This document shows, piece after piece, positions 1-64,000 of a stretch of DNA of 64,000 nt. Under the pieces are notes generated by a model. That model saw only the letters and a list, made by a program, of their open reading frames with translations. It was not told the origin of the DNA and searched no databases. Location of the stretch: NCBI GenBank assembly GCA_964517155.1, contig CAZFAZ010000049.1, forward strand, positions 3,012-67,011, written 5' to 3'. The position numbers were made by a program, and so were the translations under genes. This DNA is from an uncultured Thermoplasmatales archaeon (GTDB lineage Archaea; Thermoplasmatota; E2; DHVEG-1). Within the stretch, counting starts at the first letter, position 1; every line of letters begins with the position of its first letter.

Positions 1-170
1 GTTTATCATATTTTTTGGTATAATATTAAGCGATTTGTTATAATTAATACAAAATATTTATGTAGGTGAATCTATAATATCTTTTATTTAAAATAATTGG
101 GGGGACACAAATAATAAAATTTTTTGTGTAATCTTGATTATAATATATATTATTGGAGGAATATTTATAG

Positions 171-2336
171 ATGAAAATAAAAATTTTAACAATAAATATT
201 ATTTTAATAATGATTCTATCAGGTTTTGGATCATTTGGAGTTAATAGCACTGTTGAATCAAAAGATAATTGTAGTTGCATTGGTTATTATTATGATTCAA
301 AAGAGTATGGTAGACTTATAAATGAGGATATAAACGTTTTGCAAAAACAAGGTGAAATAGAAAATTGGACTTTTGATGTTGATGAAAATTCAGCAACTCA
401 ATATCCTTTGAAAAACATTTGTGGACTTGTAGTCCCAGATGGTTGGGAAGATAATGCTCATTTTAAATATTTTAATGTTACTACTCTTTCTAATCTACCA
501 GATTTTTATGATGTAAGAAGAACTAATCCTACTGATAAAAATTCTAATTTTTTAAACAATTTTCCAACTGTTAAAAACCAGGGCAATTGTGGTAGCTGCT
601 GGGCTTTTGCAACTGTTGGTATTCTTGAGATAAATATTAGGCTTAAAGAAGGTAAGAATGTTGATCTTTCTGAGCAGTATCTTGTAAGTTGTAATACTGA
701 GGGGTGGGGTTGTAATGGTGGCTGGTGGGCTCATGATTATCATCACTGGAAAGAAGGTAAACTCAGAGAAGGCTCAGGTGCTGTAATGGAGGAGGATTTT
801 GCATATGTTAGTGGTCAATCAGGTTATGTTCCTCCATGTAAATCTTGCAATCACAAATATCTGATTTCTAATTGGGCTTTTATTGGAGGGCAATCCGGTA
901 TTCCCAGCGTTAATGATATAAAAAAGGCGATTATAGATTATGGGGCTGTGTCAGTTGCAGTTTATGCAAATACTGCTATGTCATCATATGAAGGTGGCAT
1001 TTTTAATGGATGTTCAAGCGGTCAAGTCAATCATGCAGTAATAATTGTTGGTTGGGATGATTCCCAAGGAGATGATGGTGTTTGGTTTATGCGTAACTCT
1101 TGGGGAACTGGCTGGGGTGAAGACCAAGGATATATGAGAATTCCATATGGTTGTTCAAGTATTGGTTATTCTGCATGCTATGTTGTTTATGAGCCACAGC
1201 ATACTATTAATAAAAGACTTTTAGAGGTAGAAGTTCATAAAGTTTCCAATCATCCTGATGATGGAGATTTTTTTGGATTGGTAGACTGGCCTAAGGGCAA
1301 TCAACCTGAATGGTACTACCGTGTTGGTGCTGAGGTTGATGATGAAAAAATTTACCAATACAACTACAATAGAGATCCTGAGGGATGGTGGATCTTTAAA
1401 TGGAACTCGCAATATAGATGGACGCCAAATGAGGTACATCAGTTTTATGTAGATGATTTAACAGAAACAATTACAATTAAACTTATGGAATATGATTTTT
1501 CAACTACTCCTGATGATCTTGCAGATGTTAGTGCATATTTTGGAGGTGGAGTAACAGATGGAGCAGATCTGGGAAAAAGAGGTGCTATTTATCATGGGGT
1601 TTATGATCTTAAAACAAATAGTTTAACAGGTGATACCACTATTAAAGAAGGCATTTATTATATTACAATAGGTGAAGGTAATTATAATGCTAAAGTTTGG
1701 TTTAATATATATGATCCTGTGATGGCTAACCCAGGTGGTCCATATTTTGGTATAGAAAACGTTGATGTAGAATTCATAGGATCAGCATTGCAATATAGTG
1801 GTACTTCTCCATATAGTTATCATTGGGATTTTGGTGATGGATATAACAGTAATCAACAGAATCCAACACATAAATATACAGAATATGGCAACTATCTAGC
1901 AACTTTAACTGTTACAGATACAAAAGGCGATTCTTGCAAGGCAACTATTGATGTAAAAATACATGAAAATACTGCACCAAATAAACCAAGTATCACCGGT
2001 CCATCAAATGGTAAAACTTGGCAGGAATATTCTTTTGAGTTTACTTCGACAGACAATCAAGCTAGTTATGGCGATAAAGTAAGTTATTGTGTTGACTGGG
2101 GTGATGGAAGCAGTGTTGAATGGACAGATTTTGTTTCAGCAGGTACCAGTGTTACTTTAACTCATATTTGGAGTAGTAAAAATTTCTTTGCTATAAAAGC
2201 AAAAGCAAAAGATCTTAACGGTGCAGAAAGTGCATGGACAACAAAATCATTTTCAACACCAAAGATAAATCTTTTTAATACGCTGATCATGAGACTTTTA
2301 GAAAACTTTGCTAATCTGTTTGAATTACTTAGATGA
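171..2336 (+). CDS. Secreted papain-family (C1) cysteine peptidase with C-terminal PKD-like domains
   Basis: N-terminal signal/TM segment; catalytic Cys motif QGNCGSCWAF and downstream His/Asn region typical of papain family; repeated WDFGDG...YxxxLTVTDxxG PKD-type motifs in C-terminal half. Confidence 0.8.
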   Translation: MKIKILTINIILIMILSGFGSFGVNSTVESKDNCSCIGYYYDSKEYGRLINEDINVLQKQGEIENWTFDVDENSATQYPLKNICGLVVPDGWEDNAHFKYFNVTTLSNLPDFYDVRRTNPTDKNSNFLNNFPTVKNQGNCGSCWAFATVGILEINIRLKEGKNVDLSEQYLVSCNTEGWGCNGGWWAHDYHHWKEGKLREGSGAVMEEDFAYVSGQSGYVPPCKSCNHKYLISNWAFIGGQSGIPSVNDIKKAIIDYGAVSVAVYANTAMSSYEGGIFNGCSSGQVNHAVIIVGWDDSQGDDGVWFMRNSWGTGWGEDQGYMRIPYGCSSIGYSACYVVYEPQHTINKRLLEVEVHKVSNHPDDGDFFGLVDWPKGNQPEWYYRVGAEVDDEKIYQYNYNRDPEGWWIFKWNSQYRWTPNEVHQFYVDDLTETITIKLMEYDFSTTPDDLADVSAYFGGGVTDGADLGKRGAIYHGVYDLKTNSLTGDTTIKEGIYYITIGEGNYNAKVWFNIYDPVMANPGGPYFGIENVDVEFIGSALQYSGTSPYSYHWDFGDGYNSNQQNPTHKYTEYGNYLATLTVTDTKGDSCKATIDVKIHENTAPNKPSITGPSNGKTWQEYSFEFTSTDNQASYGDKVSYCVDWGDGSSVEWTDFVSAGTSVTLTHIWSSKNFFAIKAKAKDLNGAESAWTTKSFSTPKINLFNTLIMRLLENFANLFELLR

Positions 2337-2369
2337 ATGCAGGTTTGAAGTGAGTTATAAAATAATTAT

Positions 2370-3080
2370 TTATCTTTTTGCTTTTGCAGGAATCCCTGCA
2401 TAAACTTTACCTTTTTTTAATACTTGGCCTTTTGTTACAACTGCACCTGCTGCAACTTTAACATTATCTTGTATTATTACACCAGGCATAATAAATGCGC
2501 CAGCACCAAGTACAACGTTGTTTCCAATTTTTATCCTGTCCATTAAAATTGTTTCTTTTTCATAATCATGAATGTGGCCATATATTACTGCGTAAAGCCC
2601 CATTGTACAGTTATCGCCAAACTCAGTAAGACATGGATCCATTATTGTTCCACCAATAAGAGTGTTTTCACCTATCTTCATACCAAGCATTCTATAATAG
2701 CGATATTTCATAGCACCTACTGGAAAAATCTCAAGTATCTTTCGCATCGGAGTGTATAAAGCACAAATCGTAATCCATCTATAAGCCATTTTATTGCTAT
2801 AAACATATGGGTATATGCCCGGTTCATACTTGTAATTAAAAATATGAATAAACAGTCCAGATATTAAAAGTTGATAAAAAAGTGTAATTCCAATTCCAAT
2901 GTAAATTAAAAAGGGTAGCAAAAAGAAATGCCAAATTTGACTAAAAGAAATGAACTTCAAAACAGCTATGCTATAAACAACAATTGGTACAAAGCCTAAT
3001 GAAAAAACAATAAAGCTAATAATTGATAATTTTAGAATGTCTAAACGTTTTCCATTATTCTCTTTTTCATTGTTTTTCAT
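2370..3080 (-). CDS. Membrane-anchored hexapeptide-repeat (LbH) acyl/acetyltransferase
   Basis: About 4 N-terminal TM helices followed by left-handed beta-helix hexapeptide repeats (IGxxxxIGxxxxI pattern, ...IGNNVVLGAGAFIMPGVIIQDNVKVAAGAVV). Confidence 0.6.
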   Translation of the reverse strand: MKNNEKENNGKRLDILKLSIISFIVFSLGFVPIVVYSIAVLKFISFSQIWHFFLLPFLIYIGIGITLFYQLLISGLFIHIFNYKYEPGIYPYVYSNKMAYRWITICALYTPMRKILEIFPVGAMKYRYYRMLGMKIGENTLIGGTIMDPCLTEFGDNCTMGLYAVIYGHIHDYEKETILMDRIKIGNNVVLGAGAFIMPGVIIQDNVKVAAGAVVTKGQVLKKGKVYAGIPAKAKR

Positions 3081-3098
3081 TTCGATTTTTCCTTTTAT

Positions 3099-4382
3099 CT
3101 AAATTATTATTTTGTTGTATTCTTCAAGACTTCTTTTTAGATAATAGTAATAATTCAGTATGTTTTTGCCGATGAAACTGTTTATTGCATTTTTTTGCAA
3201 TTCTTTTGCATTTTCAAAAAACGATATATTTTTTCCTGTTAGATTTACGCCTTGATACTTTTGATATTTATCAAATACTTTTTCTGTTGAATTAAAACAT
3301 GCAAGTAACACTTGCTTGCAGGTTTTAAGTTCACATTCTTTAAACATCTGACTTTTACTTGCTTGTTTGCAATCTATATATATTGGGCTCACATTTTCAT
3401 CAGAAATCCAAATCCAGCGCTCTTCACCTTCCATAAAACGAAATATATAATCAGTTTTTGTGTCATTTTCATCAGAAGGATAACATATACGGTTTATTAC
3501 CTGGCGGCTGGTGTTATAAGGCGTCTGGCCTTTAGTTGTGTCTAAAAGCATCCATCCATAATCTGGTACATAATATTCAACCATGTAATGCATCTGAGTC
3601 CAGAAACCTTGATCGTTGTTTACCAAAATTACGCGAGCAGGAACATTTTGATTTCTAAAAAGTGCACAAGCAAGATGTGAGCGACCAACATTTTCACCGT
3701 TTATTAAAAGTGTTGTTACTGCATCTTGTGAAAAAAATGCACCTAGCTTAAGTTGTAACAAAAATAATAGATATCTATGGTTTTTAATAAACGATGCAAC
3801 TTTTTTTGCATAAGAAATCATATCATCAGCTCCCAGGCGAAGTATTTTGCTTCTAAATTTTATGAAAATATTGTCTTTTTGTGTTATATCAGTTTTTTCA
3901 AGCCATATCTTTGTTTCGTTAGGCAAGTTTGCGGTATCTGGGAAATTCTTTGAAGAGGGCATATCGCTAAAATCATTATGCTCAACCAACATCCAAACTG
4001 TGAAATGTATAAGTTTTTGTTCATTTTTACTCATTTTATTTATTGTAAAATTTACAAACTTATTTGGGTTACAATTTGTATCCTTCTCAATTTTATAGTT
4101 TATAATATCTGCATTTGTATCATTGAAAATTTCAACAAAGATTGGTGCTTGATAACCGTATCTTGGCGGGCACACATAAAGCACGTTGAAGACATCTGTG
4201 TTTTCTTTGGCATATAATTCCAGGTAATGTTCTACTCTAAGTAAACTTAATTTAACTTCTTCGCTGCATTCTTCTAATAATAGTTCTTCAAAATTTGTTT
4301 TTTGGCTTATAGCTATAAAATTTGATGAAATAATCATTAATAATATTGTTATACTTGCTAGAAATTTACTATTTTTTTTCAT
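3099..4382 (-). CDS. Secreted transglutaminase-like (Cys-His-Asp core) domain protein
   Basis: Signal peptide; core resembling transglutaminase-like cysteine protease fold: GRSHLACALFRNQNVPARVILV ... HYMVEYYVPDYGWMLLDTT. Confidence 0.55.
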   Translation of the reverse strand: MKKNSKFLASITILLMIISSNFIAISQKTNFEELLLEECSEEVKLSLLRVEHYLELYAKENTDVFNVLYVCPPRYGYQAPIFVEIFNDTNADIINYKIEKDTNCNPNKFVNFTINKMSKNEQKLIHFTVWMLVEHNDFSDMPSSKNFPDTANLPNETKIWLEKTDITQKDNIFIKFRSKILRLGADDMISYAKKVASFIKNHRYLLFLLQLKLGAFFSQDAVTTLLINGENVGRSHLACALFRNQNVPARVILVNNDQGFWTQMHYMVEYYVPDYGWMLLDTTKGQTPYNTSRQVINRICYPSDENDTKTDYIFRFMEGEERWIWISDENVSPIYIDCKQASKSQMFKECELKTCKQVLLACFNSTEKVFDKYQKYQGVNLTGKNISFFENAKELQKNAINSFIGKNILNYYYYLKRSLEEYNKIII

Positions 4383-4455
4383 ATGTATCTTGTCCCTGAA
4401 AATATTTTAATATAAATTTATTATATAATAATACGTTTAAAAATCTTGTGTTATG

Positions 4456-6057
4456 CTATTTTTTACCTATAAAAATAAACTTCCAGTCCTTTTTTTCTCC
4501 CTCAGAATAAATAATTTCAAAGCCTGAATCCCTAAAAAGTTTTTTCACGCTATCTATTGAATAAGCAGTTTTATAGGCATCAATATGATATTTTGCAATA
4601 TCAAAACCACTTCCTTTAAAAACCATATTTATCCTTATAAGAAATAGTTTAAAACTGGAAAAATCCTTGTTAAGCGCTTCAATTACAAATATGCCATCAG
4701 GTTTTAAAATCCGATATATTTCAGAAAAACCGGTCTTAGGATTAGTCCAATAAGTAAGATTAAAGCGACTAACAACGCAGTCAACAGAACTATCTGTAAG
4801 AGGGATTTTTTCAGCAATACCCCTCTTTGTTTCAATAGATGCGTTCTTCTTTGAAATCTTAAGCATTTCTTCAGACGGATCAATTCCGATAATATGTGCA
4901 TTTGGTACTAATTCATTAATTTCCTTTGATAAAAGACCAGGGCCTACGCCGAGATCAACAATAACTGGTTTTTTGATATCTTCTGAAATATTTTTTTTAA
5001 CAATGCCTGCAAGATAAATATACAATTCCGGAAAACGTTTCATATATTGCTCAAAACGAGAATCTGTATTTTTATCCAGTTTAAAACTAAATAATTTTTT
5101 ACTTTCATAAAAAGTCACAAAACTACCAATTATACTTGGTACAATCCAGATAATTACTATACAAAACAAAGAAAAACTTATAACTTGTTCTGCACTAATA
5201 ACTGCTTCACCAGGTATAATTTTTCCATTTATAAACCTAAAATTAGTAAATAGATAAATTAGAGTAAGATCACGGGTGCCTATACCATAATACGAAATTG
5301 GAATAGCTGCAATTATATCTGCAACAGCCATAATTGCTATAAAAAATACAAACTCTATATTTATATCAAAAAGCTTAGCAATAAAAAACAACATAAAATA
5401 TTTCAAAAACCAACCGGCAATAGATAACCCCAGTGGTGCTAAAACATCTTTAAAACCTGGTAAATCCTCATGAAAAGTATCAATTGAAGATTCAAGTCTG
5501 TCTTTTAAACCAAAAAAAATACGAGATCGCACAATCTTTTTAAAAAGAAAGCGAGATTTATGAGATTTAAAAAAGAATAGATAAACAATAAAAGTAATAA
5601 TAAACACTAATAAGATAATTACAAAAAGATAAGGATAAATACTGCTCAAAATAAGTGCGCCTATGGCACCAGTTATAAGCATTGCAAAAAATTCAACTGT
5701 GTTAAAAATAATAATATTTGAAAAACATTTTGGAAGTGGTGTACTGCTTTCTTCTGCTAGATACAAAGCACGTGTGTAGGCACCAAAACCTCCTGGCGTA
5801 ATAAAACCATAGAAATAACCGATAAAAAAATTTTTAAGGCTATACCAAAAACTAACATTTATTTTTTGTTTTTTAAGAAGAAGCTGCCATTCAACGTTGA
5901 CAAGTAAAAGTAAAGGTACAATGATTAAAAAACTCAAGAAAGCATAAATTGGATTAATATTTACAAAAACTCTAAATATCTTTTCAAAATTTAAATTAAA
6001 TATAATTATAAAAAGTAATATCAGTCCGGCAAGTGGTAACAAGCGTTTTAATTTCAT
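4456..6057 (-). CDS. Fusion protein: N-terminal polytopic membrane domain (UPF0104/flippase-like) plus C-terminal class I SAM-dependent methyltransferase
   Basis: About 8 TM helices in first 330 aa; C-terminal VIVDLGVGPGLL (motif I) ... VDCVVSRF methyltransferase motifs. Confidence 0.6.
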   Translation of the reverse strand: MKLKRLLPLAGLILLFIIIFNLNFEKIFRVFVNINPIYAFLSFLIIVPLLLLVNVEWQLLLKKQKINVSFWYSLKNFFIGYFYGFITPGGFGAYTRALYLAEESSTPLPKCFSNIIIFNTVEFFAMLITGAIGALILSSIYPYLFVIILLVFIITFIVYLFFFKSHKSRFLFKKIVRSRIFFGLKDRLESSIDTFHEDLPGFKDVLAPLGLSIAGWFLKYFMLFFIAKLFDINIEFVFFIAIMAVADIIAAIPISYYGIGTRDLTLIYLFTNFRFINGKIIPGEAVISAEQVISFSLFCIVIIWIVPSIIGSFVTFYESKKLFSFKLDKNTDSRFEQYMKRFPELYIYLAGIVKKNISEDIKKPVIVDLGVGPGLLSKEINELVPNAHIIGIDPSEEMLKISKKNASIETKRGIAEKIPLTDSSVDCVVSRFNLTYWTNPKTGFSEIYRILKPDGIFVIEALNKDFSSFKLFLIRINMVFKGSGFDIAKYHIDAYKTAYSIDSVKKLFRDSGFEIIYSEGEKKDWKFIFIGKK

Positions 6058-6135
6058 ATTTTTCTATAAGACTAAATCAATAATGTGTTTATAATTTTTT
6101 TAAAAAACCTAAAAAATAATTTTTTTTTACTATTT

Positions 6136-6762
6136 TTACTTCTTTAATACGCAAATTGATTCCCATCTGCATGTGATAAAAGCATGATTATCCATTTTTC
6201 CAATTATCTCTATCCCCTCCGTTGCGTCTATTATCTTCTTTATTTTATCTTTATAATACTCTTCTCTTATGATTATTTTACTTTTTTTTTGGGAACTTTG
6301 TAGAACATGATTTAATACCTGTATTTTTGGTACAGAACAACCCGATATTATTATAGTGTCAAAAGTGTTAAGAGGATACTTTATTCCGTCGCCGGCATCA
6401 GCTGAAATCTTTTTTTCTAATTTTTTTTGTTTTATTATCTTTCTAGCAGTTTTTATTGATTTTTCATCATGGTCTATTGTTACAATCTTTATATCCTTTA
6501 ACTCTGAGAGGGATAATGCTGTAATTGGATATGTCCCGCAGCCTATATGTAATATTTTTTTTGATTTTTTAAGATCAAACTTATCTATTTCTTTTTTGTA
6601 TTCTCTCCCAACAGTTTTTTCATAAAAGTTTTCTATAACACTTGATGCGCCTGCAAGTCGGTCAATTATGCGCCAGAAACAATTTGTTTTTTTAAGGGTT
6701 ATATCCTCAAATTCAGATGGTTTTATTATTTTATCATCATATGTTTTCTTTGTTTTTTTCAT
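6136..6762 (-). CDS. SAM-dependent methyltransferase-fold protein (possibly nicotianamine-synthase-like)
   Basis: ILHIGCGTYPITALSL ... IVTIDHDEKS pattern resembling Rossmann MTase / NAS-like motifs; weak. Confidence 0.4.
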   Translation of the reverse strand: MKKTKKTYDDKIIKPSEFEDITLKKTNCFWRIIDRLAGASSVIENFYEKTVGREYKKEIDKFDLKKSKKILHIGCGTYPITALSLSELKDIKIVTIDHDEKSIKTARKIIKQKKLEKKISADAGDGIKYPLNTFDTIIISGCSVPKIQVLNHVLQSSQKKSKIIIREEYYKDKIKKIIDATEGIEIIGKMDNHAFITCRWESICVLKK

Positions 6763-6903
6763 ATCTTTCTTTCAGCCTTTTAAATAAAATTTTTATAAAG
6801 ATAGTTTTATGAAACTATATAAGTAGGTTTTATATTTAAATGTTTTAACGATAATCATAAAAAAGATAAACAAGTTATCCCATTTAGGATTAAAAAAAGT
6901 ATT

Positions 6904-7896
6904 TTGGAAAAAGAAAAACATGAAACAAGGAAACTTTATGTGATAGACATGTCAGGAGAGGGCATCGGTTTTGGAAAAGTTATATTGTTTAATGAACACT
7001 TTGTAGTATATGGTATACCTGCAATCGTTTCTGCAATTAGTAAGTATACGCGTGCTAAAGTTGAACCTATTGAAAAATCTGGTTGGACTATTGTTGATAA
7101 TCGTAAAGCAACACCTAGTTATAAAGAGGATAAACTTGAGCAGCAGAAAGACTCTATAAATCGTATGATAAAAAAGATGGGTTTAGATTTATCAAAAAAT
7201 GGTGTATCAATAACATTAGAAGGTAATCTTTATGCTGCAAGTGGGATAGGGGCTAGTGCTGCAAGTTGTGTTGCAATCGCAAGAGCTTTATCACAACATT
7301 TTGAGCTTAATTTTTCAAATGATGAGATAAATGAATTTGCTTATGAGGGCGAAAAAGGATATCATGGAACACCTTCAGGTATTGATAACACTGCATCTAC
7401 TTTTGGAGGTCTTATCTGGTTTGAAAAAGCAGAAGAAAAGATAATGGATAAAATTAACCTTCAAAACCCTGTAGAAATCGTTATCGGTAACACTGGTAAA
7501 GTTGCAAATACTACTACTGCTGTTGCAGGCGTAAGAGAGCGTAAGGAGAAATATCCTGAAAGATACAAAGAAATTTTTGATAGAGCTGAAAACATAGCAT
7601 ATCTTGCTCGTGATGCATTTCAGGATGAAGATTATAAAGAGCTTGGTAAACTTATGAATGAGAATCATAAACTTTTACAGCAGATTGAGGTATCTTCTCG
7701 TGAACTTGATTTTCTCGTCAAACTTGCACGGGATCAAGGAGCATATGGTGCAAAACTTACTGGCGGGGGTCTTGGGGGTAACGTAATAGCATTAACGCCT
7801 GGTAAAGATCTTCAGGAAAGAATTGCTAATGCTTTTGAAAAAGAAGGATTCCAATCTCTTAGAACAAGTATTGGAGTTACGCATAGTGGAGAATAA
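6904..7896 (+). CDS. mvk: Mevalonate kinase (GHMP kinase family)
   Basis: GHMP N-terminal region and ATP-binding glycine-rich motif (SGIGASAASCVA), C-terminal LTGGGLGGNVIAL; first gene of mevalonate cluster. Confidence 0.8.
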   Translation: MEKEKHETRKLYVIDMSGEGIGFGKVILFNEHFVVYGIPAIVSAISKYTRAKVEPIEKSGWTIVDNRKATPSYKEDKLEQQKDSINRMIKKMGLDLSKNGVSITLEGNLYAASGIGASAASCVAIARALSQHFELNFSNDEINEFAYEGEKGYHGTPSGIDNTASTFGGLIWFEKAEEKIMDKINLQNPVEIVIGNTGKVANTTTAVAGVRERKEKYPERYKEIFDRAENIAYLARDAFQDEDYKELGKLMNENHKLLQQIEVSSRELDFLVKLARDQGAYGAKLTGGGLGGNVIALTPGKDLQERIANAFEKEGFQSLRTSIGVTHSGE

Positions 7897-7920
7897 AAAA
7901 AAATTTAATGAGGAGTTTTT

Positions 7921-9231
7921 ATGAAACTTCGGCCTTTTCTTTCTAAACTTGAAGCAGATGGTAAACTAACACGCATTAAAAAAGAAGTAAATGTTAAAAA
8001 AGAAATTGCAAATATTATTTATTCTCTTGATGAGAAACCTGTGATTTTTGAAAATGTTAAAGGCTATGATTTTCCTGTTTTTGCAGGTATTACAAGTAAT
8101 CGTGATATAATTGCTCAAGGACTTGATACTACAAAGGATAAACTTTTGCTAAAACTTGTTGATGCACTTAGAAATCCAAAAGAGCCTAAGATTGTTAACA
8201 AAGCTTCTTGTCAGGAGGTAGTTATTAACACTCCTGATTTAGACAAGCTTCCTATCCTGTTTCATCTGGATGGAGACGGCGGTCGTTATGGCTCTGCTAC
8301 TGTTTGTACGATTAAAGACCCTGATTCTGGTAGAAATGTTTCTTATCATCGTCTTATGCAGATTGGGAAAAATAAGTTTACCGCGCGTCTTATTGCAAAA
8401 AGACAGACTAGAAATACTTATGATAAACTTTCTGGTGATCTGGAGATGGCTGTATGTATCGGCAACAGCGTTGCTGTTATGGTTGCAGCAAGCTTGGGTC
8501 CACCCAGTGGTATTGATGAGTTTGCAATAGCAAATGCACTTGATAGAACTGATTTAGTTAAATGTGTGACAAAGGATCTGCAGGTTCCTGCTGACTCAGA
8601 GATAGTCCTTGAGGGCAGGCTTACAAGAAATTTAGCTAAAGAAGGTCCTTTTGTAGATCTTACTGAGACTCGTGATTTTGAGCGTCAGGAGCCAGTTTTT
8701 GTTGTAGATTGCATAACACATAGAAAAGATGCTATGTATCAGGCTCTTATTCCTGGTAGATTTGAACATAAAACACTTATGGGTATGCCAAAGGAACCAA
8801 CTATTTATGATGAAGTAAGTAAGGTTTGCGAGTGTAAAAACGTACTTGTTACAATGGGTGGTGGTAGTTGGCTTCACGGAATAGTTCAGATTAAAAAGAA
8901 GCATGCTGATGATGGTAAAAAAGTAATAGATGCAGCATTTAATGGTCACAAGAGCATGAAGCATGTAATAATCATTGATGAGGATGTTGATATCTACAAT
9001 AGCAATGCTGTCGAATGGGCTATTGCCACGCGTTTTCAGGGTGATAAGGATTTGGTTGTTAAACCTGATCAATCAGGCAGCAGTCTTGATCCTTCATCAA
9101 AGCAGGAGCCTGGTAAAAAAGCATTAACCTGTAAAGTTGGTGTAGATGCAACAATTCCTTTTGATGTTGACGCTAAAAAATATGAAATTGTAAAATACAA
9201 AAAAGTGAATATTGATGATTTCATCAGGTAA
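7921..9231 (+). CDS. UbiD-family decarboxylase, candidate trans-anhydromevalonate-5-phosphate decarboxylase of the archaeal mevalonate pathway
   Basis: UbiD-family length and composition; located between mvk and AcnX-type dehydratase subunits, as in the Aeropyrum-type pathway. Confidence 0.65.
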   Translation: MKLRPFLSKLEADGKLTRIKKEVNVKKEIANIIYSLDEKPVIFENVKGYDFPVFAGITSNRDIIAQGLDTTKDKLLLKLVDALRNPKEPKIVNKASCQEVVINTPDLDKLPILFHLDGDGGRYGSATVCTIKDPDSGRNVSYHRLMQIGKNKFTARLIAKRQTRNTYDKLSGDLEMAVCIGNSVAVMVAASLGPPSGIDEFAIANALDRTDLVKCVTKDLQVPADSEIVLEGRLTRNLAKEGPFVDLTETRDFERQEPVFVVDCITHRKDAMYQALIPGRFEHKTLMGMPKEPTIYDEVSKVCECKNVLVTMGGGSWLHGIVQIKKKHADDGKKVIDAAFNGHKSMKHVIIIDEDVDIYNSNAVEWAIATRFQGDKDLVVKPDQSGSSLDPSSKQEPGKKALTCKVGVDATIPFDVDAKKYEIVKYKKVNIDDFIR

Positions 9232-9532
9232 AGGACGTTATAAGGTTTTTCTTGATAAAAGAAAACTAGGTGATGATTTAATCTATATTCTTGGTGGTGG
9301 TGAAAAATCTCATGTTGGCGGAGCTGTACTCTGTGTTCCTGGAGAAAAACCACATGTTTTAACTTATGAAAATCATCATGACTTTATTGTTTTAACGCCA
9401 ATTGCCGAGGCTGCTTGTAAAAAATATAATAAAACAGTTATTGCAATTGGTGGTATACACATAGATAATGCTGCAAAAGAAGAAATTAATCTTATTGTAA
9501 ATAATTGTAAGGAGTTAGTAAAATGTATTTAA
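9212..9532 (+). CDS. Conserved-looking small protein of unknown function embedded in mevalonate cluster
   Basis: 106-aa ORF overlapping the end of the UbiD-like gene and start of the AcnX large subunit (translational coupling); Gly-rich LIYILGGGEKSHVGGAVL motif; not a UbiX-like flavoprotein. Confidence 0.4.
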   Translation: MMISSGKGRYKVFLDKRKLGDDLIYILGGGEKSHVGGAVLCVPGEKPHVLTYENHHDFIVLTPIAEAACKKYNKTVIAIGGIHIDNAAKEEINLIVNNCKELVKCI

Positions 9533-10707
9533 CAAAAAATGAAGAAAAAATGTTAAATGGTGAAAAAGGTGAAGTACGGGAAAGAATGTTTAGACTCTTA
9601 GTGCGACTCGGCGATATCTATGGTGCTGATAAAATGATACCTGTGGGCTCAGTGCAAGTAGCGGGTGTATCATATAAGTCAATTGGTGATCCCGGCACAG
9701 AATTTCTTGAGGATATGGCTTCAAAAAATGCTAAAGTCAAAGTATTAACCTATCTTAACCCTGCAGGAATGGATTTGGAAAACTGGAAAGAACTGGGTTT
9801 TCCAAAGGATTTTGCAAAAAACCAGCTTAGAATTATGGATGCATTTAAAAAAATGGGAATAGTAATAACAAGTACTTGCACGCCGTATCTTGCAGGAAAT
9901 CTGCCGCGGTTTAGAGAACATATTGCCTGGTCTGAAAGCAGTGCTGTTTCTTTTTCCAACTCTGTAATTGGTGCAAGAACAAATCGTGAAGGAGGTCCTT
10001 CTGCACTTGCTGCAGCAATTTGTGGTGTTACTCCAAATTATGGACTGCATATTTGGGAAAACCGTCAACCAGAAATAAAAATAAAGGTTGATGCAGAGCT
10101 TTTTTTCAATTCTGATTTTGGTGCCCTTGGCTGGTATGTCGGAAAAAAAGTGAAAAACAAAATACCTTATTTTACAGGGTTAAAAGATGCAAATACTGAT
10201 CAGCTTAAAGCACTTGGTGCTGCAATGGCTGCAAGTGGTGCTGTTGCTCTTTATCATGTTGAGGGTCTTACTCCTGAGGCAGATTTAGTAAAATCCAAAG
10301 GACTTGAGACAATAAATGTTGGTAAAAAGGAGCTCAAAGAAACATATGAAAAGTTAAATACTGGTAAAAAACCAGATATCGTAATTTTTGGTTGCCCTCA
10401 TGCATCAATTCGTGAAATATCACAATTAGCAGATATGTTATCAGGAAAGAAATTGAAAAAACCTATCTGGATTTGTACTAGTCGTGTGGTAAAAGAAGCA
10501 GCGGAGCGTATGGGTTATAATAATATTATTTCAAAGGCTGGCGGAAGTGTTGTTGCAGATACTTGTATGGTGGTATCACCTATTGAGGAGATGGGATATA
10601 AAACTACAGGAGTAAATTCTGGAAAGGCTGCTAATTATTTACCTGGTTTTTGTAAGCAAAATGTGTGTTTTGCAAATATTGATGATCTGGTAAAGGAGGC
10701 GTTATAA
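9523..10707 (+). CDS. AcnX-type (DUF521) large subunit, candidate phosphomevalonate dehydratase large subunit
   Basis: About 394 aa, swivel/aconitase-X-like composition with conserved Cys/Ser patches (TSTCTPYLAGN, GGPSALAAAICGVTPNYGLH); followed immediately by small subunit. Confidence 0.7.
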   Translation: MYLTKNEEKMLNGEKGEVRERMFRLLVRLGDIYGADKMIPVGSVQVAGVSYKSIGDPGTEFLEDMASKNAKVKVLTYLNPAGMDLENWKELGFPKDFAKNQLRIMDAFKKMGIVITSTCTPYLAGNLPRFREHIAWSESSAVSFSNSVIGARTNREGGPSALAAAICGVTPNYGLHIWENRQPEIKIKVDAELFFNSDFGALGWYVGKKVKNKIPYFTGLKDANTDQLKALGAAMAASGAVALYHVEGLTPEADLVKSKGLETINVGKKELKETYEKLNTGKKPDIVIFGCPHASIREISQLADMLSGKKLKKPIWICTSRVVKEAAERMGYNNIISKAGGSVVADTCMVVSPIEEMGYKTTGVNSGKAANYLPGFCKQNVCFANIDDLVKEAL

Positions 10708-11094
10708 ATGAAAGGACGAACAATTTCACCTGGGAAAGTTCAAGGAACTGCTATTATTTCTCCTGATCCAATTGGTTTTTATGGGGGGATTGATGCTAAA
10801 ACTGGTATTGTAATTGAGAAAGGTCATCCTCTGGAGGGTAAAAAAATTACAGGTAAAATACTTGTTTTTCCTTGTGGTAAAGGTTCAACTGTGGGTTCTT
10901 ATGTTATTTATGGTCTTGCAAAAAATGGTGTGGCGCCTTTAGGAATTATTAATAAAGAAACTGAAACAATTGTTGCAACTGGTGTGATTCTTGCAGGTAT
11001 TCCTTGTGTTGATAAGATTGATATTTCAAAGATTAAAACAGGTGATACTCTAGTTCTTGATGCAACTAAGGGAATTGTTGATATTAAAAAATAG
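10708..11094 (+). CDS. AcnX-type (DUF126) small subunit, candidate phosphomevalonate dehydratase small subunit
   Basis: 128 aa; GGIDAKTG ... FPCGKGSTVGSYVIYGLAKNGVAPLGII motif typical of aconitase-X swivel subunit; start codon abuts stop of large subunit. Confidence 0.7.
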   Translation: MKGRTISPGKVQGTAIISPDPIGFYGGIDAKTGIVIEKGHPLEGKKITGKILVFPCGKGSTVGSYVIYGLAKNGVAPLGIINKETETIVATGVILAGIPCVDKIDISKIKTGDTLVLDATKGIVDIKK

Positions 11095-11101
11095 TTTTTT
11101 T

Positions 11102-12559
11102 TTAGTGTCTCATATTCCATATGGTTCCAATGCCGTTTATTGTTACTTTGTGATCTCCGTAGTCATCAGACCAGGTAATTGTGCCAGTTGCAGTATTTCT
11201 CCCTATTCTCATGCTAACTGGTGAGATTTTTTTCCAGGTGTTATCTAAAACGTTTTCTGCTTTGAGATTGAGGTCAAGTTTTATATTGTAGCTGTTTAGA
11301 AGTACTTGTGTTAAGCTAGTAGTTGCTTTAATTTCTGTTTCGATAGGCATTTTTAAAAGCAGTAATACATCATTTGATTGTAATATTTTAACATTTACAT
11401 CCTCTAAAATAGTTATTTTTCTGCCTTGGTCTGTTGTTATAATCAAATTTGTAAGGATGTTTGTATCTGATTCTTTAGTAGATCTTAGTTGAGATGATAA
11501 ATAATATTTGCTGTAGTATATATTCCAGCCATTATCTATTGTTATTTGGCACCAGTCCCATCCTCTGATTAGAACCTTTGATAGTATTGTACCTGATGAC
11601 CAGGTGTGTTCGTGATGTCCTGTTCCTTCTACATTATATGAGGTGTCATCTATTTTTACAGTTCCGCTGACTTCACATCCGAAAAATACATAGCTTGCTA
11701 TTTTTGCTTTTGAGTTATCTATAATGCGGTTGTTATGTGTCCAGTATCCCGAGGAAGGTGCAAAAAACTGTAAATCAACTAATAGTTTATGGTTGTTAGC
11801 ATCTATGTTGTCTCCTTCTATATGTAGATGCCAATTTGGAAATCTTCCTTGTACGTAGGAATCTTCAAATGAAACTCTGAATCCTGAATCTGAGCTGGTT
11901 GCTTGTAACACGGGATCTTTTAATATTGCATAGGGTCCAAGTATTGGTCTGTCTCTTTCAGAAACTCCTCCGTATCTTTCTCCCTGTGGGCTGGTTAAGA
12001 CAACAAATAAAATATCTGGTTTAGTCCAGCCTAAATCATTGCGTGCCATGTAGTTAAAGCTGACTGATAACGTCCAACCTGGTAGTTGTGAGTCACTTGA
12101 AAAAACAACTGAGTAGTACCACCATTCTCTATTTACTAGTAGGTCTTTGTAGTGTTCACCTTCATCTTTTGGATTAATAGTTCTACCTGATGGAAGTGTA
12201 ATGCTTGCAGGTAATGTTATGTTAGGTGTAAATGTCCAACTGCCAAGTGTTTCACCTGTTGGATTAAAAATAATTGTTATAGTTCCTTTGCATTCTTTTA
12301 TTTCATCACCGATAACAACTTTTGGCCCTAGTAGACTTCTGTCAGCATCTCCATCTATTATAATATCTCTCCAGAAAACTTCGGAATCAACATCATTGAC
12401 TTTTAAGATTTTTTGTGCGTCGTCTTGTATAAAGTCAATTTTTGGTGTTTTTGGTTCATATGGTGGTTTTACATATCCTACATTAAATAATACTATTCCT
12501 GCTATGATTATCAGGATTACGACGATTATTACATCAATTTTTTTAATTTTAGGATTCAT
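11102..12559 (-). CDS. Membrane-anchored (N-terminal TM) extracellular protein of unknown function
   Basis: Single N-terminal TM helix then 440 aa hydrophilic beta-rich domain; no recognisable catalytic motifs. Confidence 0.45.
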   Translation of the reverse strand: MNPKIKKIDVIIVVILIIIAGIVLFNVGYVKPPYEPKTPKIDFIQDDAQKILKVNDVDSEVFWRDIIIDGDADRSLLGPKVVIGDEIKECKGTITIIFNPTGETLGSWTFTPNITLPASITLPSGRTINPKDEGEHYKDLLVNREWWYYSVVFSSDSQLPGWTLSVSFNYMARNDLGWTKPDILFVVLTSPQGERYGGVSERDRPILGPYAILKDPVLQATSSDSGFRVSFEDSYVQGRFPNWHLHIEGDNIDANNHKLLVDLQFFAPSSGYWTHNNRIIDNSKAKIASYVFFGCEVSGTVKIDDTSYNVEGTGHHEHTWSSGTILSKVLIRGWDWCQITIDNGWNIYYSKYYLSSQLRSTKESDTNILTNLIITTDQGRKITILEDVNVKILQSNDVLLLLKMPIETEIKATTSLTQVLLNSYNIKLDLNLKAENVLDNTWKKISPVSMRIGRNTATGTITWSDDYGDHKVTINGIGTIWNMRH

Positions 12560-13066
12560 TACTCACCAGCATATTTTTATTCTTATTTAAATATTTATAA
12601 GTTTTTATTATTAAATGTTTCTTTACAAATGTTATCAAAAACTCAGTTTTGGTGTTTTTTCGCATATGTATACATTTTTTTTAAGATTGTTAAATATCGT
12701 TTTTTTTGAATTAAAAGTTGTTATTGCTGTAAATGTTTTATCAGTATTTTTTTTATTTGAATTGTGTTTCTTTAATGTATCTGGTGTACGATCTGCACAA
12801 ACATTTACATATTCATCTGCGAAAAATGCACTTAAAGCCCAAATTGATTATATCGTTTTAAAGAAGGAAATGGGAAGGGATGAAGTCCGATATTTTCGTT
12901 TTTTAATGAAAATACCCATCCAATTACCCCCTCTAAATCACCTCTTCTCCCTTTCCTATCTTATTTTTCTCTTTTAAAAAATATTTTCATTATGTAATAA
13001 TTTCACCAAATATTTAAATAGTATGAAATACAGAGTATAACATAGGAAAAGGTGGTGAATAAAAAA

Positions 13067-13177
13067 ATGAAAATCGTCAGTGAAGTAAGAACCCAACAAG
13101 AATTTGACGAAATGAAAGCTATAATGGAAGTTTTCGTTGTAAACAACAGGGTTCGTCAGCTTGCTGGTATGGCATAA
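13067..13177 (+). CDS. Possible small protein (36 aa) MKIVSEVRTQQEFDEMKAIMEVFVVNNRVRQLAGMA
   Basis: Below ORF-track cutoff; strong SD-like AGGTGGTGA 8 nt upstream of ATG; locally less AT-rich than surrounding 770-bp noncoding region. Confidence 0.25.
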   Translation: MKIVSEVRTQQEFDEMKAIMEVFVVNNRVRQLAGMA

Positions 13178-13335
13178 ACACAAAGATTTTACCTTTTTGT
13201 AAAAACTTTTATTATTTTGATAAATATTTTAATTTTATTAAGCGATAAAGCGATATTCTAAAATCAATTACATTATAATGGCAATCTTAATAATAGTCTT
13301 TTAGATTACAATCAACCATTTGGGGGGTTACTTAA

Positions 13336-13860
13336 ATGGTTGAAAAAAAAGATATCATAAACATTTTTTCAGAAGAACTAAGTTGGATAGATGACAAAAA
13401 ACTAAAAGAACAAGTAATAAATGTCTGGAAAACTGCATCAGATAAAGGCGGTTGGAAAACACTAGATAAAGTACCATTTACTCTTCTTTTTGGAAACTCA
13501 GGTAAACTTACCGATCATACAAAGCGTGTCACTAATCTTGCAAAAGCAGTGTTTGACAAACGTGAAGAAAAACTAAATAAAGATTTTCTTATAGCCGGTG
13601 CTCTTCTTCATGATGTAGGAAAACTACTTGAATACAAAGTAAAAGATAAAAAAGTAGTTGTTGGATCTTATGGTAAAAAGTTTCGCCATCCTGTATCAGG
13701 CGCACTTCTCGCACAACAACTAGGTCTTCCCGATGAAGTAGTCTTAATTATTTATGCTCACAGTCATGAAGGTGATAAATGTGAGCGTACTGCTGAAAGT
13801 TTTATTGTTCATCATTGTGATTTTATAGATTTTCATATCAAAAAAAGTATGGTGAAATAA
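13336..13860 (+). CDS. HD-domain phosphohydrolase
   Basis: H...HD motif (LLHDVGK) and downstream His/Asp residues; first gene of a 4-gene plus-strand operon. Confidence 0.6.
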   Translation: MVEKKDIINIFSEELSWIDDKKLKEQVINVWKTASDKGGWKTLDKVPFTLLFGNSGKLTDHTKRVTNLAKAVFDKREEKLNKDFLIAGALLHDVGKLLEYKVKDKKVVVGSYGKKFRHPVSGALLAQQLGLPDEVVLIIYAHSHEGDKCERTAESFIVHHCDFIDFHIKKSMVK

Positions 13861-13864
13861 GAAT

Positions 13865-15355
13865 ATGAAGAAAAAAAATGCTGCTAATCGATTTATAGAG
13901 ACAGAAATTTCAGGTAGAAAATTCAAGCCTTTTGCAGGTGGTAAAAAATACAATCGCAATTCAAAGGTTATTAAAAATTTATCAGAGGCGCTCAAAAAAT
14001 CTGGTCTTAAAAACGGTATGACTGTTTCTTTTCATCATCAACTTCGTAATGGTGATTTTGTAATTAATCAGGCTCTGGAATCAATAAAAGATTTAGGTGT
14101 CAAAGATATATGTATGGCACAAACTGCTTTGTTTGATGTTCACAAACCACTAATTGATTATATAAAAGACGGAACAGTAACTCGCATTGAAGGAAGTGTC
14201 AACGGGTCTGTTGGGGATTTTATATCAAAAAATAATCCTTTGAAAGCACCAGTGATACTTCGTTCGCATGGTGGCCGTTGGTCTGCTGTCAAAAAAGGAG
14301 AACTTCATCCTGATATAGCAGTAATTGCTGCATCATCAGCAGATATTCGTGGTAATTCTACAGGAATGCTTGGAAAAAGCTCTTTTGGAAATATTGCTTA
14401 TTCACAGGTTGATGCATGGCATGCAGATAAAGTAATAATTGTAACAGATAACCTTGTTACATACCCTTGCCCCTTCAGAGAAATCTATGAAGGTTTTGTA
14501 GACTATGTTGTAGAGGTAGACAGAATTGGTGATCCCGAAAAAATAGTAAGCGGCTCATTAAAAATTACTGATGACCCTGAGAAACTAGGAATTGGAAAAC
14601 GCTGTGTCGATTTAATGGATGCCGTGGGAATCATAAAAAACGATATGGTTTTTCAGGCAGGTGCTGGTGGTATTTCTCTGGCGGCATTAAAGTATCTGGG
14701 TGAAAGATTAAAAGAAAAAAACATAGTTGCAGGATGCTCCACAGGAGGCTTGACAGAATTTATTGTTGATATGTACAATAAAGGCATACTAAAACAGGTA
14801 AATACCTGCCAGTGTTTTGATACCGTTGCTGTGGATTTTGTAAAAAATCATCTGGAGACAACATCAACAATTGGAGAGTATTCTGATCCCACTATGAAAG
14901 GACGAAATACTGATCTTTTAGATACAGTAATACTTGGTGGTACAGAAGTAGATACAAGTTTTAATGTAAATGTAAATACACATAGTGATGGTCGTATGCT
15001 TCATGGTATCGGTGGTCATCAAGATGTATCTGCAGCTGCAAATCTTACAATTATTACAGTGCCGGTTTACAGGAAGACAAATCCTATTGTCCTTGAAAAA
15101 GTCACAACTGTTTCAACACCAGGAGATGTAATTGATGCGATTGTTACAGACAAAGGCATTGCAATTAATCCAAAAAGAAAAGATTTGCTAAAACTTGTTA
15201 AAGGAAAAATTGATATCGTAGATATATCTGATTTAAAGAAAATAGCATATGATGCAACAGGCGGTCCTCAGGAGCCTAATTTAGGAAAAGATATAATTGG
15301 TATGACTAAATATTTTGATGGAACAGTTCTTGATAATATTTATCAAGTTTTATAA
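13865..15355 (+). CDS. Citrate lyase alpha-subunit-like (CitF family) CoA-transferase
   Basis: Close match to CitF hallmarks: GMTVSFHHQLRNGDFV, HKPLIDYIKDGTVTRI, SHGGR, TGGLTEF; about 496 aa. Confidence 0.75.
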   Translation: MKKKNAANRFIETEISGRKFKPFAGGKKYNRNSKVIKNLSEALKKSGLKNGMTVSFHHQLRNGDFVINQALESIKDLGVKDICMAQTALFDVHKPLIDYIKDGTVTRIEGSVNGSVGDFISKNNPLKAPVILRSHGGRWSAVKKGELHPDIAVIAASSADIRGNSTGMLGKSSFGNIAYSQVDAWHADKVIIVTDNLVTYPCPFREIYEGFVDYVVEVDRIGDPEKIVSGSLKITDDPEKLGIGKRCVDLMDAVGIIKNDMVFQAGAGGISLAALKYLGERLKEKNIVAGCSTGGLTEFIVDMYNKGILKQVNTCQCFDTVAVDFVKNHLETTSTIGEYSDPTMKGRNTDLLDTVILGGTEVDTSFNVNVNTHSDGRMLHGIGGHQDVSAAANLTIITVPVYRKTNPIVLEKVTTVSTPGDVIDAIVTDKGIAINPKRKDLLKLVKGKIDIVDISDLKKIAYDATGGPQEPNLGKDIIGMTKYFDGTVLDNIYQVL

Positions 15356-16141
15356 GTGAGGTTTGAAAAAATGCAATGGAAAACAAAAATAACAAAAGTA
15401 GAACCAAATCATCTGGTAACAAAAGGTTATCGTCAGGAGGATTTGATTGGAAATATACCTTTTTCACATGTTGTATATTTACTTCTGAGAGATGAGATTC
15501 CGACAAAAGAGCATGGTAAGATGATGGATGCAATACTTACTGCTTGTGTCGATCACGGAGTAACACCACCCACTGCAATGGCATCCCGTATCGTTGCCTC
15601 AGGAGGAGTACCGCTTCCAACGGCGGTTGCAGCAGGAATACTTAGTATAGGTGATGCACATGGTGGAGCGATTGAAAAAGGTGCAAAGTTTTTACAAGAT
15701 GGAATTGCAAGAATGAAAAAAGAAGAAAAAACAATGCAGGAAATTACAATAACTTTGGTTAAAGAATCAATTGAGCAGAAAAAACGCATACTTGGTTTTG
15801 GTCACAGAGTTCATACTTCTGATCCACGTACAAAAAAACTATTTTCTCTTGCAGATGAATTAAAAATCTCTAAAGAACATATTATGCTTTCAAAAGCAAT
15901 TGAAAAGGAACTTGAAAAACAAACTGGTAAGAAACTGCCAATAAATGTAGATGGTGCAATTGCCGCAATCAGCTCAGATATGGGTTTTGACTGGCGGCTT
16001 GGTAAAGCATTTTTCTTAATCGGTCGTGTCGCAGGGCTTACTGCTCATGTTTATGAAGAGCAAACAGAGTTTAAACCTATGCGCAAAATGTTTATAGCAG
16101 ATGTAGAATATAATGGGCCTTCTGAGAAGGATTTATTTTAG
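15356..16141 (+). CDS. Short citrate-synthase-family protein (citryl-CoA lyase-like)
   Basis: 261 aa, truncated relative to citrate synthase, contains GFGHRVHTSDPR (citrate synthase catalytic His motif) and VAAGILSIGDAHGGA. Confidence 0.65.
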   Translation: MRFEKMQWKTKITKVEPNHLVTKGYRQEDLIGNIPFSHVVYLLLRDEIPTKEHGKMMDAILTACVDHGVTPPTAMASRIVASGGVPLPTAVAAGILSIGDAHGGAIEKGAKFLQDGIARMKKEEKTMQEITITLVKESIEQKKRILGFGHRVHTSDPRTKKLFSLADELKISKEHIMLSKAIEKELEKQTGKKLPINVDGAIAAISSDMGFDWRLGKAFFLIGRVAGLTAHVYEEQTEFKPMRKMFIADVEYNGPSEKDLF

Positions 16142-16154
16142 GTGATAACTTATT

Positions 16155-17912
16155 ATGGGAAAAACAATTATTCAGAAAATTTTTGAGAATCATTCAAATC
16201 AGGAAGCAAAAGTAGGCGAAATAATTGATATAGATATCGATGTTCGTATCGCTCGTGATTTTGGCGGTGCAAACGTTGTAAAAAATCTAGAAGAAAATAA
16301 TTTATCTGTTGATAACTCTGAGAAAACTTTTTTCACTTTTGATTGTAACCCTGGCGGTTGTGATCAAAAATATGCTGCGAATCAGCATATCTGCCGTCAG
16401 TTTGCTCGTCGTAACAAAATAAAAGTTTTTGATATAAACGTTGGAATTGGTACTCATCTGGTAATTGATGAAAGTATTGCAAAACCCGGCAGCACTATTG
16501 TTTCAACTGATTCTCATGCAAATATTTTGGGTGCAATTGGTGCCTTTGGTCAGGGTATGGGTGATAATGATATTGCTCATGCTTGGGCTTATGGTAAAGT
16601 CTGGTTTAAGGTGCCTGCATCATTAAAGATTATTCTTAAAGGAAAACCTTCAAAAGATGCAACGCCCAAGGATGTAGTTTTAAAGCTTCTTCAGGATTTT
16701 GGAGCAAATGGTCTTCTTGGTTATTCTGCAGAGATATATGGAGAATATGCAGAAGATCTTTCAGTTGATGGAAAGATTACTATTGCTTCTATGGCAACTG
16801 AAATGGGTGCAATAATCATTTTATTCCCGACAAAAGACTTTACTGCAGATCCTGATGCAGACTATGAAAAAACTGTTCAAGTCGATATCAAAGGTCTTAA
16901 ACCAATGATTTCAAGACCTGGTCATCCTGAGGATGTAGTAAGAGTTGATGATGTAAAGCAGACAAAAGTTGATTCTGGTTTTATTGGGAGTTGTACGAAT
17001 GGTCGTATGGATGACATGCGCGCTGTTGCAAATATTTTAAAAGGTAAAAAAGTCGCCCCTGATCGTGTTTTAAAAATAGTTCCTGCTACTGATAAAATTT
17101 GGAAAAATTGTCTGGATGAAGGTATTATTAAGATTTTCAAAGATGCCGGAGCACTAGTTGGTTCTGCGGGTTGTGCTGGTTGTGCGGCAGGGCAAATCGG
17201 ACAGACTGGCTCTGGAGAAATAGCAGTATCTTCTGGTAATCGTAATTTTGTTGGTAAACAAGGTAAAGGACAAATTTATCTGGCTAGTCCTGAAACTGTT
17301 GTAGCATCTCTTGTTGCAGGTTATATTACAACTGTGGACTTTATTCCTGATAAACCTGAAAAAGTGTTTGTTTTAAAGAGTAAATTATTTAAATCAAAAG
17401 ATGTTGGTAAAAATCCTAATGCTCCTTTGAAAGTTACAGGTCGTGCATGGGTCATTAAAAAAGATAACATCGACACAGATATGATTTTTCATAATAGGTA
17501 TCTTGCTATTACGGATATCTCTGAGATGGGTCAGTATACTTTTGATAATCTTGAGGGTTACAAAGATTTTGCAAAAAAGGCAAAACCTGACGATATAGTA
17601 GTTGTGGGTAAGAATTTTGGTGCTGGTAGTTCTCGTCAGCAAGCAGTTGATTGTTTTAAAGCACTTGGTATAAGTGTTATTATTGCTGAGAGTTTTGGCG
17701 CAATTTATGAGCGCAATGCAATAAATAATGCGATGCCCATTATGATTGCAGAAGGAATTGTTGATAAAATAAAAGATAAAGATGAGATTGCCGTTAATTT
17801 TGAAACCGGAGAAATATTTGATAAAACTCAGAATAAAAAAATAAAAGCTAAGCCTTTTTCAAAATCTCAGATGGATATATACAAAAGAGGTGGGTTGTTA
17901 AACAACCCATAA
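16155..17912 (+). CDS. Aconitase-family dehydratase, fused large (LeuC-like) and small (LeuD-like) subunits
   Basis: N-terminus MGKTIIQKIF like LeuC/HACN; Fe-S Cys ligands (GSCTNGRMDD, GCAGCAAGQ); C-terminal LeuD-like GKNFGAGSSRQQAVDCFKALGISVIIAESFGAIYERNAINNAMP. Confidence 0.75.
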   Translation: MGKTIIQKIFENHSNQEAKVGEIIDIDIDVRIARDFGGANVVKNLEENNLSVDNSEKTFFTFDCNPGGCDQKYAANQHICRQFARRNKIKVFDINVGIGTHLVIDESIAKPGSTIVSTDSHANILGAIGAFGQGMGDNDIAHAWAYGKVWFKVPASLKIILKGKPSKDATPKDVVLKLLQDFGANGLLGYSAEIYGEYAEDLSVDGKITIASMATEMGAIIILFPTKDFTADPDADYEKTVQVDIKGLKPMISRPGHPEDVVRVDDVKQTKVDSGFIGSCTNGRMDDMRAVANILKGKKVAPDRVLKIVPATDKIWKNCLDEGIIKIFKDAGALVGSAGCAGCAAGQIGQTGSGEIAVSSGNRNFVGKQGKGQIYLASPETVVASLVAGYITTVDFIPDKPEKVFVLKSKLFKSKDVGKNPNAPLKVTGRAWVIKKDNIDTDMIFHNRYLAITDISEMGQYTFDNLEGYKDFAKKAKPDDIVVVGKNFGAGSSRQQAVDCFKALGISVIIAESFGAIYERNAINNAMPIMIAEGIVDKIKDKDEIAVNFETGEIFDKTQNKKIKAKPFSKSQMDIYKRGGLLNNP

Positions 17913-19190
17913 TTATTTTTTGAACCTTTTCATCCATTTAAAACTTGTAGCACCTGTTATGATTTTATCTGTTTTAAACACCCATACTACTATTGCAATC
18001 ATGACAAGTGCAAAGATGCTTACATATATTATCCCAGCAAAAACCATTAGATAATCGCCAAAGAGTAAAGCTCTTGGTGCCATCATAGGATGACTAAAAG
18101 GTATTCCAAATAGTATTGCTCTAAGCGCAAGAGGTAGTGTATCAAAATCTTTAAACATGGTCATAAACATTGGAACAAGTACTAGTACTGCTACAGGAAA
18201 AGTAAGTGTCTGTGCACTTTTAAAATTCTTTGCCATTGTCCCAAGGAGCATGCATAGAGCAAGTGCTGCAACAAGGCTTACAAAAACAACAACTCCTATA
18301 AGTATCATATCTAGTCCACTAAGGCTTAAATCAAAAGATGCAGCACCACTTGTTGCACCTTGAAATTGAAAACTTGCAAGATAACTACCCATGCCAAGCA
18401 TATATATTACTGCAAGAATAAGTCCTACAATTGCTGCGGCAATGATTTTTCCTGCAACAATACTTGAGCGTTTTACAGGCAGCGTCAAAAGCGTCTCAAG
18501 TGTTTTATTTTCTTTTTCAAGAGCCATGGAAGATATTACGATTTGTCCTGCCATCATTATTATCATCATCATAATTATCGGGATAAATGTTGACTGCTGA
18601 GATAAAACACTTGCAATCTGACTTGGAGAAATCCCATTTAATTCTTTTTCTTTAAAGTATGTAGTCTCATTTCTTTTAGTTGGATTTAGTGCCAACGTAG
18701 AGTTAATCGAGCCGTTGCTTTGGCTGATAAGCTCTTTGGTAATATCTGTATTAACTATGCTTATAATTCTTTCAACCACTGAAGAAGAAATTGAATCAAG
18801 TATTCCTGCACCTTTCATAACCCAATAAATTTCAAATGTTGCTGTTTTACCATTTTCTATGTCTGAAGAAAAATTTTTATTTATAACTAAAAGTGCAGTG
18901 CCTTCTTTTTCTTTTAAAGTATTTACTGCATCTTCTTTATCGTTTAAATTTTGAGAGTAAAAAGTTACGCTTGCTGTCTGATTAAAAACATTTGTAGCGA
19001 TTTCTGAAAATCTGCCGCTATCTAAATCTATAACTGCTATTTCAGGGGGTTCCTGAAGCTCATCTTCTATTTCACCAATAGTTCCGCCCATTGAACCAAA
19101 AATTATTGCCATGATAATAATTGGTAAAAACGTTGCAGGTGTCATTAGTTCTTTTAATTCTTTTGTGATAATGTTTCCTAGTGCACTCAA
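17913..19190 (-). CDS. ABC-2 type transporter permease
   Basis: N-terminal TM, large extracytoplasmic loop, then 5-6 C-terminal TM helices; translationally coupled to upstream ABC ATPase. Confidence 0.65.
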   Translation of the reverse strand: MSALGNIITKELKELMTPATFLPIIIMAIIFGSMGGTIGEIEDELQEPPEIAVIDLDSGRFSEIATNVFNQTASVTFYSQNLNDKEDAVNTLKEKEGTALLVINKNFSSDIENGKTATFEIYWVMKGAGILDSISSSVVERIISIVNTDITKELISQSNGSINSTLALNPTKRNETTYFKEKELNGISPSQIASVLSQQSTFIPIIMMMIIMMAGQIVISSMALEKENKTLETLLTLPVKRSSIVAGKIIAAAIVGLILAVIYMLGMGSYLASFQFQGATSGAASFDLSLSGLDMILIGVVVFVSLVAALALCMLLGTMAKNFKSAQTLTFPVAVLVLVPMFMTMFKDFDTLPLALRAILFGIPFSHPMMAPRALLFGDYLMVFAGIIYVSIFALVMIAIVVWVFKTDKIITGATSFKWMKRFKK

Positions 19191-19903
19191 TTTTTCACCA
19201 CCTTTATGAATACCTCTTCAATGTTTTTTGCGTTATATTTTTTCATAAGTTCTTGTGGTTTTCCTTCTTCTACTATAATGCCATTGTCAATAAGTGCGAT
19301 TCTATCACATAAATATTCTACTTCCAGCATATTATGCGAACTTAGTAAAACAGTTGTACCATTTTTTGCGGTATTTTTAATGATATTTCTTATCTCTTGG
19401 GCATTATTTACATCAAGACCACTAGTTGGTTCATCAAGTATTGCAAATTTAGGCTCCGTCATAAGAGCTCTACCTACTAAAAGTCTTCTTTTCATACCTT
19501 TGCTGTAGGTATCTACTTTATCGTTTATGCGTTCCTTTAAATCTGATATCTCTATGCCTTTTTCTGCAATTTTTTTTGCTTTTTCAGATTCATAAAAATT
19601 AGCAATAAATTCAAGATATGCTTTGCCTGTTAGATTCTTATATGCCCCTGCATCTTCAGGCAGATAACTTATCATTTTTCTAATAATCTCAGGTTTTTCT
19701 TCTAGATTAATTCCCATGATCATTATTTTTCCAGATGTTATAGTAATCAAAGTTGAAATAATGCGCAAAGTTGTAGTTTTTCCTGCGCCATTAGGTCCTA
19801 TAAGTCCAAATATTTCTCCTTGATTTATATTAAAATTAATCCCTTTTACGGCTTTTAATTCTCCATAGTTTTTAACTAGATTTTTTACTTCAACTGCGGC
19901 CAT
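19187..19903 (-). CDS. ABC transporter ATP-binding protein
   Basis: Walker A GPNGAGKTT, ABC signature YSKGMKRRL, Walker B ILDEPTSGLD, H-loop. Confidence 0.85.
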   Translation of the reverse strand: MAAVEVKNLVKNYGELKAVKGINFNINQGEIFGLIGPNGAGKTTTLRIISTLITITSGKIMIMGINLEEKPEIIRKMISYLPEDAGAYKNLTGKAYLEFIANFYESEKAKKIAEKGIEISDLKERINDKVDTYSKGMKRRLLVGRALMTEPKFAILDEPTSGLDVNNAQEIRNIIKNTAKNGTTVLLSSHNMLEVEYLCDRIALIDNGIIVEEGKPQELMKKYNAKNIEEVFIKVVKN

Positions 19904-19925
19904 ATATCTCTCCTCATAAATATTT

Positions 19926-20240
19926 TTAATATGTTTTTACAGCGGTTCCAAAAGCAATTAGTTCTGCTGCTCCTTGCATTGTTTGTGCTGTTGCATAACG
20001 CATGCCAATTATTGCATCAGCACCTATTTTTTCTGCATCGGCAATCATTCGTTGCATTGCAGTTCTGCGTGATTCTTCCATAAGTTCTGTATATGATTTT
20101 GATTCCCCGCCGATAAGGTTTCTTCCAGCGGCTCTTAAATCTTTACCTATATGTTTCATTTGTACACAGCAGCCAAATACGACACCAAGGACTTCTTTTA
20201 CCTCACGACCAGGTATATTTTCTGTTGTTATAACCATCAT
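19926..20240 (-). CDS. YbjQ/DUF74 family protein (UPF0145)
   Basis: 104 aa; pattern ITTENIPGREVKEVLGVV ... IGADAIIGMRY ... AFGTAV typical of YbjQ family. Confidence 0.7.
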   Translation of the reverse strand: MMVITTENIPGREVKEVLGVVFGCCVQMKHIGKDLRAAGRNLIGGESKSYTELMEESRRTAMQRMIADAEKIGADAIIGMRYATAQTMQGAAELIAFGTAVKTY

Positions 20241-20262
20241 ATATTTATCCCTTCAACGTTTT

Positions 20263-20478
20263 TTATTTATAAATATATCCACATTTACTACAACTATATG
20301 TTTTTCCATCAAATCTAAGTTTTGGATTACCACACTCTGGACAAGTCCCAAGTACTCTTTCTTCCAGAGCACGTATTCTTTTAAGCTCTTTTTCTGCAAG
20401 CTGGGATAAGTTGATCCAAGGGTTTTTTTTCCACCATTCCCAGGTTTCTTCATCAAGTGTTATCGTTACTTTTTTCAT
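20263..20478 (-). CDS. Small ribbon-helix-helix-like protein with C-terminal C4 zinc ribbon
   Basis: N-terminus KKVTITLDEETWEWWKKNPWINLSQLAEKELKRI (beta-strand/helix/helix, paralogous to two other RHH ORFs in window); C-terminal CPECG...CSKCG. Confidence 0.5.
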   Translation of the reverse strand: MKKVTITLDEETWEWWKKNPWINLSQLAEKELKRIRALEERVLGTCPECGNPKLRFDGKTYSCSKCGYIYK

Positions 20479-20483
20479 ATTTT

Positions 20484-20678
20484 TTATCCTGTTGGTATTT
20501 CAACTATTAAACCAACTAATATCAATATGATTCCAATTATTAGTGCAATAATTGCTTTTAATCTTGGTCCCCCAGGTGCATTAATTATTCTTGCAAATCC
20601 GGGCATAAAAAATGCTAGTATTCCGATTACTGCGGTTATTGCTCCTGTAATTATAAAAACTGTATTTACAACTGTCAT
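20484..20678 (-). CDS. Small two-TM membrane protein
   Basis: 64 aa, two hydrophobic helices; sits between the two YbjQ genes on same strand. Confidence 0.4.
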   Translation of the reverse strand: MTVVNTVFIITGAITAVIGILAFFMPGFARIINAPGGPRLKAIIALIIGIILILVGLIVEIPTG

Positions 20679-20686
20679 AATAAGCC

Positions 20687-21001
20687 TTATTTTAGTTTAA
20701 CTGCTGTCCCGTATGCAAGTATCTCTGCAGCTCCACCCATTATTGCACTGGTCATGAAACGTACGTTTATTACCGCATCAGCACCTATTTCTTCTGCTTT
20801 TTTCTGCATGCGACTTAATGCAATTTCTCTGGACTCTGCAAGCATTTCTGTGTATTCTTTTATTTCTCCCCCTGCCATATGTCTGAAACCTGCTTTTATG
20901 TCTTTTCCAATGCTTTTTGCCTGTATTGTGTTTCCTCTCACTAGACCTAATATTTCTTTTATTTCCTTTCCTGTTACAAAATCTGTATTTACAATTATCA
21001 T
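20687..21001 (-). CDS. YbjQ/DUF74 family protein (second paralog)
   Basis: 104 aa; same architecture as 19926-20240 paralog (IVNTDFVTGKEIKEILGLV ... IGADAVINVRF ... AYGTAV). Confidence 0.7.
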   Translation of the reverse strand: MIIVNTDFVTGKEIKEILGLVRGNTIQAKSIGKDIKAGFRHMAGGEIKEYTEMLAESREIALSRMQKKAEEIGADAVINVRFMTSAIMGGAAEILAYGTAVKLK

Positions 21002-21237
21002 GGTTTCAAATCCTCCCTTTTTATATCTTTCATAGTTTCTTTTGTGTCTTTCTTTTGTTCAATTACAATTGATATTATCAGGATTATTAAACCTAGAAAT
21101 ATTAATCCAAGTATTGCTCCAGATATTATATCAAGTGCTTCTATTATTGCTGAAAAATCTTGCATTATGCCATATATCATCAACAGAATTATTCCTGTTA
21201 CAAACATGGTCAGACCTATTGTTTTTCCATTATCCAT
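20998..21237 (-). CDS. Small two-TM membrane protein
   Basis: 79 aa; stop overlaps start of YbjQ paralog (ATGA overlap); C-terminal charged tail. Confidence 0.4.
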   Translation of the reverse strand: MDNGKTIGLTMFVTGIILLMIYGIMQDFSAIIEALDIISGAILGLIFLGLIILIISIVIEQKKDTKETMKDIKREDLKP

Positions 21238-21404
21238 ATTAACACATCCTAATACGTATTAGCACGTATATATATATGTTTTGACCCGTATTTAAAAATA
21301 TCGTTTGTTTTGCCTATTTGCAAAACTATTAAAATCATTTATGCAAAGACTAATTATTGTTCTTTAAAAAAATAAAAAAGAAGGAGAAAGGATGAAATGC
21401 AAGA

Positions 21405-21824
21405 TCATTTTTTTCTTTTCAAGACAAGTAATGCAGTCAATAATACAAATACAGTGCCTGCGATTATCGCTGCTTGAATTCCAACATCTAAACCTGCAGT
21501 TTTTATTTCTTCTGAAGATTTTGCATCTGAAGCCGCAGTATCTACAAGCTCATCACTTTCCTGATTTTCAAGTATCTGTATAATCACTTCATCGTCGTCT
21601 AATGGGCTGGGTGCTATAACTAAGATTTCTTCAGACTCGAGATTTGGTTTGATCAATAGTTTTTCATCTTCTAAATCTAAAAATACTTCTTCATTTATTG
21701 TCTTTGGGATGGTTTCTTCTGCAGACGCTGAAAGGCCCACGCCAATTACAACAGCTCCTACTATCATTATAATTATTGTTTTTTTCATGTTCATATTTTT
21801 TTCTTCACCTTTGAATCCCCGCAT
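21405..21824 (-). CDS. Secreted acidic protein with C-terminal TM anchor and basic tail
   Basis: Signal peptide, Asp/Glu-rich body, C-terminal IIAGTVFVLLTALLVLKRKK. Confidence 0.5.
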   Translation of the reverse strand: MRGFKGEEKNMNMKKTIIIMIVGAVVIGVGLSASAEETIPKTINEEVFLDLEDEKLLIKPNLESEEILVIAPSPLDDDEVIIQILENQESDELVDTAASDAKSSEEIKTAGLDVGIQAAIIAGTVFVLLTALLVLKRKK

Positions 21825-21989
21825 AATAAAAGTTCTTTATGTATTGTCAGAAAATGTTCGGGAAAAACCAAACAATTTTTGCACTTATAAGGGTTAAAAA
21901 GATATAAAAACAGATTAAACATTACTTTAAAATATTTAATTAATGATAAAATTTAGAATAACTATTTGTGGCGTATGTTAGGGGGTTTT

Positions 21990-22733
21990 ATGGGTAAAAC
22001 AATATCTTTAAAGCTAAGTTCTTCTGAAGAAGAAATAATAAATAATATGTTAATTCAAGGTATTTCTCCTAGCAAACTTCTTAGATCTGCTTTGTCAAAC
22101 TATTTGGATTTGATTAATGAAAAGGTAAACCAAAAGGTAAACCTTTTTCAACAGGGGGAAAATTCATTTTTTGATGAAAAGGTAAACCAAAAGGTAAACC
22201 TTTTCAACAGGAGTGAGGTAAACCAGGTAAACCAAAAGGTAAACCGCTCTAAGGAGAAGGAGGTAAACCTTGAGGTAAAACAAAATGATTTTTTTTCTGA
22301 AAATAAGGAGGAAAAAAAGGTAAACCAAAAGGTAAACCTGGTAAACCAATTTGAGGAAAAATATCTAAATCTTTATATCGAGCAGCTTAAAGATAGAGTA
22401 AATCAACTTGAAAAAGAATCTCAAGAATTAAAAGATAAAAATAAGATTTCAGAGCAATTCCTAGTAAATAATTATCAGATAATACAAGATGAATACTATA
22501 ATTTGGTAAAAGACACTATCAAAAGACTTGATGATAAATTCGACCGTATCATGTTTTATCTGGAAGGATCAGTTAAAAAACCTGATTATCATGTTACTTT
22601 AAAATCAGATGTTAAAGAAAAGCATAATGAGGATAACTCATCTAAGTTTATAAATAAAAAAGTAACCGAAGAATCAGGTATATCTGTTAAAAAACCTAGG
22701 AAAGGATGGATTTTTCAGATGTATAGAATGTAG
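21990..22733 (+). CDS. RHH-type DNA-binding protein with internal VNQKVN repeat region and C-terminal coiled coil
   Basis: Start refined to ATG 21990 (MGKTISLKLSSSEEEIINNM, SD AGGGGG upstream); N-terminus matches ribbon-helix-helix pattern; central region encoded by GGTAAACC octamer array. Confidence 0.55.
   Translation: MGKTISLKLSSSEEEIINNMLIQGISPSKLLRSALSNYLDLINEKVNQKVNLFQQGENSFFDEKVNQKVNLFNRSEVNQVNQKVNRSKEKEVNLEVKQNDFFSENKEEKKVNQKVNLVNQFEEKYLNLYIEQLKDRVNQLEKESQELKDKNKISEQFLVNNYQIIQDEYYNLVKDTIKRLDDKFDRIMFYLEGSVKKPDYHVTLKSDVKEKHNEDNSSKFINKKVTEESGISVKKPRKGWIFQMYRM
22124..22347 (+). repeat. Array of 11 perfect GGTAAACC octamers (plus 1 variant) inside RHH gene
   Basis: Perfect copies at 22124, 22136, 22181, 22193, 22217, 22226, 22238, 22262, 22319, 22331, 22340; common unit GGTAAACCAAAAGGTAAACC (12-bp phasing); all same strand and same reading phase. 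Confidence 0.85.
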
Positions 22734-22808
22734 TTTTTTTAAAAAACTAAAATATTTATATTTGATAATAGCTATTAGTCTGTTGGTTAACCTTGAGGAG
22801 GGGTATGC

Positions 22809-23246
22809 TTGGGAAAAGTTATTGCATTAAAATTAACAGATAAAGAGGAACGAATTATTAACAAATTAAATGAGGAAGGGATATCCAATAGTGAACTTAT
22901 TAGAGATGCCCTTTGGTATTATTTTAGAACAGTAAATGATGATATGAACCCTCAGGTAAACCCGGTAAACCAAAAGGTAAACCCTGAGGTAAACCATTCT
23001 TCTCAGGAGAAAAATGATAAAATTTTCTATGAATATATCTTTCGTTTGAAAAATGAGATAAACCAGTTACGTGAAGAAAGCAATAAATTTCAAAAGAATT
23101 TTCAGGAGGAAATCCGAAATATTCATAGTCTTTTTGATGAAGGTTTATCTGCAGTTAATCTAACAAAAAAAGAACCAATTATCAGGAAAGAAAACGATTT
23201 TTACGATGTTCATAATGCAATAGATGAATTTTTAAGGAAAAAATAA
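22809..23246 (+). CDS. RHH-type DNA-binding protein, paralog of 21990-22733 (TTG start)
   Basis: MGKVIALKLTDKEERIINKLNEEGISNSELIRDAL parallels N-terminus of upstream paralog; apparent TTG start 8 nt after GGAGGAGGGG; contains 4 GGTAAACC octamers. Confidence 0.5.
   Translation: MGKVIALKLTDKEERIINKLNEEGISNSELIRDALWYYFRTVNDDMNPQVNPVNQKVNPEVNHSSQEKNDKIFYEYIFRLKNEINQLREESNKFQKNFQEEIRNIHSLFDEGLSAVNLTKKEPIIRKENDFYDVHNAIDEFLRKK
22955..22995 (+). repeat. Array of 4 GGTAAACC octamers inside second RHH gene
   Basis: Copies at 22955, 22964, 22976, 22988, same strand and phase as array in first paralog. Confidence 0.85.
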
Positions 23247-23312
23247 GCACATAATTTTAAAACATAGTCACAAGCTTTAAACACGTGTCAATCTTACCTG
23301 TGATTCGTTAAA

Positions 23313-24011
23313 ATGATTATTGTAAAAAACCTCACTAAGAGATATGGGAAAATAACAGCACTTAACAATGTTAGTTTTAATTTTGATGATTCAAAAGTAA
23401 TTGCTATAATGGGTGAAAATGGAGCAGGAAAAAGCACTCTTTTAAAAATTTTAACAGGAATACTAACATTTGATTCAGGAGAAGTTTTAATCGATGATTT
23501 TTCGATTATAAACGATTCGGTAAAAGCAAGAGAAAAACTTGGATATCTTCCTGAGATGCCAGAAATGTATGAGCGACTAACTGGTAGAGAATTCTTATTT
23601 TACATATCTTCACTTAGAAAAATAAAAAATGCAGAAGAAAAAATAAACCAGATTACAAAAAACATCGACATCTATGATTTTTTAGATTATGAAATAGGAA
23701 CCTATTCAAAGGGAATGAAACAAAAAATCTCAATTACTTCAACTATACTTCACAATCCAGCTAATCTGTTGCTTGACGAGCCGGTTTATGGTCTTGATCC
23801 TCTTACTGCTAAAAAAATCCAAGAGTTTATAAAACAACAAAAAGGCACAACAATTATTGCAACACATTCAACGCAGCTTGTCGAACAAGTTGCAAATCAG
23901 GTATACATTATTGAGCGCGGGAAAGTCATGATGTTTGATGAAGTAAAAAAACTTCTTAAAATATATGGCAGTATAGAAGAAGCATATTTTGCATCAAAGA
24001 AAGGTAAATAA
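23313..24011 (+). CDS. ABC transporter ATP-binding protein
   Basis: Walker A GENGAGKST, signature YSKGMKQKIS, Walker B LLLDEPVYGLD. Confidence 0.8.
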   Translation: MIIVKNLTKRYGKITALNNVSFNFDDSKVIAIMGENGAGKSTLLKILTGILTFDSGEVLIDDFSIINDSVKAREKLGYLPEMPEMYERLTGREFLFYISSLRKIKNAEEKINQITKNIDIYDFLDYEIGTYSKGMKQKISITSTILHNPANLLLDEPVYGLDPLTAKKIQEFIKQQKGTTIIATHSTQLVEQVANQVYIIERGKVMMFDEVKKLLKIYGSIEEAYFASKKGK

Positions 24012-25408
24012 TGTTTGAAACAACAAAAACCATACTTAAAAACAACACAAGAAATCTTTTATCAAAGATTAAAGAAGCACCTATACTTTACATTTTTTTT
24101 ACAATTATGATTATATCTTCAATTTTTTTATTTGCTTTTGTAACACTTTATTTTCAGATAGTTGAAACAGGTTTTAAGTTAAATATACAAGATGTTTTTT
24201 CTTTAGTTTTTTTTGCAATGATGATTAAATCATCAGTTGATTTTTATAACTTTTTTGTTAAATCAAATGAAGTTACTTATGCTCTTTGTACACCGGTTAA
24301 GCATAAAAAAACGATATCGGAGATATTTATTGCAGTTTTTCTGACAAATATTATAATTTGGTTTTCTTTTTCAACGCTTTATGTTTTAGGTCTTGTTTTT
24401 TTTAGAATTAATATAAATTATCCAGATCTGTATATTTTCTTTAATTTAGGTGTAATCGCCGCAATATGTCTTGGCAGCAGTATCTGTATAAATTTTTTCT
24501 CAGGTTTAAGATTAAGATTGCTTCCGATGGCTATCATATTAGTTTTTTATCTATATTTACAAGAGCCGTTGTTTATTGTTTTAACTTTACCGGTAGCAGT
24601 TTTGCATATTATCTGGAGTCTTAGTCATGCAAAAGAATCGCATCAGAATATACGTCGGAAAGAAAGAATAAATAATGTAGCGCAGAATAAAACACGAACT
24701 ATTATATGGGCAATTTTTCATAAAGAAACAACAATTCTCTGGAGAGATAGGCTTCTTTCAAGTTTTATCTCGATGTCTGCTTTTACAGGTTTTGCTACAG
24801 GTTATTTATATCTTTATGGTGATGAAATTTTTATACCTGAATCGCTAAGGGTCATGTATGGTGAGTTTTTACCTTCATTGTTTATATTTTTAGGTGTTTT
24901 TGTAGTAGTAATTTATACTGCTGTTTTTCCATCGCTTGTTCTTTTTTTAAATGAAGAAAAAACTATGTGGATACTCAGGCATATTCCAATTAAAAATCAA
25001 ACATTGATTATAGGTAAACTATCGGCTCTGATTTTATGTTTTATCGCAGGAATACCTTTCATTCCTTTTATACTGATTTTTGTAGGATTTGAAAATTTAT
25101 TGTATATTATTTGGTTTTTAGTTTTTGCGTATTTTGCAAGTGTAATAATCGCACTCCCGATCGGGGTAAAGTATGTTGGTAAAAAATCTGATATAATGCT
25201 ACTTTATAGTGTAACAATGCTTCTTTTGTTTGTTTTGGGAATAGCATCCTTTGCAAGTGTTTTTATGTGGAAAAATTTAGTTTATCCGATTATCCCTTCT
25301 GTATTAATTATTCTTTTTGAATTTGTGTTTTTGTATGTTTCGATTAAAATATCAGATAGAGTTTTAGCTTTTAGAAAGCCGCGTAGTTTAGATCTGAATA
25401 AATTATAG
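24011..25408 (+). CDS. Polytopic membrane permease partner of ABC ATPase (ABC-2-like exporter)
   Basis: 465 aa, 10 or more TM helices; start overlaps ATPase stop (ATAATG). Confidence 0.55.
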   Translation: MFETTKTILKNNTRNLLSKIKEAPILYIFFTIMIISSIFLFAFVTLYFQIVETGFKLNIQDVFSLVFFAMMIKSSVDFYNFFVKSNEVTYALCTPVKHKKTISEIFIAVFLTNIIIWFSFSTLYVLGLVFFRININYPDLYIFFNLGVIAAICLGSSICINFFSGLRLRLLPMAIILVFYLYLQEPLFIVLTLPVAVLHIIWSLSHAKESHQNIRRKERINNVAQNKTRTIIWAIFHKETTILWRDRLLSSFISMSAFTGFATGYLYLYGDEIFIPESLRVMYGEFLPSLFIFLGVFVVVIYTAVFPSLVLFLNEEKTMWILRHIPIKNQTLIIGKLSALILCFIAGIPFIPFILIFVGFENLLYIIWFLVFAYFASVIIALPIGVKYVGKKSDIMLLYSVTMLLLFVLGIASFASVFMWKNLVYPIIPSVLIILFEFVFLYVSIKISDRVLAFRKPRSLDLNKL

Positions 25409-25457
25409 TTATTTCTTGTGCATTGCCTGAAAATTAATATGTAATATTTTATTTTTA

Positions 25458-25479
25458 TATTTTTATTAATACTTTTAAT
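25458..25479 (+). repeat. 22-nt direct repeat copy 1 (TATTTTTATTAATACTTTTAAT)
   Basis: Perfect match to 26402-26423; the two copies bracket a 3-gene RHH/RHH/RelE-like cassette. Confidence 0.8.
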
Positions 25480-25662
25480 GACCTTTTGTTATTCTTTATT
25501 AACTTAAAGCAAAATATGTTTGTTTAGAAATAGGGAAGTAAAATAATAATCAGCTGTGAAAAGAAATAATGCTAAAATATTGTAAAATCAGGATTTCAGT
25601 CAAAAATTATAAATAATATCATGTAAATACATATAATCATGAAATTACATGAGGTTATGTAA

Positions 25663-25809
25663 ATGGTTAGAATGACATTTTCTATCTCTGATGATTTAAA
25701 AAAGAAACTAGATGCGCGGCCAGATATAAATTGGTCAGAGATCTTTAAACAAGGTATAAAAATTAAACTCAATAAATTAGAAAATTTACATGCAAAAGGA
25801 GAAATTTAA
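25663..25809 (+). CDS. Small RHH-like protein (48 aa) MVRMTFSISDDLKKKLDARPDINWSEIFKQGIKIKLNKLENLHAKGEI
   Basis: Below ORF cutoff; beta-strand/helix/helix pattern with NWSEI loop shared with ORFs 25810 and 20263; stop abuts next ATG. Confidence 0.4.
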   Translation: MVRMTFSISDDLKKKLDARPDINWSEIFKQGIKIKLNKLENLHAKGEI

Positions 25810-26112
25810 ATGGCTTGTATAACTATAACTGTTGAAGAATCATTTAAAGAAAGGCTATCAAAATTTCCTTGGGTCAATTGGTCAGAGATAGGTAGAGAAG
25901 AAGTTTTAAAAAGATATATTTTTGAAAAATATATCAAAACTAAAAAACTTACAAAAGAAGAAACTGATTTTTGTGAAAAAAGTGACTGGCATCCTGTTGA
26001 TGAGCTGCCATTACGCGAAGAGTTCATTGAAGAAATCAAAAAAGTTGCAAAGGGCAAATATCATAGATACAAATCTATTGAAGATTTAAAAAGAGATACC
26101 AGTGATGGATAG
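25810..26112 (+). CDS. RHH-like putative antitoxin/regulator (100 aa)
   Basis: ITITVEESFKERLSKFPWVNWSEIGREEVLKRYI paralogous to neighbouring RHH ORFs. Confidence 0.5.
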   Translation: MACITITVEESFKERLSKFPWVNWSEIGREEVLKRYIFEKYIKTKKLTKEETDFCEKSDWHPVDELPLREEFIEEIKKVAKGKYHRYKSIEDLKRDTSDG

Positions 26113-26127
26113 TTAATGTATAATTAG

Positions 26128-26388
26128 GTGGTAAGTACAGATTTGCGAAAATTTTTAAGTAAAATATCTAAAAAAAATAAGATTTTTTATGATAAAATAT
26201 TGAAAAAAATTAGCGAAATAATAAGTTCTGAAAATATTGAACATTATAAGAATTTGAAATATGGTTTAAAAAATTTTAAAAGAGCACATATTGGACATTT
26301 TGTTTTAATCTTTAGATATGATAAAAGATCAAACACAATTTTTTTCGATAATATCAAACATCATGATTTTGCATACAGAAAAAAGTAA
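26128..26388 (+). CDS. RelE/ParE-superfamily toxin-like protein
   Basis: 86 aa, C-terminal KRAHIGHFVLIFRYDKRSNTIFFDNIKHHDFAYRK matches RelE/YoeB-type beta-sheet motif. Confidence 0.5.
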   Translation: MVSTDLRKFLSKISKKNKIFYDKILKKISEIISSENIEHYKNLKYGLKNFKRAHIGHFVLIFRYDKRSNTIFFDNIKHHDFAYRKK

Positions 26389-26401
26389 AATTAATTTTTA
26401 G

Positions 26402-26423
26402 TATTTTTATTAATACTTTTAAT
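26402..26423 (+). repeat. 22-nt direct repeat copy 2 (TATTTTTATTAATACTTTTAAT)
   Basis: Perfect match to 25458-25479; also preceded by related AAAATTAAT segment in both copies. Confidence 0.8.
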
Positions 26424-26545
26424 AAACCTATTAATAAATATATAAGCTAATATTTTTATAACTAATCCATAGTCTCTTTGATAGAATAAAAAAGCAAAAT
26501 GATAAACTTAATATACTATGATATACTTAAGTATAAGATGGTATA

Positions 26546-26788
26546 ATGAATGCGACAACAATAAAAATCCATAAAGATACAAAAGCACAAATCGACCAAT
26601 TTAGAGAATACAAAAACGAGAGTTACGATGAAGTATTAAGAAAAATAATATATATAGTAAAATCAATCAAAAAGAAGCCAGATTTATCTAAAGAAGCAAT
26701 AAAATCAATTGAAGCGGCTAGGAAAAGAATGGATAAAGGGCATTTTTATAATGAAGAAGAGGCTAAAAAAATATTAGGCCTTGAATAG
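26546..26788 (+). CDS. RHH-type antitoxin
   Basis: 80 aa; TTIKIHKDTKAQIDQF N-terminal strand/helix; immediately upstream of RelE gene (TAGATG junction). Confidence 0.55.
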   Translation: MNATTIKIHKDTKAQIDQFREYKNESYDEVLRKIIYIVKSIKKKPDLSKEAIKSIEAARKRMDKGHFYNEEEAKKILGLE

Positions 26789-27058
26789 ATGTATGAAATA
26801 ATATTTGACAAAAATGCAATAGAATTTCTTAACAAACTTGATTATAAACTTAAAGAAAGAATTTTTATAAAAATTATTTCAACTAAAGAAAAACCATTTA
26901 GATATTTTCAAAAACTTGTTTACAGGGATGGATATAAACTAAGAGTAGGTAATTATCGGGTAATAGCAGATATTGACAAAAACTCATTAAAGATTAAAAT
27001 CCGTCTAATAATGCATAGAAAAAATATTTACGAAAAATTACAAAGAAAAGTTTACTAG
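26789..27058 (+). CDS. relE: RelE/StbE-family toxin (mRNA interferase)
   Basis: 89 aa; GNYRVIADIDKNSLKIKIRLIMHRKNIY is the classic RelE C-terminal motif. Confidence 0.7.
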   Translation: MYEIIFDKNAIEFLNKLDYKLKERIFIKIISTKEKPFRYFQKLVYRDGYKLRVGNYRVIADIDKNSLKIKIRLIMHRKNIYEKLQRKVY

Positions 27059-27081
27059 TTATGATTAAAACATGTTTCTTT

Positions 27082-28134
27082 TTAACCTTTTATTATCCCC
27101 AAATCTTCCATTTTCCTAAAATTATCAGGGTTCTTCTCAAAGTATCTATGAATTGGCTCAAGGCTTTTATTGATATATTTTGCAGTAGAGTTTTTCAAAT
27201 CAAGTGGATGTAAATCTTTGACAAATTCTTGTTCTAGTTCCTCGTATGTTTTAAATTCTAGATTTCCTCCAAATTTCTCAGGTCTTTCTATTAAGAATTT
27301 TTCATCTTTAAGCTCTGGAAAAACTACGTATTTACACATCTCAAGAACTGGATTGCCTTGAACTATTTTTTCAGGACAATATGCTTTTTTCATTTTGCGA
27401 TTTACTTCCTCTGGACTGTCGTGTATACTAATCATTGAATCAGGTTTGCTTTTACTCATTTTAACTTCAGTAGGATCCATGCGTCCACCGGCTTGCAGAC
27501 CTGTAAGCAGTGGTGTATGAATTGCAACTGGTGCTTTGCGGCCTATCTTTTTTGATATATCCCTTGCAAGCATATGTGCATGACGCTGATCCATTCCACC
27601 GTATGCAACATCTAGATTTAGATAAAATATATCTGAGACTTGCATAGCAGGATAAAATAATTTTGATAAATCGCGTTCTGCCTCGTCTTCAGATCTTCCC
27701 ATTATATCCATTGCACGTTTTACACGTGCGACACTTGTTGCTTTTGAGACTCTTAAGACCAATTCCCAATATTTTGGGTCACCTATATAATCACTTGCAT
27801 AAACAAATGTTAACTTGTCACGGGGAACACCCATTGCTTCAAAACAATCCTGCATATATCTACCACAGAGTTTGATTTTTTCAATGTCTCCTCCGAGTTT
27901 ATCATTAATATATGCATGCCAGTCTGCCATAAGCACAGTGAAATCAAAACCAGCATTTAGAAAATCTTTAATTTTATTTGTGCAAATCTTCCAGCCAAGA
28001 TGAACTGTACCTGAGGGTTCAAACCCGATATATGCACGTGGTTTGGATTTTTCAAGAACTTTTTTCAGCTCAGGTATTGTAACAGTTTCTTCAGCATTTT
28101 GTAAGATTAATTCTAATTTGTCCATTGTCTTCAT
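27082..28134 (-). CDS. tyrS: Tyrosyl-tRNA synthetase (archaeal type)
   Basis: AYIGFEPSGTVHLGW (HIGH-region equivalent), VKMSKSKPDS (KMSKS), strong collinearity with M. jannaschii TyrRS. Confidence 0.9.
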   Translation of the reverse strand: MKTMDKLELILQNAEETVTIPELKKVLEKSKPRAYIGFEPSGTVHLGWKICTNKIKDFLNAGFDFTVLMADWHAYINDKLGGDIEKIKLCGRYMQDCFEAMGVPRDKLTFVYASDYIGDPKYWELVLRVSKATSVARVKRAMDIMGRSEDEAERDLSKLFYPAMQVSDIFYLNLDVAYGGMDQRHAHMLARDISKKIGRKAPVAIHTPLLTGLQAGGRMDPTEVKMSKSKPDSMISIHDSPEEVNRKMKKAYCPEKIVQGNPVLEMCKYVVFPELKDEKFLIERPEKFGGNLEFKTYEELEQEFVKDLHPLDLKNSTAKYINKSLEPIHRYFEKNPDNFRKMEDLGIIKG

Positions 28135-29480
28135 CTCTTAAGTTTTTTTACTACTCTATCAATTACTTTTTCTGTTACACCAAGATAGTTCTTTGGATTT
28201 AATGCATCATCTATTTCTTTTTCAGATAGCAATTTAAGTTTTTTATTTTCAAAAATAAAGGTTTCTTTTAGCGTTTTTCCTTCTTTTACAGCCTTAAGTG
28301 CTGTTTTTCTCATCAGTTCATGGGCATCTCCTCTACCCATTCCTTTACTAATCAGTGTTGTCATAAGTGATTCTGCCATAGGCAAACCCTTTGAAATTTC
28401 AAGGTTCTTTTTCATTTTCTCAGGAAAAACTTTGATATTTTTAAAAACATCATCTGTTTTATATACAATCCAATCTGTAAGAATTATTGAGTGGGGTATT
28501 ATGAAACGCTCATTACTGGAATTGCATAAATCTCTTTCATGCCATTGAACTGCGTTTTCATAAGTAGGAATACAAAATCCTCGAACAAGTCTTGAAAGAC
28601 CGCATATTTGCTCAGAAGTAATTGGATTTCTTTTATGTGGCATGGTGGAGCTGCCAACTTGTTTTTTTGCTTCAAAAGCTTCTGCAACTTCTCCTATTTC
28701 ATCGCGTTGCAGATTGCGAACTTCTGTTGCGAACTTCTCCATGCTGGTTGTAATATTACATAAAACGCCTAAAAGCTCATTGTAACGGTCTCGGCAAACA
28801 ATCTGAGTGCTGACATCCTCTGTGCCAAGCTTCAACTCTTTAAGCATCTCTTCCTGCAATTCTAAAGCTTTTGAGCCTAATGCTGCACCAGTTCCCACTG
28901 CTCCCGAGAGTTTGCCTACTAAAAGCCTGCTTTTACATTCAAATAAACGCTCCAGATGGCGGTCTACTTCCATTGCATATCCTGCCATTTTAAGGCCAAA
29001 TGTTATAGGAATTGTATGCTGGCCGTGTGTTCTGCCGACCATCACGGTTTTTTTATGTTTTATTGCAAGTGCGACAAAAGTTTTTCTTAAATCTTTTAAA
29101 CATTTGGTAAGTAATTCTAAGGAATCTGCAAACTGCAAGGCATTTGCAGTATCAACGATATCATAGCTTGTTGCACCCAGATGTATGTATTTGCCAGCGT
29201 CACCCTTGCATTTCTCTGCAAGAGCACGAGTCACAGCCATTATGTCATGTTTTGTTTCTGCTTCGATTTGTCTTACGCGTTCAACTTTTACAATTTTGGT
29301 ATTTGCTTTCTTGGTTATTTCGTCAGCAGAAATTTTTGGGATATTGCCAACTTTTGCATGAGCACGAGCAAGTGCTGCTTCTACATCTAAAAGATATTGT
29401 AGACGGCGCTCTTCTCCAAAAAGGTTTTTTATTTCTTTTCTACCATATCTATAGTCTAAAGGACAAACCGGGTCAAGCAT
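28131..29480 (-). CDS. purB: Adenylosuccinate lyase
   Basis: N-terminal CPLDYRYG, fumarate lyase family signature GSSTMPHKRNP. Confidence 0.9.
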   Translation of the reverse strand: MLDPVCPLDYRYGRKEIKNLFGEERRLQYLLDVEAALARAHAKVGNIPKISADEITKKANTKIVKVERVRQIEAETKHDIMAVTRALAEKCKGDAGKYIHLGATSYDIVDTANALQFADSLELLTKCLKDLRKTFVALAIKHKKTVMVGRTHGQHTIPITFGLKMAGYAMEVDRHLERLFECKSRLLVGKLSGAVGTGAALGSKALELQEEMLKELKLGTEDVSTQIVCRDRYNELLGVLCNITTSMEKFATEVRNLQRDEIGEVAEAFEAKKQVGSSTMPHKRNPITSEQICGLSRLVRGFCIPTYENAVQWHERDLCNSSNERFIIPHSIILTDWIVYKTDDVFKNIKVFPEKMKKNLEISKGLPMAESLMTTLISKGMGRGDAHELMRKTALKAVKEGKTLKETFIFENKKLKLLSEKEIDDALNPKNYLGVTEKVIDRVVKKLKR

Positions 29481-29630
29481 GTTTATTCACAACCCATGAA
29501 TTCACTGCTGGTTAATGTTTTTTTCTACATAGATTTATTCTAAAATAAGGCCACATGAAACGAAATGTTTTTATAGAAGTTATTATTTATAATTATAGTA
29601 AGAAATGGTGAAAAGGAGGTAAAACAAATT

Positions 29631-30143
29631 ATGTCAATAATAAAAAATAAAAAAGATAAGCTAGCGATAAGAAACAAAGATGACGAAAACAAAATAATGG
29701 CAAGAAGACCATATGATTTATGGACAGATTTTGACCAGCTATTCGATCAATTCAGAACAAATTTCGACGATATGTTCTGGAACCCAAAAACAAGCCTTGC
29801 AAATATGGGACAAAGAACTCCTCCAATGGATATAGCAGATCTGGGTGATAAATACGAAATGCACGTAGAGATGCCAGGAATACCAAAAGATGACATAAAC
29901 ATAGAAGTAACACCAAATGGTATAGAAATTTCTGCAGAACACGAACAAACAGAAGAAGATAAAGACAAAAACTGGCTTAGACGAGAAAGAAGTTCAGTTA
30001 GATACTATAGATCACTAGAACTTCCAGAAGAACTAAAAACAGATAAAATAGATGCAGAACTAAAAGACGGAATACTCAGAATATCAATGCCAAAAGTAGA
30101 GCCAAAACCTGAACATAAACCAAGAAAAATAAACATAAAATAA
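29631..30143 (+). CDS. hsp20: Small heat shock protein (Hsp20/alpha-crystallin family)
   Basis: alpha-crystallin domain YEMHVEMPGIPKDDINIEV...ISAEHE...RYYRSLELPEE...DAELKDGILRISMPK. Confidence 0.85.
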   Translation: MSIIKNKKDKLAIRNKDDENKIMARRPYDLWTDFDQLFDQFRTNFDDMFWNPKTSLANMGQRTPPMDIADLGDKYEMHVEMPGIPKDDINIEVTPNGIEISAEHEQTEEDKDKNWLRRERSSVRYYRSLELPEELKTDKIDAELKDGILRISMPKVEPKPEHKPRKINIK

Positions 30144-30158
30144 ACAAAAAACCTTTTT

Positions 30159-31025
30159 TTATTTTTTTTTGCCAGTGATACAATCAGCTAACTCAACGCA
30201 TCTTTTTGTTTCTTTTACATCATGAACACGAATTATATCTGCACCATTTAACACGGCAACTACTGCCGCTGCAAGACTTCCTTCAAGCCTTTCCTCAGGA
30301 GGCAACTGTTCTTTTACTCCACACACATTCCCGATAAAAGTCTTACGAGATGCACCAACAAGTAAGGGATAATCAAGAGATTTTAGCTCAGAAAGACGTT
30401 TTAAAATCTCACAGTTATCTTCCACACCTCTTCCTGTTCTTTTACCAAAGCCAAGGCCCGGGTCAACTATTATATTTTCTTTTTTAACATCATTAAACAT
30501 TGCGTATTCTGCTCTTTCTGTTAAAAAATTTTTGATTTCAAAAATTATATCATCATAAAAAGGATTTTTTTGCATATCCCTTGGATTTCCTTTCATATGC
30601 ATAAGGCAAACTGGAACATTATAACTTGCAACAATATTTACAAGCTTTTTATCACATCTTAATGCAGTTATATCATTTATCATTCCAACACCTAGATCAA
30701 GTGCTTTTTCTGCAACTTTTGATTTATAGGTATCAATTGAGATTGGAACATTTGTTTTTCTGACTAACTCAGTTATTACAGGAATAATCCTGTTAAGTTC
30801 TTCAGAAGCAGAAACAGATGAAGCATTAGGTCTAGTAGACTCCCCTCCGATATCAATTATGTCTGCACCTTCTTTCTGCATTTGAATAGCATAACCTACT
30901 GCATCATCGACATCTGAAAAACTACCGCCATCAGAAAAACTATCTGGAGTAAGATTTAAAACACCCATAATAAGAGTTTTTTTATCTAAATCAAACGTCT
31001 TATCAGAAATTTTAAGTATTCTCAT
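30159..31025 (-). CDS. folP: Dihydropteroate synthase
   Basis: Pterin-binding domain signature IMGVLNLTPDSFSDGG; DIGGESTRP; 288 aa. Confidence 0.85.
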   Translation of the reverse strand: MRILKISDKTFDLDKKTLIMGVLNLTPDSFSDGGSFSDVDDAVGYAIQMQKEGADIIDIGGESTRPNASSVSASEELNRIIPVITELVRKTNVPISIDTYKSKVAEKALDLGVGMINDITALRCDKKLVNIVASYNVPVCLMHMKGNPRDMQKNPFYDDIIFEIKNFLTERAEYAMFNDVKKENIIVDPGLGFGKRTGRGVEDNCEILKRLSELKSLDYPLLVGASRKTFIGNVCGVKEQLPPEERLEGSLAAAVVAVLNGADIIRVHDVKETKRCVELADCITGKKK

Positions 31026-31387
31026 TTAACATCCTTCAAAACAAATTTTATCTCTTCAGCGATTTTTTTAAGACGAGGATAATGCCTGTTTATTTTATTT
31101 ACAAGTTCATTTAGCTGTTTAATTGTTCCAATAACAAGAATATTTCCTTTTTCTTTATGCAAAGCAAAAGTGTCTCTAGGAACAGCTACTTCTCCACCGA
31201 TACTTAGCATATCCTGCTTGATTATTATTGCATCCTGTAAAATTACATTTTCAAGTTTTATAACCTTTGTAATCATCTTTGGTGCCATAATATTAATGCT
31301 ATCAGGGTCGCTACCGATATCAATAATCTGTTTTTCTGCGTCAGCAAGATTTTTTATATTAATTATTTTTGGATTATAGTCTGTCAC
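31022..31387 (-). CDS. Hypothetical protein translationally coupled to folP
   Basis: 121 aa, 4-nt overlap with folP start; no recognisable motif. Confidence 0.35.
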   Translation of the reverse strand: MTDYNPKIINIKNLADAEKQIIDIGSDPDSINIMAPKMITKVIKLENVILQDAIIIKQDMLSIGGEVAVPRDTFALHKEKGNILVIGTIKQLNELVNKINRHYPRLKKIAEEIKFVLKDVK

Positions 31388-31575
31388 AAAAATCTGAAAT
31401 AATTTTATTATATATCAAATATTTGTAAGAAAAAAGTTTTATTCCTATCTGGATTTAATACACCGGAGTTCTACTCAGGTCTATTTTTCTCTGAACGAGA
31501 ATCGCCGTTTAGAAAATCTGCATAATGCCCTGATGCTCTGCATCGATTGGGATAGCAGGTTTTAGGCGATTCTAT

Positions 31576-31797
31576 CTATTTCTTTTTTGTTTCTTCTCGT
31601 TTTTCTCCTGCTCTTTTTATTTTAAGAGGTAAGTATAAAAAATAAAACATACAGAAAAAAATGACATTTGTAGCAAAAATATTGTAATATATGTCTACTC
31701 TTGTAATATAGTTAAAATAAAATGCTCCAAGTGCAAATGCTATTGCAATAAAAGCATAAATTATGATTAGTTGTTTTTCACTGCGTTTTTCAAACAT
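31576..31797 (-). CDS. Small two-TM membrane protein
   Basis: 73 aa, hydrophobic, Lys/Glu-rich C-terminal tail. Confidence 0.3.
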   Translation of the reverse strand: MFEKRSEKQLIIIYAFIAIAFALGAFYFNYITRVDIYYNIFATNVIFFCMFYFLYLPLKIKRAGEKREETKKK

Positions 31798-31916
31798 AAA
31801 CTCGGGTTATGTTCATATTGCTATTAACGTTTTTGGGGATTTTTAAAAATTAGTGCAGGGTGAGGAATTTGAACCCTGAAACCCTCGAATTAAGATCAGT
31901 ATAAAAATTAACGTTT

Positions 31917-33194
31917 TCAGATATTTTTTACAAGATACTCTCTTGCTTCGCCAACTGTAAAAAGAGAACCTGTTATAACAATAATATCTTGTTTTTTAGC
32001 AATTTTTTTAGCATATTCTATTGCCTCAGATACACTGTTTGTAACAGTAGCAATTTTAGGCTTAAAAAATTCTTTAAGATTATCAGGAGCACTTGCACGA
32101 ATGTTACTAGATTTTGTAACAATTACAGTATCTGCAACTGTACTTATTATTTCAATTATTTCTTTTACATTTTTATCAGATAAAATGCCAATTACAAGTA
32201 TAAGTTTATCATAAACAAAATCTTTTTTAATAGTGTCCTTTAACATTTGCATGCCTGCGCTGTTATGTGCGCCATCAATTAGTATAATTGGTTCAAAACC
32301 AAGTATTTCCATTCTACCAGGATTAATTGCTTTTTCAACACCTTCTTTTATGTTTTCATCTGTAATATAAACACCTTTCATCTGAAGTGCTTCAACACAC
32401 ATAATACTTAAAGCAAGATTTTCACCCTGAAAAACACCTGGCAATTGTGTTTTAACAAAGTACTCTTTAAGGTTTCCATGAACCGTAAAATTCTGAAAAT
32501 CTAGATTACCACCAGTTTTTTCCCAAAAACTTTTATCAACAATTGTTAAAGATGAGTTTTTTTCAAAAGCTTTTTTTTTGATAACATCTAAAGCATTTTT
32601 TTCTGCTGCTGTAATTACAGGTGTATTTTCTTTTATAATTCCTGCTTTTTCTAAAGAAATTTCTTGAATTGTTTTACCCAGTCTATCCTGATGCTCGAGA
32701 GTAACATTGGTAATCACGCTAACTAAAGGATTAATAATATTTGTTGCATCAAAACGGCCGCCAAGACCAACTTCTATTACTGCGTAGTCAACTTTTTTAT
32801 CATAAAAATATTCAAAGGCCATAGCAGTTGTTATTTCAAAAAAAGTAGGAATATTTCCAGAGTTGCTCATTTCTTCAACAATAGGTTTTATTTTTTCTAC
32901 AAGAAGAACAATTTCAATTTCAGATATTTCATCATTATCAACTATGAAACGCTCAGAAAAACGCTGAATATGCGGTGATGTATAAACGCCAACAGTGTAA
33001 CCTGCAGAATTTAAAATTGAGCCTATAAACTTACAGACACTGCCTTTTCCATTTGTTCCACCGACATGAACCGTTTTATAGTTATTTTGAGGATTTCCAA
33101 GGTTTTTGCAGATAAATTCAATTCTTTCAAGACCAAGCTTTATACCATGTTTTTCAAAACTATAAAGCCAATCTATCGCTTCATCATATCTCAT
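31917..33194 (-). CDS. folC: Folylpolyglutamate synthase / dihydrofolate synthase (Mur ligase family)
   Basis: FolC N-terminal region IKLGLERIEFICKNLGNPQ ... VHVGGTNGKGS P-loop; Mur-ligase middle and C-terminal domains. Confidence 0.8.
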   Translation of the reverse strand: MRYDEAIDWLYSFEKHGIKLGLERIEFICKNLGNPQNNYKTVHVGGTNGKGSVCKFIGSILNSAGYTVGVYTSPHIQRFSERFIVDNDEISEIEIVLLVEKIKPIVEEMSNSGNIPTFFEITTAMAFEYFYDKKVDYAVIEVGLGGRFDATNIINPLVSVITNVTLEHQDRLGKTIQEISLEKAGIIKENTPVITAAEKNALDVIKKKAFEKNSSLTIVDKSFWEKTGGNLDFQNFTVHGNLKEYFVKTQLPGVFQGENLALSIMCVEALQMKGVYITDENIKEGVEKAINPGRMEILGFEPIILIDGAHNSAGMQMLKDTIKKDFVYDKLILVIGILSDKNVKEIIEIISTVADTVIVTKSSNIRASAPDNLKEFFKPKIATVTNSVSEAIEYAKKIAKKQDIIVITGSLFTVGEAREYLVKNI

Positions 33195-33212
33195 AATTCT
33201 TTTAACTACTAT

Positions 33213-33884
33213 CTAGTAGCCCTCAGAATAAAGTACATCCGGAAAAACAGGATATTTATCTTTCCAACTATCGCCTTTTAAAATCTCTACTTTTCTTCCT
33301 TTAATTTTAAGTCTGCATTGTTGGAAAAGATCAATTGTTCTTGGTAAAATTTGATGTTCGACATCAAGAATACGCGCGGCAAGTTTATCTTTATTATCAC
33401 TTGGCGTAACCTTTACAGCTGCCTGAAGAATAATAGGGCCGCTATCCATTTCTTCATTCATAAAATGTGTAGTGCAACCAGAGATTTTCACACCATAATC
33501 TATTGCATCACCCTGGCTATTTGCACCCTTAAAACTAGGCAACAAAGCAGGGTGAATATTAATGAGTTTGCCATACCATTTTTTAACAAAACATTTGCTT
33601 AGAATTCTCATGTATCCTGCGCCTACTGCCAGATCAACTTTATGATCGACTAAAATGTTATCAATTTCTTTATCAAAATCTTCTCTATTTTTGCCATCTG
33701 GTGTTAAAATAATACCTGGAATATTATGATTATATGCTCTTTTCAGAGCATACGCCTCTTTATTGTCTGTAATAACAACAACTACTTCTGCATTAATCAT
33801 ATCTTTTTGTGATGCATCTATAATACTTTGAAGATCAGTTCCACTACCCGATGCAAGAACACCTATGCGAAGTTTTTTGCTCAT
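33213..33884 (-). CDS. purN: Phosphoribosylglycinamide formyltransferase (PurN-like formyltransferase)
   Basis: IGVLASGSGTDLQSIIDA N-terminus, formyl transferase catalytic region INIHPALLPSFKG ... H...D. Confidence 0.75.
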   Translation of the reverse strand: MSKKLRIGVLASGSGTDLQSIIDASQKDMINAEVVVVITDNKEAYALKRAYNHNIPGIILTPDGKNREDFDKEIDNILVDHKVDLAVGAGYMRILSKCFVKKWYGKLINIHPALLPSFKGANSQGDAIDYGVKISGCTTHFMNEEMDSGPIILQAAVKVTPSDNKDKLAARILDVEHQILPRTIDLFQQCRLKIKGRKVEILKGDSWKDKYPVFPDVLYSEGY

Positions 33885-33911
33885 GCAAATTCACAACACT
33901 GTAATTTACTA

Positions 33912-35018
33912 CTATTTAAACACTTTTTCTATTACCGCTACAGGTGCATCGGTTTTAAAACCAGTCGAACTAAAATGTGTTCTATAAACGTTATATTCTT
34001 GTTTTTTAAGTTTTTCAAAAAGCAAATCCAGTTTAGGTGAAGATTTTTTAAGATTTGATGCAATGCTTTCTGTTGTATAAAAAAAGATAGGTCCATTTAC
34101 TTCTTCTTGCAGCACATCTAACAATCTGTATATCTGGCTTTTACATCCAAGTTTTTTACCAGATGCGATGTTTAGAATCTCATTAATTGTTTTTTTATCG
34201 CCAATTTCTCCCGTCCACATAGGCCCAATATCATTTTTTGCTTTCTGTAGGCCAATGTTTTCACCAGAATAAATTGTTTTAAAATTATTCATAGATTGAT
34301 TTGCTTTGGGTACACTACTATATACTTTAACATATAATCTGAAATAATGATCTGTTGAGTAACAAAGAAGAGGGTGTATACCTTTATCATAAACACCTGC
34401 AACTCTACAGATAAAACCAAGTAATATGCGCAGTCCCACCTCTTTCATTACAACAGAATGAAAAGGAACAGCACCATAACGCCTGATACATACCTTTGGA
34501 TAAACACCGCATAAAGCTGCTGTATCAGTTGCACTACATGCAAGTATTCCGCCATTTTTTATGCTTCGTATTGCTGAATCGATAAAACATACTGGGCTCC
34601 CAAAAGGATCAACATCAATATAATCAAATTTATCAGATGATAATAAAACATTAAGATTCATGTTGCATGCTTTTGCATTTTCAAAACCATGTTTTTCTAT
34701 ATTTTTTTTAATAAGACTATATGATTTTTCATCCCAATCATTAATCAATACTTCAAAATCACCAGTAAGTTCATTTGCAAATCTAACACCTCTTATACCT
34801 GAGGCCGCAAGACCGTCGAGAAGTATCGTTTTTCTTTTTGAAGAATCTAAAAGATGCTGGCAAACAAGAATAGATATATCACGGTTAAGCTGCATGGTAG
34901 GATTATAAAAAGGAACACCTTCTTTAAAACCAGGTCCTTTTGAAACACTTTTATTTTTATAAACTAAAACACTTGTATTTCCTTCAGTAATTTCCTCAAA
35001 AAAATAAGTTTTATTCAT
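33912..35018 (-). CDS. trm1: tRNA (guanine26-N2)-dimethyltransferase Trm1
   Basis: Archaeal Trm1 length (368 aa) and motifs ILLDGLAASGIRGVRFANE, DVDPFGSP. Confidence 0.85.
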   Translation of the reverse strand: MNKTYFFEEITEGNTSVLVYKNKSVSKGPGFKEGVPFYNPTMQLNRDISILVCQHLLDSSKRKTILLDGLAASGIRGVRFANELTGDFEVLINDWDEKSYSLIKKNIEKHGFENAKACNMNLNVLLSSDKFDYIDVDPFGSPVCFIDSAIRSIKNGGILACSATDTAALCGVYPKVCIRRYGAVPFHSVVMKEVGLRILLGFICRVAGVYDKGIHPLLCYSTDHYFRLYVKVYSSVPKANQSMNNFKTIYSGENIGLQKAKNDIGPMWTGEIGDKKTINEILNIASGKKLGCKSQIYRLLDVLQEEVNGPIFFYTTESIASNLKKSSPKLDLLFEKLKKQEYNVYRTHFSSTGFKTDAPVAVIEKVFK

Positions 35019-35020
35019 AA

Positions 35021-35581
35021 TTAAAACAAAGGCGGTAGTTTTTCTTCCATAATCTTTTCAATTTTATATGGTAAAAGATTACGATTAACAGGAGTTACTT
35101 CAAGGATTCTTATATCATCACGTCTTCTTACATCTTGCAAAAGCGGTGTTCTTGATTTTTTATGAAGCGTAACCATAATTGGTTTATCTGAATCAAGTGC
35201 TTCAGTAACCATATGGCAGAATTTCTCAGACAGCATCTGCATTTTACCAATTTCATCAATTACAATAACATTTATGTTTTCATCTGTTATTGCTTTTTCA
35301 ATTGCTGGAACACCAATATTGTCAAGTGCTGTAGTATCAACACCGTATTTACCGATTTTTTCTTTTGCTTCAAAATTAATATGAGCAAAAACTTCGTGTT
35401 CTTTGGTTTGCCAATTAGTTACATAAAAACCTACACGCGTTCCTTTTTCAACTATAGGCTCGGTTATCATCCCGCCTACTATATAGCCGTGTGCCTCAAG
35501 TGAACTAATTATTTTAAGCAAAGTATCAGTCTTTCCAACACTAGGCATACCAGTGATACCTATTTTGGGTATATCGTCCAT
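35021..35581 (-). CDS. Nucleoside-triphosphatase THEP1 family (P-loop NTPase)
   Basis: 186 aa; Walker A GITGMPSVGKTD, Walker B VIVIDEIG; archaeal THEP1-like size. Confidence 0.7.
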   Translation of the reverse strand: MDDIPKIGITGMPSVGKTDTLLKIISSLEAHGYIVGGMITEPIVEKGTRVGFYVTNWQTKEHEVFAHINFEAKEKIGKYGVDTTALDNIGVPAIEKAITDENINVIVIDEIGKMQMLSEKFCHMVTEALDSDKPIMVTLHKKSRTPLLQDVRRRDDIRILEVTPVNRNLLPYKIEKIMEEKLPPLF

Positions 35582-35620
35582 AACAGCGACCTGTAATGCG
35601 TTATTTGTTTAGAAACCTTT

Positions 35621-36358
35621 TTATGCAGGTATTTTGTAAATTTTCATATAGATTGCCCCGCCAAAAGTGTATAAAAATACAGCAATTAAAAGAGACATTG
35701 GAGCAAAACCATAATGCTCTCTGGCAAATAAAATAGTTAAAATTATTAATAAAAACGCAGCAGCATTCATTTTTTTATTTGTCTTTGGAAAAACAAAATC
35801 AGATGCCATAAGTGCACCCATAATTACAACAGCGGGTAAAATAAAGATAAAATCAACTTTTAAATAAGAAAGAATAAGCAGGATAATCGCACTTGCACTT
35901 GCAGGAAGACCAACATATATCTTTTTTTCTTTCATAACATTAAAACTTGCTAGACGAACTATTCCAAAAAACAAAAAAAGTCCTACTGCTATAAAAAGAT
36001 ACAACGTACTATAAATATTATCAGTTAAATGATTAGAATAAACTACAAATATAAAAACAGCAGGTGCAACAACCATGCTGGTCATATCAGCCATAGATTC
36101 AAGATAAGAGCCTATCTCGCTTTTACCTACTAATCTAGCAAGAATGCCATCAAGGCCATCTGCTAAAAGACCTAGCATAATCAATGAAAGAGAAATATGA
36201 ATGCGAAATTCAAGATCACCGGCATAGTCTAAAAATAAAACAATAACTGCAAAGATACCAAAAACTGCATTTGTAATAGAAATAAAATCAGCAATTGATA
36301 ACAGTTTAAGCATTGATTTCTGCAATTTTATCCTCACCTGCTTTAACTCTACAACCAA
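35621..36358 (-). CDS. CDP-alcohol phosphatidyltransferase (archaetidylserine synthase-like, PssA homolog)
   Basis: Polytopic membrane protein with D-G-x2-A-R...G...G...D motif (ADGLDGILARLVGKSEIGSYLESMAD). Confidence 0.7.
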   Translation of the reverse strand: MVVELKQVRIKLQKSMLKLLSIADFISITNAVFGIFAVIVLFLDYAGDLEFRIHISLSLIMLGLLADGLDGILARLVGKSEIGSYLESMADMTSMVVAPAVFIFVVYSNHLTDNIYSTLYLFIAVGLFLFFGIVRLASFNVMKEKKIYVGLPASASAIILLILSYLKVDFIFILPAVVIMGALMASDFVFPKTNKKMNAAAFLLIILTILFAREHYGFAPMSLLIAVFLYTFGGAIYMKIYKIPA

Positions 36359-36977
36359 TTCTAACAGTTATATTCTTAATTTTTGCAGAGGGTAGATATA
36401 CATCAACACGCGAACCCAATCTGATAATGCCAATACGCTTTCCTTTTTTTACAAAATCATCTTTTTTAATATATGGTACAATTCGGCGGGCAAGAGTACC
36501 TGCTATCTGAACTATTTTGATAAAACCAATACTAGTTTCTGCAATTATTACAATTCGCTCATTTTTTTCAGATTCTTTTTTAAAAGCAGGTAGATGAAAA
36601 CCAGAGAAATGAGAAATACTTTTTATTTTTCCGTCAAAAATCATGCGGTTAACATGAACATTTTGAATATTCATAAAAGTAGAAATCATAAAACATTTGC
36701 CGATATCTTTGTCAATAAATTCTTTTATCTCTCTTATTTTTCCATCTGCACAAGCAACAATGCCTTCTGCTGTCTTTCTTTGTGGATCGCGGAAAAAAAC
36801 AAGAAAAAAACCTGTTAATAAAAACAGTAAAACAGAAACAAACAATAAAACAAAACCAACAGAGCTCTGCAGATACATAACTGATATAATTAGCATTATC
36901 AGGGCAGGTATAAAAGCAGATAAAATCCATGATTTGCAGTCTTTTGCAATTTTCATTTTTCTAATTTTTTCTCCCAA
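36306..36977 (-). CDS. psd: Phosphatidylserine (archaetidylserine) decarboxylase proenzyme
   Basis: N-terminal TM, catalytic region with LGSRVD (LGST-type pyruvoyl cleavage motif); about 223 aa short-type Psd. Confidence 0.7.
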   Translation of the reverse strand: MGEKIRKMKIAKDCKSWILSAFIPALIMLIISVMYLQSSVGFVLLFVSVLLFLLTGFFLVFFRDPQRKTAEGIVACADGKIREIKEFIDKDIGKCFMISTFMNIQNVHVNRMIFDGKIKSISHFSGFHLPAFKKESEKNERIVIIAETSIGFIKIVQIAGTLARRIVPYIKKDDFVKKGKRIGIIRLGSRVDVYLPSAKIKNITVRIGCRVKAGEDKIAEINA

Positions 36978-37971
36978 TTATTTTCTTAAACATTTTTTCA
37001 AGTGGGCCGTTTCTTTTATAGATATCTGTTAACGAAATTATTTCATCAAAAACTTCTGGAATAATTTTTATAACAATTAAAAGAAGAATTATTAAAGCAA
37101 TTAGGCTGCCTGCTTTTGCAATAATATTATGTGCCATATTAAAATCGGTAATGTTTCGCCCAACAAGAAAAGCAACCATTGCGTTTCTGAAAAGATTGAG
37201 AATATAAACTGGGACAACTGTTACAAGCAAACCGATAAATCTTCTTTTCATTTGTATCTTGGGAATAACACCTATCATCCCAACAAAAATAACTAGTGAT
37301 TGTATACCTGTGCATGCAAAAATTATTGTTACAACATAATGTCCATTGAGACTTATGCTGGAACCTTGAACTGTTGCATTGCCTGCTATCGTATTTAAAA
37401 TCCATGTACTTTGCTCGGCTACACGGTGTATCAGCCATTCTGCCAAATTGATTCTAGGTATATTTATGGAGGTAAATATAAAATTTAAATTCCAAGGGCC
37501 AAAAACTATCCTTTCAATTCCGAAATAAATGATTCCTGCAATAGCAGACGCACCAGTTATCCAATTCAAACAGCTAATTGTTTCCTTTCTTAGATATGAT
37601 AACCATTCATGATAAGCAAGATAAAATAAAACATAAACACCAACTACACAAACAACTCCATTAAAGATATCTCCACCTTCATTTGCATATAAACTCAGAG
37701 GTTGAGTGGACCAATAAAATGCAAAAATAATCCAACCAACGATTTTTAGAATTTTTCCGTAATCTTTTTTATCAAATAAAAACCCAATTAGTAACAAAAC
37801 AAGACCTAAAAAGATAGGTATCTGAATTAAAGATTTAACAGAATCTGGTGGACTTTTAGGATAATACAGATATCCTAAAACAAGTAATATAGTAGGAACT
37901 ATAATAAAAAATAAAGAAAGAATTTGATTGCTGGTTTTATACTCTTTTGATGTCATGCCTCTTATTCTCAC
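36961..37971 (-). CDS. Archaeosortase/exosortase-family membrane protein (ArtA-like)
   Basis: 8 TM helices; active-site-like ACTGIQSLVIF (compare exosortase ACSGIRSL) and downstream LNLFRNAMVAF Arg motif; adjacent to pssA/psd homologs. Confidence 0.6.
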   Translation of the reverse strand: MRIRGMTSKEYKTSNQILSLFFIIVPTILLVLGYLYYPKSPPDSVKSLIQIPIFLGLVLLLIGFLFDKKDYGKILKIVGWIIFAFYWSTQPLSLYANEGGDIFNGVVCVVGVYVLFYLAYHEWLSYLRKETISCLNWITGASAIAGIIYFGIERIVFGPWNLNFIFTSINIPRINLAEWLIHRVAEQSTWILNTIAGNATVQGSSISLNGHYVVTIIFACTGIQSLVIFVGMIGVIPKIQMKRRFIGLLVTVVPVYILNLFRNAMVAFLVGRNITDFNMAHNIIAKAGSLIALIILLLIVIKIIPEVFDEIISLTDIYKRNGPLEKMFKKIIGRKN

Positions 37972-38022
37972 ATATAAATCCTATTTAATAGAATTTTTAT
38001 AAAAAGAAAATAAATAGGGTTA

Positions 38023-39093
38023 TTAAAAACCCAACATACTAAGAACTGGTTTATACCATTCGCTGTATATATTCATTAGCTGATAGTCCCATATTATACA
38101 TATTAGCCCGACTAACCCAAGTAATGTAATCCAAAGCCAGTATATTCCAACGATTTGATCTATTTTTAAACGAGCGATAGCAACACGAATAAGAGTCACT
38201 GAAAATAACACTACAAGCAATACTTTTATAAGATAAAACACAAAGTCGACTGAAATTGCAGGTATGTTTTCAAGGCCTAAAAACCCTGATAGATTATATG
38301 GGAAAAACAATGCAACAATAATACTTGCCATAACAACAGTTTTAACACCATCGGTAAGATAAAACATGCCAAGGTTCCTACCAGAGTATTCGGCAAGAAG
38401 ACCACCAGCAAGTTCTGTTTCTGCTTCTGGTGAATCAAATGGTATTTTAGATAGTTCTGCGGGTGTTACAATAACAATTACTAAAAGTAGTATTATAAAA
38501 CCTATGAATCCAATTATTCCTAAACTACCCCATAATGGATACTGTGAAATAACTGCTAGTGAAAAAACATTTTCACCAACTGTTTGAACATTGTTTTTTA
38601 AAGCCCATGCAATAGTAACAATAATTATTGCTAGTGGAAACTCATAAGCAATCATAGTTGCCATTTCACGTTGTGCACCAATTGTTGCATAGGTACTACC
38701 GCTTGCAAAACCACCGATTACCATTGCAAGACTTGGAATCATCAATAAATAAAGAACTAATATTAAATCACCGCTGCCATCTGCAATAGGTGCGATGCTG
38801 CCAATTGGTAAATAAAGCAAAATGGCAATTGTTCCAACAAGTCCTATCAATGGTGCCCAATTAAAAACCCAGGGTATAGCATTATCTGGCACTATGTTTT
38901 CTTTTGTAAAAAGTTTTACAATGTCTCTGAAAGGCTGCCTAATTGGTGGGCCGATACGGCCCTGCATATGCGCAGAAAGTTTTCTATCGATACCCTTATA
39001 GATTAAACCAAAAAAGATGCCAAATATTGTAAGACCAATAGTTCCTATCACCAGTGTTAAAAACTCCAGTGAAAAGCCTTGCATGTCAACCAT
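38023..39093 (-). CDS. NuoH/MbhM-like membrane subunit
   Basis: RIGPPIRQPFRDIVKLFTKENIVP matches NuoH/ND1 signature (R.GP...G..Q...D..KL..KE); 8 TM. Confidence 0.7.
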   Translation of the reverse strand: MVDMQGFSLEFLTLVIGTIGLTIFGIFFGLIYKGIDRKLSAHMQGRIGPPIRQPFRDIVKLFTKENIVPDNAIPWVFNWAPLIGLVGTIAILLYLPIGSIAPIADGSGDLILVLYLLMIPSLAMVIGGFASGSTYATIGAQREMATMIAYEFPLAIIIVTIAWALKNNVQTVGENVFSLAVISQYPLWGSLGIIGFIGFIILLLVIVIVTPAELSKIPFDSPEAETELAGGLLAEYSGRNLGMFYLTDGVKTVVMASIIVALFFPYNLSGFLGLENIPAISVDFVFYLIKVLLVVLFSVTLIRVAIARLKIDQIVGIYWLWITLLGLVGLICIIWDYQLMNIYSEWYKPVLSMLGF

Positions 39094-39094
39094 T

Positions 39095-39445
39095 TTAGAT
39101 CACTCCTATAACAATGAATAATATTCCTAATATTATCACAAACCACAGTACATAATCACTAGTGTTACCTGTATGCATTTTTTCTAAAGCATTATACATA
39201 CTTTTTAAAGCCTGAGTAAAACCCCAATAAAGGTTACTTCCTTTTACATGCATTTCATCTTTACTATATTCAGGGTTACCAGATAAAAATGCTTTAGTCT
39301 GCTCTGTACCTTTTTTGTAGTTTGTTTTACCAAAACCTCTTATTATGTATACTAAAAGTAATGCTATAACTATCGCAAGTCCTAATGCAAGTGGACTCCA
39401 GAAACCGCTACCTGTTTCTAAACTTTTTAAGAAAGCATCTATCAT
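39095..39445 (-). CDS. Small membrane subunit of Mrp/Mbh module (MbhI-like)
   Basis: 116 aa, 2-3 TM; positional equivalent of MbhI. Confidence 0.4.
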   Translation of the reverse strand: MIDAFLKSLETGSGFWSPLALGLAIVIALLLVYIIRGFGKTNYKKGTEQTKAFLSGNPEYSKDEMHVKGSNLYWGFTQALKSMYNALEKMHTGNTSDYVLWFVIILGILFIVIGVI

Positions 39446-39448
39446 AAT

Positions 39449-41041
39449 TTATGCACCTCCTATTATTGAACTAATATAGCTGGTTGTATTTTGTAGTGCT
39501 TCTGCTGCAGGTGTTACAAGATTATCAACTATTATATTTGGGAATAAACCAATAAATATTATAATGCAAGCAATTAAAGCCATTGCAATAAGCATACTTT
39601 TTGGTACTTCTTTGACATTTTTTAAAGCTGGAATTTCTGGTCCTAAAAAGACAGATTGGAAAATTTTTACAAAAACTGCAAGAATTATAATGCTGCATAG
39701 TATTGCAATAATTGCTAGAATCGGGCTTATAACATATGTTGACTGATATATCATTAATTTTGAAGCAAAACCATTCATAGGTGGCATACCTGATACTGCC
39801 AAAAGTCCGATTAAGAAAAATATAGTTGTATATTTCATATTTCTTGCAAGGCCGCATAGTTTGTTTAGTGATGTTTGTTTTGTTGCATAATATATGGCTC
39901 CTGCTACGAAAAATAATAATCCTATATCAAGAGCATCATTTAATATATGAAATATTCCTCCTTTTAAAGATAGTGCGCCTGCTTTTATCATTTCAGGATC
40001 AGAACTTGAAATTGTAATCATAAATGAGCCAATTGCAAGAAACATGTAACCTATTTCTGCAACTGCAACATACGCAATCATCCTTTTAAAATCAGAGCGT
40101 TTAAGAGCCATAAAGACTCCGATAAAGATGCTGGCTACAGCAAGTGCAACTATCATAACTCCTATTAGTATATTTGGAATTATTATTGCTTTGGCATCTA
40201 GCAAGTTGCTCCCATAAATTGTAAAAATAATTCTTAAACCACCATATACGCTTGCAAGAGTTGTACCAACTAATACAACCGCTACAGATGAAGGAGATCT
40301 GCCATATGCATCAGGTATCCACATATGCATTGGTGCAAGACCTGATTTTAATGCAAGTGCGCCAATAAGCAGAACTAATGCTATTTTATCAAGTAAACTA
40401 TAACTTATATTATTTGCAATAACTGCCATATTCAAAGCATTATATTGACCGTAGAACATTCCTATTGCAAAAAGTATAAACAAGGCACCAATTGAGCTGA
40501 TGACAATATATTTAAAACCTGCTTGCACAGAAAATTTATTATCTGTTCTATAAGCAATTAATGCACAAGAAGAAATAGATGTAATTTCAAGAAATACAAA
40601 GAAGTTAAACAGATCGCCTGTTAGTATCATACCAAGCATACCTGTGGTCATCAGAAGAATTAATGCGTAGTATTTATCCTGGCCAGTTTCTTCTTTCATA
40701 AATCCCCATGAGTAAATCACTGCGGCAAGTGGTAAAATTGCAGCGATTAACGCCATAAAAGCATTCATGGCATCAATTTCAAATAAAATTCTAATTGCAT
40801 ATGCTGAGCTACCAGTTCCTATAACAGTTTGACTTCCGCCAAAAACATAAGTTACTATACCATTTGAAAGAACACTGTTGACCAGTAATAATATCAGTAG
40901 AGAAGTTAAGGCGGTAATTAGAATTACAAAAATATTTCTAAGTTTATCATTGATTTTACCAACAAGCGGTGTAAGAAAAGCACCAAGCAATGGTATTGCA
41001 ACGATAAGCGCTGGAGAATGCTCTGTTAAAAAATCTATCAT
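39449..41041 (-). CDS. mrpD: Mrp antiporter subunit D / NuoL-M-N-like proton-pumping subunit
   Basis: 530 aa, 14 TM; GLAPMHMWIPDAYGRSPSSVAVVLVG motif typical of NuoN/MrpD. Confidence 0.8.
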   Translation of the reverse strand: MIDFLTEHSPALIVAIPLLGAFLTPLVGKINDKLRNIFVILITALTSLLILLLVNSVLSNGIVTYVFGGSQTVIGTGSSAYAIRILFEIDAMNAFMALIAAILPLAAVIYSWGFMKEETGQDKYYALILLMTTGMLGMILTGDLFNFFVFLEITSISSCALIAYRTDNKFSVQAGFKYIVISSIGALFILFAIGMFYGQYNALNMAVIANNISYSLLDKIALVLLIGALALKSGLAPMHMWIPDAYGRSPSSVAVVLVGTTLASVYGGLRIIFTIYGSNLLDAKAIIIPNILIGVMIVALAVASIFIGVFMALKRSDFKRMIAYVAVAEIGYMFLAIGSFMITISSSDPEMIKAGALSLKGGIFHILNDALDIGLLFFVAGAIYYATKQTSLNKLCGLARNMKYTTIFFLIGLLAVSGMPPMNGFASKLMIYQSTYVISPILAIIAILCSIIILAVFVKIFQSVFLGPEIPALKNVKEVPKSMLIAMALIACIIIFIGLFPNIIVDNLVTPAAEALQNTTSYISSIIGGA

Positions 41042-41388
41042 TATTCTTCATCCTCCTTTATTTTACGAACATCAAGTGTGTGATAGTGTCTGTAAATATG
41101 AATAACTAGTGTAAGCATCAACGCAAGTACTGCAACACCTATGACAATACTTGTAAGAGTCAAAGCCTGTGGAACAGGAAGACTCATAAGCCCACCAGGT
41201 GAACTAGTATAAATCGGTGCAGTACTATCTGCGCGAAAACCAAGTGTTATAAGAAATAGGTTTACGCCACTTTCAATAAGAGTGATGCCAATTACGATTT
41301 TGATCAGATTACGTTTAAAAAGCACAGTATACAGACCAATAAGAATTAGCCCAGCAACTGCAAGATAAGGGACATAAAAGACGTTCAT
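41041..41388 (-). CDS. mrpC: Mrp antiporter subunit C (NuoK-like)
   Basis: 115 aa, 3 TM, NuoK-like GITLIESGVNLFLITLG. Confidence 0.7.
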   Translation of the reverse strand: MNVFYVPYLAVAGLILIGLYTVLFKRNLIKIVIGITLIESGVNLFLITLGFRADSTAPIYTSSPGGLMSLPVPQALTLTSIVIGVAVLALMLTLVIHIYRHYHTLDVRKIKEDEE

Positions 41389-41876
41389 TTGCTATCTTCC
41401 CCCTTGCTTTTATTTGTTGCATATGCCATAACAAGAATTATTGCAAATAAACCTGCAATCACCTTGAGCCCAACAGCAAAATTCATTAGAGGAAGAACAC
41501 CGGCTGTGTTAATATCTGCAGCAGTGCTTTGATATGCTACTTGTGTTCCAAATATCCCAAAGAAATTTGTTGTATTTGCTAGGAAGTTAAGGAAAAAAAC
41601 AGAGCCAAACACAAGTCCAAAGAAACCTAGGCTGATAAATGCAAGTGCTCCTAAACTTTCAATTATGGACAACTGTTTTTCTTTGACTTTTTTCATAGTC
41701 CAAACTGAACCATGTGCAATAAGAAGCATAGCACAAGCTGAAGCAACAACTGCGCCACCTTGAAAACCACCACCAGGTGTAAGATGACCATGAGCAATAA
41801 CATAAAGCCCAAAAATAGCAACTAATGGAAAAGTAATATTGGACATTGTTTTTGCAATTTTACTCATCCCGCTCAT
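41385..41876 (-). CDS. mrpB: Mrp antiporter subunit B
   Basis: MnhB signature HLTPGGGFQGG. Confidence 0.75.
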   Translation of the reverse strand: MSGMSKIAKTMSNITFPLVAIFGLYVIAHGHLTPGGGFQGGAVVASACAMLLIAHGSVWTMKKVKEKQLSIIESLGALAFISLGFFGLVFGSVFFLNFLANTTNFFGIFGTQVAYQSTAADINTAGVLPLMNFAVGLKVIAGLFAIILVMAYATNKSKGEDSK

Positions 41877-42145
41877 TTTTTTAGCCTCCTAAAAAGAATA
41901 ATTACGCCTGCAACAGCTGCAAATAAAACAGTCGCCTCTCCAAGTGTATCAAAACCTCTATAGTCAAATACTACAGATGTTACAGCATTGTTTGCACCAA
42001 CTTCTGTTTGTGTATTATCAATAATATAATCATCCATATTTGAAACAGTAGGATTACCAAATTGATGTATGCTGAAAGCAGTAACAATAAAGCAAACTGC
42101 AACTATCGCAAAAAACACTAATGCAACTATATTTCTGTTATTCAT
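41873..42145 (-). CDS. Small Mrp/Mbh membrane subunit (MbhE-like)
   Basis: 90 aa, 2 TM, overlapping-stop coupling within Mrp operon. Confidence 0.45.
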   Translation of the reverse strand: MNNRNIVALVFFAIVAVCFIVTAFSIHQFGNPTVSNMDDYIIDNTQTEVGANNAVTSVVFDYRGFDTLGEATVLFAAVAGVIILFRRLKK

Positions 42146-42399
42146 TATATTTCATCCTCCATGCGTTTTGTTGCTTTAATTGCAATAATTAAAATTGCAG
42201 TAGTAAGACAAGCACCTACTCCTGCCTCAGCGATTGCAACATCTGGTGCCTGAAGTATAAAAAACTCTAAAGAAAGCAGTAGACTCATTGCAGCTATAGC
42301 AATCGCAGCGGCGATAAGATCTTTAAGATAAACTGCAAAAATTGCAGAAGCTATAATTAAAATAGGTAACACAATATGAATTATATCAATTAAATCCAT
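42145..42399 (-). CDS. Small Mrp/Mbh membrane subunit (MbhD-like)
   Basis: 84 aa, 3 TM; operon position. Confidence 0.45.
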   Translation of the reverse strand: MDLIDIIHIVLPILIIASAIFAVYLKDLIAAAIAIAAMSLLLSLEFFILQAPDVAIAEAGVGACLTTAILIIAIKATKRMEDEI

Positions 42400-42806
42400 T
42401 ATTTTTTCGCCTCCTTTTTTATGTTTTTCTTTTCCTTAAGATCTTTACTTACATTTTTTTCTAAATGATCAACGACTGCACCAACAGGTTTAACACCACT
42501 GCGATGAGCAGCACGAGCAATAGCATGAGCACCAGTTGGATTAGTAAGAAGTATTGCTACAAGTGCAAAAGCTGTATGAATAGCCATAACAGAACCATTC
42601 ATATCGCCATAAAACCACATTTTAAAACCTATGAGTATCACTGATCCGCAGATAAAAATTGAACCAAACGTAGTACATTTAGTCCCAGCATGAAGACGAG
42701 TGTAAACATCTGGAAAACGAAGAAGGCCCAGACCTGCAAGTAAGTTAAAAAATATACCTATTATCAAAAAGAAAAATATCAAGAAAAAGAGAATCGTTTC
42801 TATCAT
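42399..42806 (-). CDS. mrpG: Mrp antiporter subunit G
   Basis: MnhG motif GLLRFPDVYTRLHAGTKCTTFG. Confidence 0.75.
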   Translation of the reverse strand: MIETILFFLIFFFLIIGIFFNLLAGLGLLRFPDVYTRLHAGTKCTTFGSIFICGSVILIGFKMWFYGDMNGSVMAIHTAFALVAILLTNPTGAHAIARAAHRSGVKPVGAVVDHLEKNVSKDLKEKKNIKKEAKK

Positions 42807-43076
42807 TTATATATCCCCTCCTTCCAGATACTTTGCAATAAATAAGGTTGATATAAAAGATAAAAACGCATAAACAATTGCAACATCAATATATATTACT
42901 GATTCAACGTAAACTCCAAAAAGCACCATGCTGACAATTACTATTGTATTTATAGTATCAAGACCGACTACTCGATCTGGTGCGGTTGGGCCTTTTATTA
43001 TCCTTATTATTGCCATTATAGCCGCTAAGAAAAGAGTGCCAATTACTGCTAAAAATACAGATGGATCTATATTCAT
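42807..43076 (-). CDS. mrpF: Mrp antiporter subunit F
   Basis: MnhF motif IIKGPTAPDRVVGLDTINT. Confidence 0.75.
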   Translation of the reverse strand: MNIDPSVFLAVIGTLFLAAIMAIIRIIKGPTAPDRVVGLDTINTIVIVSMVLFGVYVESVIYIDVAIVYAFLSFISTLFIAKYLEGGDI

Positions 43077-43612
43077 TCTGCAATCCTCCTAACCCATTTA
43101 TCAAAACTCCCACAAATATATTTACAATCAACAGGAGTTTTCTTTAACGCTTCATTTTTAACATTTATCCAGTGAATATACAAATCATTATTCTCTTCAT
43201 CGATATCAACACTTAGAGTACCTGGTGTAAGAGTAATAGAGTTTGCAAGCATTGCAACACCAAGATCAGTTTTTAGATTAGGTGAAATCCTTACGATACC
43301 TGGGTTTATTTTACCAGTGATTACTCTGTAAGCAACATCTATATTTGCTTTTGCAAGAGAAATAAAAAATGGTCCAATAATATAAGCTAAGAACATAAAC
43401 CATCTTACAGGATTTGCCATTCTAAAGCTTTTTTTAACAAAAAGTTTCCTTGCAATAAATCCAACAATCATAGATAAAATAATTCCAAATATTATTTCTT
43501 CATAACTCCATAAGTTGAGTCCTAAAAAATTTGATCCTTCTGTTGCACTACCTATTGTAAACATCAGGTATGCAATGAAACTAACAAGGGTTGTAACAAC
43601 AAATGCTAACAT
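43073..43612 (-). CDS. mrpE: Mrp antiporter subunit E
   Basis: 179 aa, 2 N-terminal TM then soluble domain; first gene of operon, as MbhA/MnhE. Confidence 0.6.
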   Translation of the reverse strand: MLAFVVTTLVSFIAYLMFTIGSATEGSNFLGLNLWSYEEIIFGIILSMIVGFIARKLFVKKSFRMANPVRWFMFLAYIIGPFFISLAKANIDVAYRVITGKINPGIVRISPNLKTDLGVAMLANSITLTPGTLSVDIDEENNDLYIHWINVKNEALKKTPVDCKYICGSFDKWVRRIAE

Positions 43613-43757
43613 ATTTTTCCTCCCGGTAATATTACATTTAGTTAGTTCAGTGTAATTATAAGGGTTTTTAAAATGTTATGGTTTTAAAAAGACAAAACAT
43701 CAAAAGTAATATACAGCAAACATATATATGTGATAAAACCAAGGGAAGTTAATTTAA

Positions 43758-44426
43758 ATGAATGTTAAACTGATAGGTTTTACTCCTAATCCAGAAAAAA
43801 TTCCTGCTATGGCTGCTAAACTTACACATAGTAAAATAAAGCCTGAAGAACTAGACAAAACTTCTGATAAAGAATTAAAAATAATACTTGAGCAAGTCAT
43901 GAAGCTTGGTCATACAAGTGTTATAGAGCATACTAGTTTTACTTTTGCAATTAGTGATGTAAGCCGTAGTCTAACACATCAACTAGTGAGGCATCGTATA
44001 GCTAGTTACGCTCAACAGAGCCAGAGATATGTAGATTTTAAAGAACCAAATTATGTAACGCCACCTAAAATCGAAAAAAATAAGGAAATGAAAAAAGCAT
44101 ATGATGAAACGATGACCAGCATCTGGGAACAATATAATAAACTTCTAAAGATGGGTATACCTGCAGAAGATAGCCGTTTTATTTTACCCAATGCGGCTTG
44201 TACAAATATTATTGTTACTATGAATGCTAGAAGTCTTCTAAATTTCTTTGAATTAAGATGCTGTCAGCATGCTCAATGGGAGATAAGACAACTTGCAAAT
44301 AAAATGCTTAAAGAAGTAAAAAAAGTAGCACCAGTGATTTTTAAAAATGCAGGACCTGCTTGTAAAACAAAAAATATTTGTCCTGAAAATAAGAAAGATT
44401 GTCCTTTATATCCAAAAAAGAGATGA
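43758..44426 (+). CDS. thyX: Flavin-dependent thymidylate synthase
   Basis: ThyX signature RHR...S (QLVRHRIASYAQQSQRY) and Y-containing substrate motif. Confidence 0.9.
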   Translation: MNVKLIGFTPNPEKIPAMAAKLTHSKIKPEELDKTSDKELKIILEQVMKLGHTSVIEHTSFTFAISDVSRSLTHQLVRHRIASYAQQSQRYVDFKEPNYVTPPKIEKNKEMKKAYDETMTSIWEQYNKLLKMGIPAEDSRFILPNAACTNIIVTMNARSLLNFFELRCCQHAQWEIRQLANKMLKEVKKVAPVIFKNAGPACKTKNICPENKKDCPLYPKKR

Positions 44427-44433
44427 AGAGATT

Positions 44434-45084
44434 ATGAACAGACCCCATGTTATTATAAATTGTGCGATGAGTGCAGATGGAAAAATTGCTACACCTGCAG
44501 GTAAACAACTTCGCATATCAAACGAAGAAGATATAAAAAGGATGTATAGTCTGCGAAACAGTTCAGATGCAGTACTAGTGGGAGTAAATACTGTTCTTTC
44601 TGATAATCCAAAACTAACAGTTAAAGAAACATATATATCAAATCCAAAAAACCCTATTCGTGTTATTCTTGACACTCATTGTAGAACAAAACCAGATTCA
44701 TTAGCCGTTGATACCCAAGCAAAAACAATAATTATTACAAATGGAAAATGTGATAGGATTTATTCAGAAAATGTTGAAGTAATACAATGTGATGTAGATT
44801 ATGAAGGTTTAATTGATATTGAAAAAATGCTGGATGTCCTGTATAATAAAGGTATAAAAAAACTCCTAGTTGAAGGAGGTAGTACAGTTATTTGGAATTT
44901 TCTAAAGCATGGTCTTGTTGATGATTTTTTTATATATATCGGCCCAATAATCATAGGTGGAAAATATACGCCATCTGTTGCTGATGGTGAAGGAATAGAT
45001 GAAAATAACCCAATTAGCATGAAAATTGTTGATATGAAAAGATTTGGGGAAGGAATATTAGTCCATTATCAACTGATAAAATGA
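44434..45084 (+). CDS. RibD-C-terminal-domain-like reductase (DHFR fold; diaminohydroxyphosphoribosylaminopyrimidine reductase or DHFR surrogate)
   Basis: Start refined to internal Met MNRPHVIINCAMSADGKIA (typical RibG/DHFR-like N-terminus; the ORF-track start at 44347 overlaps thyX by 80 nt); GGSTV...FIYIGP C-terminal region. Confidence 0.7.
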   Translation: MNRPHVIINCAMSADGKIATPAGKQLRISNEEDIKRMYSLRNSSDAVLVGVNTVLSDNPKLTVKETYISNPKNPIRVILDTHCRTKPDSLAVDTQAKTIIITNGKCDRIYSENVEVIQCDVDYEGLIDIEKMLDVLYNKGIKKLLVEGGSTVIWNFLKHGLVDDFFIYIGPIIIGGKYTPSVADGEGIDENNPISMKIVDMKRFGEGILVHYQLIK

Positions 45085-45533
45085 AATTTTTATGCGATCA
45101 AATGCTAGGTACACTTGCTAAATGGCTGCGCATATATGGTTTTGATACACTTTATGCCAATTCTACAATGTCAGATGATAAACTAATTATTATTTCTAAA
45201 AAAGAAAATAGATGTTTGATTACAAGGGATGAAGAACTTGCTTTTAGATCTAAAAAAGAAAACATAAATGTGATACATTTTAAGATTAAGGAATTAGATG
45301 AACAACTAACTCTTGTATTGCGCGGTTTAGAAATAGATAAAGATAAAATTCTTTCACGATGTATAGTTTGCAACTCTGATTTATCTGAAATTAAAAAAGA
45401 CAAGGTTGTAGATAAAGTTCCAGAAAAAGTTTTTCAAAATCATGAAAAATTTTGGTTTTGTAAAAAATGCGACAAAATCTATTGGCAGGGTAGCCATTAC
45501 GATAAAATGATTCAAAAGGCTTTAAAATTATAG
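45081..45533 (+). CDS. Mut7-C domain (PIN-like plus zinc-ribbon) protein
   Basis: MKFLCDQMLGTLAKWLRIYGFDT N-terminus and C-terminal CIVCN...CKKCDKIYWQGSH zinc ribbon typical of DUF82/Mut7-C. Confidence 0.55.
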   Translation: MKFLCDQMLGTLAKWLRIYGFDTLYANSTMSDDKLIIISKKENRCLITRDEELAFRSKKENINVIHFKIKELDEQLTLVLRGLEIDKDKILSRCIVCNSDLSEIKKDKVVDKVPEKVFQNHEKFWFCKKCDKIYWQGSHYDKMIQKALKL

Positions 45534-45824
45534 CATTTGTACCATTTGAGCATGTGGTATACCTTTTATTTTTATTATACTCTCGGAGTCAATCAACCCC
45601 ATTTCTATTGCACAATTTACGGTTTCTTCCCCCACCAGATTTGCGATTGTTGCATCTTTTAAAAATTCTTTTAGAATTTCAGGTGTAACTCTGTCTCCAT
45701 CGTAGAACTCTGGTCTAACTTCAATTTGGTATTTACCTTCTTCAAATGTTTTACCGATTAGGTTTTCATCGCATGCGCCAATTAAGACATCTTTTCCTCG
45801 TTTGTAGATTTTAACGCATATCAT
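45528..45824 (-). CDS. Conserved small archaeal protein of unknown function
   Basis: 98 aa, no TM, hydrophilic; compact fold-like composition. Confidence 0.35.
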   Translation of the reverse strand: MICVKIYKRGKDVLIGACDENLIGKTFEEGKYQIEVRPEFYDGDRVTPEILKEFLKDATIANLVGEETVNCAIEMGLIDSESIIKIKGIPHAQMVQML

Positions 45825-46117
45825 GTATTTTTTTCTCCTTGTGCTGTTGTTCTCAATAATAATGTTAGAAATTGATTATTTATATCTCTTTCTTAAAATA
45901 TACTTTATTTTTAAGAGATATTGTATCAATCAAACAATCATGCTGTCAACTCATTATCTAGCTATCAAAAAACGACATTTTTATAGAAAAATATTTATAA
46001 TAGTTATATCAAGCAAATGATATTTTTTTCAAAACCGTAATTCTAAATATTAAAAATCATATACATATTTTTACACACAGGGAGAATAAAAAAAAGTTTT
46101 TTAGTTGGAAGGACAGA

Positions 46118-47782
46118 ATGAAAAACATTATCAAGACATTTTCAGAACATGGTACCTTAATTCAACAGGATACATTAGATTACATCATGTCAAAAAAAGA
46201 TCCATATGAATTCACATCGTATCTAACACAAAACCTTATAGAATATCCACTTGTGCTAACATTAGATCACATAAAAAAAATTGAAAACAAAAATCAAAAA
46301 CAAGAAGAAATAGAAACAAAACCAGTTCAACCACTTGCTCAAAACAAAGAATTTCAGACAAAAATGTTATCTGCCATCTATAGTGGAGAAATAGGAAAAA
46401 AAAAGTTTTTTGAAGGTGAATTAGACTACGAAGATTCAGATGAAGAAGATGAAACACTTGAAGAACAAATAAGTGAGCTGAAACCAAACATAATCACACT
46501 TAAAAAAGTAAAAGGATGGAAACCACTTGCAAAAGAATACTCTCCAGAGATACAAATATTTAAAGACGTAACTGGAAACAGTACATGTGAAGGTACAACA
46601 GATGATTTTAATAAGTTATTCATGAATCGTTTCAACTCAATAAAAAAAATACTTAGAAATCAAAGACGAGAACTAGCAAACGCAATACCAATAAGCAGAA
46701 TAAAAAACAGCGGGCTAAAAGATATGCAGATAGTCGGAATCGTAAAAGAAGTAAGAAACACGACAAACGGCCATCGATTAATAGAACTAGAAGATGAAAC
46801 AGGAATCGCTATCTGTATCGCACTAAAAAACAACAGAGAACTAATTCAAAATGCAAATGAAGTAGTTCTTGACGAAATAATAGGACTGCGCGGTCAATTA
46901 AGCAAAAATGGTGATTTATTTGTCATAAATAATATAGTATCTCCAGATATAAGTATACAAAATCAAAGACACAAAGCTGAAATTCCAGTATGTGCTGCTT
47001 TTTTATCAGATATACATATCGGAAGTAAACAATTCATGGAAAAAGAATGGCAAGGATTTCTCAGATGGCTAAATGGAGAGATGGGAAACAGCCGACAAAA
47101 AGATGTTGCAGGAAAAATAAAATACCTTGTAATACCAGGTGACGTAGTAGATGGAATAGGAATATATCCGAATCAAGAAAAAGAACTATCCATAGTAGAT
47201 GTCTACAGACAATACGAAGCACTAGCAGAACAATTAAGTTTAATCCCCGAACATATCTCAATAATTATGCAGCCTGGAAACCATGATGCAGTAAGACCTG
47301 CAGAGCCACAACCAACATTTGAAAAAGAAATACAAGACTTATTTACAGGAAGAGACATAAAATTTGTTGGAAACCCTTGTTATTTTTCGCTTCATGGTGT
47401 AGAAATACTTTCATATCACGGGCAAAGCCTGCTTGATTTTGCAACAAATATACAGCATCTAAAATATAATGATCCTGTTGAAACTATGAAAGTAATGCTT
47501 AAAAAACATCATCTAGCACCAACATACGGTGGATATACACCTCTTGCACCAGAACACTTAGATTATATGGTAATAGACAAAATACCAGATATTTTTGTCA
47601 CGGGGCACGTACATCTTGCACAAATTAGCGAATACCGTGGTGTAACATTAATCAATGCAAGCAGCTGGCAGTCACAAACAAGCTATCAAAAGATGCTTAA
47701 TTTTATTCCCGATTCTGCAAAACTGCCGATTGCTGATTTAAAAACTGGTAATGTAACAATGATGGATTTCAACAACAAATAA
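46118..47782 (+). CDS. dp1: DNA polymerase D small subunit (DP1; Mre11-like 3'-5' exonuclease)
   Basis: DP1 N-terminal domain, OB fold, calcineurin-like phosphoesterase motifs (DIHIGS, GDVVD, GNHD, GHVH). Confidence 0.9.
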   Translation: MKNIIKTFSEHGTLIQQDTLDYIMSKKDPYEFTSYLTQNLIEYPLVLTLDHIKKIENKNQKQEEIETKPVQPLAQNKEFQTKMLSAIYSGEIGKKKFFEGELDYEDSDEEDETLEEQISELKPNIITLKKVKGWKPLAKEYSPEIQIFKDVTGNSTCEGTTDDFNKLFMNRFNSIKKILRNQRRELANAIPISRIKNSGLKDMQIVGIVKEVRNTTNGHRLIELEDETGIAICIALKNNRELIQNANEVVLDEIIGLRGQLSKNGDLFVINNIVSPDISIQNQRHKAEIPVCAAFLSDIHIGSKQFMEKEWQGFLRWLNGEMGNSRQKDVAGKIKYLVIPGDVVDGIGIYPNQEKELSIVDVYRQYEALAEQLSLIPEHISIIMQPGNHDAVRPAEPQPTFEKEIQDLFTGRDIKFVGNPCYFSLHGVEILSYHGQSLLDFATNIQHLKYNDPVETMKVMLKKHHLAPTYGGYTPLAPEHLDYMVIDKIPDIFVTGHVHLAQISEYRGVTLINASSWQSQTSYQKMLNFIPDSAKLPIADLKTGNVTMMDFNNK

Positions 47783-47865
47783 AAATCATACTTTTTTTAT
47801 AAAAGAAAATCACACAAAACTTTAAACACTTATTTTGCATTAGAAACTTTTACCAAGTTTTTAGG

Positions 47866-50800
47866 TTGAACAACATGGGTGGGGATTTTTCAAATAACAT
47901 AGCAATAAGTAAAAACATGCAACAATACTTTGCAACTCTACAAGAGCAAATAGATGAATGTTACAAAATAGCAGTACAAGCAAGAAAAAAAGGATTAGAT
48001 CCAGAATACAACGTGGAAATACCACAAGCATTAGACCTTGCTGCTCGTGTAGAAGAACTAGTCGGACCAAAAAACATAGCGCCAAAAATACGTGAAACAA
48101 CAAAAAAAATACAAAACCGTGAACTCGTAAGCCTGGAACTTGCAAAATATATTGCAAGCGGCAAAAAATATAAATTCAAAACGACAGAACAAGCATTAGA
48201 TCAAGCAATAAGAACCGGTCTTGCAATACTTACAGAAGGCGTTCTAGTAGCACCACTTGAAGGAATAGCAGATGTAAAACTAGGGGCAAACAAAGACGGG
48301 ACAAACTATGTAGACCTTTATTTTTCAGGACCAATCCGCTCAGCAGGCGGAACTGGTCAGGCGATGAGTGTACTAATCGCAGATGTAGTAAGACGCGAGC
48401 TAAAAATAGGTAGATATCAACCAACAGATGGAGAAATAGAACGATACAAAGAAGAAATACCACTATACAAAAGAGCACAACACCTGCAGTATACTCCAAA
48501 TGTAGATGAAATAGATAAAATTGTAAGAAATTGTCCTATATGTATAAATGGAGAAGGTACAGAAGATGAAGAAGTAACAGGATACCGAGACCTGCCAAGG
48601 ATATCAACAAACCGACTTAGAGGCGGAGCATGTCTAGTAATAGCAGAAGGATTATGCTTAAAAGCACCAAAAATAATAAAACATGTAAAAAAACTCAGAC
48701 TCAAAGGATGGGATTTTTTAGATATATTTACACATAAAGAACAAACAGAAAATGAGAAAACAAATGGTATATCAGAAATACTTCCCTCAACAAAATACAT
48801 AGGTGAAGTAATAGCAGGGAGACCAGTATTTAGTCACCCTTCAAGAAAAGGAGGGTTCAGGTTAAGATACGGGCGAGCAAGAACCGCAGGGCTTGCATCA
48901 ACCGCAGTAAACCCTGCATCAATGTATGTACTAGATGAATTCATAGCTGTAGGAACACAACTAAAAACAGAAAGACCGGGTAAAGGAACAATAGGTACAC
49001 CCTGCACAACAATAGAAGGACCAATAGTACTTTTGCAAAACGGAGACTTAGTTCAATTCAATCATCCGAAAGAAATAAAAAAAATAGATATAAAAAAAAT
49101 TATAGACTTAGGTGAAATACTAATACCATTTGGTGAATTCATAGAAAACAACTCAATATTACCTGATTCAAGTTATGTCTACGAATGGTGGATACAAGAT
49201 CTACAAAAAAAACTAAAAACATTACCAGAAAAATACGACTTAAAAAATGTAGCTGAATCAGATAAAAAAACTTTTGAAAAAATAAAACAGCAAACAGATG
49301 AAGATATAAATCTAGAAAAACCAACATGGGGACAAGCATTAAACTTGTCAAAAAAATATGATATACCGCTTCATCCAAATTTCAATTTATTTTGGCATGA
49401 TCTAAAAACAGAAGATATCATAAAACTTGCAAAATATATAATTGAAAATGCAAGTTTTTCAGAAGAAAAACTAATTCTTCCAATAAATGATGAAATAAAA
49501 GAAATACTAATTGAACTAGGAGTATTACACAAACTAAGAGAAGAAAACTTTATTGTAGAACACTATGCAAAACCATTGATTTATTGTTTAGGGTTAGAAA
49601 TAAAAGAAAGTAAAATAATCAAAACAGAACGATTTACAAAAACTAACAAAAATGAAACAAACCCTGTAAAACTTGTATCAAATTTATCAAATATAAAAAT
49701 AAACCCGCGTGCACCTTTTAGAATAGGAACACGCATGGGTAGACCCGAAAAAGCAGCAGCAAGAAAAATGCGGCCGCCACCACATGTACTTTTTCCAATT
49801 GGAAACTATGGCGGAAATCAAAGATTAATAAGAAATGCAGCAGCCGCAGGAATAATAGAAGTTGAAGCAGGAACAAGAATTTGCCCGAAATGTAACAAAA
49901 AAACATACCGGCTTTTCTGCAGTTGTGGGGCGCATACAGAAATAGGAAATGGGCGAATAGAGCCACAGCAAATAAACCTTGCAGATGAACTAATAAAAGC
50001 TCAAAAATTCATAAAAGAAAGAATACTGCCTGAAACAATAAAAGGAGTAATAGGAACAATATCAAAACATAAAACACCGGAGCCCTTGGAAAAAGGGATA
50101 CTGCGAGCAAAACATAATGTGTATGTGTTTAAAGATGGAACAATTCGCTTTGATATGACCGATGCACCACTTACACATTTCAAACCAAGAGAAATACATG
50201 TTTCCATAGATAGATTACAGGAACTTGGGTATAAAACAGATTATCTGGGGGAAGAACTTGTTAGTGATGAACAAATATGTGAACTAAAGGTACAAGATGT
50301 AATAATTTCAAAAGCCTGTGCTGAATATTTTACTCAAGTTGCAAGATTCTTAGATGATTTACTTGTAAAATTTTATGATATGAGTCGTTTTTATAATATA
50401 CGTAAACTTGAGAATTTAACAGGACACTTGACTGTTGGTCTTGCGCCTCATACTTCCGCAGGGTCGCTCTCTAGAATAATTGGTTTTACAGATGCTCAAG
50501 TATGTTACTCTCATCCATTTTATCATGCAGCGAAAAGAAGGAATTGTCTTTCCGGAGATACTGAAATTTTAGTATCAAATTCAGATGATATGTTTAATAG
50601 ATGTTCTTTAAGTGATTTGTATAAGGAAATTAATTCTTCTGAAACTGTTGTAGACGATTTTGATACAAAAATGAAAAAGATATTTGATGTTAAAACGTTA
50701 TCTTTAAATCCTTTAGATGGAAGAAATGAAGTCAAAAAAATAAAATCAATTATTAAATCAAAATCTCCTAAACATCTTATTAAAGTTAAGTTATCCTCGG

Positions 50801-52755
50801 GTAGGACATTTGTTGCTTCACCGTATCATAATTTGCTTGTTTTATCTGATGGAAGGATTATTCGTAAGAAAGCAGTTCAATTACAAAAAAATGACATGTT
50901 TTTTGTATCAAAAGATGTAAATCTTGCTGAAAAGGATATTAAAGAAATCGACCTATTTGAAGAGGTTATCAATCTTGGTTATAAAGAAATTGTAGTACGA
51001 AATATAAGAGATTTTGTACAAAATTGTGTAGATTATTTAGGTGGATTAAAATCGGCTTCAGAAAAACTGAAATTAAATAAGAAAACTTTTTCGAATTATA
51101 TCTATAGAGATAGCATACCTTTTGAAGTACTCGATAAATTGACAAAAATTAGTAAGAAAGCTTTAAAAGATGTGCCCGAAAACTGTTATTTAGGTGTTAA
51201 AAGAGATCATGCAAAAATACCTAGAATAATAAAAGTCGATAATCATCTAATGCGTTTACTTGGTTATTATATTTCAGAGGGTCATGCAAGAAAGAAGGAT
51301 AAAGAATGTTATCAACTTGGATTTGCATGTACTGAAAAAGAAATTAGAGATGATATTGTTGAATGTATAAAGTATACATTTGGTATAAGGCCGTATATTA
51401 CAAAAAAAAGTGTATCAATATGTAATCATCTGGTTTATGATTTTTTTGTAAATGTATTAAAAGTTGGTAAGAAAGCAAAGAGTAAACAAATTCCAACCAA
51501 ATTTACATTGCTTCCAAAAAATAAGATAAAGCATCTTTTAAGAGCCTATTTTTCAGGGGATGGTTCTGTTGAAAAAAACAGACTGCATATAACATGTTCT
51601 TCTGCAAATAAACTTCTTTTGAGAGATATCGGCTTTCAGCTACTAAGATTTGGCATCTTTTATCGAATGAAAAAGGAAGAAAGAAAACCTTCAGGTATTG
51701 CAAAAAAATATTATGATAAAAAAGGAATCACCACTACTTTTAAACTTTATTATTTATCGATTCGCTCATCATATGCAAAAAAATTCTGTGAAGAGATTGG
51801 TTTTGCGCTTACAAGAAAACAAGTACGAATTAAGTCTTTATTGTCAAAAGAAAGAAAGCCAAGAGTTGAGTCTTTTGGTGATTTTGTAATTGATAAAATT
51901 AAAGATATTTCTTCTATAAAATCAGATTCAGATTATGTTTATGATATAGAAGTAGAAGAGCTACATAACTTTATGATAAACGATTTCTTAATAACAAATA
52001 ACTGCGATGGCGATGAAGACGGGCTCATGCTTTTATTAGATGCGCTTCTTAACTTTTCACATTCTTACATCCCTGATAAACGCGGTGGTAAAATGGATTT
52101 GCCTTTGATTCTTACCACTCGTATCGATCCTTCTGAAGTAGATAAAGAAGCACATAATATTGATACACTTTCTCGTTATCCACTTGATTTTTATAATGCA
52201 ACTCTTGTTCATGAGCATTCTAAAGAACTTGAGAAAAGTATGGGGCTTGTAGCATCTCGTCTTGGCACAGAGCTGCAGTATGAGCATTTTGGTTTTACAC
52301 ATGATACAGAGGATATTTCACAGGGCCCTGTTATGTCTAATTATAAGACTTTAAAGACTATGATGGATAAGATGAATGCACAGCTTAATTTGGCTGCTAA
52401 AATTCGTGCTGTTGATGAAGCTGATGTTGCATATAAGGTAATTGAGAGGCATTTTTTACCAGATATGCTTGGTAATCTTCGTGCTTTTAGTAAGCAGTCT
52501 GTTCGTTGTCCTAGTTGCAATATCGTTTATCGTCGTCCTCCTCTTCAGGGTGTTTGTACTATTTGTAAAGGTAAACTTACTCTTACGGTTCATGAGAAAT
52601 CTGTGAAGAAGTATCTTGAAATTTCAAAGGAGGTTGCTCAGCGTTATAATATTTCTCCTTATTCTCGTCAGCGTATCAAGCTTGTTGAAAAAGCTATTGA
52701 TTCACTTTTTATAAGTGATAAGGTTAAAACTACTAAACTTGATGATTTTTTTTAA
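47866..52755 (+). CDS. dp2: DNA polymerase D large subunit (DP2) containing one intein
   Basis: DP2 N-terminal region, Zn-binding Cys clusters, catalytic NCDGDEDG motif interrupted by intein; C-terminal CPSCN...CTICKG zinc finger. Confidence 0.9.
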   Translation: MNNMGGDFSNNIAISKNMQQYFATLQEQIDECYKIAVQARKKGLDPEYNVEIPQALDLAARVEELVGPKNIAPKIRETTKKIQNRELVSLELAKYIASGKKYKFKTTEQALDQAIRTGLAILTEGVLVAPLEGIADVKLGANKDGTNYVDLYFSGPIRSAGGTGQAMSVLIADVVRRELKIGRYQPTDGEIERYKEEIPLYKRAQHLQYTPNVDEIDKIVRNCPICINGEGTEDEEVTGYRDLPRISTNRLRGGACLVIAEGLCLKAPKIIKHVKKLRLKGWDFLDIFTHKEQTENEKTNGISEILPSTKYIGEVIAGRPVFSHPSRKGGFRLRYGRARTAGLASTAVNPASMYVLDEFIAVGTQLKTERPGKGTIGTPCTTIEGPIVLLQNGDLVQFNHPKEIKKIDIKKIIDLGEILIPFGEFIENNSILPDSSYVYEWWIQDLQKKLKTLPEKYDLKNVAESDKKTFEKIKQQTDEDINLEKPTWGQALNLSKKYDIPLHPNFNLFWHDLKTEDIIKLAKYIIENASFSEEKLILPINDEIKEILIELGVLHKLREENFIVEHYAKPLIYCLGLEIKESKIIKTERFTKTNKNETNPVKLVSNLSNIKINPRAPFRIGTRMGRPEKAAARKMRPPPHVLFPIGNYGGNQRLIRNAAAAGIIEVEAGTRICPKCNKKTYRLFCSCGAHTEIGNGRIEPQQINLADELIKAQKFIKERILPETIKGVIGTISKHKTPEPLEKGILRAKHNVYVFKDGTIRFDMTDAPLTHFKPREIHVSIDRLQELGYKTDYLGEELVSDEQICELKVQDVIISKACAEYFTQVARFLDDLLVKFYDMSRFYNIRKLENLTGHLTVGLAPHTSAGSLSRIIGFTDAQVCYSHPFYHAAKRRNCLSGDTEILVSNSDDMFNRCSLSDLYKEINSSETVVDDFDTKMKKIFDVKTLSLNPLDGRNEVKKIKSIIKSKSPKHLIKVKLSSGRTFVASPYHNLLVLSDGRIIRKKAVQLQKNDMFFVSKDVNLAEKDIKEIDLFEEVINLGYKEIVVRNIRDFVQNCVDYLGGLKSASEKLKLNKKTFSNYIYRDSIPFEVLDKLTKISKKALKDVPENCYLGVKRDHAKIPRIIKVDNHLMRLLGYYISEGHARKKDKECYQLGFACTEKEIRDDIVECIKYTFGIRPYITKKSVSICNHLVYDFFVNVLKVGKKAKSKQIPTKFTLLPKNKIKHLLRAYFSGDGSVEKNRLHITCSSANKLLLRDIGFQLLRFGIFYRMKKEERKPSGIAKKYYDKKGITTTFKLYYLSIRSSYAKKFCEEIGFALTRKQVRIKSLLSKERKPRVESFGDFVIDKIKDISSIKSDSDYVYDIEVEELHNFMINDFLITNNCDGDEDGLMLLLDALLNFSHSYIPDKRGGKMDLPLILTTRIDPSEVDKEAHNIDTLSRYPLDFYNATLVHEHSKELEKSMGLVASRLGTELQYEHFGFTHDTEDISQGPVMSNYKTLKTMMDKMNAQLNLAAKIRAVDEADVAYKVIERHFLPDMLGNLRAFSKQSVRCPSCNIVYRRPPLQGVCTICKGKLTLTVHEKSVKKYLEISKEVAQRYNISPYSRQRIKLVEKAIDSLFISDKVKTTKLDDFF
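50545..52002 (+). mobile_element. Intein (486 aa) with LAGLIDADG homing endonuclease inserted in DP2 catalytic motif
   Basis: Begins CLSGDTEILV after extein ...AAKRRN; ends ...VYDIEVEELHNFMINDFLITNN followed by extein CDGDEDG; LAGLIDADG blocks LLGYYISEGH and LRAYFSGDGS. Confidence 0.85.
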
Positions 52756-52836
52756 AAAGCTAATTTTTAAAGATTTTAAAGCATAACCTTCAAATATCAT
52801 TGTATTATATGCTATGAATGTAAGGAGTTTGTTGTA

Positions 52837-53097
52837 ATGGTTGAAAATATGATTCGTCAAACAAGCAAGAAAAAATGGTACACGATGTCTATATACATTA
52901 ATATTGTACTGTTCTTCATTGTTGCATTGTTTACTTATTTCCTGGTTAGGGACTCTATTGACTTTGGCCGGGGAATCTTAGGTCGTGACGGCTGGATGTA
53001 TATTGCTCGTGATATAGCATTTATGACAATTGCAGTAGCATTGATATTCTTCCAGTTCTTCAGAAACCTATTTGTGATCATTAAAAGGTCGCTATAA
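52837..53097 (+). CDS. Small two-TM membrane protein
   Basis: 86 aa; SD AAGGAG 9 nt upstream of ATG; two hydrophobic helices. Confidence 0.4.
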   Translation: MVENMIRQTSKKKWYTMSIYINIVLFFIVALFTYFLVRDSIDFGRGILGRDGWMYIARDIAFMTIAVALIFFQFFRNLFVIIKRSL

Positions 53098-53109
53098 AAG
53101 ATAGATACC

Positions 53110-53455
53110 TTGTTTGGCGATAGGTGTGGGATAGACTGGGGAGGTAGGCGTTCCCTGTTATCAGAAATCGCCTTTATGCTGAGGTCGAACCCAAGAGGCG
53201 ATGCGTCGAGCATTTATTGATCCATTTGTTAACTATGAGACCTTGTCCTTTGGGATTAGAGGTGATGGCTTCATATAACTGGAGAGTTATATGTCCATCT
53301 TAGCTGCGGGAACCGGGTGAGGCACGGAAGTGAGCAGCCTTACCGCAGACTGCTGATGCTCGAAGGGTTAACGGGGTCGAGAAGGCATTTGGGTAGTCAA
53401 TATTTGCCACGTGCACCCACTCGCGGAGTTCTCACACCCGCTAAAAATACATTTA
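53110..53455 (+). ncRNA. Signal recognition particle RNA (archaeal 7S RNA)
   Basis: GC-rich structured island in AT-rich genome; domain IV/helix 8 motif GGCACGGAAGUGAGCAGCCUUACCGCAGA at 53319-53347 closely matching conserved SRP RNA GGUCCGGAAGGAAGCAGCC...GCAGA; 5' GGTGTGGG and 3' CACACCC ends complementary; several internal hairpins. Confidence 0.7.
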
Positions 53456-53528
53456 GTAAGGTTCTAAAAATCTTTATAAAACAAAGGCTGTTATCATTTT
53501 TTTACCTTTAGTTTTGGGGGAATAGTAT

Positions 53529-55637
53529 TTGGTAAAATTACTTAAGGATGAAAGTTTAGTCGCAGAGTGGCAGAAATTCTTTGAAGATAATTGTAAATCA
53601 CAACTTGAAAATGTTGCTCTTTCTTATCCTGAGAAACGTAGTCTTTTTGTTGATTATTGGGATATTGATAAAGCAGATTCTAAACTGGCTGAACTTGTTC
53701 TTGAGCAGCCGTATAAAGCTTTTTTTAATGCTGAAGAGGCTCTTAAAAATATTGATGTTGCAGCTGAAAATAAGCTTCATCTTAATTTTCGTGTAAAGAA
53801 TCTTCCTGATACTAGTCGTATTATTATTCGTCGTATACGTTCTAATCATCTGGGTAAAATGATGGCAATCGATGGTCTTGTCAAGAAGCGTACTGAGGTT
53901 CGTCCTAAGCTTTTGGTTGCAGCTTTTCAGTGTGTGAAGTGTGGTGCTGTTATTCGTATTGAGCAGGATGAAGATATTTTTAAGGAGCCTTCTGAGTGTT
54001 ATGAGGATCAAGGTGGTTGCAGTCGTGTTTCTAGTTTTAAACTTTTATCTAATCTTTCTGAGTTTATTGATAGTCAAAAAATTGAGATTCAGGAGAACCC
54101 TGAGGGTTTGCGGGGCGGTGCGCAGCCTGAGCGTATAACTGTTTTTTTAGAAGATGATCTTGTAGGTGAGATTCAGCCGGGTGACCGAGTTGTAGTCAAT
54201 GGTATTTTGCATTCTATGCAGCGTCGTCGTGGTACATATAAGCTTACTTCTTTTGATAAGACAATGAATGCTATTAGTATTGAGAGTCAGGAGCTTGCTT
54301 TTGAGGAGGTAGAAGTTACTCCTGAGGACGAAAAAGAGATAATTGGGGTTAGTAAGGATCCCCAGATTTATGATAAGATGATTTCTAGTATTGCACCTAC
54401 TATTTATGGTATGGGTGTTGAAAAGGAGGCGTTTCTTTTGCAGCTTTTTGGAGGTATTGCAAAAGATATGCCGGATGGTACTCGTATCCGTGGTGATATT
54501 CATTCACTTCTTGTTGGTGATCCTGGTACTGCAAAGTCTCAGATGCTTACTTATATGAGTAAGCTTAGTCCGCGTAGTGTTTATGCTTCAGGTAAAGCTT
54601 CTTCTGCAGCAGGTCTGACAGCTGCTGCTGTTCGTGATGAGTTTGGTGAAGGTCAGTGGACGCTTGAAGCAGGTGCTCTTGTTCTTGCTGATATGGGTAT
54701 TGCATGTATTGATGAGATAGATAAAATGGATGATCAAGACCGTAGTTCTTTGCATCAGGCTATGGAGCAGCAGGAGATTAGCGTTGCAAAAGCAGGCATT
54801 AATGCAACTCTTAAATCTCGTTGTGCAATTTTTGCAGCTGCTAATCCAAAACTTGGTCGTTTTGATGAGTTTTTACCTATGCATGAGCAGATAAATATGC
54901 CGCCCGCTCTTATTTCTCGTTTTGATCTTATTTTTTCGATAATTGATAAACCTAACAGGAAACAGGATGGTGCTCTTGCGGATCATATTTTGTCGACTCA
55001 TAAAGCAGGCGAGGTTTCACAAAACATTAAAGGGTTTAAAAAATCAAAATATACTAAAAAAGAACAAGAATCTCTCTTAAAAATAGTTAAACCTGTTTTT
55101 GAGCCAGAGTTTTTACGTAAATATGTTGCTTATGCTAAGCGTAATATTTTCCCTGTTCTTTCTGATGATGCACTTGAAATGATTAAGAATTATTATGTTG
55201 ATTTCAGAAATTCTTCTGAGGATACTGTTGCATTTACCCCGAGGCAGCTTGAAGCATTTGTGCGTCTTGCTGAGGCTAGTGCAAAGATTAGACTTAGTCA
55301 GGAGGCAACAATTGAGGATGCAAAACGCTCTATTCATATAATTGAGCAGTATCTGCGTCGTGTTGGTATGGATAGAGAAACTGGTAAGTTTGATATTGAT
55401 ATAATAGCCACGGGTATTTCTCATAGTCAGCATGATAGAATGCGAATTATAATGGATTTAATTCAGAGGCTTTGCACTGAAGCAAAAGATGGTAATGCGG
55501 CTCGTAGTGATATTATTCAGGAAGCAGAAATAGAAGGTCTTGAGTCAAGTAAAGTTGAAGAAGCACTTGACCGGCTTAAGCGCCAGGGTCAGATTTATGA
55601 GCCTGTTCATGGTAAATATAAGATTACTGAGTATTAA
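53529..55637 (+). CDS. mcm: MCM replicative helicase
   Basis: C4 zinc finger (CVKCG...C), Walker A GDPGTAKSQ, Walker B CIDEIDKMD, arginine finger SRFDL, C-terminal winged helix. Confidence 0.9.
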   Translation: MVKLLKDESLVAEWQKFFEDNCKSQLENVALSYPEKRSLFVDYWDIDKADSKLAELVLEQPYKAFFNAEEALKNIDVAAENKLHLNFRVKNLPDTSRIIIRRIRSNHLGKMMAIDGLVKKRTEVRPKLLVAAFQCVKCGAVIRIEQDEDIFKEPSECYEDQGGCSRVSSFKLLSNLSEFIDSQKIEIQENPEGLRGGAQPERITVFLEDDLVGEIQPGDRVVVNGILHSMQRRRGTYKLTSFDKTMNAISIESQELAFEEVEVTPEDEKEIIGVSKDPQIYDKMISSIAPTIYGMGVEKEAFLLQLFGGIAKDMPDGTRIRGDIHSLLVGDPGTAKSQMLTYMSKLSPRSVYASGKASSAAGLTAAAVRDEFGEGQWTLEAGALVLADMGIACIDEIDKMDDQDRSSLHQAMEQQEISVAKAGINATLKSRCAIFAAANPKLGRFDEFLPMHEQINMPPALISRFDLIFSIIDKPNRKQDGALADHILSTHKAGEVSQNIKGFKKSKYTKKEQESLLKIVKPVFEPEFLRKYVAYAKRNIFPVLSDDALEMIKNYYVDFRNSSEDTVAFTPRQLEAFVRLAEASAKIRLSQEATIEDAKRSIHIIEQYLRRVGMDRETGKFDIDIIATGISHSQHDRMRIIMDLIQRLCTEAKDGNAARSDIIQEAEIEGLESSKVEEALDRLKRQGQIYEPVHGKYKITEY

Positions 55638-55737
55638 TCAGAAAGTTGTGGCGTTATTACTTTTCTTATCCTTACTATTTTTAAAATTATCATTGCGTAA
55701 GTAATCAATTTTGATTACCTGCGCATAAAAATTTTTA

Positions 55738-56088
55738 TCAGATTTTAGGTGAAGATAGTTTACTTATTGCTTTTCTAATATTTTCTCTTTCTCTTTCACC
55801 TAGCTCCGATACTATATAATCTGTAAACTTTGTTTTTATATCGTTCCAGTTTAGAGTTGTTATTCCAAAATCATGTTTTCTGTTGCCGCTTGATGCTTTG
55901 CATATTCTAGGCATCATCTGCTGGGAATTTGCATTATCCATATGCATTACATAGTTTTTCTTAAGAGTTTTTTTCTCAAGAACGTATATCTCAAATTTTC
56001 TGTTGAAATATTTAAAATTAGGATCTTTTTCGTAGTATCTATATTCCAGTTCAAAATTTTTATTTATAGGTATTGTTCCTCTATTCAT
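55738..56088 (-). CDS. Hypothetical protein
   Basis: 116 aa hydrophilic ORF, no recognisable motif. Confidence 0.35.
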   Translation of the reverse strand: MNRGTIPINKNFELEYRYYEKDPNFKYFNRKFEIYVLEKKTLKKNYVMHMDNANSQQMMPRICKASSGNRKHDFGITTLNWNDIKTKFTDYIVSELGERERENIRKAISKLSSPKI

Positions 56089-56259
56089 AGTGCATCCTCA
56101 TAAAATGTAAATATGATTTAGAATTTAATATTTTTTAATTTTTTAATAGAAATAAAAAAACAAAACTGCAAATCAAATTACGGTAATTCTGATTACCAAC
56201 TTTATTAATCGAGAAAATGAGTTGAAATAATTAAAAGATAAAAATTGTTGGACTATTTT

Positions 56260-58458
56260 TTAGTCCAAATAATAACTTGCTGGATATGGCTCTGGTTTGA
56301 GTCCTTTTCTTTCTCTTATCTTTTTAATCACTTGTTCTTGTAAATGTTTTGGCATAGGCTCAAAGCCCATGTTTTCAGTATTCCATAGGACACGACCGCC
56401 AGTTGCACTTCTAATTGCTGATGCAAACCCAAACATCTCAGATACCGGTGCTTTTGAATCGATATTTACCATATCGCCTTCTGTGGTCATATCTCTTACT
56501 TCTGCACGTCTCTGATTAAGCTCACGACTTGCATCGCCCATTATTTCTTGTGGTGTACTGATAAAAACTTTTTGCATGGGTTCAAGCAGTATTGGATCAG
56601 ATATTGTAATTGAGCCATAGATAGCATTTCTTGCAGCAGGTATTACCTGTGCAGGACCGCGATGTATTGCGTCTTCGTGAAGTTTTGCATCCACTAGTTT
56701 TACAAAAACACCCTGGCAAGGTTCACTAGCAGTAGGTCCACTTTTCATTACTTCATCAAATGCTTCTTTTATTAGTTCTCTTGTTTCGAACAAATATTGT
56801 ATACCTTTTGTTACATCTGCAATCATGTTTGTACCATAAATTCCAAATACACCTTTTGCTTCTTCTTTAGTCATTCCCAGTTCTTGTAGTTTTTTGACTA
56901 CGTCATTTTTAAATTTTCTAACATTTTCTGGGATTTCATTGTTTTTAAGCGCATTTATTATGTTTTCTGGAAGTGGTTCTACTTCTATATAAAATCTGTT
57001 ATGTTTATTTGGTGATTTACCTTCAAACTTCTGCGGACTTTTTTTACCAACTGATTCACGATAAACAACAATAGGCTCTGAACAGATTATATCAAGTTTA
57101 TGATCATTTCTAATTCTATATTCAGTGATTTCAAGATGAAGCTCACCCATTCCGCTCATTAAATTCTCACCTGTTTCCTGGTTTATAGATATCTGAATAC
57201 TTGGATCTGCTTTAGAAATAGAGCGTAAAACCTCAATGAGTTTAGGTAAATCTTTCATGCTTTTTGCTTCAACGGCAACAGTTACAACTGGTTCACTTAC
57301 ATGAACAATTCTTTCAAAAGGCTCAGCATCTGGTTCATCTGTAACAGTACTGCCCGCAATTGCATCTTTTATACCTGTTACTGCTGCGATATTTCCAGCT
57401 GATACATATTCTACAGGGATTCTATCGATTGCAACCATTACATTTACTTGTTGGACGCGGTTTTTATTAGGCATTCCAGCAACGTATAATTCTTGTCCGC
57501 GCTGTATTTTACCAGAGTACATGCGGCCTATTGCAATTTCTCCCGCGTGAGAATCTAATATAATTTTTGTAACCATAAGCGCAAGAGGGCCGTCTTCTTT
57601 ACAGTCAATCATACTTTTTCCAAGCTTACTTTGTGCATCTCCACGCCATATATGCGGAATCCTGTATTTTTGTGCAACAGCCGGGCTTGGTAAATTATCA
57701 ATAACCATATCTAAGACGACTTGATGAATTGGTGCTTTTTTAGCAAGTGTTTTTTGATCATTTTTATTACAATATTCATAGATATCTCTAAAAGTTAAAC
57801 CTGTTTCTTTCATATAAGGAACAGATATTGCCCAGTTATTAAAAGCAGAGCCAAAAGCAACAGTCCCCTCTTCAGCTTTTGCATTCCATTTACCTTTAAA
57901 CTCTTCAGGTAAAACCTTGTTTAAAAGTTGATTATATTTTGTAATTATTTTTGCAAAACGCTGCTGCATCTCTTCAGGAGAAAGTTTAAGCTCATTTATG
58001 AGACGATCAACCTTATTTATGAATAATACTGGGCGTACTTTTTCACGCATTGCCTGACGGATAACTGTTTCTGTTTGTGGCATAGCCCCTTCTACAGCGC
58101 ATACTAAAACTATCGCACCGTCAACTGCACGCATCGCACGAGTAACATCTCCGCCAAAATCTACGTGACCTGGTGTGTCAAGCAGGTTAATTAGATAATC
58201 TTTACCTTCAAAGGTGTGAACCATTGATGCAGATGCAGTATTTATTGTAATACCACGATCTTGTTCTTGACCTTCGTAATCAAGAACTAGTTGTTTACCG
58301 GCAAGTTCTTCACTCATCATACCGCAGCCTGCAAGTAAGTTATCTGAAAAAGTTGTTTTGCCATGATCAATATGAGCTGCAATACCAATATTTCTAATTT
58401 GATCAAGTTTATTCATTAAATTTTTTGCTTTTGCAATATTATCTTCTTTTCGCCCCAT
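56260..58458 (-). CDS. fusA: Translation elongation factor 2 (aEF-2)
   Basis: GTPase motifs AHIDHGKTT, DTPGHVDF, NKVD; full-length EF-2 domain order; downstream of S12-S7. Confidence 0.95.
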   Translation of the reverse strand: MGRKEDNIAKAKNLMNKLDQIRNIGIAAHIDHGKTTFSDNLLAGCGMMSEELAGKQLVLDYEGQEQDRGITINTASASMVHTFEGKDYLINLLDTPGHVDFGGDVTRAMRAVDGAIVLVCAVEGAMPQTETVIRQAMREKVRPVLFINKVDRLINELKLSPEEMQQRFAKIITKYNQLLNKVLPEEFKGKWNAKAEEGTVAFGSAFNNWAISVPYMKETGLTFRDIYEYCNKNDQKTLAKKAPIHQVVLDMVIDNLPSPAVAQKYRIPHIWRGDAQSKLGKSMIDCKEDGPLALMVTKIILDSHAGEIAIGRMYSGKIQRGQELYVAGMPNKNRVQQVNVMVAIDRIPVEYVSAGNIAAVTGIKDAIAGSTVTDEPDAEPFERIVHVSEPVVTVAVEAKSMKDLPKLIEVLRSISKADPSIQISINQETGENLMSGMGELHLEITEYRIRNDHKLDIICSEPIVVYRESVGKKSPQKFEGKSPNKHNRFYIEVEPLPENIINALKNNEIPENVRKFKNDVVKKLQELGMTKEEAKGVFGIYGTNMIADVTKGIQYLFETRELIKEAFDEVMKSGPTASEPCQGVFVKLVDAKLHEDAIHRGPAQVIPAARNAIYGSITISDPILLEPMQKVFISTPQEIMGDASRELNQRRAEVRDMTTEGDMVNIDSKAPVSEMFGFASAIRSATGGRVLWNTENMGFEPMPKHLQEQVIKKIRERKGLKPEPYPASYYLD

Positions 58459-58516
58459 TTTAACACTCCTGTCAATTGTTTATTTTAAATAAATTTTAAG
58501 ATTTTTAACTTTAATT

Positions 58517-59110
58517 TTATCTAGCAGATTTAGCAACACGCTCAACATCATTTTTCTTTGCAACAGCAAAAGAAGATACATCATTTTTGCTTGCTTTTAT
58601 TAGTTCATCTGCAAGACAGCTTTCTATGCTTTTTTTGTTTTTATATGTTGCATTTACTGCTCCTTGTGAAATATTTCTAATAGCTACATCTAGTCTTCTT
58701 TGTGGTGATACATCTACTGCTTTGGGGACATTTATTCCACCAAAACGCAGACGTGTGGTTTCTTCTTTTGGAGCAGAATTTTGAAGTGCATCTATTAAAA
58801 CTTGCATAGGGTTTTTCTTTGTTTTTTTATCAATTATTTCAAAAGCATCGCGTACTACTTTGTAAGCTTTAGTTTTTTTGCCGTTATAGTTTTCTGTTCT
58901 CATTATATTATTTATTAATCTTTCAACTATTGGTATTTTCGATTTTCCAAAAAGTTTGTTGCTGTAGATTCCACCGGTATAGATTTTTTCTGTTTCTGTA
59001 TTTATATATCTTGCAAGTCCTTGATCTTCTATTTTTACTTCATCCATGTTGTATTTAGATAGCATTGGAAAGAAATCATTTGTTTTTTGTTTATCTGTTT
59101 TTTTTGTCAT
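58517..59110 (-). CDS. rps7: 30S ribosomal protein S7
   Basis: Archaeal uS7 length and conserved RLRFGGINVPKAVDVSPQRR region; classical position before EF-2. Confidence 0.9.
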   Translation of the reverse strand: MTKKTDKQKTNDFFPMLSKYNMDEVKIEDQGLARYINTETEKIYTGGIYSNKLFGKSKIPIVERLINNIMRTENYNGKKTKAYKVVRDAFEIIDKKTKKNPMQVLIDALQNSAPKEETTRLRFGGINVPKAVDVSPQRRLDVAIRNISQGAVNATYKNKKSIESCLADELIKASKNDVSSFAVAKKNDVERVAKSAR

Positions 59111-59112
59111 AT

Positions 59113-59553
59113 TTATCGTCTCATTGCCTTTTCAACTTTACCTTTAATCATTTCATTTAAGGATACATCATTTACTTTTATTACTTTGAAACGAACACCG
59201 GGGATATCTCCATATGAACGTCCCATACGTCCACCTATTCCTTCTACCATTACTTCATCATGCTCATCTATAAAACTAATAGCATTGTTACCTGGTGCAA
59301 AAGCAGTTATTTGTCTACCGTTTTTTATTAGTTGTACTTTTACACATTTGCGGATAGCTGAATTTGGTTGTTTTGCTTCTATCCCTACTTTTTCAACAAC
59401 GATTCCTCTAGCTTGCGCTGTACCTTCAAGTGGATCTGCTTTTTCTTTGAGGTGCAGTACACGTTTTTTGTAGTATCTATCATTCCAGAGTTGTTGTTTT
59501 CTGGATTTTTTTAGCTTTCTTGCTGCATTTATTCCTTTGCCCAAGTTGTTCAC
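59113..59553 (-). CDS. rps12: 30S ribosomal protein S12
   Basis: uS12 motif [26 protein letters not shown]. Confidence 0.9.
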
Positions 59554-59992
59554 CTGTTATACGTAAGGTATCGCTGTATGCACTTTTAATATTTAAATCC
59601 TTATGCTTAATATTTTGTTAACTAAGATAATAATTAATATATAACAAATTTTAAAACTAAGGAGTGTGATTTTATTATTGTAATTTATGAATGGTTCACT
59701 CTTTAAAATTAGTTTATTTGCGATAGTTTTTATCTTATTATTTACTAGTTTTTTTGCTTTTTATTCTTTTAATGATGCTGGGAAGATTTATTATTGCTAT
59801 TGAACAAATTGATATAAATGACACTATTATAACCATAAAAGTAATTTTTAATGAAATACTGAAATTTATCTTAAGCTTCATCTTTATCCTCCATTTTATG
59901 TAGACGGAGATTCAAGCATTATTGCGTTATACTCTCAACTATTTAAACTGTTTTATCATATAAAACTATGATTATTAACAAAAACGATTTTA

Positions 59993-61108
59993 TTATTTAT
60001 AAGTTCTGTAGCCATCTTTATCTATATATAATTCGTTTTGTTCAAGAATCACATGATTTTCAATTGCCAAGAACGCTTTTCCTTCTAGTAGTATATCATT
60101 ACCGTATCTAATGAAAACTGGGCCAGACATTGATATATTAAGTGATTCATTGCTTCCATCATCTGTAAAAAGCCTTAGATGACCGACACTTTCAACTCCA
60201 AAATTTTGATATATCTCAGTTTGAATTTTATTAGAGCCTTTTGCAGTGCCTGCACATTCAACGGGTATCCAACCATTTATACCAAGATTTCCACCTACAA
60301 ACACTTCAACCCAAGCATGAGGTACCGCAGATATTTTTTCATCATCATAATCTGTTAATATGCCACGTATGAAACGTGCAGGTATATCTAAAGCCCTGCA
60401 AAGTGACATATAAAGAATTGATAAGTCATCACAATCCCCTGCTTTATCATAAAATGTTTTAGATGCGGTTTGAACAGTATAATCTCCAGGATGAGTTTTA
60501 TAATTTGTATTATTTTTAAGCCATACAAAAAGGTTTTTTGCAACAATAAAAGAATTAGTAGTGCCAGATTCTAATAAAACAGTTTCAGCTACATTTTTAA
60601 TAGCGGGATTATCTGAGTTCACATACACAGTGTCATTATGTACCTGCGGTTGGCAATATTGTTTCACTAGCTCAGGATAATCTGTTTTAATTTCATTTAT
60701 AGTTAATGCATCTTTACCGTTTAAGTCATAAAAAATAAAACTTTGTGCTATAACATCTGCCTCGACACCAAGAACATAATTATTGCTATCTTTACTTTTT
60801 ATATTCCATCTAATCATATCATTGCTTGCAATTTTTTCTATCTGATGAGCGTAAGAGTCATTTATAACTTCATAAGAAATTGTTCCAGGTGTTAAAACTT
60901 GAGGTATATCGCAATCATATTTTATTTCGTAATTACCAGAACCTGTAGAATTTATAAAATAACCATATCTTATTTTATAACTAATTTTTGTTGGATGTGG
61001 TTGATATGTAATGCTGCCATCATCAAATTTTAGTATATCAACACAACCGGTTAATGCTAAAAAAGAAAGAACAACTAAACATATTACTACATTTATCTTT
61101 TTATACAT
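59993..61108 (-). CDS. Lipoprotein with transglutaminase-like domain
   Basis: Signal peptide with lipobox-like LALTGC; core GDCDDLSILYMSLCRALDIPARFIRG ... HAWVEVFV ... Cys-His-Asp arrangement. Confidence 0.6.
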   Translation of the reverse strand: MYKKINVVICLVVLSFLALTGCVDILKFDDGSITYQPHPTKISYKIRYGYFINSTGSGNYEIKYDCDIPQVLTPGTISYEVINDSYAHQIEKIASNDMIRWNIKSKDSNNYVLGVEADVIAQSFIFYDLNGKDALTINEIKTDYPELVKQYCQPQVHNDTVYVNSDNPAIKNVAETVLLESGTTNSFIVAKNLFVWLKNNTNYKTHPGDYTVQTASKTFYDKAGDCDDLSILYMSLCRALDIPARFIRGILTDYDDEKISAVPHAWVEVFVGGNLGINGWIPVECAGTAKGSNKIQTEIYQNFGVESVGHLRLFTDDGSNESLNISMSGPVFIRYGNDILLEGKAFLAIENHVILEQNELYIDKDGYRTYK

Positions 61109-61110
61109 TT

Positions 61111-62973
61111 TTACCTGCTAAAAAAGCCTTTTTTATTTGTTTGTAGAGACATTTTATATTTACATCCTTGGCTCATCGGGCATTTAATGCATTTTGGATT
61201 ATCAACTGTGCAGAAATTTTCAGCAAGTTTTGCAAGTGAATCAAGGTATTTGTAAACATTTTCATTCATTTTTTCTGCTTCTTTGGTAAGTGCTTTAATT
61301 GCTTCATCCGGATCATCAGTGTCAACCCATCCTAATCTTTTTGCAACGCGTCCAACGTTTTTTGCTTTATCTGTTACATTTGCCTTTTTTTCAATAGTAG
61401 GTTTTGGTGTTGCATATGTCATAGGCTCTGCTTTTGGTATTTCTACTTTTGGAACACTAGGTGCTGGTGCTTCAAAGGCGTCTTCGCCGCCTTTACGTGA
61501 GATTCCTACTGATTTGCCACCGTGATTGGTTTCGCGTGTACGGATCTCAGCCATAACTGGCATTTGAAGACCTGCGCCAGAAATTAGAGCGACACCGATA
61601 GGTAATCGTTGTATCTCACTATATGTTTGACTTGTAAGACCTTCAACTGATTGAATAATTGCTTTTAAATCATTAGGATTTGTAACTTTTAAAATGATAT
61701 TTGTGTTACATTGAGAAATAATATTTTTATCTACTTTTGCAGGACGCTGAGAAACAATACAAAGTCCCATCCCAAATTTACGGCCTTCTGATGCAACAGT
61801 TCTTAAGATATTTGAAGAAACTGCACTTCCAAATCCTCTCTCTGGGCAATAGTTGTGTGCTTCTTCAACAACAAGTAAAAAAGGAGGGATTTTACCTGCT
61901 TTTCTATCATCAAAAAGCTCTTTTGTAAGCCTTGTAACAACTACATCCTGAACATCAGGTGCAACACCCTTCATATTAATAAGTGCACATTTGCCTTTTT
62001 TAACAAGTTCACTTGTAGGTGTACCATTTTCAGAGAACACACCTATGCTGTCAAGTGATTCAAGAGACGCTATTACATTCCATCGAGCATTGCTTTTACT
62101 GCGGTTTACAGCATCAATTATATCTCTTAAGTTATAAATTGATTTGTATTCTTTAACTTCTTTAATTGCTTGATACAAAACACCTATTTGAGGTCCTGAT
62201 AGTTTTGCAGATAAAAGATCGATAATCTCCCGGGCTTTAAGATTCAAACCATTTAATGTAATGTGGTTTATACTGCCCCTGCTACCTATTGGAGAATATT
62301 CATTTATCTGGCTTTTATAATCCTGTTTTTTTATGTTGAAACGTTCCATGTTTTTTTGATCTTTAAGACTTTTATTAGATTCAGTTAAAGAATGGTATTC
62401 GCCATGTGTATCAATAATTACAAGTGGTACATCATGTTTTAAAAGCTCTTCAATAATAACACCACAGGCATAACTTTTACCACCGCCAGTTTTTGCAAGT
62501 ATACAAATATGTTTTTGAACTAAAGCATCAATATTTAGATAAACAGCAAGGCTGTGGCCTTTTAAAAGACCAATATATGCACCGTTTTCTTTACTAGCAC
62601 TTAGGCCTAAAACATGGCGAATTAAATCTTCATTTGCACGAATAAGTGCAGTACCTGCACGAAAGGGAGTTCGTGGGCTTTGAAGAAGACCTTTGTTATC
62701 GCGATAGCCTATAACATCTGCAATAGCAGAAACACTAGTCTTGATAGTGTGCGGTGTTTCACCAGAGTGCATCAGCATAGCGACATCTTCAAATTTTAAA
62801 TCACTTATTTCTTTAAGATCCATTATCTGCGCAAGCATATTGCCCTCTTTATGAGGTGCAAAAATATAATCAAACTTACGTAAATTTTGTCCGTTTACTG
62901 CAAAATTAAATTCATTACTTCCTACATCGCCGTAGATATAGCCGACAATATCTTTTTTTTCTTGTTCTTGCAT
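61111..62973 (-). CDS. HerA/FtsK-like (DUF87) P-loop ATPase with C-terminal Cys4 cluster motif
   Basis: N-terminal HAS-barrel-like region, Walker A LAKTGGGKSY, Walker B LLVVEEAH, C-terminal FCTVDNPKCIKCPMSQGC (C-x6-C-x2-C-x5-C). Confidence 0.65.
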   Translation of the reverse strand: MQEQEKKDIVGYIYGDVGSNEFNFAVNGQNLRKFDYIFAPHKEGNMLAQIMDLKEISDLKFEDVAMLMHSGETPHTIKTSVSAIADVIGYRDNKGLLQSPRTPFRAGTALIRANEDLIRHVLGLSASKENGAYIGLLKGHSLAVYLNIDALVQKHICILAKTGGGKSYACGVIIEELLKHDVPLVIIDTHGEYHSLTESNKSLKDQKNMERFNIKKQDYKSQINEYSPIGSRGSINHITLNGLNLKAREIIDLLSAKLSGPQIGVLYQAIKEVKEYKSIYNLRDIIDAVNRSKSNARWNVIASLESLDSIGVFSENGTPTSELVKKGKCALINMKGVAPDVQDVVVTRLTKELFDDRKAGKIPPFLLVVEEAHNYCPERGFGSAVSSNILRTVASEGRKFGMGLCIVSQRPAKVDKNIISQCNTNIILKVTNPNDLKAIIQSVEGLTSQTYSEIQRLPIGVALISGAGLQMPVMAEIRTRETNHGGKSVGISRKGGEDAFEAPAPSVPKVEIPKAEPMTYATPKPTIEKKANVTDKAKNVGRVAKRLGWVDTDDPDEAIKALTKEAEKMNENVYKYLDSLAKLAENFCTVDNPKCIKCPMSQGCKYKMSLQTNKKGFFSR

Positions 62974-63018
62974 CGAATAATCCCCAAACTAGTTTTTTAT
63001 ATATACGGGCCGGGTTTA

Positions 63019-63828
63019 TTATATTTTTTGTAATTTTTCTTCGAGATATGCAGGTAGTTGTGCAAGTACCATTAGTGCTTCGATTTCCATGAAATGAAGA
63101 CTGCCTGGAACAACAATACTATGGAGTGGTTCACCAAAATCTTCTTCTATTAACTCTTTAATAATTCCTGCTTTAACAACAGGTTTTTCCGATCCTGCTC
63201 GAGCAACGACGCAAACTACAGTTTTTTCATCAAATAATTTTTCTTTAACTTTTTTTTCCATTTCAAAAAGAAGATTTAATCCTTCATTTGCAGTCATATA
63301 ACGTTTCTTATCTTCCTGTATATCAAGTAAAACCAATGTATGTAAACCCATTTTTTTGTTATTTTTTATCACCTCATATGGACTTGTTGGAAAGTAATTT
63401 CTTTGAGGATATGCTAGTGTTGTAGTGCGGCCAAACTTGTAGTTTTGCAAACCTAATAAACCTGAGACGGCTGTTACAATACTGCTACCGTGTATTACTT
63501 TTGTTTTAATTCCTTGTTTTTTTGCTCTGATACTCAAATCAACATGTGTTGTAGCAGTCATAGAATCTCCCGCTGTTAAAAAAACAGTTTTTTGTTTTTC
63601 TGCAGAGTTAATTATTAACTCTCCTTTTTCTGTTTCTTCTCGATTTAATATAACTATTTTTTTACCAAACAGTTTTTCTAGTTTTTCAATATTTGTTCCA
63701 ACTAGTTTTGCTGTGTAGAATTCTGCAAAAATTTTGTCTGCTTTTTTTATTTCATCAAGTCCTTTTATTGAGATATCTTTTTCATCGTATAGTCCAAGTC
63801 CAATAAATGATAAAGTTCCTTTTATCAT
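63019..63828 (-). CDS. dph5: Diphthine synthase
   Basis: N-terminus LSFIGLGLYDEKDISIKGLDEIKKADKIF typical of Dph5 (tetrapyrrole methylase fold), 269 aa. Confidence 0.85.
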   Translation of the reverse strand: MIKGTLSFIGLGLYDEKDISIKGLDEIKKADKIFAEFYTAKLVGTNIEKLEKLFGKKIVILNREETEKGELIINSAEKQKTVFLTAGDSMTATTHVDLSIRAKKQGIKTKVIHGSSIVTAVSGLLGLQNYKFGRTTTLAYPQRNYFPTSPYEVIKNNKKMGLHTLVLLDIQEDKKRYMTANEGLNLLFEMEKKVKEKLFDEKTVVCVVARAGSEKPVVKAGIIKELIEEDFGEPLHSIVVPGSLHFMEIEALMVLAQLPAYLEEKLQKI

Positions 63829-64000
63829 AAAGAATCAATATCTATAAGCGACACTGATTCAATAAATCTTTGTTTGAGCAACATTAAATATAAAAACTTT
63901 TATTACGAATTTGTAATGTTTAATAGCGGATATGAATTTTTTGCAGTTCCTGCTTTTATAGTAGGCGTATTGTTTCTTTATAAAGGCTCAGATATACTTG

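Follow-up and report, generated by a model that had tools for sequence, protein, structure and literature searches.

A locus from an uncultured sediment archaeon assigned to the Thermoplasmatales raises the question of how citrate might be handled in a cell that pairs a CitF-family CoA-transferase with a citryl-CoA lyase (CCL). In the ORF listing for a 64-kb stretch of its DNA (the window), four plus-strand genes at 13336-17912 encode an HD-domain protein, a CitF homolog, a CCL and a fused LeuC-LeuD hydro-lyase. Our reading, which we hold with somewhat more confidence than doubt, is that this cassette would constitute a two-enzyme citrate lyase that uses neither an acyl carrier protein (ACP) nor ATP, accompanied by two conserved proteins.

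Layout of the cassette

The features are as follows.

13179..13335, + strand: AT-rich intergenic region upstream of the HD gene, seen in the sequence; presumed cassette promoter
13336..13860, + strand: predicted metal-dependent hydrolase with an HD domain (HDIG), 174 aa; opens the cassette
13865..15355, + strand: CitF-family (class II) CoA-transferase, 496 aa; proposed acetyl-CoA:citrate CoA-transferase on free CoA esters
15371..16141, + strand: short-form citryl-CoA lyase with the citrate-synthase fold, 256 aa; alternative GTG start at 15356
16155..17912, + strand: fused LeuC-LeuD [4Fe-4S] hydro-lyase of the aconitase family, 585 aa; candidate isomerase of citrate, cis-aconitate and isocitrate
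17472..17516, + strand: substrate-specificity loop of the LeuD-like domain (DTDMIFHNRYLAITD), from alignment with 3vba, 2pkp and 1v7l
17892..17925, + strand: hairpin (GGGTTGTT/AACAACCC) across the stop codon, then a T-run, by direct sequence reading

The raw ORFs have these same coordinates and lengths, save that the third runs from a GTG (15356-16141, 261 aa). The CCL most likely begins at ATG 15371, because GTGAGGT precedes this ATG and because public gene calls give the same length of 256 aa, as do orthologs in databases. Hence the intergenic gaps, given as 4, 0 and 13 nt in the initial annotation, become 4, 15 and 13 nt, and its length of 261 aa for the lyase most likely becomes 256 aa. 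An SD-like GGTG/GGGG motif lies 6-10 nt 5′ of each of the four genes, and the cassette is translationally compact. The hairpin, which abuts a convergent ABC-2 permease gene, presumably forms a terminator-like 3′ end of the cassette. On the other side, an opposite-strand gene (11102-12559) stands between the cassette and the mevalonate genes. That the four genes form a co-directional operon, as first described, is borne out by the ORF listing, by family searches and by recurrence of the same order elsewhere.

Candidate enzymes for citrate activation and cleavage

The third gene product scores 300 bits against the NCBIfam models NF004866 and NF004869, above their cut-offs of 245 and 212, and 250 bits against the CCL structure from Hydrogenobacter thermophilus (6hxp), to which it is 49% identical over a MAFFT alignment. 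These matches uphold its description as a short citrate-synthase-like lyase of the rTCA citryl-CoA lyase type. Invariant between the two proteins are AHGGA (H97), GFGHRVH (H145), DPR (R153), NVDG (D194) and GRVAG (R219); short CCLs have a catalytic His/His/Asp set and Arg residues that bind oxaloacetate, and all of these are present. The match to the CCL module of ACL (6qcl/6hxn) is about 66 bits. A full-length citrate synthase (EC 2.3.3.1, ~370 aa or more) is ruled out by the length of 256 aa. The citrate synthase Pfam match spans only profile positions 162-355 of 357, and no citrate synthase model of NCBIfam exceeds 104 bits, the cut-offs being 332-594.

Membership of the second gene product in the CitF family is likewise confirmed. 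It matches PF04223 at full length (443 bits, profile positions 2-466 of 466) and the solved structure 1xr4 with 361 bits, as a citrate lyase alpha subunit (CitF-family citrate CoA-transferase) does. Its score against TIGR01584, 482 bits, is slightly under the cut-off of 501. The protein is 38-42% identical to citDE-linked bacterial CitFs, and in a neighbor-joining tree the CCL-linked CitFs form a group separate from these.

A domain scan of ~50 ORFs in the 64-kb window found no CitD, CitE, CCS, ACL, citrate synthase or IDH domains, and none of the accessory domains for the citrate lyase prosthetic group (CitC, CitX, CitG). Nor do the window ORFs include ATP-grasp_2, Ligase_CoA or CoA_binding proteins (CcsA/CcsB type); a CoA ligase adjoins CCL only in distant clusters. 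Searches by tblastn with three bacterial CitDs gave no match in the window, L001-L013 or L023-L102, and those with bacterial CitE none in the window or any CCL locus; HpcH_HpaI had no hit among window ORFs. Within 64 kb, then, the domain scan and the tblastn searches for CitD and CitE agree with the initial annotation of an operon lacking ACP, CitD, CitE, CitC, CitX and CitG. In no archaeal locus does citD or citE lie within +/-8 kb of CitF. In bacterial controls (L014-17, L019, L020), citD (PF06857) and citE (PF03328) are directly upstream of citF; the pair precedes citF in every control but in none of the CCL-linked loci (about 55).

The synteny search retrieved the cassette from about 50 uncultured Thermoplasmatota loci (13 or more from GTDB genomes and about 33 from metagenomes), many of them phylogenetically related, so that locus counts overstate independence. 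Because the four-gene order is repeated in L001-L013, L022 and L023-L055, the arrangement is not due to chance. In fully flanked loci of the close clade, CitF and the HD protein are each present in 15/15, and the hydro-lyase in 13/15. Linkage of CitF to CCL is seen in three separate lineages: the close clade, a second represented by L057 (CitF 50% identical), and a third (L070/L075/L077/L088; CitF 44-45%) in which the arrangement is divergent with a TrmB regulator between.

In distant relatives, the CitF slot of HD-[X]-CCL-LeuC-LeuD is filled by a two-subunit succinyl/citryl-CoA-synthetase-like ligase. For example, L061/L064/L065 have the order HD-[ATP-grasp ligase beta + alpha]-CCL-LeuC-LeuD, and L083-L102 have ligase-CCL-HD-LeuC-LeuD-Iso_dh-LeuC'-LeuD', with the ACL citrate-binding domain PF16114 carried by the L097/L101 ligase. 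The ligases of these comparator clusters match solved SCS (247-254 bits) better than Hydrogenobacter CCS (131 bits), so that calling them CCS is inferential, and the L065-type ligase could be a true SCS. In related CCL clusters the acid is activated by an SCS/CCS-type ligase, whose place CitF appears to have taken. Neither CitF nor a ligase accompanies CCL in 12 of 21 distant loci, indicating that CCL homologs work in other contexts too.

These observations suggest a simple scheme. CitF, as a class II CoA-transferase, would convert citrate and free acetyl-CoA to (3S)-citryl-CoA and acetate. CCL, given its 250-bit likeness to the Hydrogenobacter enzyme and its conserved catalytic residues, would then split citryl-CoA into oxaloacetate and acetyl-CoA, and the latter would re-enter the CitF step. 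The net reaction would be citrate to oxaloacetate plus acetate. The scheme is compatible with the two acids, citrate and citramalate, by which class II CoA-transferases are defined (PMC8085960; PMC9196870) and with a CCL equilibrium close to zero (-2.1 +/- 3.9 kJ/mol; PMC13147460). Ahead of these steps, as the gene context hints, the fused LeuCD-type Fe-S hydro-lyase may supply citrate from isocitrate or cis-aconitate. In an anaerobic peptide fermenter, glutamate-derived 2-oxoglutarate could thus pass through reductive carboxylation to oxaloacetate and acetate, without succinate oxidation. The initial annotation had raised both cleavage and synthesis by an ACP-independent pair of CitF and citryl-CoA lyase; the pairing itself is supported by CitF-CCL adjacency in three lineages, by the slot shared with the ligase and by the separate CitF group, while the synthesis direction looks unfavorable (see below).

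The two companion proteins

The fourth gene product comprises Aconitase and Aconitase_C domains (PF00330, 256 bits; PF00694, 63 bits), with its LeuC part at residues 1-393 and its LeuD part at 426-583. As in the aconitase superfamily, three Cys ligands of the [4Fe-4S] cluster are present, in GSCTNGR (278-284) and GCAGC (339-343), as is the catalytic Ser-Arg of the swivel domain in GSSR (491-494, within GAGSSRQ, 489-495). By homology, the hydro-lyase is a member of the archaeal LeuCD/HacAB branch. Its top model, PRK00402, gives 371 bits, under the cut-off of 385, and the sole LeuC/LeuD model passed is that of a broad subfamily, LEUD_arch (140 versus 109). The closest PDB matches are 4kp2 (236 bits), 4kp1 (213) and 3vba (123). 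Three specific assignments were rejected: aconitase proper (AcnA/AcnB/PRK07229; PRK07229 295 versus 612, AcnA and AcnB models at most 113 bits), homoaconitase (HacA_Meth 279 versus 550; the gamma-carboxylate-binding basic loop residue is missing) and the isopropylmalate isomerase (LeuCD) equivalog (LEU2 299 versus 611; leud 127 versus 246). The earlier label of aconitase is therefore not established, the protein lying under every equivalog cut-off and having no gamma-carboxylate arginine. In the JGI annotation, the fused protein appears as 3-isopropylmalate/(R)-2-methylmalate dehydratase. Neither leuA nor leuB is found near the gene, which is linked instead to CCL.

In the alignment, which also includes 1v7l, the specificity loop reads YL-A-I-T where homoaconitase (HACN) has YL-R-T-T; the corresponding segments are GPYLRTT in HACN 2pkp and ARYLVYT in isopropylmalate isomerase (IPMI) 3vba. 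Since Ala-Ile replaces the Arg-Thr of homoaconitase, the loop resembles that of isopropylmalate/citramalate isomerase. The family signature, DTDxI[FY]HN.[YFH]L[ASH]IT, lacks Arg at the HACN Arg26 position, which is A, S or H across orthologs, and HN..L.IT is confined to the CCL-linked subfamily. Fusion occurs only in this archaeal clade; bacterial ligase-type clusters carry split LeuC'/LeuD' with 45-49% identity.

The HD protein (PF01966, 45.8 bits; HDIG TIGR00277, 51.6 bits) bears the metal-binding signature H...HD...D and has an all-helical HD fold, and its fold neighbors are generic nucleotide hydrolases. Its metal site is of the phosphohydrolase type, and its substrate is probably nucleotide-like. 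The initial annotation recorded it as preceding the operon; its presence stands, but it is more than a neighbor, as an ortholog (37-49% identical) accompanies CCL and its activating enzyme in distant clusters. In fully flanked loci with CitF or a ligase, HD accompanies CCL in 24/24, as against 0/12 with neither; the corresponding figures for the hydro-lyase are 22/24 and 3/12. The HD protein thus appears to be an integral partner of CCL-based citrate cleavage, a near-obligate companion of CCL plus activating enzyme.

Alternative readings and known systems

The same enzymes could instead run anabolically, CCL condensing oxaloacetate with acetyl-CoA and CitF handing CoA to acetate. This would amount to a citrate synthase that conserves the thioester and supplies the hydro-lyase and an isocitrate dehydrogenase elsewhere in the genome for glutamate synthesis. 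As a precedent, ACL is said to have been found running in reverse in Desulfobacter by Moller in 1987. A dehydrogenase of the Iso_dh family occurs in related ligase-type clusters, and those of L064/L065 have an aminotransferase as well, resembling a branch that forms 2-oxoglutarate and glutamate; moreover, CCL works near equilibrium (-2.1 +/- 3.9 kJ/mol; PMC13147460). However, the dehydrogenase and the aminotransferase are absent from the cassette in the window, and the secreted papain-type peptidase encoded by the host fits amino-acid surplus rather than demand. By our own estimate, formation of citrate from oxaloacetate and acetate has K ~2.5 per M, or ~+15 kJ/mol at 1 mM each, and net synthesis by the CoA-transferase route would require sub-micromolar citrate. 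The synthesis, or reverse citrate synthase, proposed in the initial annotation is thermodynamically unattractive on this estimate. We consider the anabolic direction unlikely and cleavage the likely physiological one.

It is also conceivable, though improbable, that the substrate is citramalate or another alkyl-substituted 2-hydroxy acid, for instance in glutamate or isoleucine metabolism. CitF would then be a citramalate CoA-transferase, the citrate-synthase-fold enzyme a citramalyl-CoA lyase, and the LeuCD-type protein a citramalate/citraconate (or mesaconate) hydro-lyase. The CitF score below the citF equivalog cut-off would fit, as would the LeuD loop, hydrophobic as in the isopropylmalate/citramalate isomerase of M. 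jannaschii, in a domain whose top PDB match is 3vba. These same two features, the sub-threshold CitF and the IPMI/citramalate-like loop, count against a two-enzyme citrate lyase. By definition, class II CoA-transferases work between acetyl-CoA and either citrate or citramalate (PMC8085960; PMC9196870); the CitF family includes a citramalate CoA-transferase as well (PMC8085960). Against this, CCL is 49% identical to a biochemically defined citryl-CoA lyase and retains the DPR and GR..G arginines, which bind the oxaloacetate carboxylates in citrate synthases. As far as we know, oxaloacetate is used by every characterized enzyme with the citrate-synthase fold. Si-type condensation would be expected to give (S)-citramalyl-CoA, yet IPMI-type enzymes use (R)-citramalate. 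Genes for glutamate mutase, methylaspartase, CimA and LeuB were not found among the window ORFs scanned.

Comparably improbable is that the two enzymes have separate partners elsewhere, CCL an ATP-dependent CCS (classical rTCA) or CitF a CitD/CitE pair, their adjacency reflecting shared regulation only. AclA/CcsA/CcsB homologs are reported in some Thermoprofundales MAGs (PMC11287216), and our inspection of this genome covers 64 kb. Nevertheless, CitF and CCL adjoin in three lineages and lie 15 nt apart here, CitF takes the exact ligase position of sister clusters, and the citD-citE pair that precedes every control citF precedes none of the CCL-linked ones. Finally, the hydro-lyase, the HD protein or both could be unrelated passengers of the transcription unit, such as a leucine isopropylmalate isomerase (compare the JGI name and the IPMI-like loop) or a housekeeping nucleotidase (compare the HD fold neighbors), but this is very improbable given that orthologs (HD 37-49%, LeuC'/LeuD' 44-55% identical) adjoin CCL in bacterial clusters of other gene order, that both track the partner enzyme as counted above, and that the HN..L.IT loop is specific to the CCL-linked subfamily.

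Read as a two-enzyme citrate lyase, the cassette looks like an undescribed route from citrate to oxaloacetate and acetate, independent of ATP and of a carrier protein; the literature that we searched contained no description of a CitF-plus-CCL citrate-splitting system. With CitDEF (EC 4.1.3.6) and its CitC/CitX/CitG, it shares a CitF-family class II CoA-transferase for the first half-reaction and the predicted net reaction. Unlike CitDEF, it has no CitD ACP, HpcH-fold CitE or prosthetic-group machinery, in the window or about 55 related loci, and the enzyme proposed for its second half-reaction is an unrelated lyase with the citrate-synthase fold; for these reasons, its CitF must act on free CoA thioesters. 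With the CCS/CCL system of Hydrogenobacter thermophilus and Leptospirillum (rTCA), it shares a short citrate-synthase-fold CCL and two steps via free citryl-CoA. Here, however, citrate would be activated by CoA transfer from acetyl-CoA instead of ATP-dependent ligation. The net product would therefore be acetate, not acetyl-CoA, and autotrophic acetyl-CoA formation could not be served. ACL/ACLY also contains a CCL module homologous to the cassette CCL, whereas the window has no fused or adjacent ATP-grasp/CoA-ligase module and the proposed route is ATP-independent.

A class II CoA-transferase also serves as alpha subunit in the one other known system of this kind, the citramalate lyase of Clostridium tetanomorphum (EC 4.1.3.22), and citramalate would suit the hydrophobic loop of the hydro-lyase; but that enzyme, too, is an ACP-containing complex whose beta subunit is of the CitE type, and the cassette lyase keeps the oxaloacetate-binding arginines. 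The IPMI (MJ0499/MJ1277) and homoaconitase (MJ1003/MJ1271) of M. jannaschii share fold, Fe-S ligands and catalytic GSSR with the hydro-lyase, which differs from archaeal LeuCD/HacAB enzymes in its fused subunits, its scores under all equivalog cut-offs, its HN..L[ASH]IT loop and its linkage to CCL rather than leuA/leuB or aksA/aksF. The best reading is that the cassette is a hybrid of two known systems, joining the CoA-transferase half of citrate lyase to the citryl-CoA lyase of the rTCA cycle. A broader proposal, which we put forward tentatively and at slightly less than even confidence, is that beside the ACP-dependent lyase and the ATP-dependent ACL or CCS/CCL there may be a third, so far unrecognized solution to citrate cleavage: a free-CoA class II transferase and a citrate-synthase-fold lyase that act together with their own non-canonical aconitase of the LeuCD type and are widely distributed among the abundant Thermoplasmatota of sediments. 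If so, every CCL-based system of citrate cleavage, the ATP-dependent ones included, would have the HD-domain enzyme as an essential component that had escaped notice.

The four-gene cassette and its surroundings

The cassette consists of four co-directional genes at 13336-17912, an arrangement described in the initial annotation and reproduced by the ORF list:

13336-13860, forward strand: HD/HDIG domain protein (ORF list and profile searches)
13865-15355, forward strand: CitF-family protein (full-length PF04223, 443 bits)
15356-16141, forward strand: citryl-CoA lyase (CCL) ORF, likely ATG start 15371 (NF004866, NF004869)
16155-17912, forward strand: fused hydro-lyase of the aconitase superfamily (LeuC-like 1-393, LeuD-like 426-583)
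Overlapping the last cassette stop codon, where the convergent ABC-2 transporter gene begins: hairpin plus T-run

The gaps were initially given as 4, 0 and 13 nt. The first and last hold, and the middle one is probably 15 nt, since the most probable CCL start is the ATG at 15371, which has a GTGAGGT motif just upstream and gives the 256-aa length seen in public gene calls and orthologs. This makes the spacers 4, 15 and 13 nt long, and an SD-like motif accompanies each. Thus, the short citrate-synthase homolog first reported as 261 aa is more probably 256 aa, while its identification as a short lyase is borne out by comparison with solved structures (250 bits to 6hxp, the Hydrogenobacter thermophilus CCL; at most 70 bits to any citrate synthase).

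Profile assignment, a check suggested at the outset, matched the proteins to the CitF and CCL families and to the LeuC-like and LeuD-like domains of the aconitase superfamily in Pfam and NCBIfam. CitF scores 482 bits to TIGR01584, the citF equivalog model, slightly below its cut-off of 501, and matches two structural-genomics citrate lyase alpha chains (361 bits to 1xr4, 351 bits to 2hj0). CCL scores 300 bits to NF004866 and NF004869, above both cut-offs, and all citrate synthase models fall far below their own cut-offs on this protein. The structures matched by the fused hydro-lyase are the homoaconitase and isopropylmalate/citramalate isomerase subunits of Methanocaldococcus jannaschii.

An archaeal SRP RNA shows the window to be archaeal, and the related MAGs, which come from hydrothermal and mud sediments, carry the labels Thermoplasmatota or Thermoplasmatales. 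In about 50 ORFs taken from all over the 64 kb, Pfam recognized, besides the cassette, only housekeeping and mevalonate-pathway genes. As first claimed, CitD, CitE, CitC, CitX and CitG are missing from these ORFs; so are succinyl- or citryl-CoA synthetase, ATP-citrate lyase (ACL), citrate synthase and isocitrate dehydrogenase. By comparison, the scan that gave the archaeal CitF loci also gave six bacterial ones (controls L014-L017, L019 and L020), all of which carry genes for ACP (PF06857) and CitE (PF03328) immediately upstream of citF; neither the window nor any CCL-seeded or archaeal locus gave a tblastn match to these ACP and CitE proteins. A neighbour-joining tree, not robust in its deep branching order, separates CCL-linked CitFs from citDE-linked CitFs and 1xr4.

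The four-gene arrangement is more than chance. A synteny search, also proposed initially, recovered HD, CitF, CCL and fused hydro-lyase in unchanged order in 13 Thermoplasmatota loci of species-representative genomes, with CitF identity down to 61%. A metagenome scan, queried with a CCL alignment of the window, its most distant archaeal ortholog and 6hxp, yielded 80 loci, in which CCL identity ranges between 47% and 87%. Among close-clade loci with at least 2.5 kb on either side of CCL, CitF and HD are each present in 15/15 and the hydro-lyase in 13/15. Homology searches turned up hundreds of distinct sequences of sediment Thermoplasmatota; matches to CitF, CCL and HD are mostly close orthologs under automatic names ('citrate lyase subunit alpha', 'citrate synthase', '3-isopropylmalate dehydratase large subunit', 'nucleotidyltransferase with HDIG domain').

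Upstream, an archaeal-type mevalonate cluster at 6904-11094 (+) encodes a GHMP (mevalonate) kinase, a UbiD-family decarboxylase and both AcnX subunits (large and small), corresponding to the anhydromevalonate phosphate route, not the Thermoplasma-type one, in a Thermoplasmatota lineage. The cassette was initially said to adjoin this cluster and to be transcribed separately; an opposite-strand gene lies between the two, which fits separate transcription. A functional tie between the two was rejected as a working idea on account of this gene, because HMG-CoA is an unlikely CCL substrate, and also because mevalonate genes are absent from distant CCL clusters. The gene at 11102-12559 (-) encodes a 485-aa protein with no Pfam or NCBIfam match; in 24 related loci its counterpart (44-52% identity) invariably lies between the genes for the AcnX small subunit and HD. 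Beside it, the 120-aa ORF at 12615-12977 (+) shows only weak conservation and is perhaps no gene at all. At 13068-13178 (+), some 160 nt before HD, is a conserved small ORF of 36-40 aa (MKIVSEVRTQQEFDEMKAIMEVFVVNNRVRQLAGMA), which JGI calls at 13055-13177 and which has an SD-like GGTGGTGA motif. An intact copy occupies the same place in 17 related Thermoplasmatota loci, at 50-77% identity and with conservative substitutions. The small ORF has no family assignment; it might be a regulator or an unrecognized cassette subunit. Facing the cassette at 17913-21001 (-) is a convergent block made up of an ABC-2 permease and ATPase and then two YbjQ-family (PF01906) genes; several related loci (L001, L010, L011, L022) have kept this block on the downstream side of the cassette. 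Farther away, a set at 38023-43612 (-) combines Mrp/Mnh antiporter-like genes (MnhB, MnhE, MnhG, Proton_antipo_M) with a NuoH-like NADHdh subunit, resembling a membrane-bound hydrogenase or Mbx-type ion-translocating module, and a very large ORF (1629 aa, TTG start) occupies 47866-52755 (+).

Partners of CCL and the linked HD protein

In three related loci (L061, L064 and L065; CCL 58-62% identical), the window's gene order recurs with a two-subunit ligase of the succinyl/citryl-CoA-synthetase type in place of CitF: HD, ATP-grasp ligase beta and CoA-ligase alpha, CCL, LeuC, LeuD. A bacterial group (L083, L084, L091, L097, L098, L100-L102) has the order ligase beta, ligase alpha, CCL, HD, LeuC, LeuD, Iso_dh-family dehydrogenase, LeuC', LeuD', and here ligase beta contains PF16114, the ATP-citrate-lyase citrate-binding domain, instead of the usual Ligase_CoA domain. 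Two more lineages pair CCL with CitF. In L057, CitF and CCL lie on one strand, with CitF 50% identical to that of the window; in L070, L075, L077 and L088, a divergent CitF (44-45% identical) and a TrmB-family regulator precede CCL, HD and, in some cases, Iso_dh. These clusters indicate that CCL is repeatedly paired with either a ligase or a class II transferase, both of which can form an acyl-CoA from the free acid.

The comparator ligases match succinyl-CoA synthetase (SCS) structures better than the Hydrogenobacter citryl-CoA synthetase (CCS; 247-254 versus 131 bits), so we label them only SCS/CCS-like. PF16114 and gene position suggest citrate specificity, and the L065-type ligase could be a true SCS. 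No 2-oxoacid:ferredoxin oxidoreductase or other reverse TCA (rTCA) genes flank the ligase-type clusters; the flanks hold only peptidases, repeat proteins, TsaB/RimI and an aminotransferase. Several ATP-grasp (beta) subunits (L097 5377-7083, L101 2691-4253, also L098 and L100) combine PF16114 with an extra C-terminal 4Fe-4S dicluster domain, a redox-looking appendage unusual for succinyl/citryl-CoA synthetase. The short citrate-synthase-fold lyase family evidently serves other pathways too: 12 of 21 distant CCL loci have unrelated gene contexts. About half of the distant homologs (47-53% identity; L068, L069, L079, L080, L085, L087, L092, L095, L099 and others) lie in very different surroundings, with no CitF, ligase, HD or hydro-lyase.

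HD proteins of CitF-type and ligase-type clusters align end to end and have in common the motifs PFTLL, H61, HD(92-93)xGK, RHPxSG, HSxEG and DFxxF. These make up a complete HD metal site with extra histidines, which would fit a binuclear centre. Of the fully flanked loci, all 24/24 with CitF or ligase beside CCL have HD, against 0/12 of those with neither (Fisher's exact test, ~1e-9 at face value, which overstates independence as the loci are related). One idea is that HD acts on the nucleotide part of CoA or dephospho-CoA; another is that it carries out a metal-dependent reaction on oxaloacetate. L057 is the one locus where CitF-CCL occurs without HD; its HD slot (3469-4800) is held by a fusion of OMP-decarboxylase/HUMPS and RraA-like domains, followed by a PHP-domain protein. 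The RraA-like family includes oxaloacetate decarboxylases, and this single case is only a hint.

A proposed route of citrate cleavage

On the basis of sequence and synteny, we think it rather probable that the cassette encodes a split citrate lyase, independent of both ACP and ATP. CitF would convert citrate and acetyl-CoA to citryl-CoA and acetate, and CCL would then cleave citryl-CoA to oxaloacetate and acetyl-CoA, for a net conversion of citrate to oxaloacetate and acetate. Dimroth and Eggerer (1975) reportedly found that the isolated citrate lyase alpha subunit accepts free acetyl-CoA. The catalytic and oxaloacetate-binding residues of CCL are invariant with 6hxp: H97 (AHGGA), H145 (GFGHRVH), R153 (DPR), D194 (NVDG) and R219 (GRVAG). 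HMG-CoA is an unlikely CCL substrate, because the arginine for the oxaloacetate alpha-carboxylate is kept. Class II CoA-transferases move CoA from acetyl-CoA to citrate (or citramalate) within a ternary complex and form no covalent enzyme intermediate (PMC8085960; PMC9196870). This chemistry, together with the invariant CCL residues, makes the CitF/CCL cycle the simplest scheme.

The initial annotation envisaged either cleavage or synthesis by this ACP-independent combination; related clusters support the combination, and estimated energetics disfavour synthesis. From standard transformed formation energies, K for citrate cleavage to oxaloacetate and acetate is estimated at ~0.4 M, or roughly -15 kJ/mol with each compound at 1 mM. 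Thus, cleavage would be strongly favoured at physiological concentrations, and net citrate synthesis would need sub-micromolar citrate. The CCL reaction itself is near equilibrium (-2.1 +/- 3.9 kJ/mol; PMC13147460). Because its product is acetate rather than acetyl-CoA, the CitF-CCL system would be unable to replace ACL in the autotrophic rTCA cycle and more closely resembles a fermentative citrate lyase.

The fused protein contains the three cluster cysteines and catalytic GSSR and so is a genuine Fe-S hydro-lyase; it groups with the archaeal LeuCD/HacAB branch, scoring below every equivalog cut-off. The fusion, which is specific to the Thermoplasmatota clade, and the family are as initially annotated, and aconitase is our best guess for its identity, with gene context in favour and the substrate loop not confirming it. 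CCL linkage and the Iso_dh-family dehydrogenase of other clusters (below all IDH, IPMDH and HICDH cut-offs) point to citrate/isocitrate as substrate. The loop reads YL-R-T in M. jannaschii homoaconitase, where the arginine reportedly binds the gamma-carboxylate (Jeyakanthan et al. 2010), YL-V-Y in isopropylmalate/citramalate isomerase and YL-A-I in the window; orthologs have A, S or H in the first position, and a conserved His-Asn takes the place of the Pro-Gly before it. It is also possible that the enzyme acts on a citramalate-type substrate. In bacterial clusters, the second pair, LeuC'/LeuD', is orthologous to the fused enzyme (44-55% identity in tblastn matches) and has the same loop signature. 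In L083, L097, L101 and L102 (e.g., L101 6549-11236), two different LeuC/LeuD pairs flank the Iso_dh-family dehydrogenase; their small-subunit loops differ (PGKYTYSV versus HNAFLHIT), and there may be a division of labour.

The cassette could plausibly turn glutamate-derived 2-oxoglutarate into oxaloacetate and acetate, an idea based on the secreted papain-type peptidase encoded by the host and on its sediment relatives. Reductive carboxylation of 2-oxoglutarate would yield isocitrate for the cassette, bypassing succinate oxidation, which is thermodynamically difficult.

Comparison with known citrate-cleaving systems

Genome-based inference of rTCA carbon fixation and citrate fermentation takes citrate cleavage as its diagnostic step. 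ACL, CCS/CCL, reversed citrate synthase and the CitDEF complex are the only systems that current surveys recognize (PMC13147460, PMC9802188), with the options confined to the first three in both a 2026 genome survey (PMC13147460) and a 2022 MAG survey (PMC9802188). The full-text literature searched contains no description of a CitF-CCL pair or a CCL-linked HD protein; matches instead concern lone CitE (M. tuberculosis, Cenarchaeum) or ACL and CCS/CCL, and the archaeal literature found treats lone CitE, not lone CitF (PMC1403158). Survey pipelines would mis-score a CitF-CCL system, taking CCL for rTCA or 'citrate synthase' and lone CitF for an incomplete citrate lyase, and so distort metabolic models of Thermoplasmatota, which are very common in marine and lake sediments.

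If the proposed route is correct, the citrate lyase alpha subunit can do its physiological work with no carrier protein, ligase and transferase can replace each other in evolution at the activation step of CCL-based cleavage, the textbook picture lacks a conserved HD enzyme, and a fermentative path from glutamate that avoids succinate oxidation is suggested. The cassette would work like citrate lyase (CitDEF), yet has no ACP, CitE or prosthetic-group genes nearby; it has CCL in common with the CCS/CCL system of Hydrogenobacter and Leptospirillum, but lacks the ATP-dependent synthetase. It would therefore represent a hybrid of two known citrate-cleaving systems.

Follow-up and report, generated by a model that had tools for sequence, protein, structure and literature searches.

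An in-phase octamer array inside a ribbon-helix-helix gene pair of uncultured Thermoplasmata: a likely self-binding nucleoprotein module

The locus examined in our study lies in the window, the whole 64-kb stretch of DNA that was analysed, and consists of two adjacent genes for paralogous ribbon-helix-helix (RHH) proteins, in which the octamer GGTAAACC is repeated in a single codon phase. The question raised by this locus is whether the repeat is kept for the peptide that it encodes or for the DNA itself and, in the latter case, what would bind to it and with what result.

The two genes and the octamer array

Gene 1 (21990–22733, + strand) begins with ATG and encodes a protein of 247 amino acids, which was found to contain four parts, all encoded on the + strand. 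The RHH N-domain (residues 1–44; 21990–22121) contained the ribbon strand K-T-I-S-L-K-L and was followed by a disordered linker (residues 45–119), encoded by the array at 22124–22347. The linker was followed by a long helix, probably a coiled coil (residues ~120–194; 22348–22571), containing the conserved KRLDDKFDRIMFYLE motif, and by the conserved C-terminal tail RKGWIFQMYRM (22698–22730), for which the family alignments gave the consensus KKGWxFQMYRM with invariant R246 and M247. In the AlphaFold model, residues 52–103 were predicted to be disordered (pLDDT <50) and a helix extended from residue 102 to 194, with pLDDT >90 for residues 120–190. The paralogous gene 2 (22809–23246, + strand) encodes 145 amino acids with an RHH N-domain of the same type, a short linker, a coiled coil and a D.H..IDEFLKK tail. 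The two proteins were 42% identical over the N-terminal 45 residues and the repeat regions. The TTG start assigned earlier to gene 2 is plausible, given a GGAGG ~8 bp upstream of it and orthologs that begin with TTG, GTG or ATG at the same residue. For gene 1, AAAAAGATATAAAA (21896–21909, + strand) is a candidate archaeal BRE/TATA box, recognised by its likeness to AAAAAATATAAGTAC, the box that precedes gene 1 at nearly every homolog locus. The candidate TATA box of gene 2, ATATTTATATTT (22752–22763, + strand), was assigned from a conserved box of the type aCATTTATATA in the gene 1–gene 2 spacer of the homolog loci.

The N-domain has the beta-alpha-alpha RHH fold of ~45 residues, and the fold supports the RHH identity claimed before, with the matches to curated RHH families all below the gathering score (best E about 1e-3). 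Of 19 N-domains compared, these sub-threshold matches were to DUF6290 in 16, RHH_1 in 11, NikA-like in 4 and CcdA in 1, and a profile search of the PDB with the N-domain gave CopG family matches at E=0.75 and 0.83. No family was found above threshold in Pfam and NCBIfam scans of both proteins. The profile of the C-terminal module of gene 1 returned only generic coiled-coil noise from the PDB (E >0.2), with no solved homolog. The tRNA and Rfam scans found nothing at the locus; an SRP RNA is present elsewhere in the window and identifies the DNA as archaeal.

An exact count over the whole window gave 15 copies of GGTAAACC, all on the + strand, against 0.96 on average and at most 5 in dinucleotide-preserving shuffles. 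Eleven copies were present in gene 1 (22124–22347) and four in gene 2 (22955–22995, + strand), where they lie in the linker at residues ~49–62. All were read in one codon phase, G-GTA-AAC-C, encoding Val-Asn. The only variant copy in the gene 1 array was a decayed GGTAAAAC at 22274–22281, which encodes EVKQ in the window whereas P0001, a homolog with 97% identity, contains EVNQ. The in-phase array is confirmed, and the counts, positions, strand and codon phase given in the preliminary description were all reproduced; of its 12-bp phasing, the 12-bp spacing was present, but copies within a cluster were also found 9 bp apart. Higher-order tandem units of 45 bp and 12 bp were also present, and the gene 2 array was restricted, among the homolog loci compared, to one clade (the window, L008, L009 and P0057). 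The earlier account does not mention a single perfect palindrome, GGTTAACC (22785–22792, assigned to neither strand), located in the 75-bp spacer between the genes, 17 bp 5' of the TTG. It may serve as an operator, with the gene 2 TATA box on one side and the start codon on the other, and occurs once in the window against 0.48 copies expected. GGTTAACC also builds the in-ORF arrays of L054 and a part of that of L058.

Conservation of the array in homologs

The homologs comprised about 50 homologous loci, 39 gene 1 homologs and 69 cluster representatives, and the codon statistics were obtained from 42 distinct orthologs, whose linkers contain 420 V[N/D/Y] dipeptides, the sites so counted not being phylogenetically independent. 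The array was kept as DNA in 42 of 42 orthologs. The linker valine codon was GTA in 86% (background 24%) and the asparagine codon AAC in 97% (36%), with GAC for aspartate in 81% (24%) and TAC for tyrosine in 81% (31%). A C opened the following codon in 95% (22%) and a G ended the preceding codon in 81% (17%). In 398 of the 420, VN was followed by one of Q, H, R, L and P, a chemically mixed set with only the C-initial codon in common. In one clade, 62.5% of third-codon positions were invariant inside the octamers against 30.5% outside (p=0.003). The frequency of GGTNNACC was 11.9 per kb in gene 1 against 0.24 per kb in 253 kb of flanks, the latter being the chance rate. The preliminary description had claimed selection at the DNA level and had suggested comparing the codon usage of the repeat with the background and the locus with its surroundings. 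Both comparisons bear the claim out, the synonymous and flanking bases being fixed across the 42 orthologs. The repeat is conserved as DNA and not as peptide.

The family form of the site is pseudo-palindromic, GGT-W-N-ACC. In the homolog loci, the reverse-oriented copies GGTTTACC and GGTCTACC were present in frame, encoding Val-Tyr. The protein sequence P0017 contained only VYQ repeats, with GGTATACC or GGTTTACC as the underlying site. Copies were also found outside the coding sequence: the 210-aa clade contained 4–6 GGTTTACC in the non-coding leader at conserved offsets and 10–11 bp spacing, the conservation of these leader sites within the clade being marginal (p=0.07), and the leader of L006 contained two perfect palindromes, GGTAGACC-nnn-GGTCTACC, at offsets matching those of the 210-aa clade. 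In L007, the array persists detached from any RHH ORF.

A repeat without function at the DNA level, kept for a VNQ-type peptide or spread neutrally by slippage or gene conversion, would account for the single reading frame common to all 326 in-gene sites, for the 45-bp and 12-bp units, which indicate recent duplication, and for an octamer copy number that differs among close relatives. However, selection on the peptide cannot explain the fixed synonymous bases, the G-before and C-after rule or the mixed residues after VN, nor can it account for octamers in non-coding leaders or for reverse-complement copies, in which the peptide becomes VY. Homogenisation within a gene, in turn, cannot hold the same octamer across lineages at ~35–40% protein identity. 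This explanation is already contradicted by the homolog data, and we give it very little credence. Nevertheless, one reading frame in all sites means that some constraint on the peptide, or descent by in-frame duplication, also contributes.

Covariation of the site with the RHH domain

The site was found to change together with the ribbon strand of the N-domain. In the SLRL clade, where the ribbon-strand Lys is replaced by Arg, 36 of 43 sites read TGTAAACC and 7 of 8 reversed copies read GGTTTACA. The outer bases were relaxed in L057, a second SLRL lineage whose C-terminal part places it within another subclade. The Lys-to-Arg change was found in two lineages, with the outer site bases altered in both orientations, and in both the N-domain had diverged far more than the C-terminal part. 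P0039 (strand KVIGLKL) contained seven copies of GGTTAACC and one AGTTAACC, with GTT as the valine codon in 8 of 8. K8R tracks the outer bases and T4V with S6G the central bases, a covariation made up of two or three events. Together with the pseudo-palindromic site, this lends indirect support to a dimer that would insert its antiparallel beta-ribbon into the major groove. Co-occurrence of the octamer with the RHH N-domain, which had been put forward as a check, was likewise observed: at least four repeats were present in 35 of 35 proteins that combine the gene 1 C-terminal module with a KTISLKL-type N-domain, and in 0 of 6 full-length members with the same module and another N-domain.

These observations also bear on a role at the RNA level, in which mRNA hairpins, pairing of the leader with the coding sequence (GGUUUACC with GGUAAACC) or an RNA-binding protein would control translation or stability. 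The RNA of the window array folds better than shuffled sequences (z=-4.74), and the leader copies of the 210-aa clade are the exact complement of the in-ORF copies. The folding score was judged non-discriminating, since pseudo-palindromic GGU...ACC units pair with themselves and low folding energy follows trivially. All 15 window copies have one orientation and none is present in the window leader; the clade with TGTAAACC and GGTTTACA breaks the outer pair without a compensatory change; and the central bases, which would be left without a partner, are nevertheless conserved. With the non-coding copies at the helical spacing of DNA and the site co-varying with a DNA-binding strand, an RNA element appears very improbable.

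Together, the conservation of the octamer as DNA, its non-coding copies, the RHH fold and the covariation of site and domain make it likely that GGTAAACC is a double-stranded DNA site recognised by the RHH N-domain of the very protein whose gene contains it, and that the locus is a self-binding nucleoprotein module, probably with negative autoregulation. The N-domain of the adjacent paralog very probably would bind GGTAAACC too. Each octamer may hold one RHH dimer, roughly a helical turn away from its neighbours, with avidity added by the coiled coil, so that the protein would coat ~230 bp of its own coding region and, in some lineages, also the sites that follow the TATA box and precede the start codon. 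The ORF can accommodate such sites because this stretch codes for nothing but a disordered linker, in which the choice of amino acids is largely unconstrained. The most likely outcome would be steep negative autoregulation by blocked transcription initiation or elongation. No octamer was found upstream of gene 1 in the window, so that repression of its promoter there would depend on roadblocking within the ORF; we know of no demonstration of this at such arrays for archaeal RNA polymerase.

Genomic context and comparison with known systems

The gene 1–gene 2 pair was kept in nearly all homolog loci. The recurrent neighbours of the 50 loci encode peptidase C25, radical SAM, MFS and response regulator proteins, flavodoxin, tRNA synthetases and purB, and the window shares with L001 and L002 the upstream families 14, 6 and 15 and the downstream TyrRS and adenylosuccinate lyase. 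An ABC transporter (23313–25408) and two ParE-type toxin-antitoxin pairs (25810–27058) are present downstream, as previously described. The preliminary description had also suggested that the locus may be the control or partition region of an integrated element, a proposal that does not stand: the housekeeping synteny is conserved, and the 64-kb window contained no gene for a partition NTPase (ParM, ParA/SegA or TubZ), nor did one occur as a recurrent neighbour at the 50 loci. The locus is a stable, vertically inherited chromosomal gene pair. In a search of 2.9 million viral contigs, no protein relatives and no contig with three phased octamers were found. A divergent member, L058, is followed by a KaiC-like ATPase gene. 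The RHH antitoxin of a type II toxin-antitoxin system was considered and rejected, the conserved neighbour being a paralogous RHH protein and not a toxin, and the coiled coil ~75 residues long; the ParE pairs 3 kb downstream have antitoxins of their own and are not conserved with the locus.

The closest precedent is the O gene of phage lambda with its origin iterons. The iteron-encoded region of the O protein is a flexible interdomain linker. The O gene carries the sites for its own N-domain mid-gene, and extra iterons add residues to the protein (PMC7466680). The likeness is one of architecture, namely sites for the own N-domain within the own ORF. The phage protein initiates replication; its DNA-binding fold is a different one, its iterons are 19 bp long and lie beside an AT-rich region for unwinding, and it works with the partner P. 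The archaeal family, in contrast, combines a chromosomal RHH protein and coiled coil with 8-bp sites and no nearby replication genes. The same architecture (PMC7466680) would suit an origin module, in which the iterons are the origin and the protein an initiator or copy-control factor of an active or relic plasmid or virus-like replicon, and the contig of the divergent P0039 (L054), an exception in context, carries a D5_N/DUF5906 primase-helicase. However, typical members are chromosomal and syntenic with tRNA synthetases and purB, without adjacent replication proteins, viral relatives or viral arrays, and the protein has no helicase-loading or initiator domain; such a module is hardly probable at all.

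The arrays of ParR/parC, omega and ParG are intergenic, plasmid-borne and located beside a ParM or ParA NTPase gene. The archaeal locus has tandem short repeats and an RHH domain, for which binding is proposed, but its array lies in the ORF, on the chromosome and without a nearby NTPase. MetJ (with its met-box), Arc, Mnt and CopG are small repressors of promoter operators without a coiled coil or C-terminal tail, and, unlike in the archaeal family, the genes of these repressors do not harbour the sites within their coding sequences. In Bacillus subtilis and others, parS lies in the spo0J/parB coding sequence, so that a chromosome-organising protein has its site in its own gene; this is, however, a single 16-bp site for an HTH ParB with a ParA/Soj partner, and no array dictates a repeat peptide. 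CdrS/CdrL, aCcr1 and SegB are archaeal RHH DNA-binding proteins, as is proposed here. CdrL binds essentially one genomic locus, but it occurs only in Halobacteria and carries a double zinc ribbon at its C terminus, and CdrS shows synteny with ftsZ2 (PMC7439475). CdrS/CdrL was rejected on these grounds, no ftsZ being present in the window or homolog loci and no zinc ribbon in the protein. SegB is paired with the ParA-like SegA, as outlined in PMC8682754. The archaeal family lacks the partners or domains of all these proteins and has no NCBIfam or Pfam match above threshold. A literature search for the octamer returned primers only, and in a search for RHH sites inside their own coding sequence the family was not described.

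The array might instead serve mainly as a chromosomal landmark or centromere-like site, where the RHH-bound array builds a unique nucleoprotein complex, resembling ParR-parC or ParB-parS, and the coiled coil and conserved KKGWxFQMYRM tail tether the locus to a partner, for example a filament, the membrane or the apparatus of division or segregation; autoregulation would then be a by-product. ParR/parC iteron arrays have several sites at about helical spacing, and here 5–13 sites are so spaced. Each stretch of DNA compared has a single such locus, its flanks contain no other octamer clusters, it is stably and vertically inherited, the array can persist apart from an RHH ORF in L007, and a long coiled coil with an invariant tail has no role in a simple repressor. 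Against this, the conserved neighbourhood has no gene for an NTPase or cytomotive partner, no homolog of known function was detected for the C-terminal module, and members with another N-domain keep this module without arrays, so the module does not need the array. We regard this main role as possible but unlikely. Its specific form for Thermoplasmata, a self-encoded centromere-like or nucleoid-positioning site connected by coiled coil and tail to a segregation, membrane or division partner, in which embedding the site in the gene would ensure that site and binder are inherited together, is in our opinion rather improbable.

The self-binding module with autoregulation remains our preferred reading. 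A protein with its own gene as the only detectable target must nevertheless have some other output, and the conservation of the coiled coil and C-terminal tail suggests a role that goes beyond autoregulation. If correct, the locus would be an unusually clean natural case of dual coding, where one stretch of DNA is both protein code and docking platform and where, throughout a small family of Thermoplasmata proteins, the linker sequence (VNQ, VDQ and VYH repeats) is dictated by the DNA-binding specificity of the N-domain of the same protein. Because changes in the ribbon strand pair with changes in the site, it would offer a ready-made readout of RHH specificity and its evolution from sequence only, and it would warn that a low-complexity linker may be the footprint of a DNA element. 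The principle seen in lambda O would no longer be confined to phage origins but would include a conserved archaeal module on the chromosome. Attention would also be drawn to the coiled coil and tail, a module so far uncharacterised in uncultured Thermoplasmata, whose role may be autoregulation alone or the tethering of the locus.

Octamer arrays in gene 1 and gene 2

The octamer GGTAAACC was found in exactly 15 copies in the 64-kb window, all on the plus strand, whereas dinucleotide-preserving shuffles of the window gave a mean of 0.96 and a maximum of 5 copies. Eleven copies were located at 22124–22347 in gene 1 (21990–22733; ATG start, 247 aa) and four at 22955–22995 in gene 2 (22809–23246; TTG start, 145 aa); the products of these ribbon-helix-helix (RHH) genes were paralogous across the N-domain and repeat region, with 42% identity. 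All copies in both ORFs were read as G-GTA-AAC-C, i.e., Val-Asn. The copy numbers, one variant copy in gene 1 and the single strand and codon phase all agreed with the preliminary description. The spacing within clusters was 9 or 12 bp, and a higher-order unit of 45 bp was also detectable. A decayed octamer, GGTAAAAC (22274–22281), had an intact counterpart in a 97%-identical homolog. In a scan of the window, the relaxed family form GGTWNACC was found outside the arrays only as scattered singles. The perfect palindrome GGTTAACC, overlooked previously, was present once in the 64 kb, at 22785–22792, within the 75-bp spacer between the genes and 17 bp 5' of the gene 2 start. Its position between a TATA-like box and the TTG codon makes it a candidate operator for gene 2; candidate promoters and TATA boxes were assigned by conservation.

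In the AlphaFold model of the gene 1 product, the RHH domain covered residues 1–44, and the array-encoded segment was placed exactly between this domain and a long helix of very high confidence (pLDDT > 90, residues 120–190). The array-encoded segment was of low confidence (pLDDT < 50, residues 52–103) and is probably disordered. The C-terminal 48 residues were disordered as well, ending in an invariant ...RM tail.

A BRE/TATA-like box, AAAAAATATAAGTAC, was strongly conserved across clades 5' of gene 1 (window 21896–21909; L005:5790–5845 and L006:5800–5850 in two homologous loci), at ~45–200 bp upstream of the gene in most loci. Loci of the 210-aa clade have a further conserved segment, GATTCTT..G.GAGGATGATGG, after this box; its GATGA-like core may represent a small-RNA box or an element close to the promoter. 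The metagenome locus most identical to gene 1 (L008, 67%) contained a gene 1 frame (880–1683) that stopped after 129 aa, within or just past the repeats, while tblastn similarity ran on as far as residue 247, so that the early stop reflects either a frameshift/pseudogene or a repeat assembly error. Its gene 2 (P0032) contained repeat units near-identical to those of gene 1 (NQNDFFSENMEEKKVNQKVNL), a likeness that suggests exchange between the two arrays.

Conservation of the repeat as DNA

Across 42 distinct orthologs, gene 1 was found to contain 326 GGTNNACC sites, counts that are not phylogenetically independent, in one codon phase throughout. Their density was 11.9/kb in gene 1 vs 0.24/kb in 253 kb of flanks, the latter equal to the random rate of 1 in 4096. 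Codon usage was compared between 420 Val-Asn, Val-Asp or Val-Tyr dipeptides of the linkers and the background, and every comparison gave p < 1e-10. Val was encoded by GTA in 86% (background 24%), Asn by AAC in 97% (36%), Asp by GAC in 81% (24%) and Tyr by TAC in 81% (31%). The next codon started with C in 95% (22%) and the previous codon ended with G in 81% (17%). The residue after the dipeptide was Q/H/R/L/P in 398 of the 420, a chemically mixed set sharing only C-initial codons. Among the closely related members of the 210-aa clade, third-codon positions were invariant at 62.5% inside octamers vs 30.5% outside (p=0.003).

The linker peptide varies among VN, VD, and VY. VY results where the site is reverse-complemented and the frame is unchanged, as in AAG-GTC-TAC-CAC, which holds GGTCTACC, the reverse complement of GGTAGACC. 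The site is pseudo-palindromic and mutation of only its two central bases flips its orientation; therefore, every copy keeps the same frame. The site was retained even in the most divergent members: P0038 contained nine GGTAAACC and P0035 contained seven GGTAAACC and two GGTTAACC. P0039 kept the VN peptide with GTT in 8/8 Val codons, giving seven GGTTAACC and one AGTTAACC, with G before the site in 7/8 copies and C after it in 8/8.

What is conserved in the repeat is the DNA rather than the peptide. The DNA-level selection proposed earlier was borne out by the fixed synonymous and flanking bases in the 42 orthologs, and neither of the two sequence findings that would have spoken against it was made: the octamer occurred in the flanks at the chance rate, and the peptide was not kept with varied codons. 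A pure-peptide or neutral repeat is unlikely. The DNA-level constraint dominates in the linker because its amino-acid sequence is little constrained.

The RHH domain as putative reader of the sites

In the 210-aa clade, 4–6 GGTTTACC were present in the leader, 3' of the conserved BRE/TATA-like box and before the start codon, with offsets near -125, -114, -53, -42, and -32. At these offsets, locus L006 has two copies of a perfect palindrome, GGTAGACC-nnn-GGTCTACC. Non-coding octamers were spaced by 10–11 bp, one helical turn; coding DNA forces the same lattice to 9 or 12 bp, with a mean of 10.5 bp.

Changes in the ribbon strand were accompanied by changes in the site, in two or three events. 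In the clade where SLRL replaces SLKL, TGTAAACC was found at 36/43 sites and GGTTTACA in 7/8 reversed copies; the change thus lies at the opposite end of the reversed copies, as a double-stranded site would predict. An element acting at the RNA level is unlikely. In a second SLRL lineage (L057) the outer site bases were relaxed too; its C-terminal part shared 77–80% identity with those of L016 and L020, both SLKL loci, and only ~61% with that of the first SLRL clade. The N-domain of both SLRL lineages was far more diverged than the C-terminal part (48–55% vs 75–80% identity). The T4V/S6G strand of P0039 accompanies changed central site bases. The co-occurrence of array and N-domain was seen in the homologs: the KTISLKL-type N-domain joined to the gene 1 C-terminal module had at least four repeats in 35/35 (median 10), whereas this module with another N-domain had repeats in 0/6 full-length members. 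The KTISLKL-type N-domain precedes VN arrays in other architectures too.

Most likely, RHH dimers would occupy each octamer, binding cooperatively at about one-turn spacing and reinforced by coiled-coil oligomerisation. The protein would coat the 5' third of gene 1, extending in certain lineages to the leader or the region of the transcription start, and the outcome would be steep negative autoregulation.

Variant arrangements were seen at a few loci. In the MAG locus L007 (5800–6339, 6442–6915 and 6979–7090), the gene 1 homolog has another N-domain (PTSIRLD) and is without an in-ORF array; downstream of gene 2, a run of GTAAACC and GGTTAACC at 12-bp spacing (6979–7090) lies in DNA that contains no ORF of at least 60 aa. 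Its frame was still readable (KVNQMVNK...KVNPMVNQKVNQK), so the run may have been left over from a coding array, or may be a site array that has become detached and free-standing. In L054 (499–969 and 4577–5969), the P0039 gene carries an array of seven exact GGTTAACC copies and shares its 12.6-kb contig with a D5_N/DUF5906 primase-helicase and many small ORFs; this version of the module probably belongs to a mobile element. In L058 (1268–2077), the array-bearing gene of the short-form P0035 is preceded by a small RHH_1-like ORF and directly followed by a KaiC-family ATPase gene, the only NTPase neighbour seen among the loci.

Genomic setting and relation to known systems

The window (GC ~32%) is ordinary euryarchaeal chromosomal DNA, containing an archaeal SRP RNA (53124–53437) and genes encoding PolD DP1 and DP2, MCM, EF-2, ribosomal protein S7, and HerA. 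The DP2 gene (47866–52755, 1629 aa) includes an intein that bears a homing-endonuclease domain of the LAGLIDADG type (residues ~935–1376, matching Intein_splicing and LAGLIDADG_3). The minus strand immediately upstream of the gene pair (19926–21824) carries two YbjQ_1 paralogs with a putative role in heavy-metal binding (19926–20240 and 20687–21001), interleaved with small predicted membrane proteins and followed by a 139-aa ORF whose C-terminus is weakly LPXTG-anchor-like (sub-threshold NCBIfam match).

Genomic relatives of gene 1 were found only in uncultured Thermoplasmata/Thermoplasmatales MAGs and one MAG labelled Methanobacteriota, and it is by relatives that the source organism was assigned; metagenomes gave 46 further loci, and the viral contigs searched gave none. 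The family is small, with 69 cluster representatives in a set of 1.84 billion proteins, and its members are annotated as hypothetical proteins. Clustering of flanking ORFs showed the gene pair to be nearly universal. Upstream, the window has the same ORF families as loci L001 and L002, and downstream all three carry genes for tyrosyl-tRNA synthetase and adenylosuccinate lyase, although gene 1 of L001/L002 is only ~40% identical to that of the window. C25 peptidase, radical-SAM/HhH protein, MFS transporter, response regulator, flavodoxin, ArgRS, and others recurred elsewhere. The ABC exporter was found at only a few other loci. Two tandem ParE-type toxin-antitoxin pairs between the exporter and tyrS (25810–27058), one with a weak DUF2683-like match and ParE_toxin (25810–26388) and one with DUF7557 and ParE_toxin (26546–27058), were window-specific, being missing from syntenic loci, and look like a lineage-specific insertion. 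No ParA, ParM, Orc1, or SMC genes were found in the neighbourhoods of the window and homolog loci, and an origin-type module is unlikely. Given this absence, the housekeeping synteny and the non-conserved exporter and toxin-antitoxin pairs, the earlier proposal that the region belongs to an integrated element or serves in partition was not supported. A homology search detected no homolog of the conserved coiled coil and tail, and no other targets of the protein were found in the window and the locus flanks; there is therefore room for the array locus to serve as a chromosomal landmark or centromere-like site, a role we regard as rather doubtful beside negative autoregulation.

MetJ, CopG, omega, and ParR are classical cases in which RHH dimers read short pseudo-palindromic boxes, set about one turn apart in tandem or inverted order, and the octamer arrays resemble them in pseudo-palindromy and layout. 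The parS site within spo0J is a single own-gene site, whereas the present family has an array. The candidate own-N-domain sites in mid-gene resemble those of lambda O and ori-lambda, where such sites lie within the protein's own gene (PMC7466680). The literature search found no description of the family, and three features appear new in combination: a chromosomal family of archaeal proteins that unite an RHH domain with a coiled coil, a putative operator array that universally lies within the linker-coding part of the gene, where it would dictate the repeat peptide, and an apparent, lineage-specific co-evolution of the ribbon strand with its site.

Follow-up and report, generated by a model that had tools for sequence, protein, structure and literature searches.

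Two unrelated toxin-antitoxin cassettes in tandem in a Thermoplasmatota chromosome, each headed by a putative promoter-upstream element

An uncultured archaeon of the Thermoplasmatota carries in its chromosome, within the 64-kb stretch of DNA analyzed here (referred to as the window), what comparison with related loci identifies as two unrelated type II toxin-antitoxin (TA) cassettes arranged in tandem. Since each cassette brings its own 5′ module, the two copies of a perfect 22-mer at this locus are, judged by these comparisons, the heads of two neighbouring cassettes and not both ends of one. The motif to which the 22-mer belongs stands before many different TA operons in related archaea, which argues for a shared control or shuffling module and against an insertion scar. 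We favour, with a probability of roughly 0.55, the interpretation that the motif is a lineage-specific promoter-upstream element on mobile TA cassettes, two of which were inserted in tandem at this site.

The segment holding both cassettes (1.67 kb; 25416-27081, forward strand) is located between two convergent housekeeping genes. On its left, a 465-aa membrane protein is encoded on the forward strand (24011-25408), together with its partner, an ABC ATPase (23313-24011); on its right, tyrosyl-tRNA synthetase is encoded on the reverse strand (TyrRS; 27082-28134; Pfam tRNA-synt_1b; orthologues found). The closest relatives by TyrRS identity were the loci L059-L061 (88%) and L064-L066 (83%), and the 465-aa protein is 78% identical to its L059 orthologue. 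In these relatives the 465-aa gene and the TyrRS gene lie tail-to-tail with nothing between them, overlapping by 21 nt in L059-L061 and by 11 nt in L064-L066, and neither TA genes nor the motif were present in any of these empty sites. The alignment with the empty site continues through TAGTTATTTC at 25406-25415. Comparison with these relatives demonstrated insertion of the segment between the two convergent genes. As both flanking genes keep their C-termini, the 21-28 nt of their overlap may have been duplicated when the segment was inserted. A 7-nt direct repeat (TAGTTAT) at both ends of the insert and duplication of a gene end at the right junction were considered and rejected, since local alignments scored no higher than shuffles did.

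As noticed in the initial annotation, three small genes lie between the two 22-mers, all on the forward strand. The first (25663-25809) encodes a 48-aa RHH_12 protein (PF26688, assigned on an identical product), a putative antitoxin or repressor that also shows a weak VapB-family match. It abuts stop-to-start the gene for a 100-aa protein (25810-26112), which by sequence comparison has an RHH_12-like N-terminus paralogous to the 48-aa protein (E=1e-6) and a C-terminus weakly matching DUF2683; 220 homologues were found, and the few with a source name derive from Thermoplasmatota or Euryarchaeota MAGs. The third is a predicted YafQ/RelE-type toxin gene (26116-26388). A TAG nonsense codon occupies codon 4 behind its ancestral ATG (26116), and the open frame from 26128 to 26388 (86 aa) begins with GTG. 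Translational coupling of all three genes had been proposed, which would fit the abutting 48-aa and 100-aa genes but not the 86-aa frame, whose GTG lies 15 nt past the stop codon of the 100-aa gene because of the nonsense codon. The 86-aa protein matched ParE_toxin (PF05016) with 26.0 bits (cutoff 23) and TIGR00053 (YafQ) with E=3e-13 and 50.2 bits, below the curated cut-off of 87.25; against the PDB it gave a weak match to HP0892 (E=0.004). With this toxin profile match and small antitoxin-type genes upstream, cassette 1 has the composition of a type II TA operon.

The leader of cassette 1 starts with a T-rich box, AATATGTAATATTTTAT (25436-25452, forward strand), at the 5′ edge of the cassette homology; L071 has the identical box and L028 a nearly identical one. 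Further downstream, leader alignment located what is left of a DUF7695 zinc-ribbon gene, a piece of its 3′ end (25533-25551, forward strand), where the conserved GGGAGGTAAAATA matches the terminal sequence of the DUF7695 gene that is intact in L028. Ancestrally, as judged from this alignment, cassette 1 carried DUF7695 as a fourth gene. A predicted proximal promoter and operator (25603-25652, forward strand), consisting of a TTATAAAT box and the palindromes ATGTAAATACAT and TCATGAAATTACATGA, is kept in all cassette-1 homologues.

Cassette 2 follows directly and corresponds to the second RHH-RelE pair of the initial annotation. Its leader contains operator-like repeats (26511-26535, forward strand; ATATACT twice and the palindrome TATACTTAAGTATA), which are kept in L069 and L070. 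The predicted antitoxin is an 80-aa DUF7557 (RHH-like) protein (26546-26788, forward strand; 25.2 bits, Pfam cutoff 25), which is 84% identical to its L069 homologue. Its gene abuts stop-to-start that of a predicted 89-aa ParE/RelE-type toxin (26789-27058, forward strand; ParE_toxin, PF05016, 26.1 bits, cutoff 23) with weak PDB matches to 2KHE and M. jannaschii RelE3 (3BPQ; E about 0.005-0.008). This RelE/ParE profile match and the abutting upstream DUF7557 gene again indicate a type II TA operon. The toxins of cassettes 1 and 2 showed no similarity to each other, and the proposal that one had arisen from the other by duplication therefore fell; a tandem duplication of one TA module was rejected for these dissimilar toxins and for the lack of similarity between the two copies beyond a 44-nt stretch.

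The 22-mer itself, TATTTTTATTAATACTTTTAAT, was found as an exact match on the forward strand at 25458-25479 and at 26402-26423, and allowing as many as three mismatches yielded no third match in the window. Each copy follows a stop codon as had been noted, copy 1 by 49 nt (465-aa gene, stop at 25408) and copy 2 by 13 nt (toxin gene of cassette 1, stop at 26388), and the related segment preceding each copy was confirmed as AAAATTAAT at 25430-25438 and 26387-26395. Dinucleotide-preserving shuffles yielded a mean of 0.01 matches, with two or more matches in 0 of 100 shuffles. Exact matches to the 22-mer numbered 14 in 596 Gb of reference genomes, each single-copy and in unrelated AT-rich organisms, and 42 in a metagenome collection, again always single; the source genome itself is not among the GTDB representative genomes or the metagenome collection used for these counts. 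As every occurrence in these collections is single, two copies 944 nt apart are far beyond chance. The shuffles and the collection-wide counts thereby uphold the original claim and rule out chance or low complexity as the origin of the pair. A widespread repeat or MITE was likewise rejected, with no further copies in the window at up to three mismatches and no matches in viral contigs, plasmids or phages.

Although the 22-mer is exact, its borders are not those of the conserved unit, which sits about 7 nt further to the right. An anchored alignment of 14 motif instances and its information-content profile defined a core, ATTAATACTTTnAATnACCyCT, of which the 22-mer represents the left two-thirds and which is followed exactly 10 nt downstream by a TATA-like box, so that the order of the 5′ module is T-rich stretch, core and TATA box. 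In cassette 1 the core ATTAATACTTTTAATGACCT lies at 25465-25484 (forward strand; nhmmer E=9e-8) and the TATA-like box TTTATTAA, a predicted distal promoter, at 25495-25502; in cassette 2 the core ATTAATACTTTTAATAAACC, located by nhmmer with the 14-instance alignment, lies at 26409-26428 and the box TATATAAG at 26439-26446, all on the forward strand. Across the 14 instances, the TATA-like octamer score peaked at +10 from the core, with a mean of 7.07 of 8 compared to about 4 at other offsets. The start codons in L085b, L050m and L028 are positioned 23-33 nt past the TATA box, consistent with leaderless or short-leader transcripts. The invariant core positions are ATTAATAC...ACC and not the T-runs, and the core shows a weak dyad symmetry, ATTAA-N5-TTAAT. 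A small ORF starting from the ATG within ...AATGACC was considered and rejected: this ATG is not conserved (copy 2 of the window, W2, as well as L067 and L069), and the frames are short and unrelated. Rfam covariance models gave no match at E of 1 or less in 24500-27500.

The 14 instances were obtained with an nhmmer model in about 310 kb of related Thermoplasmatota contigs, not counting two redundant copies in L086, which repeats the L085 locus. Four of the 14 came from the exact-match search, and the apparent perfection of the 22-mer is in part an effect of this ascertainment. All 14 stand upstream of small operons and in the same orientation as these. Eight kinds of operon are represented, seven of them TA-type: RHH_12/DUF2683/YafQ, DUF7557/ParE, DUF7695-VapBC, AbrB/RelE, a 94-aa/117-aa pair without Pfam assignment, RHH_12/PIN, DUF7557/PemK and a 48-aa ORF. 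Within the same 310 kb, the motif was found neither before housekeeping genes nor elsewhere. The two copies in the window are co-oriented, whereas the three L050 copies differ in direction, each following its own gene; L050p, L050m2 and the L067 copy are located in divergent intergenic regions that have no upstream co-directional gene. Alignment of four orthologous cassette-1 leaders revealed 50-75% invariant columns in the motif/TATA block and in the proximal operator, compared to 0-35% in the intervening sequence, and by this comparison the motif/TATA block was shown to be under purifying selection. The initial annotation had named a shared promoter module on shuffled cassettes among several options, and the spacing of 10 nt to the TATA-like box before eight kinds of small operon speaks for it. 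The opposite outcome, a generic promoter element and no empty site, did not apply, as the motif is restricted to TA-type cassettes and the empty site exists.

Homology boundaries demonstrated to which cassette each motif copy belongs. Homology of cassette 1 to L028, L067 and L069 begins at 25433-25436 (BLAST) and stops at the toxin stop codon. Cassette-1 homologues in four other contexts (L028, L067, L071 and L085) carry the motif at the 5′ end and none at the 3′ end. Cassette 2 is 81% identical to L069 over 655 nt beginning at 26388, with the whole leader included, and also carries the motif in another genomic context; L069 itself contains two cassettes and only one motif. The same cassette thus recurs in many genomic contexts, which together with the empty site bears out the supposed mobility.

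Promoter activity, a factor binding to the motif and a mechanism of cassette exchange are what we infer for these modules. The core would lie at about -65 to -40 of a predicted distal archaeal promoter; in the ancestral cassette 1, the small gene for the DUF7695 zinc-ribbon protein, placed before the TA genes, would have been transcribed from this promoter. A lineage-specific factor, either an activator or a repressor, that is not encoded by the cassettes may bind to the core and would bring a wide range of TA operons under joint control. The same ~30-50 nt recur on numerous cassettes and might therefore also serve as portable homology for cassette exchange. Several findings argue against a promoter-upstream element. 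Each TA operon already possesses a conserved proximal promoter and operator, and the distal promoter of the window would therefore give leaders of 80-140 nt. The perfect identity over 22 nt exceeds the need of a typical factor-binding site. Breaks in homology fall on the edges of the motif: between L021 and L058, identity is 95% upstream of the motif and 100% within it, and drops to the random level immediately past it, while in L082-L084 cassette 1 retains the TATA box and no longer has the motif. Furthermore, the junction repeats of sister lineages differ and in one lineage are co-oriented whatever the direction of the genes, an arrangement more in keeping with a structural or recombinational role than with a promoter.

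Such a role would be fulfilled if the motif were the recombination site of an undescribed cassette-capture system, integron-like but with a different site and geometry, in which TA cassettes would be inserted, excised and swapped at the motif by a lineage-specific recombinase whose gene lies elsewhere, the promoter-like spacing being secondary. We consider this unlikely, though a serious contender. It would account for breakpoints about 22 nt upstream of the motif (window versus L028, L067 and L069) and at its 3′ edge (L021 versus L058, window versus L083), for the cassette end falling exactly on the toxin stop codon and for the same cassette being seen in many contexts. In sister lineages a repeat particular to the lineage is present at every cassette junction: one lineage has a 19-nt repeat, TTTCCCAAAGTCGTCACCT, in clusters all on one strand, even beside reversed ParE and Fic cassettes, and another has a 75-nt repeat in three co-oriented copies. 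On the side facing the cassette, all three element types finish in ...ACC(Y). Identity between copies of the same locus (W1-W2, L085a-b) is 83%, compared to a median of about 71% between orthologous cassettes. Nevertheless, the empty site contains no motif and thus no attB-like target, and no recombinase was detected among the window ORFs scanned, which were a part of all ORFs, or in the precomputed Pfam annotation of the fetched loci. The dyad symmetry of the motif is limited to 5-8 bp, and its strands fold no better than shuffles. The three L050 copies point in different directions, each with its own gene, L069 has one motif for two cassettes, and breakpoints are found on either side of the motif, the pattern expected of ordinary homologous recombination, and not at one crossover point. 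In a wider and distinctly doubtful version, Thermoplasmatota may have an undescribed system for cassette capture and shuffling with its own short junction element in each lineage (ATTAATACTTTnAATnACCyCT here, clusters of TTTCCCAAAGTCGTCACCT in a second and a 75-nt hairpin-containing repeat in a third) and a recombinase encoded elsewhere; arrays of TA and other small genes may be built and reshuffled at these elements, two of which would be the 22-mers of the window.

Other explanations have far less in their favour. Oligo-T tracts are the archaeal intrinsic termination signal, and the T-runs of the module (T5, T4 and a T-rich 20 nt upstream) might act as a terminator or insulator that stops read-through before the cassette promoter, particularly as most copies lie 13-50 nt past the stop codon of a co-directional upstream gene. 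This is improbable: it is not the T-runs that are invariant, the three copies in divergent intergenic regions have nothing to terminate, and other gene ends in the window lack the motif. Slightly more improbable still, the repeats could be functionless, a shared fragment of an ancestral leader kept identical here by gene conversion between adjacent copies. W2 indeed equals W1 over 22 nt while 3 of these positions differ from the L069 orthologue, and the motif diverges at about the rate of the cassette (core 80% and whole cassette 77% identical between the window and L067); on the other hand, unrelated cassettes from different genomes and metagenomes all have the motif 10 nt from the TATA box, and its conservation clearly exceeds that of the leader sequence next to it. 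For the window and L085, though not for L050, the data are suggestive of concerted evolution among the copies of one genome. Finally, two perfect direct repeats bracketing a three-gene cassette had invited the view that they are a target-site duplication or an att-like pair (attL/attR) around one inserted 944-bp cassette. This has been refuted by the comparisons: the empty site lacks the sequence, the repeats flank cassette 1 only and not the whole insert, copy 2 belongs to the leader of cassette 2, cassette 1 in L028, L067, L071 and L085 carries a single 5′ copy, and the motif stands singly before other TA operons. The probability left to this view is close to nil.

Should the motif prove to be a shared control element, a single regulon would comprise many TA operons of a widespread uncultured lineage of sediment archaea, and a scan for motif plus TATA box would provide a handle on TA or defence genes that lack annotation. 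As a recombination site, the motif would indicate an archaeal mechanism of cassette shuffling distinct from integrons. In either case the locus represents a clean and datable case of TA cassettes placed between overlapping convergent essential genes with both reading frames complete.

Compared with known systems, both cassettes resemble autoregulated type II TA operons such as RelBE, ParDE and YafQ-DinJ, with small RHH-type antitoxin genes abutting RelE/ParE-fold toxin genes and palindromic operators beside the start codon. They differ in that cassette 1 comprises three genes, two of RHH_12 type before the toxin, and ancestrally a fourth (DUF7695), and in that both have a second, distal promoter-like module common to other TA families. 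Archaeal promoters are known to have upstream activating sites, for example those of Ptr2 or Lrp-family proteins, upstream of BRE/TATA. The motif is similar in being a 15-22-bp AT-rich sequence of weak dyad symmetry immediately upstream of BRE/TATA, and the fixed TATA box and the start codons 23-33 nt past it in three cassettes agree with an archaeal promoter; unlike the Ptr2 and Lrp-family sites, the motif is unusually invariant and its factor only putative.

Integron cassettes, among them TA cassettes in chromosomal integrons and the cassettes of archaeal integrons and CALINs (PMC9668308), are also about 1 kb in size, many of them TA, and occur in tandem, in varied orders and contexts, with a conserved repeat specific to each lineage; the study of archaeal integrons makes no mention of Thermoplasmatota in its main text (PMC9668308). 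In contrast to attC, the repeat described here lies 5′ of the genes and follows their orientation, with the cassette homology ending at the toxin stop codon, and it lacks R″/L″-L′/R′ inverted repeats. Neither copy has a GTTRRRY core in or beside it (the nearest GTT, GTTATTC at 25489, does not fit), and folding of 25420-25520 and 26380-26480 as DNA on both strands gave z values of -0.43 to -1.0 versus shuffles. With neither an Rfam match nor a folding signal, a structured RNA or attC hairpin was rejected. Among the window ORFs scanned and in the precomputed Pfam annotation of the fetched loci, neither an IntI nor any other tyrosine recombinase was found. With no hairpin, no GTTRRRY core and the motif on the wrong side of the ORFs, an integron-like site, as had been suggested initially, is not supported.

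A closer parallel is provided by archaeal viruses, in which genome-specific regulatory sequences surrounding BRE/TATA, presumed binding sites of Aca8, are common to unrelated small genes (PMC11065993), and in which such consensus sequences served to find anti-defence genes (PMC11065993). The viral case differs from ours, which concerns chromosomal TA operons of Thermoplasmatota with the conserved block upstream of and not around BRE/TATA, a putative regulator, and a motif that coincides with cassette boundaries. Nevertheless, as in the SIRV2 early genes under Aca8-type control, unrelated small genes are preceded by highly similar upstream sequences tied to an archaeal TATA box, and, like the viral consensus sequences, these resemble one another more closely inside one genome or lineage than across genomes or lineages and coexist with homologues that lack the motif (PMC11065993).

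The 22-nt sequence TATTTTTATTAATACTTTTAAT was found twice in the window, at 25458-25479 and 26402-26423, and no further copy was detected when up to three mismatches were allowed. Dinucleotide-preserving shuffles gave 0.01 matches on average, and exact occurrences in the collections (14 in 596 Gb of reference genomes, all in unrelated AT-rich organisms, and 42 in the metagenome collection) were single in every case. Chance therefore does not explain two copies spaced by 944 nt, and the perfect direct repeat reported in the initial annotation is confirmed. Viral contigs did not contain the sequence in an exact-word search.

The gene descriptions around the repeats required only small corrections. 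Cassette 1 encodes a 48-aa RHH_12 protein, a 100-aa protein with an N-terminus paralogous to the 48-aa protein and a C-terminus weakly matching DUF2683, and an 86-aa toxin of the YafQ/ParE_toxin type. It is followed by cassette 2, encoding an 80-aa DUF7557 protein and an 89-aa ParE_toxin protein; comparing the 86-aa and 89-aa toxins with each other revealed no detectable relationship. In the cassette-1 toxin gene (26116-26130), the ancestral ATG at 26116 is followed by a TAG at codon 4, where homologues carry TAT, so that the open frame of 86 aa restarts at the next codon, GTG 26128; the toxin may be attenuated or silenced. Cassette-1 toxin genes of relatives are often decayed by frameshifts or deletions (L069 3073-3370, L085 10300-10560, L070 4298-4370, L071 10307-10588) with the two RHH-type genes intact, which suggests that the antitoxin or regulator genes persist longer than the toxin. 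Operator-like palindromes are located directly upstream of both toxin-antitoxin (TA) operons, ATGTAAATACAT and TCATGAAATTACATGA at 25621-25652 for cassette 1 and TATACTTAAGTATA at 26511-26535 for cassette 2, and are kept in homologous cassettes on other contigs. Elsewhere in the window, a stand-alone Mut7-C (PIN-like) RNase gene (45081-45533, E = 8e-46) has neither an antitoxin-like neighbour nor the conserved motif that overlaps the 22-mer in cassette leaders.

The two 22-mers had been taken as flanking repeats of one inserted cassette, which proved wrong. By BLAST, cassette-1 homology begins at 25433-25436, and on inspection of the sequence it extends as far as the toxin stop codon. Homology of cassette 2 to the related locus L069 (81% across 655 nt, with 84% identity for the antitoxin) begins at 26388 and takes in the second 22-mer. 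These boundaries identify the pair as the heads of two neighbouring cassettes. Four metagenome contigs recovered via the exact 22-mer have a related context. One of them, L028, carries the same three-gene cassette with 83% nucleotide identity behind a different gene, with the motif upstream and no downstream copy. Further contexts were reached through 220 homologues of the 100-aa protein, the few with a source name being from Thermoplasmatota or Euryarchaeota MAGs: L067, L071 and L085 contain cassette 1 with a diverged motif at its 5′ end, L069 contains both cassette types in reversed order compared to the window with a single motif at the array head, and L070 represents a larger TA array. In L028 the motif and the RHH gene are also separated by an intact DUF7695 zinc-ribbon gene of 50 codons (1633-1481, minus strand), of which a remnant is found in L050 and L070. 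Alignment of four cassette-1 leaders detected a 3′-end remnant of this gene at 25533-25551 in the window, and the ancestral order was therefore motif, TATA, DUF7695, RHH, RHH/DUF2683 and toxin. In this ancestral four-gene cassette the DUF7695 gene came first.

Homologues of tyrosyl-tRNA synthetase (TyrRS) placed the window in the Thermoplasmatota, named matches including Thermoplasmatales archaeon SG8-52-1, and a 97-kb JGI metagenome contig also matched. The cassettes lie between the convergent genes for TyrRS and a 465-aa membrane protein, the latter present on seven examined contigs, six of 50-200 kb with mostly the same neighbour genes and one short Logan contig. The insert is absent from L059-L061 (TyrRS 88%, 465-aa protein 78% identical) and from L064-L066 (TyrRS 83% identical). 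In all six relatives the 465/460-aa membrane gene and the TyrRS gene converge with an overlap of 21 or 11 nt, with neither TA genes between them nor the motif nearby; L062 and L063 show a third arrangement, likewise without cassettes. Alignment to the empty site continues through TAGTTATTTC at 25406-25415, so 25416-27081 represents an insertion of ~1.67 kb. As the empty sites lack the motif, the 22-mer is neither a target-site duplication nor a pre-existing attachment site, and the proposal of an att-like site was not borne out. In relatives (L059 9027-9047), the last seven codons of both genes share the same 21 nt on opposite strands. In the window the two C-termini are separate on either side of the insert (25388-25415 and 27082-27109), and since neither gene end is disrupted, insertion may have been accompanied by duplication of the overlap; alignment of the insert junctions gave no statistical support for such a duplication. 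Upstream of the flanking ABC ATPase/permease pair, a 145-aa ORF (22809-23246) without a Pfam match has an N-terminus reading like ribbon-helix-helix (...LIRDALWYY...).

Core-anchored alignment followed by an nhmmer model over ~310 kb of related contigs yielded 14 motif instances, not counting redundant copies in L086, a repeat of the L085 locus. Relative to the 22-mer, with which it overlaps, the invariant core, ATTAATA(C/G)TTTnAATnACCyCT, is displaced rightwards by 7 nt. Next come ~7 variable bases and a TATA-like octamer, for which the averaged score has a sharp maximum of 7.07 (out of 8) at offset +10 from the core, compared with ~4 at every other offset. Each of the 14 instances points in the direction of the gene that follows it and is located upstream of a small operon; none was found before a housekeeping gene. 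Eight kinds of operon are headed in this way, seven of them TA-type: RHH_12/DUF2683/YafQ, DUF7557/ParE, DUF7695-VapBC, AbrB/RelE, RHH_12/PIN, DUF7557/PemK, a 94-aa/117-aa pair without Pfam assignment, and a 48-aa ORF. In three cassettes the TATA box is 23-33 nt ahead of a start codon, a spacing that fits leaderless or short-leader archaeal transcripts. Across four aligned cassette-1 leaders, conservation covers the motif/TATA block and the proximal operator but not the intervening sequence. Neither an Rfam match nor a folding signal was obtained in the motif region. Three instances are located in divergent intergenic regions, and a function as terminator only was therefore rejected. In L050 (5702-5834), two back-to-back copies ~34 nt apart on opposite strands, each with its own TATA-like box, face a 48-aa ORF beside aIF5B and a VapBC operon; a third copy heads a convergent AbrB/RelE operon at 7232.

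At the corresponding position in sister lineages, other repeats mark the cassette junctions. In L074-L081 (GC 37-40%), an identical 100-aa protein is encoded in cassettes of at least 98% identical DNA with at least five upstream and four downstream contexts, and the final copy of a 19-nt repeat, TTTCCCAAAGTCGTCACCT, marks the precise start of the identity block. Clusters of 1-6 copies with a period of ~24 nt occur at every cassette junction (for example L081 141-372, 1362-1545 and 2554-2758; L076 3468-3617, 4367 and 5501-5684), with a single strand carrying all of them, including those next to ParE and Fic cassettes in reverse orientation. In a third lineage (L072/L073), a ~75-nt direct repeat precedes each of three co-oriented cassettes (L072 8521-8594, 9510-9583 and 10651-10724; same in L073). 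A hairpin, GATTTT-N8-AAAATC, lies within the repeat and has one compensatory variant (GGGATTT/AAATTCC); the end of the repeat, CACTTTTCACC(C/T)ATCT, resembles the 3′ end of the window motif.

The best-supported reading is a shared promoter module on shuffled cassettes, already offered as an alternative in the initial annotation, to which we assign a confidence of about 0.55 based on the fixed TATA spacing, the unrelated TA operons and their differing contexts. The main rival, a dedicated recombination site, is considerably less probable, even though the junction repeats of the sister lineages speak for it and each of the three types of element has ...ACC(Y) at its cassette-side end. Between L021 and L058, identity is 95% over the 258 nt preceding the motif and 100% within it, then drops to random level directly after; in other comparisons homology breaks ~22 nt upstream of the motif, and L082-L084 retain the TATA box of cassette 1 but no longer the motif. 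Such breakpoints on both sides are expected of homologous exchange at portable identity, but also fit a dedicated site. However, nothing resembling a target is present at the empty site, scanning of window ORFs and the Pfam annotation of the related loci revealed no recombinase, known core sites have a symmetry that the motif does not share, and the three L050 copies point different ways, each following its own gene. An integron attC site was rejected, every defining feature of the site itself that could be tested (hairpin fold, GTTRRRY core, position 3′ of the ORFs) having failed; Thermoplasmatota are absent from the main text of the archaeal integron survey (PMC9668308). Were the three lineages to use their junction repeats as sites of one common shuffling mechanism, the significance would be high.

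For the promoter module, the archaeal-promoter-like anatomy with a conserved site just upstream of BRE/TATA leads us to read the core as a factor-binding site. The predicted ligand would be a lineage-specific factor that puts many TA operons under common control, with the proximal palindromes at 25621-25652 and 26522-26535 as putative cassette-specific antitoxin operators. A description of such a motif was not found in the literature searched. A parallel exists in archaeal viruses (PMC11065993), where the BRE/TATA region of unrelated small anti-defence genes is surrounded by common regulatory sequences that are specific to the genome and to which Aca8 probably binds. The motif belongs with known mobile TA cassettes and with the consensus regulatory sequences of unrelated small genes.
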